Source of the DNA: Trichosphaerium sp. ATCC 40318
Taxonomy: Eukaryota > Protista > Tubulinea
Length of the DNA stretch: 64,000 nucleotides
Direction: 5' to 3'
Assembly: GCA_038496445.1 (NCBI GenBank)
Contig: JALMLS010000086.1
Location: 55,535 to 119,534 of the forward strand
Each line of letters opens with the position of its first letter. Position 1 is the first letter of the stretch. The translations under genes were made by a program, and so were the position numbers. This document shows positions 1 through 64,000 of this stretch, piece after piece. The notes beneath the pieces were generated by a model. It saw only the letters and a list, made by a program, of their open reading frames with translations. It made no database searches and was not told the DNA's origin.

Positions 1-440
1 TTTCTTTTGCTCCTTAACACTTTTCTTTCTTTGTGATCTTTTTCTATCACTCTTCCTGTTGCCGTCCTTCCAAATATACTAAGAAGTTCTTTTTCTCCTT
101 TATTTTCCTTTTCTTCCAGTATGGACTGATCTTTGTGGAATATTGGTGGTTGTGTATCACTGCTATTCCTCTGATTTTGGAGACTTGATCCACTTGGCAA
201 GAACTTAACTTTGGACTATTTTCGGAACTTTGACTTTTTCGTGCCTCCGACTTCGACTCTCGTTTACTGTTCCCTGTCCTCTTGCCCTTTTTTCTGTTCC
301 TCCCCTTTTCCCTCTCCCTTCCCTTCCCTTTATTTCAGTCAACGTGACACATTTCAAGCGTTTGGTTAGACTGGACAACAGACTGGCAATAGAACAGTCA
401 ACACGAGAACAATGGTGAGTAGCGAACAAGCGCTGTATTT
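1..440 (-). pseudogene. Possible degenerate APE/EEP endonuclease N-terminus of a non-LTR retrotransposon ORF (runs off window start)
   Basis: Minus-strand fragments LFATHHC, LKCVTLTEIKG and, after a frame change, SKIRGIAVI resemble in order the xATxN, xxLQETx and KxRGVAIL motifs of LINE endonucleases. Interrupted by stops and a frameshift; purine-rich coding strand. Confidence 0.25.
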
Positions 441-636
441 ATTCCTGTTTGTTTCTGAAATCACGCTCACTATTGGTGTACTGCGCTGGCACGTGCGTGA
501 TAAACTGAAACTATACTTCCCAACTCTAGTCCATAGCTCATAGAAATAGTAAAATACAGCAATGTAGTATGGACGTCTACAAACGTTACGATCTTTCCTT
601 TTGCAAATGAGTCTCCGTAAGTAATACAATTGTATA

Positions 637-1122
637 ATGATGTTTTCAGGGTTTAAAAAGAAGCTTGAAGGTGACCATCTTGTCCAGTACCTCGTTAAAG
701 AGTATGTTGAGCTTGGCGGAGATGTAAGTAAACTCATTCGTACTCTGGACGCCGAAAACGCGCGTATGCGTATCAAAGGAGAAGAAATATGCTCAGATAT
801 CTGGAATACAATATTTATTCATTTAATCTACTCTGATCCTTCTGAATCTATCAATACAATACTCTTTGTATGTAAGAGATGGCAAAGGATAGTAGCAAAC
901 GTTAGTTTTTGGAAGTTAATGGTAAAATTCCACTGGAATGTTGAACTGCGTGATAAAGTACAAGATTGGCATGATATTAGACGTTATGTCATTCGACGGA
1001 AAAGGTATGTTAAATATGGTAAACAAGAGGCCAAGGCAAGCGAGCATGGTTTTGATATTGTCACGTGGGAACGTCACATGGAAGATGAATATAGAGAATA
1101 TGCTGACGAAGAAGAACTGTAA
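637..1122 (+). CDS. Intronless F-box domain protein (161 aa)
   Basis: Open ATG-TAA frame containing ICSDIWNTIFIHL...ILFVCKRWQRIVANVSFWK, matching the F-box consensus (VCKRW...W). Confidence 0.7.
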   Translation: MMFSGFKKKLEGDHLVQYLVKEYVELGGDVSKLIRTLDAENARMRIKGEEICSDIWNTIFIHLIYSDPSESINTILFVCKRWQRIVANVSFWKLMVKFHWNVELRDKVQDWHDIRRYVIRRKRYVKYGKQEAKASEHGFDIVTWERHMEDEYREYADEEEL

Positions 1123-2350
1123 GTACTTTTTCTTTACTCCCTCACCACTTTTGTTGCATGCAACTAGTATTATTCTATTACTCACAATCTATTGTTTGTA
1201 GGTTGTTTTATGAGAATCGTGCTATTTTCTCACCCAATTCGTTGGCAATACTTATTGTTAAAAGTATAATTTACTATGATGTAGAGCGTGGAACTGGAGC
1301 TATTGATTACTCTTCTACAGAACATAAATTAACCCTAAAGACCTACGTAACTAATAAAAGAAAGGTACCTATCATAAAGTAGAATTTTTGAAGCCTGTAG
1401 TGCACGTGGCATGTAAAAAAAAACCAATACTTTAAACCGGCAGTATCTGACTTTTTTCCGAACAAATAGAGTCGCAGGAAGAGTACTCCAAATAAATTTT
1501 TGTTCAATGATTATGAAGACATAGAATGGAGTGTTTGCGATAAGTTTATTACCAAAACCAGGCGTATAATGGGATATACTACAAACAACTACAAAGACAA
1601 GATCAAATTCCTTTCTATTGCATGTGGATATTTTGACAACCTTGAAGCATTCGAAAGACTAGGTGATGAGATTTATTCCGCTATTACTCTTGAGCAACAT
1701 AGATCAAAATTTGCTTTTCTTCATAAACATTATGAGGAAAACACTCTTTTTGGGTGCCACTCATATATATGAAAGAATAAATTATTTTTCAAAATCCTAT
1801 TGGTTGTTTTGTATTATCGCCTTCATTGTTTCCAAAATACTGTTTTTCTCAAACATACCAAAATACGTTACAGCATCTTCTTTATGTGTATTTGTAGGTG
1901 GCACAATCCTCATATATGTAGTTCCTATACTGTTGGTGGCTAAAAATGCAGATCCATTTTTTCATAGTCCTCTCGCCTTCCCTTCTCATCACTAACACGC
2001 AAGATACCTTCATTGTGACTAAAACAGTGAGTCAAGATACTTACACTGACTCACCAATTAAGTAGCAGGATGAAGCAAATTTCGCTGCTTTTTATTAATC
2101 GCAGTACAAGTGCTTTCTCGAAGTTTCTTAATTTTGTTGGTTTAATGAATGTCCAGATTGTATCATAAAACACGTGTTTTCTCGGCACATTCAATCCCGC
2201 AAAATATTGAAACAAGGATCAGTACACTTATGTACAAGCTGCATGTCGTATTTAACAAACAATAAACTGAAAGTATTTCTTTTATGCTTTGTTTAGTTTT
2301 TTCCAGAAATCACGGATCATCACGATTTCCACAAATCACGTACAATCCCG

Positions 2351-3466
2351 ATGAAGCATCACAGCTCTACTTTATTCTCTATGGCTCTTATTTTAACAGC
2401 TATTTCTGTTTGTATTTGTCAGAGAACTCCTGGATACATTTTCGCTCAGTTTGATGCTTCGAGGCCACTTCCTCGACAAGTCGAGATATTAACAACAGAT
2501 CTTGAGTTTAACAGTAAGTACACATTTACGTTTTAAGCACTCGTATTTCTCACTAAGAAACAACTACTGTTGGTTTGGTACCCGTAGTCAGTACACACTC
2601 ATTACGGTTTTGTCATGTCCCATTGTTAACAATTCAAGTTTGTTGTCTGTACTGACTTTTATATTAGTGCCAACATTGGATGGTTCTATGATTCTTGTTG
2701 TATTTGATGAGTTTGTATCAGTCAGAGCATTAGATAACACTGAGATTTGTACTGGTTCTATTTCTGGCTCGATTACTTCAGGCGGTTTCGTTGATGACAC
2801 TCACTTTTATGCCTTTGGCGGTATGGGTGAGTTAACTCAATATAGGCTTGATATCACAAACCAAGATAGTTGCATATCGTCTATAGCTGTTTGTATATTT
2901 GATTATAGAGCTGGACTACCGAACACAAGTATGTGCATACTTTGTATGTACACGTGATTGATTCTGTTAAAAGTTTTTAGTTGTTGTTGATGGTAACAAA
3001 ATATACATTGATGGTAGTGTTGTACGCGCGCACGTTATATTGGAATTAGATACATCAAGCTTGATTGGAGATCCTTGCATAATTGATGTCGACTCTTCCT
3101 GTTATTCAAAGCCGCACTTTAGACTTGACTAATACTGCTTTGTCAAGGCTTGATGATAGCACGTTACTGTTAACAAACCAAAATACTGGAGAGACCTTTG
3201 CAATCGACAAGAGTTCGGGTAATTATTGTATTATTACATTAATATGATTGATATTTTCCGGTTATAGGTACTGCAGACTTTTACAATACAGCACCTGCCA
3301 TCGAAATAGTCACCAGACCTGTTTTTTATCCTGGTCTTTGTATCAAGGTATGTACATGGGTTTTTACTACTTTCATTCTTTCCTTGTTCACAATTTAATC
3401 ACGTGACTATTGTCATAGATCACACCAGAGATGAATGCTGCCAGGATTCAATTATTATCTCGTTAA
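2351..3466 (+). CDS. Secreted protein of unknown function, copy A of an inverted paralogue pair (multi-exon)
   Basis: Signal peptide MKHHSSTLFSMALILTAISVCIC; GT-AG introns (first donor at 2514); ends ITPEMNAARIQLLSR*; colinear with the paralogue at 3852-5037. Confidence 0.75.
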
Positions 3467-3670
3467 TAAAATATATATCTTGTTGTTTTGAGTATTGTCC
3501 ATATCATTCATTGCTGTTTGTGACTTTTTGTTTTCGTCTAGTAAGATCTGAGCGATCTTGCAACTTTTGCTAGTGCTTACAAGATCTGTTAAAAACTACA
3601 AGATATGACCCTATTTATTTGCAAAGGTTATGTCTAGTTGCTTAGGTTGTCTTTTACTCCGTTGAGCAAA

Positions 3671-3811
3671 CTTAAGGCACTTAGCTTCTCAGATAATGGA
3701 GTGAAAGCATTGGCTGGGTTCATCCATTGATTTGTTCGAAACACTTTTTAAGACATTACTCAGTTGTTGAGAACAAATGTTACAGGTGTTTAAGCATTGG
3801 TTAGCGTACAT
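3671..3811 (+). pseudogene. Decayed fragment of the GVHxIxLxxTxVTDEGxKALA leucine-rich-repeat family
   Basis: Reads LKALS-FSDNGVKALAG/VH/IDLFET...RTNVTGV*ALVSVH with frameshifts and a stop; same repeat as the intact gene at 17269-18045. Confidence 0.6.
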
Positions 3812-3851
3812 TAGTTTATTACATTGTACAAACTTGGAAGATATCAAGATA

Positions 3852-5037
3852 CTAACGAGATAATAGTTCGATCCTGAAAGCGTTCATCTGTGGTGTGATC
3901 TATGAAAACAGTCATTGACAGTTATTCGTACGGGATATGAGTACCTTAATGCAAAGACCAGGATAAAAAACAGGACGTGTAGACATTTTGATTACGGGTG
4001 CTGTATTGTAGACGTCTGAGGTACCTATTCACCCAAACTGTCAATCATAATTATATTGTAATACAATAACTACATTATATACCTCTTGCCTTGTCAACCA
4101 CAGATGTCTCTCCTGTGGCTTGGTTTGTTAAAAGTAACGCTCTATCATTAAGCCTCGATAGAGCCATGCTAGTAAACTCAAAAGGACGGGTTTGAACAAA
4201 ACGAAGTGTTCTTAAATCAATTTCACAAGGACCTGCACTTAAACGTGATGTATCTAGTTCTGATATGGTATCTATAAAAATAGGAACAGAAGTGATACCC
4301 TCAATGTATATTTTATCACCATCAACAACAACTAAGAAATAAATCAACACATTATATACAAGCTAACATATACATACTTGTTGACAGCATGCCATTTGAA
4401 GTTGTACATCCAGAGATCATAGGGGATATACAATCATTTTTGTTTGTGATATCAAGCCTATATCGGCCTATCTCACCCATACCACCAGTATGTGCGTAAA
4501 AATCTGTGTCATCAACGAAACCTCCTGAAATAATCGAGCCAGGAATAGAACCAGTACAAATCTCAGTGTTATCTAATGCTCTGACTGATACAAACTCATC
4601 AAATACAACAAGAATCATAGAGCCATCCAATGTTGGTACTACGAACAAATTAGCACAAGACAAACCTCGATTGTTAACAGTGGGACATTGAAAAAACCAA
4701 CTATATTAAACAAAATAAATAAATATCGTACTGATTGCTGGTACGGCAATGGCAGGGTTTGCAATGGGGATATTTACACCAAACGATCTTAGGTCTAAAA
4801 TAAGCTTATTTAGTAGTTAACTTTGTACAAAAGGAAAGGCAATAAATAAAGCTACCTTGAGCTGTATTGCTTACTGTTAAACTCAAGATCTGTTGTTAAT
4901 ATCTCGACTTGTCGAGGAAGTGGCCTCGAAGCATCAAACTGAGCGAAAATGTATCCAGGAGTTCTCTGACAAATACAAACAGAAATAGCTGTTAAAATAA
5001 GAGCCAAAGAGAATAAAGTAGAGCTGTGATGCTTCAT
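3852..5037 (-). CDS. Secreted protein of unknown function, copy B of the inverted paralogue pair (multi-exon)
   Basis: Exon 1 almost identical to copy A (MKHHSSTLFSLALIL...TTDLEFN); shared PTLDGSMILVVFDEFVSVRALDNTEICTGS block; ends ITPQMNAFRIELLSR*. Confidence 0.75.
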
Positions 5038-5814
5038 CGGGATTGTACGTGATTTCTGAAAAAATAAAACCAAGACAACTTAATTGTCTAAGTATTTAGT
5101 ATCATATTACATAAATAAGGCTAGCTACCTTCGAAAACCACTTTCTTAAGGTGTTGATTCAACTAATTTTTCGGGAATAAATGTGCCGAGAAAACGCGTG
5201 TTTGCAATACTCTCTGAGTTATCAATCGGAGGTTGAGAACGAATTTAACAAGTTCTCGTCTATGGATAATATTGAATGCAAACACTCTTTTAATGTATCC
5301 GGCAGAGACAAAGTCGAAGACTTTTGCGGCGGTGAAAAGAAAGGCCAACAGAAGCATCTTGACTTCTCACCCTTCTCTCTCACCTCTCGCCGTTGAGTTT
5401 CCAACGTCCTTCAATAAACAAGCTATCGCGATCTCTAGTTTGTTTCTTTTTAACTACATTAAGCTGGTCTCATTGTGGGATTGACATGGGTCGACACCTG
5501 AAGCTATCCAGTTCATATTAATAGTTTAGCAATCTCAAGCAAAACCACATTAGTTTTATGCTTGCTCTTGACCACTTTGCTATTTTGTACAACGGCAACC
5601 CAATGAAAACTTTCGTTGGTAACAAGATACTATTGGATTGTTACCTACCATGATATTTCACAATTGTATCTTCATTTCTGTACCTAAGAAACTACTTTTA
5701 GAATTCAATGAAACAAACTGTTTATAGTTAGACGAAATTGGCCTAAACAATACCAGTTTGTGCAGCACAATAACCTTAAGCTAGAATACTTACCATTTAT
5801 AACCAACCACACCA

Positions 5815-6141
5815 ATGACAGAAGCAAATAACGCCATCACCGAGCAAGTAAAAAGTCTTTTATCCGATTGGGCAAAACACAGTGACTCTAAGAGCACGTG
5901 TTCAAGTTTTCAGCCTTACTTGGCCTGTGACGCCTACAGTGAGCTTGTAGCAATGGGAAAACTTGCTCTTCCTACAATCATGAAGTCATACGAAGCTGAT
6001 GAGTACAAAGTATGGCACTTTATTCTTGTTAAGCAGATTGTAAGCGAACTTCCTCATCCTGACACCAGCACAAACGGTGTATCTATACCAGAACAAAAGA
6101 CTATATGGATAAAATATGCAAAGGACCATGGATACCTGTAA
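5815..6141 (+). CDS. Intronless 108-aa hypothetical protein resembling a bacterial uncharacterised family
   Basis: Clean ORF with the pattern W...SS...AY..LV.MG..ALP.I...WH...W..YAK.HGYL. Family resemblance is from recall and was not searched. Confidence 0.7.
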   Translation: MTEANNAITEQVKSLLSDWAKHSDSKSTCSSFQPYLACDAYSELVAMGKLALPTIMKSYEADEYKVWHFILVKQIVSELPHPDTSTNGVSIPEQKTIWIKYAKDHGYL

Positions 6142-6306
6142 GTAGACACCTGGTTGTAAATGTTGTATTTGGAATAGGTAATAAAAAATAAAGAATTTTG
6201 CGAAGTCTTGGTTTTTTTTTCTTTGTGTAGTCGCAGCTGTCTTTGCGCGGGTCGTTTTTAGTCTTTGGATATAAAATCAGAACAACTTTTCACGTACTCA
6301 TAATCA

Positions 6307-8951
6307 ATGGAGATAAAGAAACAACTAGTATTTGATTTGAACAATTCAACCACAAGCACACCAGAGGAAATCGTAAAAATAACCATGGTACATATATTTT
6401 GTCATCGATTATTTTACTCTTTTTATAACACGTGTTCAGAAGCACGGTGATATTTTATCGTTCCGAAAAAGCGATAAAATCGGATCTGGACATTTTGGCT
6501 CTGTTTATGAAGGTAGCACTACAAGAACGCGATACGAATCGGTTTGAATGAGTTTGTGTTAATTAAAGTCAAAAGGTTGTTACTCGTATGACAGAGTGGC
6601 TGTAAAAATGGTACCGTGCGGTCTTGGAGCTAATTTAGAAGAATTTGGTAAAGAAGTTGATACGCTACGGTAGTTTATTAGTTTATTTTGATCTCTCACA
6701 TTCCAAAGGGCGATTCCTGGCACACGAAACGTTTTAGTATACCGAGACGCCATTATACATCAAGGCAATTTATACATAGTAACTGAGCTTTGTCTTATGG
6801 ATGTTAGAAACCTCCTCAGGGTACGCTACTTTAACACGTGTTTTATCATTAAAGCATTCATTCAGAAGTTCCCAAAGCTTCCTTTAAAAATTCGCCTGTA
6901 TATTGCACGTGATGTAGCTTGCGGTCTAAGATCGTTGCATATAAAGCGCATAGTTCATAGAGATTTAAAGCTGGCCAATCTTCTTGTTCGTGAGAACTTT
7001 CTCGATAATTGTAGTGTTTATTTTGCTTTTAGATTGACATTAACGGGCATGTTAAAATCGCAGACTTTGGGTTGGCTAAGATACTAGAAGCGGGCGAGAA
7101 TAAGAGCGAAGCTGTCGGTACAGTTACCTTTGATTTTAATTTTATTCACCACGTGATAACCACGTGATACTTTTTTTAAAAGATTTGACAAGTATAGGAA
7201 CTGCACGGTACACAGCTCCTGAGGTTTGGAACAAAGATACTACAACCACAGCCAGAGATATTTATAGTTTTGGTTTGTTATTATGGGAACTCATAATAAA
7301 CGGCGAACTACGTCCTTTCCCCGACCACAATACTATCCTTACTATCAAAAGGTGAGCTTTTTATGTCCTCCTTTGGACTGTAGTTAATCTTTGTAGTGCG
7401 ATACTAAATGATGAGAAACCAGACTTTCCTGAAGATACAGATGATTGTCTAAAGAAGTTAGTTCTTAGGTGTTTGGAGTTTAATTTCAGGCAGAGACCTT
7501 CAGCCATTGAATTGGTAGATGCTATGAATAAAACTATTGTTGAGGTTGTTATTGGTTACAAGCAAGAGAACAAAGAAGCCTACGAGTTTTGGAATCAGTA
7601 TTTTAATGACTGCAAGGTAGCGCAATGTTAAGTAACACTACTAAACGGATTTAAACAGGGATATCCATGTCAAGTTCCCTGGTGCAAGTTCATAAATGCT
7701 TTTAAAGCATATATTGGACTTGAGGAAAACGAAGAAAATAGACGACTGATCGATGCTTTCGGAAAGTTTTTACGTACGAAAAAAAACGTGCGTTTGTTTG
7801 TTAGTTGACTTTTTTTTTGTAGGTCTTGAGTTAGAGATTCCAAATCTCAATAAAATAATCGGTTTGAAGCAAAAACAATTGATAGTTGGTCCCAATATTG
7901 GACAAGCTTGTGTAGATGATTTTGTTACTCTTGAGAGCTTTTCATTGGTTGTTCAGTGGTTCAGATTTACAAAGAACAAAGATGTAATGAAGAGATGTTT
8001 CAAAGTTGCCTTAGAGTTAGGCCTTGCTCCGTACGTTAGCATGAAAAAATACCGTTTAAAGAGAGAATGACACAACTGCCAGTCAAGGCAATGAGCGAAT
8101 TTATCAAACTGAAACGTGACACGAGTTTATGAGACTAGAAAGACTTCCTTTTTGTTTAAACGAATTTAAAAGCTGCCTTTGTTAATTCTTTCTTAGATGG
8201 TTTCACAGTTTTATACAAAAGGAAAGGGCCAACAAGATTCTTAATCAACGATCAGAAGGTTATTTCATAGTTAGACTATCAACAACATCGTAAGTATACA
8301 GTTTGTTTAGTGAGTCACTCAAAATTGGTATCTAGGAGAAAATGCCAATTGACTCTTTCAGCAGTTACTAAACAAATACCTTCAGAAGACCAAGCCACAA
8401 GCTCTTTACCCAACGTTATAAAACACTATCGGATTAAATACAGCGTTTCTGAAGGATTTAGAATCGTGTACTTTGCAGCTAGCTCTTAGTGTTAAACTGA
8501 CTTTTTTTTAATAGACTTGATAAAGTCCATCACACCTTTCCTACAATGACAGCTCTCTTGGAATCATGCAATGAATTGATAGGAATACACACATATGTTC
8601 CAATTATTAGACAGTATATTGACTATTACTATGAAGAGCGTACAGAAGAACGTGCGCCAAAAACAATCTTTTTCGATTTTCGCCAGTATTTTGTTAAGTT
8701 ATTTTGGTAGAGATTCGAAGCCTTACTATGGACCACTTCGCTTCACTAAGTAAGCATGGGTACACCCATCCTTTTACGAAAGAAGAAATGGAGAATATCA
8801 CAAGACAATTCGGAGATAGCAATGGTAATGGAGAAGATCTTTGTGATGATTATGTTATATTTTTAAGCGCTCTGGTACGAAACCTCCGTTCAGACAATTT
8901 TTCACTAACTAAGTGTTTTAGGAGAACGTAGTCAATAGTAGTTATGTATAG
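6307..8951 (+). CDS. TKL-type protein kinase with C-terminal SH2 domain (Dictyostelium Shk-like architecture), multi-exon
   Basis: Kinase motifs IGSGHFGSVYEG, VAVK, IVHRDLKLANLL, VKIADFGLAK, GTARYTAPEV, DIYSFGLLLWE; then SH2-like WFHSFIQKERANKILNQRSEGYFIVRLSTT and IKHYRI. Confidence 0.85.
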
Positions 8952-9379
8952 ACTGATTAGGGTTTAAGTCTATCGAGTTTATATTATCGTGTTCAATCTA
9001 CAATTGGAAGACTGGGGCGCAAATAACCGAAATATGAGACACTTTATTTTTTTACACGTGATTGATGACTTGATACTATTACATTGCAGGTTACTTTTTA
9101 ATAAAACAATACTCTCTCTGGCTTCGGGTGTTAGTGGGCATACCAAGATATAGCCTTACCAACAATGCGTTGTGTTGATGTTGACCCTGCCTATCGAAAA
9201 AGAAAGCCTCTTCTGTAGCGACTTAAAGTACTTTTTCAAAGAAATTATGAATAATTACAACTTATTGTGTCTTTATTCATCTACAAATAAAGTAGAAAAG
9301 ACTGCAACATCATAAAAAATTTATCGAACAAGGTTAGAGTGTCATCAATGTAGTAAACCTAAAATGTATTTACAAATAG

Positions 9380-10303
9380 ATGAATACCGATCCCTGTACT
9401 ATATTAGATCTTCCAGTGGAAGTGCAGCTCTTATTTCTTGATTTAGACTGGGATGTGTATACAAAGTGGCCGTTACTCTCCAAACACACAGCAATAACCA
9501 CAAGGTTTGATATCGACTTAAATAAACACGGAAAATGGCTAAGACTAGCAACACAGCCAAGTACTATTACAATCCAGTGTCAAGAGCATTGGAAGTATGG
9601 TCGTAAGCATGGGGAGCATAAAGAGTGGGATTCTCTTTGTAATTTAAGGGAGAGGTATAATTACGTTGAAGGTAAATTGGAAGGAGAGTACAAAAGTTGG
9701 CATAGAAATGGTACACTCAATGACCAAGCTAACTATGTCAATGGTAAACTGGAAGGTGACTACAAACGATGGCATGACAATGGGCATTTACAAGAGCATT
9801 GTAACTACGTAGAGGGTAAACGACAAGGAGTACACAAGTGCTACCATTCAAATGGTAGCATCTATGAGAAGTGTAATTACAAAAATGGTAAAAGACATGG
9901 AAAACACGTGGTTTGGTTTGAAAATAGAATATTGAGAGAAAAATGTAGTTATGTTGATGGTAAAAAACATGGAGAGTATAGTTTGAGGTATCAGAATGGT
10001 CAAAACCATGAAGAGTGCAATTACATCGATGGTAGACGGGAAGGACAAAGGAGGAAATGGCACCACAGTGGTCAGGTGAAAGAAACGTGCAAATATGTAA
10101 AGAATAAACGACATGGAGTACACAAGACATGGTCTGATAACGGGCAAATCACAAGGTATTATACTTATGTTAATGGTGTTCTACATGGCGTGAGTAAGGA
10201 GTGGCTTTATGATGGTACTCTTAGGGATGCTGGCAATTATGTAAACGGTGAAAGACAGAAAAGTTTTAGCGTAATTAGATTACTTAGTTCTATCTTTGTA
10301 TAA
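9380..10303 (+). CDS. Intronless F-box-like + MORN_2 (YwqK-like) repeat protein (307 aa)
   Basis: N-terminal ILDLPVEVQL; about ten 24-aa repeats of type NYVxGKxEGxYKxWHxNGxLxExC. Confidence 0.9.
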   Translation: MNTDPCTILDLPVEVQLLFLDLDWDVYTKWPLLSKHTAITTRFDIDLNKHGKWLRLATQPSTITIQCQEHWKYGRKHGEHKEWDSLCNLRERYNYVEGKLEGEYKSWHRNGTLNDQANYVNGKLEGDYKRWHDNGHLQEHCNYVEGKRQGVHKCYHSNGSIYEKCNYKNGKRHGKHVVWFENRILREKCSYVDGKKHGEYSLRYQNGQNHEECNYIDGRREGQRRKWHHSGQVKETCKYVKNKRHGVHKTWSDNGQITRYYTYVNGVLHGVSKEWLYDGTLRDAGNYVNGERQKSFSVIRLLSSIFV

Positions 10304-10729
10304 TTGAACACTAATATGAAAATTCTAATGTTAAAGTACATGAATTACAATTCGCTTGTTTTAAAAAACAAGCTGACCAAGAGGTTTTCGTACAATCAAG
10401 AAAAAAGTTGCAAGTGTTTGCTTTTACATACTTACTCTCTGATTAAGGCGACTAGAAAGATCAATTATACTAAAATAAAGTTCGGTCTGATAGGCCCTTT
10501 ATAACGGATTCGACTGAAACAACTTGTCAACTCATAGTGACGAACTGATAAAACTCCATGCTCCAGTACTACAAGCTATTTTCCGTTTACTCTTTTCGTT
10601 CTAAAACCCTTGGCCAAAGGGGTATCTACACTTAGCACCATCCTATTGCTCAAGCAATTAAGAAGCGAAAACGCGTCTTCTTAAGTTCAGTTCAGTGAAA
10701 GTATTGTACCTAAACTGCAAATACACAAC

Positions 10730-12284
10730 ATGGACGCAACGCACGTCCTTATATTTATCTTGCTACCATTAACATATTTGATCAGTTTAGAGCTTTGTGA
10801 TCTACCTCCTGAGGTTATCATTGAGATACTAAAGAACTTGGGTTTATTTGACGTTGCTGCCTTTGGAATAACATGTAAACTAGCGTGCGCGCTTCATGAG
10901 ATCGTTCCTCCTTCAAAAGTATGTAAAATACCTCCAACCAACGAACTTCTACGATAAACGTCGTAGTTTGACTGAAAATCGTTAACGACCGCGTATTTAG
11001 GGCGATAATCGCAAATACAAGGCGGTACTTCTCGCTCCCCGATTCCAGTACGTATCTAATTGTGGCGTACTATCAACTGGAGAGGTGAGTACTAAATACA
11101 AGTAAAACAAAACCTAAATAGATACAACACGTGCTTTAAAAAAACTTGAGATTGGAAAACCAGCTGAACTTGATCTTTTTTTTTTTTTCATCGTTACTCA
11201 CACGTGCTACTAGATTATTGTTATGGATCATAGTGGTAATTCTATTTGGATTATAACTGGCGATAAAAAGAGATGTATTGTTGAAAAGAAAAACTCTGGT
11301 TACCACGATGGTTCTATTAAACAAGCTGGTACAAAATACCTTTATTTTAATCTCATCACGTGTGTTGAGAAGTTGAATAGCAAATAGCACGCAACAAGTA
11401 GTTTTTTTTATATTCTCCATTTTTTTACTTTTTTTTTTTTAAAGTGGTTTCTTTACCGACGTGCTGTGCTATTACACCTGAAGATTGTATTATATTTAGT
11501 GATAGGAATCACCACACTATAAGAAAGATAAGTAGTAACCTAAAAAATATTGAAACAATCGTGGGAAAGCCTAAAAAAAGCGGAATGTTGAGTGAAGGAA
11601 AACTAGCTATTCCATCAGGTGTTTGTTTAGATAAAGAAGGAAATCTCTTCATATGTGATGAAAGGAACCATAGTATAGTCAAGAGATCACCTGAAGGAAA
11701 AGTGTCACTTGTTGTGGAAGCTAAAAAAGCGAAAGATTGGCCAAGACGTGTTGTTTGCGACACAAAAACGAATTGCGTGTACGTCACTTGTACCTTTCTA
11801 ACAAAGATCAAAACGCAGCAAGTAACAAATGCAATGTTTCACAGTAGCTTTTGCGTATGATCCTACCCAAACTTTATTTTACTTGTTGCACATAAGTGTT
11901 CATTGTAACACTATTTGTCGAAAGCTACCACTCAACAAACATTCTCATTTTTTTCTGCTCTTGTTGGTTAACATTTTTCCTTTTAGGTACTTTGTATGTG
12001 ATAGTCGCATATATAAGTCGGAAAAGGGTAACCTAGAGTTTATATACAACCACTCACATGGAATATATGGCTTTGTTATGGATAGACATGGAGATCTATA
12101 CTTTGGAGGTCAAAACGGAGACAACACTAACATTGGTGTATATAAAATGTGTTTAAAACTACCTGAACGCCCTGTTTTCCAACTAGAAATTGATCCAGTG
12201 ATAAACGTTGTGACAGGCATGTGTTACTGGAAGAGTACTCTTTACATTTGTAGTAGAAAGCAATTATTTACACTACGACTTTAA
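10730..12284 (+). CDS. F-box + NHL-repeat beta-propeller protein, multi-exon
   Basis: LCDLPPEVIIEILKNL...ITCK F-box; NHL repeats IFSDRNHHTIRKI and PSGVCLDKEGNLFICDERNHSI. Confidence 0.8.
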
Positions 12285-12451
12285 CACTTTGTAATAAACA
12301 AAAAAAAATTCACAATCACTTCTTTGTGTTTACTTTCATTGAGGAAATCACTTACTTTGATGTTTATACCAGACAGCACCATGTTGTATAGTAATATACA
12401 GAATATGTATCTAAAACCCACACTCTTAGTGTTGACAGCACGAAGTACGCT

Positions 12452-15400
12452 TCATTCCATAACCTTGAAATATATGATGAGCACAGCCGTAATAAATAAA
12501 GCTAAAAAAGATTTCAATTCCAAGTCACTGGTAGACCCACACTTTGGCTAAAAACTGTTGCAAACGTACTTACGGAAAACAACGTCGTTTACAGAGTAAG
12601 CTGGTATAAGATGTACATATAATCATGTGTTTCACTAAGGGTTGTGTACTTTATTGTAAATAGGATAAGTCACAAAATATCTTGCGAAGTATCTTTTAGT
12701 GCAGCAACCTGCATTCTTTTTAATGATGCCAAAAAATCAGATCCACGTTGTTTCTTTCCATCTATTAATTGAGAAGGTAGCTGACCATTGTAATTCATAG
12801 GATAAGGCTCATGTCCTAACTCAAGAAGTCGTTGAACCAGTTTATGTGCTATTCAACATGTGTTAGTTAAGTCAAAAAGCAATCAACTGATAAAGATAAA
12901 TCACGTGATTTATGAAGTAAAAAGCGTACAATAAAGTGTAGTTGCTAAATGAAGAGGAGAGTTTCCTTCATGATCTCTTTGACTAATAAGATCTTTTATA
13001 ATATCTGATCTTGTATTTGTGTCAGTTGCTGAATCCAGCATCAAATCCATGACTACCTATGTAAAAAAAGTCATAAAATAATAAAACAAATATGTTTGTT
13101 TACCAGTCCAGCAGATTCTGAGTTTCCACACGCAATAAGAAAAGGTGTCATTCCTCTTTTATTCGGTATATTATGGCATGCAGGTAAAGCATCCCAAACA
13201 CAACGAAATCCCTCCTCTGAAACTATCCATCGACGTGCAATTGTATGTAAAAGAGTATCGCCAATATTATTCTTAAGCTAAAAAATATTAGTCCCATGTG
13301 GATGTTACTTCAGTTACTAGAGATATTTCATGATCATAACTGTGAATAATAAGTACCTTTTCCAATTTAAAAGGATAAAAGTTGTTAAGCAGTAGCTTGA
13401 GCAAGTTGAAGTTTCTACAAGCATACACATATGAAAGCTCATCTAATGCTTTCTTTTTATCTCTTGTACGTTCTATAACAACAAACTTTTGTGCAGCTTC
13501 CATACCCTCAACAGTTGTTACTCTATGCGCTAGATGTTCAGGTCTAAAGGTAATCATGTCAGACAATAACACTACAAAAGAAAACAAGCAATGAATGAGT
13601 TTCACGTACGATATTGGCAATTCCTTTGCAGGTTTCAATCCAAATCTATCAAATTCGCATAGTATGTGGTCTAATTTAGTCCAAGGCATTCCTTTATGTA
13701 AGGTTTCTACTGAAGGCTTTCCGAAATGTTGTGTTCTCAAAGCAAGCTACGTAATTATCAGCTTCAAAAGAGTTATTAAGTTAAAATGACATACACCTAG
13801 GTAAGTGACATCTTTCTTTACTCCGAAAGTATCTGTAAGTGTTGCACCAGATTCAAGAAGTACAGTTACAATCTCACCCAACCTAAGAAAAGTATGTTAA
13901 GGGCAACTCAAACCAAAAAATAAAACTAACCCTTCATATGCAGCCACAGCTAAAGGTGTCCTTCCTTCTTTATCTTTATAATTTACTTCTGCTCCATACT
14001 TTATAAGCAATTGACACATGTCCTTACTCTCAATACCCATAAGAAGTGATGTCTTGCCCTATTACTCCGAATAAGCGATATGAATGAGAAGATGATGTAC
14101 ATAAATAACAAAACCAAAAGCGTACTAGGTTTGGATCAGCTCCTGCTTCTAGAAGTACTTTTGTGCTTTTAAGTCCTTCAGATGTCTGTCGATAAACAGA
14201 AAGTTAGAGAATCATGTTTGGTGACATTAGTCATTAGCCGTACTGCGCAAACTAAGGATAAAGCTGTTTCTCCTACAAAGTTTACATGATTAACATCAAT
14301 GCCACTTTTCAGCTGTAAAAATAACAAGTTAGGAGAAGCATAAGACTAATGAGCTTGAGATTATCTCCACAAGACATAAAGAGTACGTACAAGTGCTTCA
14401 AGTTGATGTTCTTGTAGATTTTGTGCTGCTAGATGAAGAACTGTTGATCCAGTATCAAGTGTAGGTTTTGTAATATCCACGTCACACTCTTGAGCTACTT
14501 TTATTATTCTTGGTGTATGGAACCCACCCGAAGCATCATGCTTCAGTGCATCATAAATCTACACGAAAAACAAAACCATCAGCAAAAGAACCTTTTCTTA
14601 AAAGAAGAAAAAAGTAAGAAAATGAACGCACTGCACCAACTTTATATTTACAGTTGTTTAGAAGGAACTTTGCGCACTTAAGCTTATTACGTCTAATAGC
14701 TACACAAAAAGGTGTGGAGCCTTGATATTTTAGGTTACAGTTAACGCCATAGTTTAAAACAAGTAATTTAAGTAAATTTAAATCCAAGTCACTTCCATTA
14801 GTAACACGGCTGGCTGCTACTTCGTTCATAATTTTAGGAGACGTATAAAGAAGTTTATCACGAGCCTATAAATTGCTTGGTGAGTTCAGGTTGGTAAAAA
14901 GAAACATAAGAGAGCGTGAAAAACGAACCCATGTACGTTTGTTATTTTCTTCAGTGCTGAAGAAAAAATGAAGAAAATCAAAAGATGCTTGCTGTTCTGG
15001 TAGGTAGATGGAACATAAATATGCTATAGCTAAACCGTCCAAAATTCCAAGAGCGTTTGGACTGGTTGCGTAATGTAGTAATCCTTTATCAGCACCTAAA
15101 GGCGTCACTACAAAAAACTCAAAGGACATTCAACTTTTTAACACATTTTAGAAGAATTTGTGGTACCACAAAGCCACATAATAATAAGGTTTCATTACAA
15201 CTACTGGTTTTGCTAGAGTATTTACGTACCACTAAGAATCATTCTCTTCAAATACCTAGCATATACTTCAATCTTTCCAACTTCCCATTTACAAATATCA
15301 TAAACAATCACATTCAAATCATCTTTTTTTCCTTTAATTGCTCTAAAAACAAATGATATGTATGTTAACAATACATATGTTTGTGCAAAGAAAAATGAGC

Positions 15401-16404
15401 ATACTCTTCTAGTGTACGTTTATAGAATGCGTTATCAACAAATAAAGTCTTCAAGTTTTTGATGTACTTAATTGCAGGTGGCTTGGACCTATTTGTGTAC
15501 GAGATATCCTTGAAAACAAAACGTCAATACAACCCACCTCCTTTGTTCAAAACTTACCAATAACTCCAACTGTGGTAACTTACCACATAGCTCATTCATT
15601 TCTATAAAAACGCCTGACATACCACCAGCATAAAGTCGTTTTAAGTTAGGTACATGAGAAATCAGTTTAATAAATAGATGGCCAAACTCCTTCCGTTCAT
15701 AGGAAGGTTTACGCCTAGCCCACACTGTGTTTGTAAGGTATAATGTTGTTATATGTTTTCCTTGAGGAAAAAAATACCAAGCACCGCCTGTGTTTGAGCT
15801 GTAAGCAGCTGATGATGCAAATAAAAAAATCTAAATATAATCACGTGCCTAATTTGACTTGTGGTAGTGCAAAGTTGCAGTTGCTCAGGTCTAAAGTATC
15901 CAAGTTTGGAGCGAGTTTCATTAAAGCTATTGGATTTTCCAACTCAACACCAGATAGAATGAGATGCCGTAGAACATGTGCTCTAGAAGCGAAAAGTTAC
16001 TAAAAAAGAAAGCAACTTTTTTTCCTTCTTTTCACTGTACCTGTCATTACACATCGATTCTAGTGCTTTTTGGCTCAATTTCGCTTTAGTAAGATCCATG
16101 CGTGTCCAGTAGTGAGTTGTACACACATTACGCCACTCTCTGAAAAAAAAACGTTGGCTTCACGCCTTTTTGAATAAAAGTCACCTGCAAACAGAGGATA
16201 GGCTTATAACCGAAGCGAGGCGCGATTTGCACGCATTAATAAGTACGCTATTATTATTGTTAACTGTTTTTGTTGTCCATTACTGATAGTACCTATTTAG
16301 CACTTTAAGAAGTATTTCATACGGTAACAATACGATCTAAGCGTATTAGCTTGACATAAACCTAAATGTCAACTTACAGCACAAGATTCTATCGTTTCTG
16401 ACAT
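12452..16404 (-). CDS. F-box + LRR + ankyrin-repeat protein, many exons (3' end approximate)
   Basis: LPYEILLKVL...VCREWRNV F-box; LRRs (LRHLILSG, LDTLDLSNC, LKRLYAG); ankyrin motifs GSTPFCVAI, GSTVLHLAA, GETALSL, GRTPLAVAA, GMTPFLIAC. Confidence 0.8.
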
Positions 16405-17268
16405 GTTTGCGAACTACTTGTACTAAAACAAACTGCTAAATTCAAATAAAATGCGACGTTGTACAGTTTAAGTTGTCACAGTATTAAAACAACTTAACGT
16501 TAAATTTTTGGGCTTGTGCTAGCTCCTCACTTGTATTTTTTGCGCTGCGATCATGCTAACAGTAATTCATAACGGTTTGCTCTGTAGAAAACCAAACTCA
16601 TCACGTGATCTAGACAATAATAATCAAAAAACACCAAGTCAATCTCAGTTAACATTTACAGTGAACGTGAGCTCACACAGGTTATACAAGTGGTATGCAA
16701 ACGCTACCAAAATCTTGTCTCAGAGTAAATCTTTGAGATTCATGTAAAGTAGGCCAAGATAATAAACTCGAAGATATGGACACCGGTAGGTAACCTTAAG
16801 ACGCACATTGTGAAGGTGCTCACGCTGTTGTGCTAGTAACTCAGTAAAACGACGTAAAACACCATATCTGGCTTGTGCATTTAGAGGGAAGGGAAGTACT
16901 ACTCATCGAATCACGTGACATAGCCTCGTACTATGATTGGAACTTTTTCTCCAATTTTGGCTGAATCCAAGCGATGTCACATAATACACGTGTGATATAT
17001 TGTAGTTCCTGGTAGGAATATATGTTATCACTAACAACATAGCATTGAAGAACTCAAGGAGAACGCTAGTATAGTTCACATTAAAGCTGTGTTGTTTTTT
17101 TTTTGTTCTACGATAATTAATAAGACGTTTATCTAACACCAGGGCTGCATAAGACCTATATTAGCCCTCGGTAGCTATAAATATAATACGGATGATAGAA
17201 GGCGGCCAAGGGGTTTTATTAAAGCGAATCTATTCAAGCTTGTCATCCTTCTTTGGAGGGTTTTTTTT

Positions 17269-18045
17269 TCAATATTCAAAGTGGAATTTCCGTATGTCAA
17301 CAGCACCAGTGAGTGCCTCAACGTCTTTAGAATGTAGTGATTTAGATGTAAAACTGATGGTGTGCACTCCAGTCAACGCCTTGTAGCCCTCATCAGTTAT
17401 TGATAAACAACAACTCACGTCGATTTCGTGTACACCAGCAAGTGCCTTCAAGCCTTCATCTGTTACACTGGTGGCAACTAAACGGATGGTGTGTACACCA
17501 GACAATGCCTTCACACCTTCGTCTGTCACAGAAGTATAGGATAGATCTATCTCATGTACACCTTTCAACGCCTTTATGCCCTCATCAGTTATTGATTCAC
17601 AGTCACCCAAGTCGATCTTGTGTACACCAGCAAGTGCCTTCAAACCTTCATCTGTTACATTTGTTTTGTTCAACCGAATCTCGTGCACACCTGCCAATGC
17701 CTTAATACCCTCATCTGTTATTACTTTGCAAGCTCGAACGCTGATCTTATGTACACCTGCCAGCGCTTTAATACCCTCATCTGATATTTCGGGAAAATTC
17801 CTGAAGTCGATGACTGTATTCGCTAGTAATGGACTACAACACAGATTCTTCGCCTCGCTTTCACTTTCTATAAAGATACGAATAACACCAATGTGTTTGT
17901 TAACAATTTCTCGGAACCAACGGCATGTTCGGGCGGGACGGAGCGTATACGTCCTCTGTTTGAGAATCTGCACTATTACTTCAACTGGCAGTTCAGTAAT
18001 GTTGCCTATGCCCTCATTCGCGTATATTGTGTCTTTTTCTTCCAT
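17269..18045 (-). CDS. Intronless F-box + short leucine-rich-repeat protein (258 aa)
   Basis: ITELPVEVIVQIL...RTCRWFREIV F-box, then seven 21-22 aa repeats GVHxIxLxxxx(I/V)TDEGxKALx. Confidence 0.9.
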   Translation of the reverse strand: MEEKDTIYANEGIGNITELPVEVIVQILKQRTYTLRPARTCRWFREIVNKHIGVIRIFIESESEAKNLCCSPLLANTVIDFRNFPEISDEGIKALAGVHKISVRACKVITDEGIKALAGVHEIRLNKTNVTDEGLKALAGVHKIDLGDCESITDEGIKALKGVHEIDLSYTSVTDEGVKALSGVHTIRLVATSVTDEGLKALAGVHEIDVSCCLSITDEGYKALTGVHTISFTSKSLHSKDVEALTGAVDIRKFHFEY

Positions 18046-18807
18046 TTTGTTTCAATAATTACTCTAAACGCTTCGCACGTTAGTTTTCTTAGGAATGAAC
18101 GTAAAGTACTTAACCCGAACACTTACAATAGAGTACGGCCTATTTTAATAGACGTTTTGCAAAGTCAAGGTAATTAAACAATCACAAAATGTGCACAACA
18201 TTCATGCCGTGCCAAAAATCTTTATATGTCCAACCCAATACAACAAGAACAATCTGGTTAAACTAAAGTAAACCAACGCATTGGATGAAGAGAAGCAAGA
18301 GAAACAACAGTTCACCCACGTACATCAAGACAACTGAAGATGCATTACATGTTACCAATCTGAATTCGTTTTTATACTCGTAACCGATGAAGCTTTGTTC
18401 TCACTTCTAAGCTTGGGCGAACCGCTACAAATTAGAACAAACATGTGCCTGCCCTTGTTATTTTCCTGTGTTGTGCAATCATCTGTGGTAAACAAAAGTT
18501 GCTTTCTTTGGTTTTTTTGCAATACACTACAATCACCTTCATGAAACGCTATTTCACCTTTAACTTTATATGGTACAAGGTTTATTCCAGTACGTTTCAA
18601 GCCCTAGTACTGCCCTAAGGTTCTTCAATCAACTCAGGTTATACGAAGTGTTGTGATAATAAGCAGTTGGTGCAACACAAGTAGAATATAGACACAAAGG
18701 ATACTACGATCTAACACAGGGAACCGCTTGATCGAGAGATACTTTATAGGAATAGTACATACTTTATTTACTCAAATATTTACAAGCCTTCCGATGGCGG
18801 GGTAGTA

Positions 18808-21559
18808 TTAGAAATTCAATTCTGTGGCAGCATAGATATGTCCCACGTTTATACCCGAGTTGAAGGAAGTATCAACACAAGATCCAGAACCAGTTTCTAT
18901 ACGAGTATAAAGAGGTGCGTGAATAGGTACCGATGGGATGTCATATGGCGGTTTCAAACTAAACTTAATGATAGACTTATGGCTGTGGACAATGATGTCT
19001 ACTCTACTTAATCCATCAACAAAGCTCCAAATCTATGGCAATATTAGAAGATGAAACTTCAACTCAGGTAGAAAGAAAAAAATCACGTGCCTGAGTAGTG
19101 CCGATAGTGAATGGTCCTTGCCATCCGCTTTGCCAAGCTTCAAAGTTGTACAAACCAATGTTCTTCAAGTCAGGGTCGTATAGTCCAAGAGATATGAATC
19201 CTGTCGTAGTCAAGTCGCCAAGGTCTATTGGTGTATCCACAATTAAAGATAATCGTAGGAATGATTCATGGATGATAACTATCGAACTATGGGTCGCATG
19301 ATCGCAAAATCCTTTAGGTAAAAAAGTTAGCTTCAGAATAACAAGCAATGAGAAAAAGTTTCTTGCTTACCTCCTACGCTTGTGCTTATGCTCCATGATC
19401 TCTGGAATTGATTTTCTGGATCCCAAATGCCCTTTAATTTCTCTAGTCTTGGAAGATTTGATCCTATAACGAGTGTCAGGCGAGGACAATAAAAGTTTCA
19501 AAAAAACAAAAGAAAAAGAGTGAGACTTACCAAGTCCATCAAAAGCTCTTGAAAACTTAAGAGTATTTAGGTTACCATAAATACCACGATCTTGTGATAA
19601 ATTTACGAGGTTATCAGCAAGAGAATCATAGAAAGAACGACCAAAATCAAAGAACTGAGAATTTGGGTACGCTGTCCAATATCCCCACAAGAACTCGAAA
19701 TTCTCACGTGGGAAAAAAGCAGTTTCGTCACTTGGGACGTTAGTAACCTGACCACCTGCAAGAGACATCTCACCGAGCTGGAATAGTGTTATAGGATTTG
19801 TAGGGTCGAATCCAGGTATGTATCCATCGACGATTGAATCGAGAATATTAGGTTGGGAGATACGAGAAATCGAACTCATGCCGTGTCTGAAATATCCTTG
19901 GAAACCACTTATATCAGCCATTAAGGTGGCTTCAAAGTTGTAGGTATGATACTCCGTAAAATCTTGTGGGAATAGAGGTGGTTCATCATCAGCAATAAAG
20001 TCAGGGAAGAAGTCAATATCATCGACATCTATGAGAGGAAGGAGGCGTGATTTCTTTGTTGCAACAGATTCTGGACCTTGAAAGAATAGTTCGACGTTGA
20101 ATCTTACTGTTGTGAAATCGTTTCTATCACGTTGTAGATTAACACGTGTTCCAAAGTTCGGATCGTTTAAGAGGTCAGGTGTATTTAGAATAGTGCCGAA
20201 CCACTGCTTGAGGAATTCAGTTGCATTTGCTATAGGTAGTCTGTAGAAGATATGACCTCCGTAAAAGTTTGTTGTGTCGAACACTCTTGTCTTGAATCGT
20301 GTTACTATACCATAAGCTGGTAGAGCTCCACGAAGTGCGAAGAACAATTCTGAGTTTGTGTTTTGGTTCACGGTGACAATGTCTCCGTTTGCTACTACCA
20401 CTTCATACTCGATAATAGCATCGATTCCGAGACCTTCAGTACGTAGAAACTCGCCGTAGCCTCCATACGAAAGAAAGCCAGCTGCGAGAAAAGTAAGTAA
20501 GCGGCAAATTATTACTCCGAAAAAAAAGTCTAAAAAGACCCAAAAAGCGTTTTTAGGCTAATGTACTTACAGTATCCAATACCAGGACAATTTCCTTGTA
20601 TTTGACCCAAGTTAAATGGTCCAAGTGCTAGACTGATATTACCAACCAACGAACCTAGAGGGAGAAGGTCAATACACAAAATTTATTTTCGATTTGTCTG
20701 AAAAAAAAGAGAAAAAAAAACCACAAAGCGTGCCTGGTTCAAATTCAACGTGCTTATTGACGGGATCAACAATAATTGTTTTCATGAGAGAAAAATCAAT
20801 CTGTACGCCATCAACAGGGAACGAGAAACCATCACTTCCATGTCCACCTTGAAAAACAATAAGCTAACGTCGGAATAAAGCCTTTTCTGTTTTCTAAAAA
20901 TAGACAAAAAAGACATGTGAAGTGTTTTTGTATGAAGTAATAGTTTTTTTGGGTTTGGGGTTGGAAAACTCCGAGCCCAATTACGAAAAGGGTATTCTTA
21001 TAATGTTGTATTACGCGAAAATAAGGATATGATTAGGTTGTAAAACACGTGAGGGCGTTTCAAGTAAAATTAACATTCTTTTTCTACAACATCAAAATTT
21101 CAAACAAAAAATAAGTTGATTAAATGTACCTGCTAGAGCTGTAACTTGTGGGATGTCGTGGAGGTTAGCAAATTTAATTACTTCGCTGACATCCTGGGAA
21201 GATACGGGCTGTATTATTGCGCGCGGTTGATCAGCAGGAACGTCTCCTGGTAGTATGAGGACGTCGTTCCTAAAACAACGTTAGTTCATCGAAAAAAAAC
21301 CACAAAAGCTTGTTCTAGTTTGAAGTCTAGCCAGGTTTTTGCCTTTAAAAAGAAGTATGGTTCGTACTTGATGGTGTCGTAGCGAATATCTCCAGGAAGG
21401 AGCACGTTGCCTCCAATAACATCCCGCAGGTCCTGCCAAGGTTGTGCTGATGCCAAAAGAGCAACAGATACGAGAAATAGGGCAACCTAAAACAACAATG
21501 TTAGTTACTTCTAAACCATGTCAAATAGGGTCACGTGCTTGAAGAGTTGTTGTAGCCAT
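18808..21559 (-). CDS. Secreted FAD-linked oxidoreductase, berberine-bridge-enzyme-like (VAO/PCMH family), multi-exon
   Basis: Signal peptide; PRAIIQPVSSQDVSEVIKFA, AGGHGSDG (flavinylation His), GNCPGIG (second FAD-linking Cys), ELFFALRG...YGIVT, BBE-type KLKGIWDPENQF; C-terminal extension. Confidence 0.85.
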
Positions 21560-21856
21560 GAAGTTTGTAAGGTGTTTTTAAACGACACGCTCTAATTTTA
21601 GGATTCACACGTAGAACCGGTTCACATGCTCTTAGTTAAAATATATAAAGCGCGTACATTATGGTCCTACACATCATATGGAAGCCAAAACGTCCAAACT
21701 TGAACAAGGTTTTTTGGAATTTCTCGCTGTGTTCGTTGTAACTATGGCGTTTCCTGTCGTCTTAAAACCGAAATTTCTTTGTTGAGATACTGAATCGCCT
21801 GGATACATTGTATGTGAGGTGTTTATGATAGTACGGAGAAATCTATGAAGTGGGTA

Positions 21857-22980
21857 TTATCTGTCTTTACGAAAATAAAAGAAACGTTCGACTTTAAAGC
21901 AATCTTGTCTCGTCTTCTCTTCGAGGATAAGGACCAGTTTAGAGCCATTGTTCAAGTTGGTTCGTTCATTTAATCTTACAAGAAGCCACTCCCATCCGAA
22001 AATCTCCCAAGCAGCATCCATAAATCCTGTTAAGACCATACCATTTCCATAAAATATCGGACTTGTTTTTACATCACATTCATAAATTAAACCGTCATAG
22101 TCTTTTTGTAAAAAAACATCGAATAACCTGCTGTAGTAGTGTGATAATTAACTCACCCAAACATACCTTTATTAATTTTTTATGACCTAAATGGCGCGAA
22201 TGAGCGATATCACGTGCAGTTTGCTGGCAGTTTTCATTAACAAAATTTTTTCAGAAGGGCACAATCTGTGTAGTTTTGTCGATATGTTGATGTAGAACGC
22301 GTCAGGGTTATTGACAACACAACCTGTTAATTAACAAACCAAAACAATAGTTTACCTGAATGTAATACCTCCAAGGGTTGGATAGACGCTGGTCATCTCA
22401 CTAAAAGAGCAGTAGTGAAATAAAAACAAAAGATGACAAGACAATATGACACCATCACTGCAAAATTGCTTCGCAATTGACCATCCACTGTAGTACTTCC
22501 TTGATTAACTTATCTTCGCTCTAGGGACCCATATAAGAATCTTGGGATTTCCATCATAGCTTCATGTGTTGTAACGCGGGAGCAGTTGATACACAGCTTT
22601 CTAACTAATATCCATCATCTCACTAAAGAAACTTGTAAGGCGATACTATGGAACTCTTGACCAGAGTTAAGCTACTCCTGGCTAGCTGGTCCAGTATAGA
22701 AGGCTTCAATAGCATCGGTTCGTTTTGAATACTCCATTGGAGGTCTACCGCGCGATGGTACTTAGAAGGAACCATTTGAATTATAAGGCGGGACCTAATT
22801 ACATAGAAAAGGTCTACGTATACACTCGCACTAAACGGGAGTGCATTGGCACGTAAGCGGAAATCTTAAAGAAGGCTTGAGCTTCGTATCGGTAAGAAGT
22901 TTCTGGCTTTCTATGGATTGAAGATCAATACACTGTAAACGTAGACCATTGCCATGTATGCTCTGGGTTTCAGGGCGCGT
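21857..22980 (-). CDS. Hypothetical multi-exon protein (boundaries uncertain)
   Basis: Several open exon-like segments flanked by GT/AG (e.g. RLFDVFLQKDYDGLIYECDVKTSPIFYGNGMVLTGFMDAAWEIFGWEWLL); no recognisable domain. Confidence 0.35.
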
Positions 22981-23380
22981 AGTGTAATTATGTTTTATCT
23001 GTGTAGTTTCGCACAATAGAAAAACGCCGTTTAAAACGTATACCTCACTTATATCAACTTGTACACAACGTATCTTTTTTCGATGGGAGATTCAATAAAA
23101 AAAAGTCGGCTTAACCAGACCATTACAAGCACACTCTTTGCTCTAGATATTTAGCCCCCCGTACTCAGAATACTAATAAGAAAAGCTGTAGTAAACAGGT
23201 TACCGAATTTTATTACATGTGGATCATGATAATGGCTTCGGAAAACATGATTTATTTTTTTTGAGTTTTGGGAGTTTTTTAGCGAATGTAAAAATCAAAA
23301 AAAAGAAAACGTATTAAAATACAGAGCTCTTATTTTGATTTCCATCTTTCTAGTGTTTGTGAAATTATGAACTGATCAAT

Positions 23381-24367
23381 CTATGCGAGGAAGATCATAG
23401 TAGCGTCATGTTCGAAACAGTGAGAGCTACACCATGAAGTGCATTGGTAAGCGCGCATATCAGTACAATAGTATACATCTAAGATAAGGCACGTGAGTAT
23501 AAGTATAAAAACACGTGTATAAATTAAAAAAAAATCTTTTTTTTTCAAAAACACAAGTTTTGAAAATATCTTGCTCCTAAAGTCGCCAATTTTAATAAAA
23601 GTTTACAACCGGAACAAGAGCGTGTTGTGCGCGTTGTGTAGTTGTTAAGGAAGATTTTTTTAGATTGTCGTGTGAACATCCGAGGTCCAATAAGATTTTT
23701 TTCATTACTGGTTTCCTTCACCACAAAAAAAAATAAAACATTCAAATAAACTACACGTACGGTCTTTGTATTGTCTGATTTTGTTACATAGTGGTGGAAG
23801 AACGTTTCTGCTAAAGTCAAAACCTGGATCTGGTACGCAAAGTTTGCCACCGCCTGTCTTAAGTTGAGCGCATTGCCTAATCGCGAAAAACAAAATTAGA
23901 ACGAAGATTTATAAAGTCTAAAGATTTCAGAACGCTTCAAGCGCTCTACAGCACAAAAAACAAAATAAAAAAGCTCCAACTTCGAGTCACGTTTCAAGTC
24001 ACGTGACTGAATAGTGAAAGGACTTGGTGTTTTTTTAAATGGGGGATAGGGTAGTTTGGAAATAAAAAGATTACTTAAAATCATCCAATTACTACCCCCA
24101 CGTGAGGTATAGCGCCACGTACTTTACAACGCCAACCAAAGCTGATTTTTGAGCGCGATTACAAGCGTCGTCCATTGATTCGCAGCTGGTGGCAATACCA
24201 CAACCCGCAGTGATGGTGTCGTTACATGCGAACAAGGCGAGTGGAGGAGGTTGAGGTGGGAAGGTAATTTCGACTGGTTTCTGAGTGAAATAGTTATCAC
24301 CTTGAGAACCTTCTGTTGAACAGTATGCAAGGGCCAGAACACCGAGGAGTATTGCGAAGAGCTTCAT
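23381..24367 (-). CDS. Small secreted cysteine-rich protein, three exons
   Basis: Signal peptide MKLFAILLGVLALAYC; spliced frame continues RQCAQLKTGGGKLC...PLCNK and HVYYCTDMRAYQCTSWCSSHCFEH...*; about 11 Cys in the mature part. Confidence 0.7.
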
Positions 24368-24679
24368 AATGTGTTGCGGTCAAGAGGAAAGTCGCAAATA
24401 TCTAAACGAGCTTGAAAACTGGCTTTATTTTTCACATTCTTTGTGTGCCTTTATTTGTCTACCGGAGGCAGATCTTTTGCTTTACTTTACATTAATTCGA
24501 TCTCATAGAACGCTGTAATTTACACTCGGAGAAAGTTAAATCTCTGGGCAAGATATGGAGTTCTTTTTTATGCTCACGTTTTTTTTTTCATGTCTTCTTG
24601 TGTAGTCTATATGTTTGTGACGCTTGAGGGTCGACTACAGTGTCCAGCGTTTACTCCAAAAACAATCACGTTGTAGATT

Positions 24680-25576
24680 TACCAAACGTGAAAATACACG
24701 TGGTATTGGTAGGTACGTTGAAGTGTGACACGTATTACATAAACCAGGAACAATTCAAAAGAAAAAAAGAAACACAAAGATTGTACACGCCTATATCTTC
24801 GCCATAAGTACTCCGACTCAGAATTGCACGTAATGAGAAGCCAATGAGCAAAGCTAAGAGAACGATAAACCCACATAAGCAATTCACCTAACCAATGGCT
24901 GTCAATAAGCTATGTTAACGTGGGTTGCGATTTTTGACTTTTACAAACACTAAACTCGCCCTTCCTGATTTTTTCAGGGTAGAGTTTGTTGTACTTGTCC
25001 ATTTGCTCTTGAGTATTAATGTCGTGGAGTTTACATAGGTGTCAAACTCACTATGGTTGCTGCCTGAGAAAGTAAGTTGCTGACAAGTATTTGACACCTT
25101 CGTATTTCGAATGATTATCTATTTCTAAGCAACTTTTATTGACTTGCGACAACACGTGGTATTGGTTCTACAAGTACAACTTCTGGCTCATCAGCTTTTA
25201 CTTCCCTGGCTTTAATCAACTAAAGCATTATGTCCTTTTTAAACCTTTTGCAGTGTTGCAATTCGCGAGTAAGTGCACCCTGCACTACATAGTTGAGGAA
25301 GGTTGAAAAGTAAATAGGACGATCTAGTGCTTGAAAGAGATGCGAGCAATCAAGCCAAATCAGTTATTATCCCTTCTGTCGTCACCTGCAACACAATTAT
25401 TACTCAACCAAAACGCAAGAGCAGAAAGATAGCCGACCATGCGGCATACACAAGCTTTCGCCTTCCACTCGCTCTTGAACTCAGGCGTGTTCCCCCGCAA
25501 GCAGTAAAAAAGGTTTCCGCCTTACAACTCGCTCAATTTTACGTGCCTTGCATATGAGTTTATCTTGGTCGGACAT
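24680..25576 (-). CDS. Hypothetical multi-exon protein with a C-terminal hydrophobic segment (boundaries uncertain)
   Basis: Exon-like segments DRPIYFSTFLNYVVQG, GSNHSEFDTYVNSTT and VNCLCGFIVLLALLIGFSLR bounded by splice signals. Confidence 0.3.
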
Positions 25577-25812
25577 GGAAAGCGGTTTATCGTTTTTCTA
25601 TCAAAAGCAAGATTTTACACGATGGTGACTTACCAACACTTTATCTGTCCGTATATCGCTTTTTCGCATCTAAGCATGTATATGATGCAACAGAGAACGC
25701 TTTGACGAGTTTTATTACTATTTCACTTGTTTTAACTTAGCACAAAAATTTACTCAATGATAGCACGAGATTTTACATTAAGCAAGCTGGTTGTTAACGC
25801 TTGGTACAGTGT

Positions 25813-28273
25813 CTACAAGTATTCCCTAAACGGAAAATTTAGTTTGAGCTTAAAATTAAGAAACGGTTTTTTAAATTGCGTACCAGTGGGTAACCATGAG
25901 TTTCTGCAAAGCCAGTAAAGAATGTTTTCGCACTTCGGCATCATCGTGCTCAAGCAAGGCCATGATAGGCGATTTTAAGTCCAAGTGAGAGGCAACACTG
26001 AAAGGGTTTAACTGAAGAAACCAAAAAAAAATACAAAAGACAGAAATTGTCAACAAAACACATACGCTTTACCACGAACGTGGAATCGAACAAACTCTCC
26101 AACATCATAGCATCCAACAGCCAAAACACGAGGAATAGTGCTTGTAACCAAAATCTGTTTGAGCACCCTGAAAAGGACGTTAACAATCACCTCAAAAGCG
26201 AAGAAAAACATTTCTTAACACTTCTCTTCCCTCAATCAGTTTGAGGACAAGTGATTGAGGACAAGTGATTTTTAAAATGCATGCAAGTAGGATCTTACTT
26301 GAGTAACTGGTAATCTTCCTCGTCGAATCTAAAAATATTTTCTCTCCAGAACTTCTCGGATTTGTGCGAAGGTGTCCAGTCAAGCTTCTGTGATAAAAGC
26401 TCCGTTTTATATACATCAAATGTGCTGAGCGCTTGGAACTTATCGTTCAGTACTTCTTCGATATGTTTAATGTCGGCTTCAACATCCTACAAACTTTCTT
26501 TTAGGAAAAAAAACAATTTCGGTTCAGCGTCTCGAGCTGAAAAACACTTACCTCGTCCGAATCCAAGTTTTTATGGGTAGCAAGGTAATCTATAGTACGG
26601 AGGAGACCACTTGAGATCATAATTTCTTTGTTGTGACCGATATCCAAGATATTCTTTAAAGGAAAAGTCAAAAAACTATTTACATGAAGGGAAAAAAAAA
26701 AACAACTTTACGACGTACCCTCAATGTAGCAATAGAAACACGTCTTACTTTTGTAACCTTGGCGTATTTTACAATATCACACAAAGCAGTAACAAGAGCA
26801 GCCTTCTTCATAGTCTTAATGACACGCTTGTTGAAAGAAAGACACCAAATACAATAAATTGTTTGGTAAAGTAATTGGAAATTAGGTCTATTGCCATCAT
26901 CTTCCTCTTCATACTAAAACAGGCATCAGTCAAAAGAGGTAAAGTAAGTACAATTAGAAATAATGACATACGCTGCCTGGCTCGTATACTTGAATCATGT
27001 TAGTCAAACTACACAAAGGAGTTAAAACCAAGATCAATAACGTCTCTAGAAAGCTTGCCAAGTGGCATAGCAAGGAGACAAAACGCTCAAAGTGTCTTCT
27101 TAAATGCAACGTACGCTTCAAGACCTCTTTCTTTAACGAAGGAAGAGCGATAGTTGTTTTTGCGAAGCAACGATTGTAGACTGGTTACAGCGATAGTTTT
27201 AGTCTTGTCATCCTTGCTGAGTTGGTCTACAAGCCATGCGAAAAAGAACTCTTCGTTTTCTTCGTCTACCTTAGGAAACTCCCTAAAAAGCTGTAAGTAC
27301 GCTTCTTAGGATACGAAATGTCGCATTTAAGTTTTTGTAGAGTGAATTCAAGAGATTTTTGTCGGTGTTAATTTTTGACGCTTTTTTATGACTTCTGACG
27401 TACATGAAAAACATTGTAAGAACGCTGCAGGCCTTAGCGTTAATATACCAATCATTTTTATCCTTTTGTAGTAACCTGGAGTAAAGGTGTTAGGCCGCAA
27501 TTGGAATTTTTTGACTTTTGTTTTATTTTTTTGGGGCTTTGGCAACTACGATTTTATGGTATGAAAGTGTGCCCTGTAGTGAACGTACGATATTAATGGC
27601 CCGAATGGGAGTGCTTGAATGGTTTGGTCTGGTGCCATGTCTTTTAGCGCATAAAATAATAGAGCGCGCTCAGTGTTATCTATGAGTGTTTTAGACAACG
27701 TTTACGAGTGTTTGTAAAGAAAATTAGTGTTTGATAGACATGTCAGACGACAATGTTATTTAGTGCGTTGTTGTAGGTTTTCACATAGTAAAAGCGTAAA
27801 TTGAGATCTTGAGTGTTTTGTGGCGTTTTTTAAGCGTACCAGTGAGAATTTCATCAATTAGGAACAGAACGTATTGTAAATACTCTGTCTTTTGTATTTT
27901 CGCTACAAGAACCATGAAAATACGTGCGTAAGCACCACCATCCTAAAAGATGCGTTAATTTCAAAACTAAGCGTATATGGCAGTGGGACACCGATTTAGC
28001 GACTATAGATACACAATAACAAATAAAATAGTTATTTGATACAAAACGTGCTATTACCTGCTCTAACATTGAGCCCTTATCTGCGAGGGCCCCTTGCAGA
28101 GCGTCATATTTTTTTAGAAGCGACAGGTCCTCTTTATCAAGATATGGTCCTACAAGCTTGTCCCACGGGATAGAACGCTCCATAACCTTCGCCTCAGTCA
28201 TAACCATCTCGTCTTCGTCATTTTGGAGATAATCACGCTCCGTTATAAGCGCATTAATCTTGTCTTCAGCCAT
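25813..28273 (-). CDS. ATP6V1H: V-type proton ATPase V1 subunit H, multi-exon
   Basis: ERSIPWD, FQLLYQTIYCIWCLSFN, KVRRVSIATLRN, LSTFDVYKTELLSQKLDWTPSH...KFWRENI, LAVGCYDVGEFVRFH, VRKHSLLALQKLMVTHWEYL*. Confidence 0.95.
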
Positions 28274-28875
28274 AGTTGCGGTTATGTGTAAAAACGCTTT
28301 GGGGTTACTTTAGGGCGACTGTTCTTTCGATTTTTCGTGTGAAAATCAAAAATTACTTTCAGCCAAAGTACAATGTGCGCAAGCACGTCCATTGCACTCA
28401 ATATCTTTACAAATAGTATGCAGAGTGAACTGACCATAAAAAAAAGTAGCAGAAATGCAACGAGGTTCAAGTGACGTAATTGCACCTTGCCTAACGCAAT
28501 ATTGCTCAGGGAACCTACTTGCAAAAGAGGCAGGTAAACTAAGTTGTACTCTCAGAGTCTGTAGTTTGTTTAATTGAACTTTTCCCAAACCTTGATAAAG
28601 CGTAAGGCCAACAATGGACTGTGCTGTCTCCGAGTATTACTTTTATTTGTCTACGTGCTGGGATTGACCTTTTCTTGAGCAAGCCTACATTGGGCTTTCT
28701 AAGGGTTGCACCGCACCAACCCAATCTTCCACGTGTTAATTGACATTGATATTTTAACGTAGCTGATTTGTACCGTGCGTCTATCTTCGCTCACCTTTGA
28801 TGGAGTTCACAAGGTTGTGCTCCAATAGACTTAATTGGTAGATTTGTTTAACTGCGCTTGCTTGCTGTTTCGAAC

Positions 28876-31800
28876 ATGTCTAGTATCAGCGCAAAAGAAG
28901 CCGAGTTATATGCGCTTTTAGAGGAGCTTGAACGCGATTATCCAGGAGATATCCAGAGTACGTTAATTCAAATTACTGTTAACGCCAAGAGCGATCTTCG
29001 GAGGGCGCTTGTAAGCAAAAATTAACAAAAAAACAAATTAAAGTCTAAAATTGCTTCCAAAACCTCTCCTCCCAGACATATTCACGTGATACCTCACGTG
29101 GATGCTAATGGGTCATCACGTAACCATTTTGTTCTCATCTTACCGTACACTGAGAGAATAACTATGAAATCCGGACTGTTACGGGGAGACTGTTTGTGCT
29201 TTATTTTCGGTTTTTGGCAGTATTTGTAAACATTCGTATTGAGGTCTAAGACCTGCATAAACTAATACGTATATCCTTAGCTAGCAAAGGAGTACGTAGT
29301 GAATCCTTTGCAGGACAAGAACAAGACCTGGCACAATTACAAGAAGATTTAAATATTGAACCTGGCCCAGCTACAACACAACTAACGCCAAATGAAATGA
29401 GCTCAGCAAAGAATGTACGTAGAACCAATTAGCAGTTTAGACTTTCAGCGCAATAGTTTTGCCACTAGTACCGCTAGCCATTTTCATAAAAAAGAAAAAA
29501 AAAATAGCACGTGGCTGTTCACAAACTGGTTTTGTTTTAAATGAAAGCAAGAAGTGTTCTGTTTTGATGGTTTCTTTTGACTCCTTTCGCATTTTGTTTA
29601 TTTTTGGTAGAGGCGACACTCTCACGTTGATGAGTTAGAAGCCATTATGGCGGATCTAGGCGATCCTCCAGCTATAGAATCCGCAAAACCTCAAAGACAA
29701 GAGAAGCCACATCTATCTGCTTCTGAGCAACAACTAGAGGATTTAATGTCGGATCTAATGACTACAGCGATGGATAAGTGAGTATTTACAGCGATTTTAG
29801 TTCCTAAATTAAATAATTTTTAAAGTGCACCTGGGGAAGCTCCTGGAGAGGCACCACTTGATGACGATCCTCTGATCAGGTAAACTTTATTTCATGTTTT
29901 AAGTTGTTTAGTTTTATTCTAGCGAGGCATCCTTCTCAATGCCTCCACCAACGCGACTAAATTCTGTACCTGAGCCTCCAGAGGATAGCATGGATGAAGG
30001 AGACTTTATACTTGGTAGAAGAGACTCTGAAGCTGATGGTTATGGTACGTAATTGACTATTGCATTTAGCACCGACTTACGTTTTTAAAAACTAGGCGCG
30101 GAGGGTATTACTTCGCCATTCGACGCTATGCCTTCACACGGCACCCCAGCTCCTCAAGGCGACGAAGAAGATATAGATGCATTATTAGATGGATTTGACA
30201 AGGAAACAGAGTTATATAGGTAAACAAGAAAACTATTTTAATTACTTTGTTTAATTCTGCCTAGATCCTCGCTTCAATCTGCGAGAGCTTCTGCTGCTTC
30301 TCAATCAGGAAGGAATAATCCACCACCAGCAGCTACACCTACAAATACGCCTAGCAGAGCTCAAAAGGGTACTTGCTCCTGTCACCTTTGATATGCTTAA
30401 ATTAAAATAGATTCTGTATCGTCTACTACGAGGAGAAAGTCTAGGCCACTTTCTCATGTTCCACAAAAGCACGTGACAAATTTTATTCTTAGTTCTTGTT
30501 GCTAAAGGAAATTTTTTTTTCTCATAATTTGTTTCGTACAGTAGCATGGGTTCTCCTTTCTCATACCCAAGTGAACCATCACGCAAGTCTCAACAACCGT
30601 CGAGAGCATCTCAAGAGCCAGCGTATATCGCTCAAGAACCAACACGTATTTCACAACCACCTTCATACTCTCAAGAACCAACGCGTGTCTCACAACCACC
30701 AAACAGAATGTCCCAACAACCAAACAGAATGTCTCAACAGCCTAGCTATGAACCAACACCTCAACAACCAAATAGAATGTCTCAACAACCAAACCGTGCT
30801 TCTCAACAACCTAATTATAATCAACAACAAAATAACAACAGGCAATCATACCAAAGACAACGTGTTTCTGTTGTGGCTGATGTGAAACAACAAGTGTACA
30901 AACCAATTGCTGAGGTATGATTTTTTTTATTTCATCTCTCATTTTGATTCTGCTTTTGCGACCCTCTTGTCTTCGCTTTCTTTGAATGCAAACCTGAACT
31001 TTTCGCTTTCCTACTTGTGAAAATACGAAGAATTTAATTCGTTTAGGCTTTCTCATATTCTTTTAATTTCATGGGCCCACAAACGACCCAACTTGGTTGT
31101 GCTGCCGTATTTAAACTTGGCGCAAAAGAAGCATCTGGAAATCACCTTCAAATAGACTTGCACAACGTTCAGGGAATCGCACACGGACCAGGTACACTTT
31201 GCGTTTCCTTCTTTTCTCAAACTCACCTTCCTTTTTCTAGCTGAGGTTCATGCCGAAGTGAAGAATGGAACAAATGGCGCCGCTAATATAGAGTTCATCT
31301 TCCAAGCTCCTGGAAACTACACCGTATCCATAAACTACAACAACCAACCTCTATTTTCTCAAAAATTAAAGGTACGTCTTCTACAGAACGTTTTTAAGAA
31401 CCAAGAAAATAACACGTGATTATTTTTTACTAACAAAAGAAGACTTTTCTTTATATTTACAAATTGTTTAGGCATTCGAAATGGGCGGTGGAAACAGAGG
31501 AGGCGGTGGAGCTCCTACTGTAACTAATTTTAAGGTTGAAGGTATGGGTCTCACTTACGCTAAAACAACTCAAACAACCAACTTTTTGATGCTCGTGAAT
31601 GATGGCAACGGAAATCCTAAGGTAATTTTATTTGTACATAAATATTCAACCTCTGGTGGCGACAAGTCGCAAAATGTTTTGGCTTTTATATAATCTGCTT
31701 ACTCACCTTGTTTTCTTTTGAAGGATATCGAAGTCAAGGATGTACGTGTTCGTATGGAAGGTAATGATAACTTCTTTGCTCGTGTATCACACTCTGGTCA

Positions 31801-31912
31801 GACAGGAAGGTATCTAGCTGAGTACACAGCAACTATACCTGGAAAGTACCTTGTGTTTATCTCATACAAAGGACAAAATATCATAAATAACATTGAGTTG
31901 GTTGTTACGTAA
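28876..31912 (+). CDS. Cytoskeletal adaptor: paxillin-like LD motifs + P/Q/S-rich repeats + two filamin-type Ig repeats, multi-exon
   Basis: ELYALLEEL, DELEAIMADL, QQLEDLMSDL, EDIDALLDGF; filamin repeats IEFIFQAPGNYTVSINYN and VEGMGL...GRYLAEYTATIPGKYLVFISYKGQNI. Confidence 0.75.
30575..30812 (+). repeat. Degenerate coding repeat of about 21 nt (SQQPNRM / SQEPTRV heptads)
   Basis: Recurring TCTCAA(C/G)AACC units within an exon. Confidence 0.8.
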
Positions 31913-32583
31913 AAGCACAGCCACACGAGATCAACAATAAATAGAGATAATAAAATGAATGATGCTTTTTTTTTTATCTGTTTTTTTTTCCGTGCCTTTT
32001 ATTTCGTTTTCCAGTCTGCTTCACCACTCTCTTGTAGACCTACTTGGTTTATTAGGTCACCGTTGAGAGACATATTCACACCAATGACTTAGTGTTTCCC
32101 AGCGAGTAAAAACGTGTTTGTGTTCATGAATTCGTTGAATTACCGTATTTAAGGTGTGCTTTGATATTCCCCTTATGGTTGGATCTTATTGGCGGTGCTC
32201 AAGGTACGGGAAAGAGGAGCTAATTAATATTTTGAGAATATGAGTGATTCATGCGTGACACCTTGTGGCGTCATAGCCACGTTTTTATAATACCAGTGGT
32301 CCCAGAACTATCCTTGAAGCAATATGGAAGGTTTTGTAACTATTGTAGTTTTTGATTGGTTATTGGAGGTTCAGGAAATCTTCGGAGACTTTCGGTCACA
32401 CCACACGCTATAGCTATGACCCATTGGTCGATTTATTGGCAATAGACGTCGTGAACTTTTCGTGTATGACGCAATATTTGTCTCAAGAAAATCACGTGAA
32501 AAGGCAAGGTGATCCTTACAGTCATAAACATCAACAACCTACACAATCAACAACAACTCCACTAGAACAAACAAACCAACAAC

Positions 32584-33117
32584 ATGGGTAAATCTAAACT
32601 TGCAATCGAAACTCAACTTCTTGAACTTGCCAAAGCCGAATACAAAAAGATGAGCGATAAACAAAAAGAAAAGCACTCTAAACCTAAAAAATGCAGTGTC
32701 TCAAAGAACTTTGTCATAAAGATAAATAGAAAAAGGCGAGCAGAGGAGGACAATAAACATCAGGATACATATACTGCTTGTACTTGTTTGGCTGTATACG
32801 CAACAAAGACAACAACATATGTTATTGTCACGAATGATTTCTTCAAGAGTGGCGATGGGAACAAGCATGAAAGGCTGTTTGCTTATGCCAAGCAACAATC
32901 TTGGATCAAGAAGAACACTGAGGAATGGCAAGTCAGCGGATGGACAATCAGCACCAGCAATAGAAAGGCGTTCAAGTCTGTTTTTAACAATGCTATAAAT
33001 GCACGTCGTAGAAGCCCAAGAGCCTATATGAGTGTTTTTGAGCAAGAGGTGCTCGGTAATTGCTTTGGTAAAAACAGGACCGCAGAGGTACTGACGGATA
33101 CAAAGAAAATTCCTTAG
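32584..33117 (+). CDS. Intronless basic orphan protein (177 aa)
   Basis: Clean ATG-TAG ORF after an AC-rich 5' leader, with AATAAA downstream; K/R-rich; no recognisable domain. Confidence 0.7.
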   Translation: MGKSKLAIETQLLELAKAEYKKMSDKQKEKHSKPKKCSVSKNFVIKINRKRRAEEDNKHQDTYTACTCLAVYATKTTTYVIVTNDFFKSGDGNKHERLFAYAKQQSWIKKNTEEWQVSGWTISTSNRKAFKSVFNNAINARRRSPRAYMSVFEQEVLGNCFGKNRTAEVLTDTKKIP

Positions 33118-33361
33118 AACCAATAACGAAGACCACGTGTGCAATTTGTAGAAATAAAATAGTTTGAAATGACAAAGCAACTTGATCTATGATTTAGTGG
33201 TTTATTCCCACAGCAAGCAATCCGCCTAAACCTCAAAGGGCTGGCCGGTTTTCACGTGTTTATCAAAGACCTTAATTAGCCCTCTAATAATTCCTAATGC
33301 TGGTTTGTGTTGCGGTGTACATCGTATGTATTTACTTCCTAGGGACACTTATTGCTTTGTA

Positions 33362-35632
33362 CATGAACAAGCTACAAATTTACGTTAACCATGTAGAGTG
33401 AGTTTGTCCTGCGTGTACCCGACCATTCCGGCGTTAACTACTTGAAGGATATTACATAACAGGTACTCCGCAATCACTCCTATCCGCATTGGGCGTTACT
33501 CCAAGCATGTAAGAATAACTTAGTCTATTTTAGTCATTTGGTATTTCATTTCTTACAAACATGTTAAGAAAGACAATAGATGTTGCTGAGCGTGTACCAC
33601 CTCCTGGACGGCCCACACATTCCAGAAGAAGTCGTCTATTCTCCATTAAAAAGAGGAGAAGACATAGGTCGGCTAAATCAGTAGATAACAGACGTCGGAC
33701 GAGACAGAAGCAGACAGCAACGAGTATGAACCTGCTACTTGTTGGTACGTCTTTTTTTTTTTGGGTTGAAAAAAACACGGGCAAAAAAATCCTCCCCGTC
33801 GCTTCGCTATCACGTGCGCGTAAATACAAATTACTATTGAGTGAACAAAAAAACCTAGGAGCTGTGGGGTTTTTTTTTCTTTCACAAAAGCCTTTATTCA
33901 CCTTCTTTGCGTTGAGATGAAGGATGTCTTTGTGTTGTTAATTGAAATTCCGCTCAACTTCTAGGTCTTTTAAATTTTAAATTTCGTGTCTGACAGCCCC
34001 TATTTTTGTTAAACTAATTAAAACCTTTCTATTCTTTGTATTCTCAATATGTTTTAAGTGTTTTAATACTTTTTAGGAGATAGGTCTTCACTTGAAGAAA
34101 TGTTATTGGTCATGAAACGAACAGCACAACAACATGACAGGTCAAATAGAGCGATGGACACTTACCGTATTTTTATCCGCCAAACGTGCCTTCGCGAACT
34201 CAAAAGTTTCATTAATACTGCAACACAAAATATGGTACATGTGGAGTCCAAAAATCAGGCACGTGAGCTTAAGAAGACGCGTAATTTATGGTTAAAAACT
34301 AATACAATATTTGTGATTTGGAAAAAAAATCTCCTCCATTTGTTCTACTTCTTTCGTTAACTTCTAGCCCACAGGTTATCTCCCAGAAAGTATGCCGTTT
34401 GTCTTCTATGACCACATGGGATGGCGTTGTGAGTCATAACGTAGCTGCATTGTATGCAGACAAAGCGCTAAAAACAGTCGAAAATAAATTAACTTCCAAG
34501 CACAGAAACTCAGTAAAATAGTACGAAAAAACACTCTTCTCCAAAAAACGTGTTTGTTGTCTTCCACTGACGATCTTTTTTTTTTTTCAGTTGGCGTAAA
34601 AATATATCAAGAGTAGCAGATCCAAAATATCAACCAACAATACAAGACATTATTTTGTAAGTGGTAGTAGCGGTAAAAAAAATCCAACTTAAATTCAAAC
34701 GGTTTTTTTCTTTCTTTGTGGCTAGTTTGTGCGATTGATTTCTATTATTTATTAATGTCGTATATTCTAGGTCACGTTCTATTATCACAGGCATAGAAGA
34801 AGAGTATCTACAGTTCCCAAAAATATCATTCAAAACAGTTACTTTACTCGGAGATCAAGAAACAAGTGTAGATTTATCAAACCATTGTGAACGCTTTCAA
34901 GTTGTTGTTTACTGTGTAGACGTGAGCCAATTCGATAAGGTAATCTAGCGCCCTTACAGAAAAGTTTTGCGCCATCACGTGATTTTATCAAACTCAGAAA
35001 AACTTACTTATTCCCAACATAGAAAAATCGTGGGAAAAAAAAACAAGACTCACTTGGAAGAACATTGGATGATTTCAACAAGTGGTGTAACAGTATTGAA
35101 CATTGTAACACTCCTTTCATATTGCTCTTTACTGGTATAGAGTCATTCTCTGTAAAGCTCAGATCTGGTACTGATTTTGGAAAGTACTTTGAAGGCTACG
35201 AAGGTACACACCTACATTACATTACAAATACACATTTTTCTATGGTAACAAAAGATCTTCCTCTCGTAACATGTGATACTATCGTGTACTTGAGTGTTGT
35301 ACTTTATGGTTCCATTTATAGTGCAACCCTTGTTGGTAGAGCAGAAAGAGACAAGTTTTTTATTTGGTTTTTTTATTCCATACTAAGTTAATATTAAGGT
35401 GCTGCTGATGATGTTGAGAAGGCGTTAAAACATATCCGAGAACAATTTCGGGAACGTAATTATTCTTCACATCTTGTTTTACCTTTATTCGTACGCAACC
35501 ATTCTGAAGAAACAATTCAATCTATAATAGACGTACGTATCCAATTTAATGGATTTTTTTATGTTGCAAATTGCACGTGTTGTTAACACGTTTTATGTAA
35601 AGGCTATCCACGATTGTGCTCGTGATGATTGA
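33362..35632 (+). CDS. Highly divergent G-protein alpha-like protein with degenerate nucleotide-binding boxes (5' end uncertain)
   Basis: Colinear with G-alpha: NLLLVG, YRIFIRQTCLRELK, VAALYADKAL, VVVYCVDVSQFD, CNTPFILLF, FGKYFEGYEG, ALKHIREQFRERN; G1, G3 and G4 consensus lost. Confidence 0.7.
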
Positions 35633-35938
35633 TAAGGATTGTTATTGATAAATAAAAAGCACTTGTTAATAAAGAAACAAAGAAAGAAAAGTGTAAAATA
35701 CAATAAAGTCCAAATTTGTACAAAAATTTTTTTTTGTTTTTCACGTGCTAAAATAACAAGTTGCCTGCCGTTGAGTGTATCCCTCCACAACATTGCCGTA
35801 TACAACCAAACGGAATGATATGACCTCAGTTTTTGTGGACAGAAGAGATTGTCGAGGGTGAGGGTGCTACTTCTGTGTTGTTCGGACTGCTTGCCTTCTT
35901 TGAAAACTAAACTGAAATTGTGTTCCAGTGTTGTTCTT

Positions 35939-36359
35939 TCATCTACGAACACCAAAGTATACTAGTATTGGAGCGTTACTTGGGAACTCCTGTTTCACTG
36001 TTCTAAATAGCCTCTCTGGTATTACATTAATTACTCTGCCCTATACACAACCGTAGTTAGGTCTTTTATGTGTACAACGCAATTTTACGTACTGAGTATG
36101 ATCTAATTATGCAGGTTTTAGGCTGACTGTACGTAATGCGTAGATTCCCTGGTACGGACTTATTTGCGGCGTCTATGATGAGATACCTCAACTGTTTGAT
36201 TGTAATGTCTTCAGATATTTTTAAAAGAAGCGGAAATGCGCCAGCTATGTTTGAAAGAGAGATATGCGGTGTAAGCCGTACTTCGACGATTGACTTTACA
36301 AGAGGTTTTGTTTTTCCTTTTCGCCTGATAGGAGCCCTGGGTTCCTTCCTGTATGCCAT
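35939..36359 (-). CDS. Small hypothetical protein, possibly ubiquitin-like fold, two exons
   Basis: ATG ORF with LLKISEDITIKQLRYLI; spliced to GRVINVIPERLFRTVKQEFPSNAPILVYFGVRR*. Confidence 0.5.
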
Positions 36360-36557
36360 GGTTATGTTCTTATGGCTTTAGAAGCGCCAGTAAGCTAATG
36401 CTCGCTTAAACGATTTAAATCTATTTTGTTGCCTTTACATGGCACAACTTTTCTGTAGAAGAAGAACACGTGAAAAAACGCACCTGTATGTGTCTTTTTG
36501 GTTTATAGTTTTGCCTTTTTACCACGTGACACAATAAATTTGAGAATACTACTTTAA

Positions 36558-37850
36558 TTATGAGAAATTTAGTAGTTTTTCGCTTGATTCCTCACTGGAG
36601 CATTGGTCATGGCAAGAATACCAGGACGTACTGACAACCGTGTATGCAAACATAAGGGTCAATGTGGTATCAAACTGGTGAAAGTATAGCCCTGCTTCTA
36701 TACGCATATGAGAGGTGGAAGCGTTCAACAGATGTTACTAGAATTTTTTACTGAAACTACAAATCTAAAGTACATTAACCTATGCGCTCGCTTTCATGTC
36801 AAATACGATTACTCTATTACAATTTACATTGGCAGCATTAATATAGGTTGTTCCACCAACACTGGTAACACCATACCTTTAACAAAACAATGAGATTGCA
36901 AACAGTACTTAAATCACGTACCCAGAGTGTTGATGCCCAAACAAGTGTATTAATGGTTTTGTAGCATTAATAGCTCTAGTGACTGTATCACAGTTTGGTA
37001 CATGGCAATGCACTGTATTGAGTAAGCTACAAAAACACAATATAAAAACTCACTGTGTTTAGGCCCGTGTGTCATTAAAATGTCAACTTCTTTTGGTATT
37101 TTTGAGAATCTGTTTAATGTGCAAGACCCTTTCCAACCAAACCCACATATGGTTATACCCTCTACAACAACTACATCATCCTAAGTACATATTATCAGAC
37201 ACAACAATACCAATTCAATGATTCTTGTGCGGTAATAAAAAGAAAGGACAAAGTTTCATGTTTCAAAGTGATTCGAATTGATCCTCTTGTCACGTGTTGC
37301 GTACTTGTACAAATGTGCAATGCTTTGGTAGCTCGTTTGCAATCTTTTTATTTAAACCACTTGGATCAAATGGAGGTGCATCGTGATTACCAACAATGAC
37401 AAGCTTATGTTTATGTGGTAGAGAAGATAAAAAGTTGCAGAAAGTGTCAAAATGTTCATGCTTTCCAAACCTGGTAAAATCACCCGCTGAAAGCTGTCAT
37501 TAGTACAATGGATCGCTTACTATAACATAACAAAAGTTGGCGCATTTACAGACGAAACGTGAAGAATAAACGGCATTTGCAGTCAAAAAGCATAAAACGA
37601 GGTTTTGGATAAACGACTCGTACTGTGCAGGAAAATATCGCCTTCTGGTATTGGCAGATGGACATGTTGCCAATTATGAGTATCACTCATACAAACTATG
37701 CGTACTACGCCATCAGCATCGCTTTTAGGTGGTATGACGGGTTTCTCGGCTGAAAATTGATTAAATCAGCAATAAAAAACAATTACGATTACCCTTCATG
37801 CTACCAACGCCGTAAACGCCTAAAAGTGTAGCTTTTGAAGCTATTTCCAT
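36558..37850 (-). CDS. Calcineurin-like metallophosphoesterase (MPPED-like), multi-exon (3' end approximate)
   Basis: VRIVCMSDTHN, EGDIFLH/GDFTRFG, KLVIVGNHD, VDILMTHGP, HLFGHQH. Confidence 0.85.
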
Positions 37851-38461
37851 CACTTTATGGATTGTATATTTTGTTTTACACCTAAACAAGGCGACAATGT
37901 ACTATTCGAACGTGCGCCACTTGAGGTTCTGTTAGTTATGTATAATGTGTTTGTATTGAGCTTTTTCCTCAAATTTCAACGAAAAATGTACAAAAAGTGA
38001 CGCTCACTGGTAAGGTACGTATTACAGTACATGTACGCAATTACTCCGCACAAAAAATAAAAACCGATATCTCGTTGACAAGTGCAACCACCTCATCCTT
38101 GCTCTTGTTTTTTTCAGAACCGTAAAGTGAGTACTCACCTCTTTGACATGACACTTTCACAACTGTCAGTGGTATCTTTTTTTCTTTGCACCAAGTAGAG
38201 ACAATCATTTTACATACGAACATTTAACTTTGTTTTGGGATCTTATACAAGCTAAAGTGGTTGCGCTGACGCGTGTGTAGGGAGAGGTTAAACCGCCAGA
38301 ATATATTGGCACTAAATACCTTTCATCGTTGAGAAATATTTGTTTATTAGAACATATGCTTTACCTGCAACAACGCGTTAGAGAGAGAATGGCAAATAAA
38401 TAAAAAAAGACTTCAAAAAAAACACGGCGAAAAAATGATTTAATGTAGTGATTTTGAGTAC

Positions 38462-39036
38462 TTACTTAGCATGAGGGTGAGCTGTAATGTAATTGATGGC
38501 GTCTTCGCATCCGTGGATTTTTTCCGCCTCAGTATCTGGGATTTCAATGCAAAACTCGTCTTCAATGGCCATAACTAGGTGTCGTAAGCAATGAATTTTC
38601 AAAATTATGATAATTTAGAGTGTTTCGCCGCAGAAAAACAAACGGGTCCAAAGTTGTGCGAAAACTACGTGTTGGAGCACAAATAAAAGAAATTGAGCCT
38701 TCGCAATTAGAATAATACGCTTATTCAAACGAAAAAAAACAGATTTGAGCTCAGTGTGTTTAACGGGCTCAAAGGGCGCGTACCAAGCTCTACTGCGTCG
38801 AGCGAGTCTAATCCAAGGTCGGTCTCGAAGCGAGCCTTCTCAGTAACAGCTGTAGGGTCTACCTTTTCGAAAGTTTTGACGCAGTTGATAACACGGTTAG
38901 ATACTTCTTCTGCAGTAAGACCAGCGGATGCGGCGTATGCTCGAACAGAGACATTTGTTTTGATAGTAGGTGTGTTTTTTACACGGTAGGTTGAAGTAGC
39001 TGGCATGGAAGCCCGTACGAGTAGTCTGTTGAGCAT
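38462..39036 (-). CDS. NDUFAB1: Mitochondrial acyl carrier protein, two exons
   Basis: Presequence [10 protein letters not shown]...; [32 protein letters not shown] with the phosphopantetheine Ser; ends YITAHPHAK*. Confidence 0.95.
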
Positions 39037-39328
39037 CTTTAGTGTTTATAATAGAGTGGGAAAATTTCAACTGGCTAGTGAGGGCGGTCAAGAAAAAGTC
39101 AAATAGTGGTTTTTTTGATCGCACGCAGTTGTTTGATGCGTGACGCAAGTTTGCTGTTCTTCCGCTCAATTCAACTACAGTTATTTTTGCACAATAGTGA
39201 TTTTTAAATATCTTACATTTCACTTAGCGGCTTTTTTTTTTTTTACAAAGGGCAGCCAAAAGTCAGAAAAAAGAGAAACCCTCAGCTAAGACATAGAGTA
39301 TGTCAAATTGTTCGAGATATTAAACGTA

Positions 39329-42109
39329 TCACTGAACGTTCTCTCCTGCAGGCTTAGGCTCTTCAGTCTCTTTCTTCAACGGCCACCAGAACAGCTTTAC
39401 AATTTCGTATCTGGCGTCCATTACTTCTACAACATCGTTACCCCACTTAATATCGCTCCAGTCAACGCCTTCAGACTTGACAGATATTTTAGATGCTTCC
39501 AGAGGTAGAGCACAAGAAGCAAGTTTTTTGTGAGTTAAACGAGTAGCATCCAGTACTTCGCTCCACCGATATGTATCATACTCTACACCATCTACTTCTT
39601 TGGTGCCAATTTGAGCAAGTTCGTACCTAAGGAAGATGAGTACAAAATCCAATGCAACAACGTGCAATGCTATTCGCTTTGCGTGACTGAAGATTTCTTG
39701 GTTTTTTTTGTTTGGCAATTTTTGAATTTGGATAGAAAAGGCTATACAAGCGCCGTTTTGCAAACGGTAGGTACATACCGTTTCGTCCTTGATTCTAGGA
39801 ATAGTATAGCTTGTTTCAAGCGATAGGATGTCCACTGTGTCTGTTTTAATCCTCGGTCACAAATTAAACTGAGTCCGTACGTGAAGCTAAGGTGCTATGA
39901 GTGGCGATAATTGGCGATCAATAAACAAAAATAAAATATTCGGGTAGTTCAAAAAAGGCTTGAACGATGTGATTTTAGGTTTAATTTCGTTTAGGAGAAC
40001 ACAGTTATGCATATAGTATGCTGTGGGTGTACCCACGTTACGTTGTTTAAAGATACGAATTAAAACGAGTTTTAAATTGTTGGTTTCGTACCACGGTTCG
40101 TTGGATAGTGAATATTTTACTGTTGTGGTGTCTGGGAATAGATCAAAGTGGTATTTGCGTGCTAGTCGAGAAAGTTAGCAAAAATCCGTACAAAAACGAA
40201 AGCAAACAGCTCTGCTACAATATATAGGCTGTCTTGAGTGTAAAAAAGTGGTTCGCCGGGCTTGGTACGGTAACAAAGGCGCCAATGGTTTGAAAGCTGC
40301 GTATAAAGCCGCAAAGCGATAAAGCGAGCGAAAGAAAGGCTATCGAAGGTGCTAAAAGGGAGAAACCAAAAATACAAAAGGAGTTTTTGATTATTTGTAG
40401 CTAGTGTCGTAATGACGTACCAGGATCATCTGGGTCTATATGAGATGGTTGAGGCTTGCTCGCTACTGCCCAGGGCACTGGTGAGCCTTTTGCTTGGCCG
40501 TTCATGTGCCTTCTATTTTTTAACTCCTCCGTTATACGATTTGGCTCTTTTACGATTTGAACGCTCTCGAATTTGAGACTCACGTTGTGCTTTCCCCAGT
40601 TGCGTGACAATAAGTCGTTACTTAAGGACCCGCTGTACTTTCTTTGACCTTTTTTTTTTTGGGTTAGTTGAGTTGATTGGTTTTTTTTTTTAGCTGTTTT
40701 CGTTACGCTCTAATTTTGACAAGTCTCAAATTGGGGTTTAACGTTGTAGTACCTGGCAGAATCTCAAATCGAACGCGAAGAGCGTAGAATGTTGGCGTCG
40801 TTTTGGGGAGTGAGTAGGATGATGTGTGGTGAAGGATTGAGCTATTGAAGTTAATGTCAGGTCATTGTGGTCTTTTTCAAAAAAAAAACCAAAGGAATTA
40901 GTTGCCTCGCATGGAACTACTTGCAGGAGTAGGTTTTACTCCGTTATTGCGTTATCAAAGTTCCGTTTTTTAGGTTTTTTTGGGAAATAGAAAATCTTGT
41001 TATCAAACGCGTACACAATGTCTGAGTCGTCTGTGTAAGGGTTAGATCCCCATATTTGTCTTGAAGAGAAAACTTGGTTGTTGTCTTTTGTTAGAAAGTC
41101 TGCAGAAACATGAACCTTAATTATCATCAGTATTAGGAAATTGTATCGCTTTGTTCGGGTAAGTTGGTGTATAAACACCGTCATGCAATAGCGCATTAGT
41201 CAGCGTTCATAAAGGCGTTGCAACAGAATAAAAATTTGATACGACAATTACAAAAAAGGAAAATACCTTTGGCTTGGTACGAAAAAAAACACTGCTACTA
41301 TTAGTACCTCTAGGATGGAGCCAATGTGAGGCTCTAACGTTTGTGGGAGCTCTCCTGGTATATAAAGAACAGGGCCGACAATTTTGCGACCTTCGAAAAG
41401 CTCTATAACAAGTAGTCAGGCATTGTAGGCTTAGCAAATTAATGATCATGAATTCTCGAAATAGCCAGAAACTTAAATTACTACAAAGTTTTTTTTTCCT
41501 CCAATGTTAAATCAGAACTATGTGGCGTTTTTAATGCACGCGTATTATGAACTTGGCTAAAAAAAGCGCGAGCGCAGGTACTAAAAAAGGGTTTGGTGTG
41601 CAGAGTTTTGCCCTTTTTCAATTGCTAGTATAAAAAAAGTGTTCTTTTGAAAAAAAAAGCCACAAGTGCCAATGAGTCTGCAATGTAGTGATAAAGGTAT
41701 TTTGCGTTTTTCGGCGTTCGCTCGGGTAATTTTTTGCTTCCTAACGATATTTTTTTTTTTCCCATTATTCGGCAATTGTGCTTGTGAGTCATTGTGTTAT
41801 AGACTTCACATAGTTTCAAAACGCGTACAAAACGCAGAGACGTTTATGAATGTCAGAAAAAGAGAAAACCGTTTCACACAAACTGGCAGTACCTTTCTTC
41901 TCCCATTTGATATGCATTGCTACGGTTGGAGGGCTGGTGGGGTCCAAATAGGGTCTAGAGTTAAAATTTAGGTGCATAAAAGAGGCTGTGCTTGGTGAAA
42001 CTACGTCCTCAGAAGCGTACCTATCATGCTGCTTATTGTGGTGAACTTTTCGTCTTTTCCTGGGGTGGTGCCTTGATACACGCGTTATTCTACTGTCTCT
42101 CGCCAGCAT
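39329..42109 (-). CDS. RXT3: RXT3-like histone deacetylase complex subunit, multi-exon (5' end uncertain)
   Basis: RQIWGSNPYTDDSDIV, KYSGSLSNDLLSRNWG, VKYSLSNEP, TSYRLKQAILFLES...RYEL, DTYRWSEV and VDWSDIKWG match the plant/protist RXT3 family layout. Confidence 0.8.
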
Positions 42110-42329
42110 AGGAGTTGAGTGTACAGGATTGACAGACGTTAGGCAATCAACCTGAAACTGCTACATCAGATTCTGGTTAATACGCATGTTGCAACTACGT
42201 TGTCGATATGCAATGGCTAAAAGGTAAAACAAAAAAACTCGAAACAAACGAAAAAACAAAAAAAAAAAAACAAACACGATTTTTAAAATGACAGTTCTAC
42301 GCAAACGCTTCTGGCTGACACTGGAGCGT

Positions 42330-45300
42330 ATGGTAGGGTCAATTTTTTATAGTTACTCATAGATCCCTTTCGTAATTGGCGTTTTTTTTTTCTGTGGGTG
42401 GCTACAAACACTGCAGTAGCAATGCCGTAGCGAGAGGTCTTTTGTGTCACGTACACTTGCTGCTCTTTTGCTCATGCTTTCGGTTTTTTGACTATACAAG
42501 ACGTTCGTAAGTCAATTGCTTCGGAAATTAGCGGTCAACACCAGGTTAGTGTATGACGGACGATTTGGGAGCTTTTGAAAGCGATAGATTCGTATATTTT
42601 CTTTTTGTTTTATTTTCTTGAAGAACCACCACCGCGCCTTTTTAAATCACATTGGTGCGCTCGGTAAAATTGTAGCTCCGACTGAGCGTTATGAGCTGGT
42701 TAAAGACACGCATTACAGTTGAGAATAACACATAAACGCTTTATTATGCCGGCAAACGCCCGTCAACATTAAAACAAGCTACTTTCAAGCGTAACAAACG
42801 CCATTGGTGAGTCAAAACAGTTCTGTCAATTATAAATCACTAAACACTAATCACGCGAACAAATATCGCTTTGATACATGATGAGGAACGTTTTACAAAC
42901 CAAGTTGTATTTTTCCGTTGAAAAGTTTTATTCCTTTTGTTGACGTTTAATCAAACTCTCTCACTTGCCTGGTACAGTGATGAAGGACCTGATATTACAT
43001 CGCGAAGACCTGTGTCCGTATCCCCAGTTCGTCAATATAATAATTGTCCTTTTTTTTACTTATGCGCACCTGCTGTACCCTGACACATTATAACTCTTCA
43101 GTCACGTGCCACCACTTCATTTTTCAATATTCGGGCTTCGCAGTATTTGCTACTTGAGCCTCAAATGCATACATCAGCGTTCCTCACGTGATATACAATC
43201 GAAAGCCTCGGACTATTTGTCTATTCTGCTCGTTGTGAATTTGTTGAGATGTGAATCCGCTTTTACTACCACTGAAACCTTTGCGCGTGGGTTTTGTTGG
43301 TGAGGGTTCTGATAAAACCAGTTGTAGTATCTTTAGAAAAACCAGCAGTATGTGCAGGCTTGCCGGTGTATTTTCTGTTTCTAGACACCACGCTCCGCCT
43401 TACGTTTTAAGACGACAAGGAACGATGCGATGGCGTAAGTACATGTCCTGTAGTTGATTTCTGGGGCGATGTTTCTAATAGTTTTTCCGGTGTTGTTACG
43501 TCTTTTACGTGCTAGAATTGATACTGTTTGGGCATGAGACTTTTTTTTTTAATCGTGTATTTATTCTTAGGTTCGTGCAGTATCGACGCAATTGTTTATC
43601 TTCCTTACTAAAACAGGTGTTAGAAATTCTTTGCTTTTTTTGATTTGAAAATGTTTGCATGGTACCTTTGACCGTGGTTGTTGTTCGTGGTGTGCTTTGA
43701 ACGCAAGACAGCGTACAGTCAAGTACAGTATCACTAATGATGAGCCTTACAAGGCCTGTACTCTGCGATGTATTGCTGTAATTGCCTAGATAGGCACTCC
43801 CAGGACGCTTTTGATAGGCTGTCAGGTTTGAATTACAAGCAACTGCAAACAGGTGATTAGGTGTATGACTGAGTTCAAGACGCTACAACCAAACATACGT
43901 ATTAGTCTCTAAACCATAGCGTATAGATGGATTATAACTGGAGCAATAGCGATCTCATGTAGACCACAAGACGTTGATGCTACAACAGAGAAGGCACGTG
44001 AGCAATAATGAGAAGAAAAGGATTACCTACTTGAATCCTACTGTAGTCGTGTCGAGCTTTGTCAGAGTCTAAGCAGCAAGCGCTCTGGATTCTGCCGTTG
44101 GCTTGTAGATGTCTTACAACTTATCACACAGTGCATTACTTAACTTGAAAAAATGTAGTTTTCTGTAATCAACTCCAGTAAATACAAGCAAAACACCTAG
44201 TAAGCAAAATTAGTACTTAGTTCTGCGGTAACATTGCATCTAGAAGTAATGTGCTACAAGACAAAATGCGATAAATGCTCTTTGTGGACCTGGGCTGGCT
44301 GAGGCTTGCATATTGAGCAAGCCCTTGCTGGCGTGCCAGAAAAAGAACGTTGCGTTTGTAACAAAAAACAACAAGAAGAACCAACAGTAGCCGGTTTTGC
44401 ATCTGGCATGATGCGTTGGTTGACCAGTGCGAGCCCACAACCAGATGCTGGTACAAATACTGCCCCAGAGAAGTAAAACATGTTAAACGACTTCTAAATT
44501 ACTGTGGACGCAATATTCTATGATGTAAACGCGATAAACCGTAAGGAACGCATTTATTGACAAAAATGTAACGTATTGCCTCACAGTAAACTGTTATTTT
44601 TATCTCTTGTTGCTGTCTCTTTGCTAAAACATGACAAATACAACCAATACAAAACGCAGGTGACCAAGAATTTCGGAAGTAACGTATCTCCGAAATTCCG
44701 TTCTTAGAGCTTCTTGTTTTTATCTTGTCCAACTAAATCTTTCCGCTTTCAGAACAAACACATAAAATCCAAGACTTCTAAGACGCTGTGGCACATAGTG
44801 AAAAGAGAGTAGCGTTGATTTTTTTCAGTTGGAAAAGTAAAAGAGGCGCTATTCGTTGTACTGAGTAATCGAAGTTGTGTCTGTCCCACTACAGCATGCT
44901 ACTGTTTCGCTTGGTCGATTGTTAACAGGCAATGGTGTTGTGACGTTACACTATCCTCATAAAGATCTTGATTGAGCTTGTGGGATTAACAAATAAGCTT
45001 AACTGGTGAGACAGGAACAGTATCTTGTTTGGCTTATCGGTTTTACACGGAAAGGCTATCACAAATAAATCTGCCGATGTTTATATTAGTGCACGTGATA
45101 CGAAACGTTACTAGTTGCTACGAAGAACGCCACATGTCCGAACCATTTCTTACAGATAGCGAAGTTCTACCACGCATCTCAAAGAGCTTACAGCATATTA
45201 TAACTTATCAGTACGTTCATTGCTTTCACGTTTTTTTTTAGTCTAACACTGCGGATAGAGACAATGATGTGTTGGAAACCATGGATGTTCCTGAGAGCGT

Positions 45301-46680
45301 ACTACCTTGTATGAAGGGGTACCATCATTTGTGCTCGCTCACTGTTTACATCTTTGAGTGTGGGTCTGACGAGCCTGTGATGAAAACACGTACTTCAAAA
45401 GTAGCTCTGAGCAGAAACTCAAAGTACGCTATTGTTTTTAATGTGTATTTTGTTAAGCACGCCAACAGGCATTTCAAGTCTATTTTCTCTCCTGGATCAT
45501 TCCTCACTTGGGACAATATATTTCGTTACCAACTCAAAGATAACGAGACAGTCGCCGGAGCGTTGATAGTGATTGACATCCTGTCACGTGGTGGCGATCG
45601 CAACTTAACAAACTACGCGCTGATGGACACTTCGTTAATTGTTGAGATTCTGTCGAAGCTGTTTCAAGTAAGTCACCGCTTTTTCATAGCATTAAATAAT
45701 GTCTTTGCCTTTAGCTCTCTGCGTATCCTCTTGGGTCTAGTTTGGTGATGCTGTCTCTACGTCATGCTAATACTATCGGGTGTATAGCAAAGATCCTTGC
45801 CGTACTCCCTTCAGAACAGGTTGTGGCTACACTTGTTGCTGAAGTAGTAGTGGACAGGATAATCTCTGTATATGGAACAACAACGAGCTTAATCCAGAAA
45901 TTGGCTCAAATCAACGAGACAGTTGTTTTACCTCATGATTTGCTCGACATTTTCTGGGATCATTACCAACGGGGTAGTTCACTTGGGACGCCAAAGTATA
46001 TTGACTCTTCTGCGGATATCTGGATCCTGGCTTGTACGTGGTACACACGCTAAATAGCTACTGACGAAGCATAGGTATGTCTTCTCATTATGCGCTAGCA
46101 TCCAAAATTGAGAAGTCCTTACCTTCTCCTTTTGCTGGATATCTTTGGATACGCGGAAAATCGGAACCTTGGTGGGAACAACATTGGGGAGATATTTTGG
46201 GATCTTACAAGCCTGATAGCTCTGTACTTAGTTTCATTGCTTTAAACCCTGAGTACGTTAAATAGACTCTGTAATGTAAGCAATTAATCGTTGTGTTAGG
46301 CAACACCGTGGTAATCCAGCAGAAGGTAAGACTGAAGGTGCTGTACTAGAAGATGTTTTACAGTACTGTGGATACTATGTGGGTGGCTTGACTTGGTACG
46401 GCCATGATCCATGTACACAATACGTGCTAACTAACCTCTTTTAAAGGGTTTACGAAGAAGGCAGTGTTTGGAGACCACATCCTAATGTACAGGACGCACT
46501 TATTGATGTTCCATGGAGCGTTCTGTTCTGCTATGATACTGAGTTAACCCTAAGCCTTCAAGGAGAATACATTCCGTTTTCAAGTGTGAACCTCATGCAC
46601 CCTTCTGGTGCTATTTCGAGGGAACCTTTCTGTACGGAAAAAAGATGCACAAATGCAGTACCAAAATCCATGACATTTTG
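42330..46680 (+). CDS. Large hypothetical multi-exon gene(s); best supported from 44930 to 46680
   Basis: Successive plus-strand open exons with GT-AG boundaries (ORFs at 45029, 45269, 45742, 46077); helical, Leu-rich; no domain recognised; upstream extent uncertain. Confidence 0.4.
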
Positions 46681-46742
46681 TATTGACTTTTAGAAAGTAA
46701 AGTGAAAAATAAAATCGAGATTTTAGCAAGATGTGATGTATT

Positions 46743-48097
46743 TTATGGCATGACGTCAAAGACAATTTGGTGATTTACAGGTCTATAGATGAAATTACAG
46801 CTAGACGCGTTTATGAATGTTGTGTTCTCATTTTTTGTAACACCGTATCCCTACAAATTACTGTTATTTTATTGAAATTGAAGAAAGACTAATTCATAAC
46901 GTTTTTTTCTAGTGCATCAAAAATGTTTGTAATTTTGACTTGCCTCATGAATATGACCAAACACGTGTACAAGAGGCTTTACAAGCTTAATCTTCTTTAT
47001 CAATTCTTCACAACCAGCGTCAATACCGTGCTTGGTATACCCTCCATACCGTCCTAACAAAAATAATAAGTCAGTGCGAGAACAGAATGAAAAAAACGTA
47101 GGAGGTACGAACCAAAAGGTGGTCCATGAGTTATTAGAACATGTGTATCATCGGGTATAAGGTCCCAGTACTTTTTGATATCCTTTCCTCGGTTTACATT
47201 AAATGCCCATTCGCAAAATTCTCTAACAATGCGTGAGAAACCAGCCAAGTTGTTTTTGGTGGTTTTGTTTGCGTACGGTTGCCAAGGTGATCCCCAAATC
47301 TTAATACCTTTAATTGTTGTAGCGCTATCCTAGGATTTCCTTGTCAACAAAATTGTCTTCAATACGAATGGCAAGTTGCCAAATAATTGGAAGAAATTTC
47401 GTTCTTTTTGACATTTTTTAACAGTCATCAGAGGTGATACACCTCTTAGAGTTAGTTATATGTACCTCCAAGTATGTAAATCTCTTATCTTTTGATACCA
47501 TGTCATATATTTTTGTAGTATCTTGCGCCTTAGTGTGGTAGCGTGACCATTTTTCTTTGTAGTAATCCTTCTCCATTGTAACATCATGATTACCTGCAAT
47601 CATAACTTTGTGCTCATACGGTTGTGATCCAAACCAATCAACAAATCTTTTTGTATTAACTTCTAAGCCTGTGCTTGAGTAGTCTCCACCTGCGAATTTA
47701 CCATTAAAAAAAAAGAGTTTGTTTTTATTTGAAACCAAATCAAGTTAGTACCATGAATGAGAACATCGCCTAAAAGCCATTGTCAGCATATTTGTAGATG
47801 ATAGGAACATAAAACGTTGTTTTTGATGTTTAATTGAATGGTAATAGTTGATTACTGTATACATACCTGCTGGTAACGGATGTCTCATGCCTTCGTGTTT
47901 GTTGTGCGTATCAGAGATTGTAACGAAGCGTACAGCGCCATCAGGTTTTGGTGGAAGCTTTGCTACGTATTAGTTAGTCGTAGACGCAACCAATAGAGCC
48001 AAACGGCGAACATTGCACTAATTATAGTACCTGGAGGTTCATCTGGATCTCCGTAGTTGTATACGCCGACGAGTTGTGGTTTACGTGTTTCCGCCAT
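46743..48097 (-). CDS. Calcineurin-like metallophosphoesterase (MPPED1/2-like), multi-exon
   Basis: VRFVTISDTHNKH, GDVLIH/GGDYS, KVMIAGNHD, KIWGSPWQP, VLITHGPPFG, HVFGHIHE, FINASSC. Confidence 0.9.
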
Positions 48098-48518
48098 GTT
48101 TTGGGGTTCTGAAAATGAGGTTTTGGGGCTAACAAACTTAACTAATTTTCGGCTAAATTCATTGCTTTGGCGGTACTACCTGTGGCGAAGCCTCTTTATG
48201 TTGATATTGTTTTGCGCTTTTGTTGTTACTTGTAAACTCATTGCATTCATTTTTCAAGGCAAAAGTCAGTGTACCTCTCGTTGCGAATTTCTTGCGTTTA
48301 TATACGCATTGCAGAAACATAACAAAGAGCAAGAACTCAGAAATTCCTTGTCGTTGATAAATCCGATTTCCGTTACAGCGTTGTTCAAGTAGACTCGAAG
48401 TCAGATGGTTGCTAAAAGACTATGCGTTTTCGTTTTAACTGTTGCCAAGTGGACGAGTGTTCCAATATAGTCAAACCCGCAAACTCTCAAGATACAGTTT
48501 TTAAATTGTTATTTTTAT

Positions 48519-50082
48519 TTAAAGTTCTACTTTGTACAAACCTCCCTCCAGTTTACCTACATACAAAGCCTTGTTGATATACACAACGGATCTCACACCG
48601 CTAAGTTCTGGCTGTATCCGTAATTTAACAATGTCATGGCAAATTCGTTCTTTCAAGTATAGCTTGTAGATTCCTGAAGTACCAGCAAAATACAAATTGC
48701 CAAGTGAATCAAAGGTGAGGCCATAAATTGTCTCACCGTGGCCACCATAGATAGTCTCGAGTTTGCCTTTCTTTATAGCGACTATTTCACCATCTTTTTC
48801 GGTGTAAACATCGTCAGTAACAGGATCTATTGCTATTGACCAAGGGGAGTGGAGTAAAGTTTTCTCTGCTGTGTTTTGGAGTATCGTAGACATTTGCTTC
48901 GCATTCTTACCTACTTTTCTAATGCGATGGTTGTTAGAGTCACAAAATACAATGTTGCCATTGCCGTCCCAGCTGAGCCCTCTTGGACAGTACATTTTAG
49001 GTTCAGCGCCGTCTTTATCACCGGATTCATTGGGCACGCCAATAAGCGTATCAACACGGTGTTCTCCAGCCTTGATGACGCGCAATGTGTGATGGTACGT
49101 GTCCGATAATATAATATCATCTTTTTTGTTAACGAGAACGCCATGAGGATAGCAGAAACCTAAACAAGGGTAAGCTTAGTACAAAGAGTGCTAGTTTATT
49201 TTAAGGAATAAAGAAAAAAAAGACTCCCAAGAAAATGTGGAAAAACAACGATGACTAGCGTCAGATTCACACATTCAAAGAGCCGATATAGCCACGCGAG
49301 AATATGGCAAAAATAACGAGTATTTGACATATTAAAATATTGGTCAGTTATCGCCAACAAAAGTGGAAATGTGATTATGTACCAACAGTAGAAAAGTCTC
49401 CATCATCGCTTATGTTTCTCTTTGTCCATTCGCCGACTCTATAAATTACTTTCTTCTTTTCTATATCAACCAAGCTTATTACACATCGCTCGTAATCAAC
49501 AAGAGCAAGCTACAACACCCATGTTAGAGCTGACACAAGCAAACAAAAAAAAAAAAAAAAAAACCAAATTAATAATAACAAAAAAATAGAATTGCGCCTT
49601 TACCAACAGGAATGTAGTGACAGGTGAGGCAAAGAAATGTTTTTAAAAAAAGATCACGTCATTGCAAACCACGCAGGTACATTTTACCAGTGGCCATCAA
49701 AAGAAAAGAAAAAAATGTCATTTTATTTTTTTTTTGCATTAATACCTGGCCTTTAGAGTTCATTGCGATGCCAGTTGTACACTCTATGTCGTACGTATTC
49801 TCTGGATTGAGGTTTTCTGCCTCCCGCGTTCGTAGCTGGTCCTTAAATGGTATTAATGATACTAATGAGATACCATCGCGTTTCAGGCGGAATTTAGTTG
49901 TACAATTCTCGCTCGAATTAACGCTTACGTACTTTTACGATAGGAAGGTTAGAAATAGCACGGCATATTGTCGTCGATGATTCTCGCAAGCGTATGGCCT
50001 CTCTAACTTTAAACCATAAAAATATTTCGTGTAATACTTCCGGTGGCAGTACAGAGAGATGAATGGGCTCGTTTGAATCCAT
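48519..50082 (-). CDS. F-box + NHL-repeat protein, multi-exon; paralogue of 10730-12284
   Basis: LSVLPPEVLHEIFLW F-box; NHL repeats YPHGVLVN...DTYHHTLRVI, CPRGLSWDGNGNIVFCDSNNHRIRKV, SPWSIAIDP. Confidence 0.85.
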
Positions 50083-50288
50083 TTCTACGCGCAAAAGCAA
50101 AAAAAACCGACCAACGTATTTATATTTTGGTTGCAAAGGAACGTTGTTCTACCTACTACTTTTTTAAATTATGTAGCTGTGTTGTACGAGAAATCAGCTT
50201 GGTTGTAGAAATGACAACACCACACAAAGCAAAAAATTGGTCAAATTATTTATTTGATTAAAAAGCAACCGTCGTACCAAAAAACAAC

Positions 50289-52439
50289 ATGTCCAGGCGC
50301 CAAGGGGGTAAGAAAGGAGGAAAGCGCAAGGCATCTACGCCTACTGGGCCAAAAAAAAAGAATAAGAGAAATAACCGCAACCCAAAGCCTAAAAACGATA
50401 TGGAGGCCATAGAGAATCAAATGGAGGGTTTAAAATTTGAAGATGACTTCGAGGACCAGTTTATACAAGAGGTAGAGGTCGACGAAGACATGGACGTAGA
50501 TGATTTGTGGCAAGAGCAAAAGGACAAGAAGGAGGTTAGTGAGAAAACACTCGGATTTTTTTTCACATTTTTTCTGTACTTTCGTAGCACTTGTATTCGC
50601 GTGTGCATGCGCCTAAAAACGATATAAGCGGTGAAAGCGCCCGATTTACGCGTTACAGTTTTTTATTATTATTTTTTGACGTTTATTTTTTCTTAGGTCT
50701 TCATAAGCGGCAAAACAGAGCAAGGATCAAAGCTGGACTACGAAAATGACGCTTATGACGCCCTGCACCGCATGACAGTTGAATGGCCCATGCTCAGTTT
50801 TGATTTTCTGACTGACTCGCTCGGCCACAACAGAACCAAGGTACGCGTTTACAATTTTGTTAGCTGGTGAAGAAAATATTATGTGTATGATAATAGAGCC
50901 TTCTTTTTCAGCGTTTGTATTGCCTCCTAACACGTTTGTTTAGTATCCTCATACCGCATACCTCGTTGGTGGTACTCAATCAGACCATGTGCGTAACAAA
51001 ATCCTCTTCTTGAAGGCGTCAGAATTGAACAAGACGCGATTTGATGAGAAAGGTGAGCAAAAAAGAAAAAAGAAAAATCCTCGCTTTGAACGCTGCAGTA
51101 TATACAAAATTAGTGCTAACTGTAAGAACGAATTAGAAGAGGAAGATGATGACGAAGAAGACGATGATGATTTGGACGTCGTTGATGAAGAAGCGCAATT
51201 AAGCGCTCCTAGAACAATCATTGTCAATGGCGCTGTCAATCGTGTTAAGGTGCGTACTTGTATTATTCCTTACTACTGCCGTGTCTTATCTGCCTCTGTA
51301 GTCTATGCCTCAAAATCCTGGTGTCGTTGTTGCTCAGTTGTCACAAAAGCCTTATGTCCAATTGTTCAATGCAACTGAACTTGTCAAGGCCCTCAATGAG
51401 CCACCTACAAAGAAACTCAAGACTGTCAAGCCACTTATCCAGTTCAATGGACATCATAGTGAAGGTTATGCCCTTGACTGGAACAGAAAGAGCGCTGGAA
51501 GGTACGTAATTTTAGAGTTTTTGTTACACTTTTTTTTTCGTTTTCTGATTTTTGGATCAGACTTATCTCTGGCGGTGGTAAAGGCCTCATCTATGTTTGG
51601 AATTACAAGACTGGGTACTGGAACACCGATAGCACACCGTTTGTAGAGCACAATGGTCCTGTTGAGGATCTTCAATGGAGCCCAAAGGATCCTGAGGTAT
51701 GCGTTTTGATAATAAATTGACCTACTCTTTTCTATGAGCAAAGGTTGTCGTAATTGTTATTCAGGTTTTTGCCTCGTGTTCTTGCGATAAGACGATCAAA
51801 CTTTGGGATTGTCGTCAACCGCACAACAAGTCCGCCTCTTCCGTTCAAGCTCATGACTGTGACGTTAACGTTATTTCATGGAATCGTATTGTACCATTCT
51901 TGATGGTATCCGGTGGTGATGAAGGTGTTGTTAAACTATGGGATACACGTAAACTGTACGTTAAGTTATTTCTTGTTCTTTTGTCCACGTGTTCAGCATA
52001 ATGACCTTTTTTTTCTTGTAGTGGTGCTGGTGCAAAGATGGAATTTGCTTGGCATAGAGGACCAATTACATCTGTTGAATGGAGTCCTTTTGAGGACTCT
52101 GTACTCGCTGCAGCCTCAGAGGTAGTTGGTTTAATCTTTGGATTATTTCTATTCACATATTTATGCGTTTGGTAGGATAACTCCGTGTCTATTTGGGATT
52201 TGTCTGCTGAGCGTGATGAGGTTGAAGAAGACCAAAAAGATTTGGACAACAAGATTCCTGAGCAGCTGTTGTTTGTGCACCAAGGACAGACAGATATTAA
52301 AGAGATTCATTGGCACAGACAAATTGTTAACGTTCTTGGCAGTTCTGCTTTGGATGGTTTTCACTTTTTCAAACCTAGTAATCTTATTGACGCTGTTGAT
52401 ATGGAAAAACCTGTGGTACTGTTTTCAATAATTATTTGA
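50289..52439 (+). CDS. GRWD1: Glutamate-rich WD40 ribosome-assembly protein GRWD1/RRB1, multi-exon
   Basis: LDYENDAYDALHRMTVEWPMLSFD, acidic tract, GHHSEGYALDW, VEDLQWSP, FASCSCDKTIKLWD, AHDCDVNVISWN, IPEQLLFVHQGQTDIKEIHWH. Confidence 0.95.
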
Positions 52440-52941
52440 AGTGGTGTTAACCGAGGTGTAGGAGGAAACAAAGCAAAAGACAACTGGTGATGCAATGCAA
52501 GAAGAATAATGCAAATATCTTTGTTAAATTTTGACAATAACAAAGTAATAACCTTTAAATAACTTGTAAATAATGTATTGTAAACTCTTGTTGCTCCTAT
52601 TTGTTTTAGTTAATGTTGTTGTGTTTCATTGGCTAGGTTCAACAAAAGCAACATTGCAAGCTTGGCTAAAAGTAAAATTACTATGGGTGTTTATTTTTAC
52701 AATAACTATACACTATGTTTGCAATATTTTTTGTAAAAGAAAAATTGGCAAAATGTACTTTAATTTTTTGTGTTAAGTATTTAAGTACACAATGTAAGTA
52801 ATAAAAGGCCAATAAAAATGCTTATCAAAGTTGGTAATAAAATGGTATATCTTTACAATATATAAAATAAAACTTGTGGTTAATTAAGCTCAGTTGTAAT
52901 AAAGCAACTATAACTACTTTCAAAACCAAATTAAACTTATA

Positions 52942-53082
52942 AACCTAACCCTAACCTTAATCAAAAACAGGCACACCATAATCATTAGGGTTGTAAACCT
53001 AACCCTAGCCCTAAATCATAAGCTGCAATTACAAGATAAAACCCTAGCCCTAATAGGTTAAAATAACGATTAGGGTTAGGGA
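52942..53082. repeat. Interstitial telomere-like CCCTAA/CCCTAG tracts switching to TTAGGG across an inverted repeat
   Basis: aacctaaccctaacc (52942), aacctaaccctagccctaa (about 52996), ccctagccctaat...attagggttaggg (53042-53081). Confidence 0.85.
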
Positions 53083-53194
53083 CTATGTGATTTTTATTCG
53101 TTGAATATCGTCTTGTAAGGGCCATCGTGGGTAGGGTTAGGGACTATGTGATTTTTATTCGCCGAATATCGTCCTGTATGGGCCATTGCAGGTA
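53071..53194 (+). repeat. Two tandem units of about 61 bp, each starting TAGGGTTAGGG
   Basis: tagggttagggactatgtgatttttattcg...gggccat at 53071 and 53132. Confidence 0.9.
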
Positions 53195-53611
53195 GGTGCA
53201 GAAATGCCAAAGGCATTTTTGTGCTTGAATTAATATGGCTTCATCCTATACTATGCTGCATTAAATACACACATAAAATTATGCTAGAATTGTGTTGACA
53301 TTGTGTATTTTTTTCCTTACAAGTTTACAATTGACTACTATTGAGCTAGGGTTAGGGCTAGGGTTGAGTTGACATAACATTTTTTTTTTTTACAAGTTAC
53401 ATTACTGATAATTATTTTATCCAAGGGCCATCACAGGTAGGTGTGAAAATGTTAAAGACATTTTCATATTAGAATCAATCAATAATTTCATTTTATGCTA
53501 TATTGTATTAAAACCATGCATAAAATTACATTAGAGTTGTGTTGACATTGTGTATTTTTTTCCTTACAAGTTTATAATTGACTACTATTGAGCTAGGGTT
53601 AGGACTAGGGT
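53180..53611 (+). repeat. Two diverged direct repeats of about 185 bp (53180-53364 and 53425-53611) ending in CTAGGGTTAGG(G/A)CTAGGGT
   Basis: Manual alignment; the 3' ~70 bp are nearly identical and the 5' part differs mainly by transitions. Confidence 0.9.
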
Positions 53612-54658
53612 ACTACTACAGAGGTGTCAAATGTTTTAGCAGATTCTGACTCTTGAGAATACCTTTTGAAAAAATAGAATACTTTTTGTTATGTAAAACA
53701 CCGCCGCGATGTTGGTAGAAGCAACTAGATTTGTGTCGGTGGCATACATGCTGAGATAGCCATTTTTGGGGCCTTTTTTTTGCTTTTGGCAGCCAAAATC
53801 CAGCTGATTTTCATTCGATAGAAGTTTGTATGGGGGCCTTGATTATAATAATGCCTATGTCAACCTTAAATATGCATTTGTATGTAATTTTAATCATAGA
53901 TTATGATGCAACAAACGATATTGCCATATGTGCTCACCATGTAAAGTTATTAATACATATGTTGTTTTCATCTTTTCTTACAACACGTTTTTGCATGTAG
54001 TCACGACCATGTGCATTATGAAAAGGGCGCTAATTTTGCGTGCGGTCGTAATATTTAGCGTATATCATGGTACAAACGTGTATTTTGGTGGGTGGCATAT
54101 ATGCGATTCAAAATTGGCGAATTGTGAAAATTGAAAATATTTTTTTGATTTTGGATGCTCACCACTATACCCCAAGATACTTTTTGTCCCAAAATTCATA
54201 TTGCCCAATTTAGATTTATGCATGAAAGTATGGCAAGCAAGATGATATAAGAATTTTTTACCTACATGCCATAATAGATTTTTGGAATTTTTTGGGATTT
54301 GGCCTGAAATATGTTGGCTATTTTTACTTATGGCGGTAGCTGTATGGCATAGCCCTAATTTAGGCCAATTTTGCAAGCTAATCCCAAATCTTCGTGTGAT
54401 TTCAAAAATATAAAATATATATTGTTCGGCGAAATAATTGGATTTGCAGGCATTGATACTTGGTTGCTAAGAAATGCCAAAAATGCTGATTTTTTCAACA
54501 TGTTCTCCAACCCCCCCTTGCTCCTCCGCTATACCATATGCCTTGTTATATGCTTACCACATGATTATTAAGCCATATTTACATGGTAATAAAACTCACA
54601 ATGTGATTCAGCATAGTGATAGAAATTAAATATTTTTTGCCATTTTATGACTTACCCA

Positions 54659-54700
54659 TTAGGGTTGGATTGATTACTAGGGTTAGGGTTAGGGTTTAGG
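54659..54700 (+). repeat. Interstitial (TTAGGG)n tract at the right edge of the island
   Basis: ttagggtt...ctagggttagggttagggtttagg. Confidence 0.9.
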
Positions 54701-54777
54701 AGTATGTACCAACCGTATTTTTTTGTACACTACTCTACCCTGTTGTAAAAATTTTTTCGATTTTTTTGGCTTTTTTT

Positions 54778-55616
54778 CTATGTTTTTGCACGTTTTTTTT
54801 GATCGTCCTTAAAGCTTCCATTTGTCGTTACGATATGTCCAACTGTGCTAGGTACATCGTCCCCTTTCCAGGTATGTTAGGTTAAAATTACTTTACATGG
54901 TACTTGCCTATGCGCTCGTCGGTTTTGGTGAAAGTAGAATAGTCATACTGTGCTTGTATTTCATCATCTTGTGTTTGAGTCTGTACAATCTCAGCTTTTT
55001 TTACCCGTTTGTTGTGTCCTCTGCCACGTTTTTTACCACATGATCTAGGCGTTGTTGGCATCTTACTGATTATTTTGTTATAGGCCTACGCTAGTAGTCG
55101 CTGAAGACTATCATCGTCGTCATCTGTTGTAGCTGAAAGCCGTTCTGTGTCATGGATTATTTTGCGTTTTTGGCCAACGTCACTTGTTTGACCTATGCGC
55201 CCTTCTTGCGGTTGCTGCCGTTGCTCTGCTGTATCTTTTTGTTTGACACGCAGATTTTGCTTGAATTCTTCTATTACATCTCTTTGACGCTTAGGCACTA
55301 ACATAGGAAGCGATATTAACGGTTTTTGCGTGTGTTCCTGTTAAAAGGTGAAACTAAGCATGAATAAGCTACTCACTGTCTTGGTAATCGTTGTTTGACG
55401 CTCCTCAAATGATCCGTAGCTACAACTCTTCATTTGCCATCTTACAGCACATTTATGAATAAACAAGCGAAACATGGCATTTAGAGGAGGGAAAACTAAG
55501 TTTGATGCGCTTGAAGAAACAAACAAAGCCATTTCATTGTCCGTTGTAATCAGAAATCTGCTAAAGTACTCAGATTTAACACCGTTGAGTACGGTCGCAT
55601 CGGTAGTTAACTCCAT
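54778..55616 (-). CDS. Hypothetical basic/low-complexity protein with an in-frame TAG at 55086-55088 (possible pseudogene)
   Basis: MELTTDATVLNG... spliced to EHTQKPLISLPMLVPKRQ...LQRLLA*AYNKIISKMPTTPRSCGKKRGRG; the frame stays open after the TAG and splices to a plausible last exon ending KKRAKT*. Confidence 0.5.
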
Positions 55617-55711
55617 TTCGTTTTGTGGCAAAAGCTGAAAAAGTTGAAATTTCTGTTTCAGAGCAAATACAACTTCTCCTGAAAGCTACGGGTCCTTAAA
55701 AATCGCGTAAA

Positions 55712-58700
55712 ATGCGCTTGCTGAAGCTTCTCCCGTGCTTTATTGTGGCTGTCTTACTTATTACAGGCAAGTATTCGTCCACTCTGGGTTACGAACTGTC
55801 TTACGTGTTTTAGCGGCCCATGCATCCCTTTTCCAGGCTGCTGATACATCCCTTAAAATATGCACCAAACCCGTAGTGTACAATAGCTATCTAGTAGTGG
55901 CAGCGTTATTAATCCTTATAGATACAATAACAAAGTAGTTTGTTCTGCGCAAAAAGTAAATCCAAACGCGGCATTGTGGGACTTTGATCTTACAGCTGGC
56001 AACGAATTAAACGCTGTAACTTTTGATTCAAAAGTAGAGTGGTACAAAAGAGCTTTTTTCTAAAACAAAAAAGAACAAAGCCAAGAAAAGTATCTAATTC
56101 CTCATAGGAAAGGCAAGCTGTATTTTCACGAGCCACCTCCACCAGTTTGTGGTACCACACCTGCTACTGTGTTTAACGTTGATACCTCTGGGAGTACGTT
56201 TAGAACCTTACTACCTTTCAACTAAAAAAGGAGTACTCACATTAAAAAAAAAAACCACCAAATGACACCCTTGTTATTATAGCTGTAACGACGGATGTTG
56301 CAAATTCTCTCGATGCTATTTTTGAAATGGTTGAGCTTAACAACGCTCTGTACTTAAGTGCAAGATTTCAGCTTACTGAATGCAGAAATGAAATTTGGAG
56401 GCTAAATGACGCAGGCTTATTTGATGGACCATGGGCTGTGGTTAATAACAACGGTAAGTTTTGTTATAACAGTTTATTTATACATTACTATACACTACAA
56501 TAGCGCGTTGTGTTCGTTGAAATGCTAATACTTACATTCATAGTGGCGGCTGGAATTAAAAACTTTGTTGTATTCCAAGACAACCTATTTTTTCAACAAA
56601 TTGTTGATGATACGACTTGGGGTGGCTTCTTAGGAGAGGAATTAGTCCAAATGAGCCCTGGGGATCCTGATCCTTTTGTTCAGAACGTATTTGGTACGTC
56701 GACATATTGGTGTAGGCTACAAGCGTTAATTTATTTTTGTAGATATTAATTCTGGTCCAGCCGGAAGTCGGCCATTCAACTTTGTACCAGTAAATTCCAG
56801 GCTGTATTTTATGGGATTTTTGGGCTCTTCACCACATATGTTTTTTTTTGAGGGGGATAATTATCAGACAGTACTTGAAATACAAGCAGGTAAGTGCAAT
56901 TTTTAAAGTTGTTTATTTGCAATTTATTTTGCTTACAATTCCCAAACCAGATTCTGTGGAATCTGAGATGGTTCTTGATCCTACGAAGACTTTATTATTT
57001 TTTATTGCTCTTCAGCAACCCAGTGGTAATAACCTTGTTTATGTTCTTGATACAAGTGGTACTCCTGTAAGGCTCACGCTTTGTTGAACTTTTTTTTCTT
57101 CTTTTTTTCCATTAAACGCTAGATACTAATTAACGCTTTTTTAAGTTCATTACAGTATTAAGAGTAAAGGATAATACAAACTACGTTGCACATACTATTA
57201 CTAATATAGTGAGTACTCCTGGCTCAGAAAGAACTTATTTCGTACGTCATACTTGAGTTCCTTTCAAATCACTTAACTATAAACCTAGTGTCTGGAAGAT
57301 TTAGATGATAATAAATACTATCTGTATTACTACGATTTCTCATCTGACCTCAAAATTGATCGTGTTACACCATTTGTGGAGCCACCAGTTTCGGCTATTG
57401 AATATCAGAGTAAGAGTATTATTAATGAGATTGCGTTTGTTGATGTAGTAATTTTAGGTCTAATATTGTACAGTGTAACAGACCAACCAGGTGTAGACCC
57501 AGTTTTTTGGGTATTTGATCCATTTGATACTCTCCCACCTACAGCCGCACCAACGACGTTGCCACCAACTACGCTGGCACCCACTACGCTACCGCCCACA
57601 ACACTACCACCAACAACGCTGCCACCAACAACACTGCCACCTACAACGCTGCCACCTACAACACTGCCACCAACAACGTTGCCACCTACAACACTGCCAC
57701 CAACAACACTGCCACCTACAACGCTGCCACCTACAACGCTGCCACCTACAACGTTGCCACCTACAACACTGCCGCCAACAACGCTGCCACCTACAACCCT
57801 ACCACCAACTACTTCACCTCCAACGCTCCCTCCAACAACTATACCTACAACAGCGACTCCAACCACTCTCCCACCTACAACAGATGCTCCAACAACGGCA
57901 GCACCTACGACAGTTGCGCCAACTACCCAGTCACCTACCACAGAGCCACCAACGACTCGACCTCCCACAACTGTACCACCTACAACAGCGGCGCCATCCA
58001 CGCTGCCACCCACCACAGAACCTCCGACAGAGGTACCAACATCGCCCCCAATGGAGGCACCTACACCGGGAGGGCAAGCTTCATTTGCAGCAGTATGTCC
58101 AATAGATCCTAGTTGGGATGAAGGCAATTGTTCAGTTACTTGCCAACCATTAGAATCGTAAGCACATCGCATATTTGCATATTTTATTTATACATTGTTA
58201 AGGTGTACTGTTCAACAACAACAAGTTGTCGTAGAATCAGAATTATCCCTGAGTTCTACTATTGTCATAGAAGGTAATCTAGTATTCCGCGGAGGTTTCA
58301 TAAAGATTGAATTCGATGCAGACGATGACGACTTTACTGCTGAAACAAAACGGCAACAAACTAATACTGTTGCGCCTATTCAAACCCTCGATAGAGGGTA
58401 CGCTATAGTCACAGGATGTATTGTTCCTGGCACTGTACGTTACATCATAAACCTCCATCTGTTTAAGTAGAATGTCTGATGTTTGACGTAGGGTGGTTTT
58501 GATGTTGATGCAAGTGAAGAAGAGTTAGCATCAAGAAAAGTAGTACATTTAGCAGAATTTAAAGACAAGGGTTGTCCTCCACTAGAAACAGAAAATATTG
58601 CTGTAACCATCAATAATCTACCTGATAGCAGATCCTCAAATCTATTTGAAGAACGTACGAAGATCATAGAACAATATATTTTTTTTGAAGATAAAAACTA

Positions 58701-58873
58701 ATCATTTCAAATCAGGTGGAAGGGTTTTTGTGGTATTGTCTGAAAAGAAGGAGGAAACTAAAGAAAATGAAATCCCGTTATGGGCTTTTATTCTTATTGG
58801 TGCTTTAGGTTGCATTATACTATTTGCAATCATTGTAGGTATAATTATATACTTGCGTAAGAAAAACGATTGA
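55712..58873 (+). CDS. Type I surface protein: signal peptide, ELWxxDGT-like beta-propeller repeats, (TTLPP)n mucin stalk, Cys-containing domain, C-terminal TM
   Basis: MRLLKLLPCFIVAVLLIT; MVELNNALYLSA...NEIWRLND; DINSGPAGSRPFNFVPVNSRLYF; TM IPLWAFILIGALGCIILFAIIVGIIIYL followed by RKKND*. Confidence 0.85.
57553..57807 (+). repeat. 15-bp coding minisatellite, 17 units encoding TTLPP
   Basis: ACAAC(A/G)(C/T)TGCCACC(A/T) units in tandem. Confidence 0.95.
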
Positions 58874-59315
58874 AGAGAAATTCCAAAATGTGTTTTAAGG
58901 CGTGTTAAGTACCAGTACGTCAAAAATCGTTTTTATAAACAAAGAGAAATACTGTACCTATGTACCCCAATTTTAAAAGTGCAATGTAAAATAAATTAAA
59001 ACTAAGTTCAGAAAATATAACGCTTCGGTTTTTTTCAAATTGGGTTTCTGATGTGTGATCTATCTTTGTCTTGTTTTTTCTTTTTGTTTTTAGTAGTTTT
59101 GAGGTAGACTGCATCACAAATTGGAAGCATTTGTGGAAATTTAAGGGAGACAATTTCTTACTACGATGCTTCACACTTTATATTTAGCTAGTTAGTCCAT
59201 CGCCGGGGCGTTAGCGAGTAGGTACAATATAGTTATACTATTCAGAGTTTCCTTTTTAGGTTGCTTTGAAACGCGGTACTACACTAAATACAACAGGAGG
59301 CTCAAAAACGTAATT

Positions 59316-60800
59316 ATGGGCGGCGTAATTGGTGTTTGTGGACCAACGAATGTAAGGACGCCAGAATCGAAGGCAATAGACGCTCAGCTAAAGAAAGACA
59401 ACAAGCTACATAATACTACTAGTAGGGTTCTAGTACTGGGCGCTGCAGGCTCTGGAAAGTCTACAATTATAAAGCAAGTTGTTTCTATGCACGGCGGTTT
59501 CTCACAATCAGATGTGGGGACATACAAGGATATAATACGTACCAATATTGTTGCGGGGTTCAAACGATTACTGGCAGAAGCAAAAAAGATGGAGTTAAAA
59601 GTAGTTCATAAACGAAAGGAAGCTATGGTAGCAGTTCTTGATGCAAAATTGTATGGTACGCATAATTATTCCGCTTTGGTTTTCAAAAGGCGTTTTGATC
59701 ATAGATTGGGTGTTTATGATATATGGCTTGCTCCGCTATTATACCGCTCGCTGTAGATACACATCGCACAGCGAAGATCTTTTTTGATCGCTCTACAAGT
59801 TTTGTTTAATTGGTTTTTCGCAAATCGAATTGAAACAAGTTTAAATTGTTTGTGATTGATTTAAGAGCGTAGGTGTTCTGTAGTTTTAATGTTTTATTGT
59901 AGGCGGTTTGACAGAAACAGATATTCGCTCGTGCAAAGCATTGTGGGAGGATCCAGTTATAAATAGAGTATTTCAAGCTTGTAGAGCTCAGAGCTTAGAA
60001 ACTCAGAACTTACAGTACTTTTTGGACACCGTTATCGATAAAATGCTTTCTGACTATGCTGCATGGACACCAAATGATGAAGATATTGTGAGAGCGCGTC
60101 AAAGAACAAGTGGTATCAATACTACCGGGTTTAAACATATTGGTCGGTATTGGTTAATGGTTGATGTTGGAGGTCAGAAAAACGAGCGTAGAAAGTGGAT
60201 TCACGCGTACGTTGTTTCTTTTGACGGATAATTTTTTTGAACTTTCTTTCGAGAGTCACCCAAACCCTGATCCTTACGCAGTAGTGGGTTAAAATGGCGT
60301 ATAGCATATTGTTTTAATCAACCTTTTTTGCGTTAATCGCTTGTTTTGGAATGCTGTCTAAAAACTCTTTTCTCAGGTTCGAAAATACGCATACGATCAT
60401 GTTTACAACCGCTACAAACGAATGGAATATCCCTTGTGATGAAGTTGCCGGAAATACAAAAATGGCGACTTCAATTCAGATTTGGGACGAAAACATCAAC
60501 TCGCACTATCTTCAAGACGCTGTTGTAGTACTATTCTTAAATAAGATAGATCTATTGGAACAAACACTTAAAAAAGGGAAATTCAAAGAGACCTATCCAG
60601 ACTTTGAAGGCGAGCAGACTATGAAGACTGTGCTTGAGTACATAAAAAACAAATATCTTGAACTTGTATTGCCTGCAAGAGGAGAAAAGCGGGAAGTTAT
60701 TGTTCATAATGTAAGCGCTATCAACAAGTCACAGATTATCAGTGTGTTGCATGAAGTACTATACGCTGTACTTAATTCTTGTGGTGGACTTTTATTGTAG
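59316..60800 (+). CDS. Heterotrimeric G-protein alpha subunit, multi-exon
   Basis: N-terminal MG (myristoylation-type); LVLGAAGSGKST (G1), RARQRTSG (G2), DVGGQKNERRKWIH (G3), LFLNKID (G4), VSAI (G5). Confidence 0.95.
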
Positions 60801-61420
60801 CAAAACTGCTCCAAAGTCTACCGAAAAACAACTTCCAAAAGGAAGAAAGTCTTGTACAATAAAAACTGTATCTTAGCAACAAATTCATGGTTGTTGACTA
60901 TCGGGCAAAAAAGATAGCGCTACTTCTTTATTTGGTAGTATTCAGGTGAATGTTTCTCTAGCCTTCGGACTAGATAGATAAGCAAAAACTGGAATAACAG
61001 ATATTTGAAAAAAAAAGACACCACACGACACAATTAGTTTAGGCCTGTTACAAAACTGGTTCAATAACGCCTCTAAGTGAGTTTTGTTGTATCTTATCAA
61101 GTGACACCTGTGTATCTTGACCGTGCCAAACTTTGTAGGCAAGACATTCGTGCAAGGAAACTGTTCTAACCACAACATGTACTAACTGTTTTTAAATCAA
61201 ATACCCATCGACTATGCAGCCTCTTTAGTAATGTCAGGACAATTTCGTAGTACAACACGTTTTAGATTTTAAGTTTCTAGCTATCATTTGTTTTTCAGGA
61301 AATTGTACACTTGTACTATCCTTTTGGACAGAGAATAAGCAAATTCTTGCTGTGTTTATTCTATAATTACTTGACATTGCTTGTTGCTACTCCTATTCAC
61401 GTACCTTCCACTCTACAAAA

Positions 61421-62056
61421 TTATACTATGAATAGCTCACCGCCCTGAGTCCACTTCTTGAACACTCCTCTAGGTTTTCCATTGATAAAATTTGACACTC
61501 CAAGTAATTGTCCATTTTTATACCACTCCTTCTTCTCTCCGTGTATCTCGCCATTAATATATTGACACTGCTCCCATAATTGACCATTAGCGTGCCACAT
61601 TGTGTAGTCTCCTTCAAGCTCGCCATTAGAGTATTGACATTGCTTCTGCAATTTACCATTGCTATGCCACAGCTGATACTCTCCGTGTAGTTTATTGTTT
61701 TTGTAACTACACTTGATACTCAGTTTACCGTTTAAGAACCATCCCTTTTTCTCTCCTTCTTTCTTGCCATTGACAAGTTGATACTGCTCAAGCAATTTAC
61801 CATTAGTAAACCACTTCTTGCAGTCACCTTCAAGCGAACCATGTACAAAAGTATATTGTGTTTTTTCAAATATCAAAAATGCTTCTTCATATTTCATCCA
61901 TTTCCCGTGCTTATTTAATTCACTATCAAACCTTGTAGTTGTTGCCGTTTGTTTAGATAAAATAGGCCATTTTTTGTACACTTCAAAGTCTAAGCGTATA
62001 ATTTCAAACTGTAGCTCTAATGGAAGCAACAATAAAGTGTAGCGAGCTTGTTCCAT
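61421..62056 (-). CDS. Intronless F-box-like + MORN_2 repeat protein (211 aa); paralogue of 9380-10303
   Basis: LLLPLELQFEIIRLDFEVYKKWPILSKQTATTTRFDSELNKHGKW followed by 24-aa MORN_2 repeats. Confidence 0.9.
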   Translation of the reverse strand: MEQARYTLLLLPLELQFEIIRLDFEVYKKWPILSKQTATTTRFDSELNKHGKWMKYEEAFLIFEKTQYTFVHGSLEGDCKKWFTNGKLLEQYQLVNGKKEGEKKGWFLNGKLSIKCSYKNNKLHGEYQLWHSNGKLQKQCQYSNGELEGDYTMWHANGQLWEQCQYINGEIHGEKKEWYKNGQLLGVSNFINGKPRGVFKKWTQGGELFIV

Positions 62057-62350
62057 GTCACTTCCCTTGTGTACCTGATTGTTTTGAAGAAACTTGAAGA
62101 CTTTTCGAAAAAAAAGAGTTTTTCCTTGATTAAGGCACTTCTCATGCTGAAAGGCTCAACAAGACGTTATGGTAGAGGCACGTTAATGCGTGGTAGCTCG
62201 AATAGATACAGCTTTTTTCTGACAAAGCTTCATGTGTGACAGATGGAGGTTAAAGCGCTTGGCAAGAGCGTTCAGAACTTGGCAAGAAAACAGGTCATTT
62301 AGAGACGTTTGAATCATCTGATGTTTTATTAAATCATGATCACAATTGAT

Positions 62351-64000
62351 TTAATTTTGCTGTTCGGCGTCTTTCTTCTGTGCAACCATGAGATCAGTAA
62401 CGAATTGGTTTGCAACACCAATTGTTTCATCAATATGCTGTTCAGTTACTGGTACACCAGCAGTGAATGCAAGAGATTGTGCTAGCCTGATTGTAGTACG
62501 GATTTGACGTCCGTTAATCTCATATTTGGCAAGGCGTTTAATGTCAAGTCCTTTAATGCTTGCTGTTTCTAATAGATTACCCCAAATCTTTTCACGTGCA
62601 GTTTCATCGAGGTTCTCGTATTTGAGGGCGACTGAAGAGTAAATCAGGGACTGAAAAAAAACAAGAGAAAGAACCTATTTTGCTTTTTTTGAAGAACAAA
62701 AAAAGGGAGCGTACCTGAAATACGTGAGTGGAAGGCTTCGTCGAATACTTTGACACGATTGGTTGTCAAGAAAAGTACACCTTGGTGATACTCAAGCAAA
62801 CGCAAGAAGATACCAACCTAAACAACAAGTAAGACATACGAACAAGAAAAAAAAGAAATAGTGAATCTGAAGAAAACCAAGATTATTGGCTGTGATTTTT
62901 TCCTTTTGTAAGATCTAAGAAACTTTACTTACCATAGCATTACGCATGATGGCATTCTCAGAACGCTTCTCAAGGAAGATATCTGCCTCATCTATAAGGA
63001 CGACAGCGTTCCAGATACTAGCCAATTCAAGAATTTGACGTAATTTCTCTTCGAGTTCCTTGGTGTTTGTACCAAGTTCACCAACACTAACAGAATACAA
63101 TGGCCTATGCAATAACTCTGCAATTGCCTCTGCAGTGAGGGTTTTACCTACACCTGGAGAACCATGGAGCAAGAAAATACAACCACCACCTTTTCCAGAG
63201 ATGATATCGGCAAACGACTAAACACAGATTTAGTGATTTGTAATGCAAGTTGGTGATATTTTTTGAAGAAAAAAATGGAAACTCTTTGCGTTCAGACGCG
63301 TGTGCAACGAACAAAATAAAGCGTTTGAGTTGCTGTTATGCACTGGTGCTGCTTTATGACGAAAAAAGCAAAATGAATACAGCACCCTACGTTCCCTGGT
63401 CCTCACGGACCCAAGTACTGGCAGGGCCATACCATGCTTATCTTCGCGGTTCGGAAAGAGACACGGAGTTTTCATGGTTGTATGGCCGTATCCAATTGTG
63501 AAGGAAAGATTTTTGAAACTGGTTTGGTCAAAAAAGTGCAAATAACCGAAAAATCAGGTTGTGACCACAAAAGCAACAAAAACCCAAAAAAAAAAGAGGT
63601 TGCAGAAGCGTATGCACTCTCCCGAGAGACATGAAGATTATGTGCGAAATGGTTCATGGGTACCTCGTGTGCGTTCTCTACTAGACTCTTGATCAATTGT
63701 TTCTTTTTTGGTGGGAAGACAAGCTTTTCGAAGGCTTTGTCGTCGTATTTAACAGGAAGCAAGTTCTCAACAACAATTTCACCCCATTTCTTGGCTGAAA
63801 AACTAAAACCACCAATGGTAGGCCAGGTCATGAACAAATGCTCCTCAGGAATGGACTAGAAGAGAAACATTTAGCGAAACAAATGAATGAACGAAAAAGC
63901 AAAAAAAATCAAAAAAAAATAAAAGTTTGTGAAGGAGTACGTACTGCCATTCTAGTACTCGAAGCAGGAGATGTAGAAAATGATCTATAATTTGGATTCA
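62351..64000 (-). CDS. AAA+ ATPase (fungal/protist GKG.G...LLHG.PGVGKT family); 5' part outside the window
   Basis: Walker A LHGSPGVGKTLTAE, Walker B VVLIDEADIFLE, FLRLLEYHQGVLFLTTNRV, FDEAFHSRI, NGRQIRT. Confidence 0.92.

Follow-up and report, generated by a model that had tools for sequence, protein, structure and literature searches.

Transition-rich divergence between putative chromosome-end repeats of Trichosphaerium sp.: a probable case of methylation-linked CpG decay and AT-biased drift

Introduction

Two neighbouring repeat units in the genome of Trichosphaerium sp. ATCC 40318 differ from each other almost exclusively by transitions, which raises the question of whether the pair records a defence that mutates duplicated DNA or a slower loss of cytosines in silent repeats. 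The pair lies at 53071–53611 of the window, by which is meant the whole stretch of 64,000 nt analysed here (assembly GCA_038496445.1, contig JALMLS010000086.1, positions 55,535 to 119,534). The contig has a length of 119.5 kb, of which the window takes up the final 64 kb, and about 11 kb separate the pair from the contig end. An earlier note, made from the letters of the window, had read the pair as the product of a RIP-like, repeat-targeted modification or mutation of cytosines with an unusual signature in both CpG and GpC contexts.

The hallmarks of RIP are dense C>T and G>A changes along a segment which are triggered by duplication, a target bias (CpA in Neurospora), a high TpA/ApT ratio and a low (CpA+TpG)/(ApC+GpT) ratio. 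In Neurospora the process ceases to act near an identity of about 80%. The decay of methylated CpG in silenced repeats is a textbook process, known for example from vertebrate and plant transposons, and AT-biased mutation with an excess of G:C>A:T is common in the absence of methylation.

Results

Layout of the repeat pair

The stretch is made up of the following parts, with positions given in the window:

53071..53192, forward strand, two tandem 61-nt units, both opening with TAGGGTTAGGG, the second running into the head of unit A
53180..53364, forward strand, unit A, 185 nt, part of a repeat of about 245 nt, its 3' end being CTAGGGTTAGGGCTAGGGT
53202..53218, forward strand, 7-bp inverted repeat AAATGCC-AAA-GGCATTT within unit A, supplying two of the GpC sites counted in the earlier note
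53365..53424, forward strand, spacer between units A and B, 60 nt, which on direct reading looks like a diverged duplicate of the 3' part of the unit itself (TTGACAT...T-run...ACAAGTT)
53425..53611, forward strand, unit B, 187 nt, an AT-richer and apparently old paralogue of unit A

The 61-nt tandem was detected by TRF with a period of 61, 1.9 copies and 92% matches. Its two units are separated by six transitions and one transversion, and the unit occurs at 20 sites genome-wide. Neither unit A nor unit B holds a single CpG; unit A has 36.8% G+C and 12 GpC, unit B 29.9% G+C and 4 GpC.

Units A and B were aligned with MAFFT (53170–53375 against 53415–53622) and scored over 187 homologous columns. 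This returned the 30 transitions, three transversions and one 2-nt indel that had been counted by hand in the earlier note, whose other readings of the pair were also reproduced: five adjacent TG/CA swaps (53187–8, 53199–200, 53220–1, 53270–1 and 53282–3), an A/T in unit B opposite a G/C in unit A at 17 of the 20 remaining transitions, and the three motif readings CATCGTGG at 53123, CATTGCAG at 53184 and CATCACAG at 53429. The parent motif that had been proposed for these three, CATCGCGG, is intact in several paralogues at other genomic sites.

The transition excess of the pair (30:3) is well above that of a 4.2-kb duplicate from elsewhere in the window (178:155, p=1e-5) and also above the average of the repeat family (225:83, p=0.03). 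The differences are unevenly spread, with the first ~115 nt of the unit holding all but two of them; non-CpG G/C sites were changed at 18/36 in this 5' part versus 1/26 in the 3' ~75 nt (p=7e-5). C>T and G>A changes alternate along the unit, an interleaving which indicates that there was no run of hits on one strand. Within the unit B counterpart of the inverted repeat, AAATGTT-AAA-GACATTT (53447–53463), the changes are paired, C>T at 53452 being matched by G>A at 53458.

The island around the pair

The pair is part of an island of 1.9 kb (52930–54791) that lies between two expressed genes and in which four or more repeat modules meet at short telomere-like tracts to form a mosaic:

50695..52597, forward strand, left-flank gene, expressed and spliced (GT..AG introns in spliced contigs of four runs), CpG o/e 0.87
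52930..53070, reverse strand, module 1, CCCTAA-like tracts of a polarity opposite to the rest of the island, with telomere-like minus-strand matches at 52943–53053
53606..54678, forward strand, module 3, a non-coding repeat of 1.07 kb, truncated in this copy, with a AGGGTTAGGGTTAGGGTTT cap
54678..54791, forward strand, module 4, the initial 114 nt of an element of at least 5.5 kb which elsewhere, too, starts just after a TTAGGG-like tract
54781..55376, reverse strand, right-flank gene, expressed and spliced (CT..AC joints in contigs of runs X1 and X6)

Partial copies of module 1 were found on contigs C154, C1, C289 and C32. Module 3 is present in about 12 copies of 77–97% identity, of which those on C5, C23, C583 and C102 extend past the point where the copy in the window ends; it contains no ORF or Rfam family of note. 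There are at least 16 copies of module 4 with 92–97% identity, and the copies on C308 and C154 are 95% alike over 5.3 kb. A Pfam search of a 5.5-kb relative of this module (20 ORFs of at least 90 aa, both strands) gave weak low-complexity matches only and no reverse transcriptase. The modules share a fixed start after a short telomere-like tract and a variable end which is capped by another such tract.

The island appears silent. No RNA contigs were found on 52700–54500 in the four runs that cover both neighbouring genes (small contig sets), its ORF lists hold nothing coding, and an Rfam search of 52000–57500 gave only a sub-threshold miRNA-like match and no hammerhead. The neighbouring exons carry 11 between-sample variants, 10 transitions and one transversion, which are too few for a neutral spectrum.

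A dispersed family at putative chromosome-end regions

The 53071–53611 stretch has 21 matches genome-wide, corresponding to 17 distinct unit-A sites. All 17 lie at most about 31 kb from a contig end, also on contigs of 0.15–1.25 Mb, and at 13 of them the TTAGGG-like (telomere G-strand) orientation points toward the nearer contig end. The contigs of the family terminate in repeats and not in telomere arrays; (TTAGGG)6 was not found in the whole assembly, and true telomeres thus give no anchor for the family.

At least 13 A-type copies of unit A are present on other contigs, with identities of 83–96%, and the spacer is kept together with unit A in 245-nt matches on C92, C512, C98 and C610. On C92 and C512 the same composite of 61-nt unit, A, spacer and B was found, and the B copies there are 95–96% identical to the B of the window and only 81–83% identical to A. 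Of the 37 columns in which A and B differ, 26 are common to all three B copies (window, C92 and C512), six are private to the B of the window and five are private or minority states of its A. A third, older unit on C610 has some of the B states. The sharing of 26/37 columns among three B copies indicates that the split of A and B is mostly older than the dispersal, and the mixture of changes common to the C610 unit, common to all B copies or private suggests a stepwise, gradual accumulation. Judged from these copies, the differences between A and B did not arise in a single event at this locus, and the pair belongs to a dispersed repeat family of putative chromosome-end regions instead of being a local duplication.

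Sequence context of the transitions

The paralogous copies bear on the claim that the TG/CA swaps are decayed CpGs. That claim was borne out, as four of the five swap positions are still CG in between one and 11 paralogous copies. Readings with CG where the window has TG or CA are CATCGCGG, GTGCGG, GCCGAAG, TTTTCGTG, GGCGC and ACGTGC. Up to eight CpG are kept in paralogous copies (some have 6–8), compared with none in the A and B of the window.

A context spectrum was obtained from family alignments of about 1.4 kb in total with 9–19 copies: module 2A (n=13), module 3 (n=9, 1.07 kb), module 4 (n=16) and the 61-nt unit (n=19). Changes were polarised by the majority state of each column, which is blind to CpGs lost in most copies, and singletons were scored separately. 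The rates of change per site were as follows:

C>T at CpG: majority 0.70, singletons 0.50
C>T at GpC (non-CpG): majority 0.246, singletons 0.196
C>T at other C/G: majority 0.234, singletons 0.182
A/T>G/C: majority 0.061, singletons 0.032

CpG was therefore the sole context with raised C>T in the genome-wide collection of copies that the earlier note had suggested as a check. Over the 463 non-CpG C/G sites of the four modules, the rate did not depend on the 5' neighbour (A 0.224, C 0.252, G 0.246, T 0.224; p=0.94). With respect to the 3' neighbour, G was far above T and C, and CpA was lowest at 0.18. The rate at TCG was no higher than at CCG (0.76 and 0.77), and CHG stood at 0.36 versus 0.225 for CHH (p=0.064). 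None of CHG versus CHH, CpG-adjacent cytosines, or the GCAT and TGC motifs was significant in the family spectrum.

The composition of the island is in line with a loss of CpG. CpG o/e is 0.53 in the island versus 0.87 in each of the flanking genes, and (CpA+TpG)/(ApC+GpT) is 1.34 compared with 1.05 for the window, while TpA/ApT is 0.94. The repeats thus combine a CpG-specific rise of C>T, with CG surviving in some copies, and a low CpG and high TpG/CpA content relative to neighbouring unique DNA, as seen where methylated CpG decays.

It should also be noted that the CpG excess, at 2–4-fold, is modest and saturating, and that an excess of 2.1–2.5-fold is found in low-copy duplicates as well. 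Part of it may hence be independent of repeat targeting or even of methylation.

The second half of the proposed signature, a clustering of changes at GpC, was nominally present in the A/B pair when the whole unit was scored (12/21 GpC sites changed versus 7/41 other non-CpG sites; p=0.003–0.007), but it did not hold within the divergent 5' part (11/17 versus 7/19, p=0.18). The GpC sites lie nearly all in the fast-diverged 5' part, so that the apparent bias is best ascribed to the mosaic nature of the unit. The larger alignments had no GpC excess either (0.246 versus 0.234, and 0.196 versus 0.182 for singletons), an outcome which the earlier note itself had named as one that would speak against its proposal; the GpC part of the signature is not supported. 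GpC is moreover enriched in the island (o/e 1.53), the opposite of the residue expected from a GpC-targeted mutator.

Long duplications as controls

Duplicated DNA of other kinds is present in the same window and allows comparison with the family:

12588..16783, forward strand, 4.2-kb two-copy duplication, 89% identity to C43:230291-234552
54773..64000, forward strand, 9.2-kb low-copy duplication, 98.5% identity to C221:7129-16355 (minus strand), reaching the contig end

The 9.2-kb duplicate has 65 transitions to 49 transversions (1.33), with transitions per site of 0.036 at CpG, 0.016 at other C/G and 0.008 at GpC. In the 4.2-kb duplicate the count is 178 to 155 (1.15), with 0.23 at CpG, 0.15 at GpC and 0.093 at other C/G. 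A four-copy element (32059–33445) served as a third control, its singletons being 37 transitions and 22 transversions. Neither long duplicate has undergone a burst of transitions. No other observation weighs as heavily against a RIP-like sensor of duplication, and by it the idea of a repeat-triggered hypermutation is largely refuted.

The family does differ from these controls outside CpG. Its non-CpG transitions and transversions stand at 156:77 (2.0) versus 46:43 (1.07) in the 9.2-kb duplicate (p=0.014), and in total at 225:83 versus 243:204 in the controls (p=2e-7), which are few in number and partly coding. Among singletons, non-CpG C>T is about six times as frequent per site as T>C in the family (0.18–0.20 versus 0.032) and only about twice as frequent in the four-copy control (Fisher p ~0.03 against the family on raw counts). 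CpG methylation alone is no explanation for this non-CpG excess. The higher ratios of transitions to transversions and of C>T to T>C suggest that the silent island moves toward AT at a higher pace than the other duplicated DNA; this holds for every context and for CpG above all.

DNA methylation enzymes

The search for candidate enzymes that the earlier note had outlined was successful in part, giving a DNMT1-type gene, no APOBEC_N match in the genome and no clear DNMT3. Two loci were found with PF00145, on C7 and C59. The gene at C7:~645.4–648 kb has a BAH exon followed by methyltransferase exons with the motifs GGPPCQGFSG, ENV and QERLRVF, and its closest solved relatives are DNMT1 (E=7e-16); it is apparently a DNMT1-type methyltransferase with intact catalytic motifs. 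The C5-methyltransferase fragment at C59:71478-71633 carries ENV and QRR motifs, and the 10 further exon-sized ORFs in its surroundings gave no Pfam match, hence no class is assigned to it.

SRA-domain genes are present at three or four loci, with SAD_SRA above the cut-off at C547, C42 and C91/C615. A search for DNMT1-RFD returned two borderline matches on other contigs and none at the C7 gene. Tet_JBP had no match here, nor in any of the control genomes, so that this search says little. Both a maintenance methyltransferase and a reader of hemimethylated CpG are thus predicted to be encoded.

Discussion

The most probable explanation, to which we give a probability of about 0.68, is that the repeat pair belongs to an old and silent subtelomere-type repeat whose units are mosaic in age and which has been shaped by methylation-linked decay of CpG together with AT-biased drift, the island itself being putatively methylated. 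A and B would be paralogues of long standing, parts of a single composite module (61-nt unit, A, spacer and B) of which copies afterwards reached further chromosome-end regions. The ancestor of both was probably rich in CpG in its first ~115 nt, and most of the difference in this 5' part would be loss of CpG to TpG or CpA, through spontaneous deamination of 5mC which a DNMT1-type enzyme would place on silent repeats. The remaining difference could be put down to a family-wide AT-biased drift of G:C>A:T in every context. It is proposed that unit B looks more decayed as it stems from an older or less often recopied lineage, and that the near identity of the 3' 75 nt of A and B reflects either a more recent common ancestor of this part, by conversion or recombination, or conservation.

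The pattern resembles the decay of methylated CpG in DNMT1 genomes in that CpG>TpG/CpA is the sole context-specific excess, CpG o/e is low, TpG and CpA are raised, the changes are gradual and independent in each copy, and the genome has genes for a DNMT1-type enzyme and for SRA readers. It departs from that decay in its modest, saturating CpG effect of about 3–4-fold and in its marked non-CpG C>T excess, and 5mC is here something that we infer. In Acanthamoeba castellanii, where cytidine analogues were partly effective, repressive 5mC has been measured at CpG, concentrated on repeats and heterochromatin, and in Naegleria gruberi, which has DNMT1 orthologues only, it occurs in all four dinucleotide contexts on repeats (PMC12344493). 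Trichosphaerium is likewise an amoeboid protist with DNMT1-type enzymes and with silent, repeat-rich, heterochromatin-like regions as putative targets, and an all-context pattern such as that of Naegleria would also cover the C>T changes seen here in all contexts. It should however be kept in mind that methylomes were determined in that study, whereas a mutational footprint is described here. Among fungi, a plain CpG excess in the transposons of basidiomycetes (Agaricomycotina and Ustilaginomycotina) has been ascribed to the deamination of methylated cytosine and not to RIP, while RIP-like changes with a TpCpG bias are found in Pucciniomycotina (PMC3318451).

How far the non-CpG changes also go back to methylation is the main point on which an extension of the preferred explanation turns. 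If the silent island were methylated at CpG and more weakly at other cytosines, deamination would drive C>T everywhere and fastest at CpG. The roughly six-fold surplus of C>T over T>C outside CpG in the family, against about two-fold in the four-copy control, points in this direction, as do the non-CpG ratio of 2.0 against 1.07 in the 9.2-kb duplicate, the slight lead of CHG over CHH, the presence of DNMT1-type sequences only with no clear DNMT3, and the precedent of Naegleria (PMC12344493). The excess is nevertheless modest, the controls are few and partly coding, and a surplus of G:C>A:T often arises with no methylation at all, so that we regard the extension as rather unlikely. The converse reading dispenses with methylation altogether and has neutral, untranscribed DNA drifting AT-ward under an intrinsic CpG effect, the DNMT1-type enzyme acting elsewhere or not at all. 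The small size of the CpG excess, about two-fold in low-copy duplicates as well, would agree with this, and so would the 10:1 ratio among the neighbouring exon variants, by which a high share of transitions is not limited to repeats. It is opposed by the contrast in CpG o/e between the island and both of its flanks, by family ratios of C>T:T>C and of transitions to transversions above those of three internal controls, by the DNMT1-type gene with intact motifs and the SRA readers, and by the finding that in those amoebae which have been studied to date it is the repeats that carry methylation; drift of this kind on its own is considered improbable.

The RIP-like and GpC parts of the original proposal fare worse still. 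A RID/Masc1-type or deaminase system might have struck the tandem A/B pair with C>T down to about 80% identity, after which the mutated composite was dispersed. The 81% identity of A and B is indeed near the level at which Neurospora RIP ceases, their ratio of 30:3 is above the family average, the TG/CA swaps are changes in both copies, and a second C5-methyltransferase fragment exists on C59. As in fungal RIP, the divergence between the repeats is dominated by transitions and both copies are changed. Unlike fungal RIP, it has no dependence on duplication, since the long duplicates of 98.5% and 89% identity were spared, no CpA or TpCpG preference or other dinucleotide preference apart from CpG, and no strand-coherent runs. 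Neither RIP index points to RIP, TpA/ApT being 0.94 and the substrate index of 1.34 being raised where it should be lowered. The duplicated unit is barely touched in its 3' 75 nt, the changes of B were acquired in steps across the history of the family with six of them private, and APOBEC_N has no match in the genome. A RIP-like origin must accordingly be judged very unlikely. A GpC-specific methylation or mutation of repeats alongside CpG methylation, for instance by an M.CviPI-like enzyme of viral origin, is if anything harder still to credit. It could draw on the nominal GpC count of the A/B pair (p=0.003), taken before the 5'/3' mosaic is considered, and on three adjacent GC>AT doubles, but the 35 differences in which the pattern is seen are also those from which it was picked post hoc, two of its GpC sites fall within the 7-bp inverted repeat with its paired changes, and no effect of a 5' G is seen over the four modules or in singletons. 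GpC is also the least mutable class in the 9.2-kb duplicate and is enriched in the island.

The modules themselves are reminiscent of subtelomeric duplicons and of telomere-attaching elements such as the Athena/Coprina Penelope-like elements (PMC8557442) and HeT-A/TART of Drosophila (PMC5537684), being located near contig ends, mostly pointing toward the end, and having a fixed start after a telomere-like tract and a variable, capped end. They differ from Athena/Coprina and HeT-A/TART in that searches of the modules and of the 5.5-kb relative of module 4 returned no reverse transcriptase, hammerhead ribozyme or Pfam domain, and from telomere-attached systems in that no long TTAGGG array is assembled here, the telomere repeat being putative. 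These fixed-start modules capped by telomere-like tracts may be a better lead on the construction of chromosome ends in this organism.

The comparison also carries a lesson for the reading of such loci, namely that two copies compared within an old mosaic repeat can mimic hypermutation, and that the controls which decided the matter here were paralogous copies at other genomic sites and the long duplicates of the same region. With them falls the unsupported case for RIP in a non-fungal organism and for a signature that combines CpG with GpC. Should the extension to all contexts be true, which is rather unlikely, chromosome-end repeats of an apparently DNMT1-only amoeba would be methylated at CpG and, to a lesser degree, at every other cytosine and would undergo a soft, RIP-like erosion, with C>T about six times T>C and with gradual inactivation in place of a duplication sensor; this erosion would be the mutational counterpart of the all-context methylation of Naegleria. 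On the explanation preferred here, Trichosphaerium would be one more protist whose silent repeats bear the mutational scar expected of cytosine methylation, in agreement with the idea that eukaryotes inherited repressive 5mC on repeats from their common ancestor.

Starts and ends of the repeat modules

Throughout the untranscribed repeat island (window 52930–54791) and at loci on nine other contigs of the assembly (C3, C23, C39, C92, C102, C170, C438, C441 and C614), every repeat module was found to start at a fixed element position, immediately following a short TTAGGG-like tract, and to end at a variable position capped by a further TTAGGG-like tract.

End points of two repeat modules across copies
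Module 3, non-coding repeat (window 53606–54678): 1073, 1049, 796, 524, 318 and 166 nt
Unit A (window 53180–53364): 196, 135, 125 and 85 nt

A fixed start with a variable, capped end follows the logic by which elements attach to telomeres, or by which chromosome ends are repeatedly eroded and healed. Neither a reverse transcriptase nor a ribozyme was found in the repeat modules. No six-unit TTAGGG run is present at any point in the 70-Mb assembly, and contigs which stop in these repeats have the repeat, not telomere arrays, as their terminal sequence; the assembly thus lacks both the true telomere repeat and the true ends of the chromosomes.

Paired change in units A and B

Unit A contains a 7-bp inverted repeat, which has a counterpart in unit B, its AT-richer old paralogue.

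Window 53202–53218, unit A: AAATGCC-AAA-GGCATTT
Window 53447–53463, unit B: AAATGTT-AAA-GACATTT

At 53458, unit B carries a G>A that is private to this locus and restores the pairing with position 53452, which has changed by C>T. Only one paired change is involved, and it may be due to chance.

Other features of the window and assembly

A second C5-methyltransferase-like exon, with ENV and QRR motifs, was detected on another contig (C59:71478–71633). Within 4 kb of this exon, no further domain could be recognised. The exon could represent a diverged or decayed enzyme.

Public transcript contigs of the expressed gene flanking the island showed 11 differences from the window across 50759–52280 (10 transitions and one transversion), those at 51890 and 52067 (both T>C) being present in all four runs. 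Elsewhere, an ORF-bearing stretch (window 17355–18057) had approximately 100 genomic matches at 66–77% identity, frequently in tandem, and belongs to a large family based on a repeated coding domain.

Module 4 and the duplicated contig end

Module 4 (window 54678–54791) comprises the opening 114 nt of an element that extends for 5.5 kb or more, of which at least 16 copies were found, all with a TTAGGG-like tract preceding the start.

Long copies of the module 4 element
C308:31214–36500 (L065)
C154:23937–29260 (L067)

The element contains repeats of approximately 150 nt, and no Pfam domain was detected among its ORFs of 90 aa or longer on both strands. The final 9.2 kb of the contig (window 54773–64000) matches C221:7129–16355 (minus strand) at 98.5%, and this copy starts exactly at the module 4 cut point. 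The arrangement appears as if an old chromosome end had captured distal sequence.
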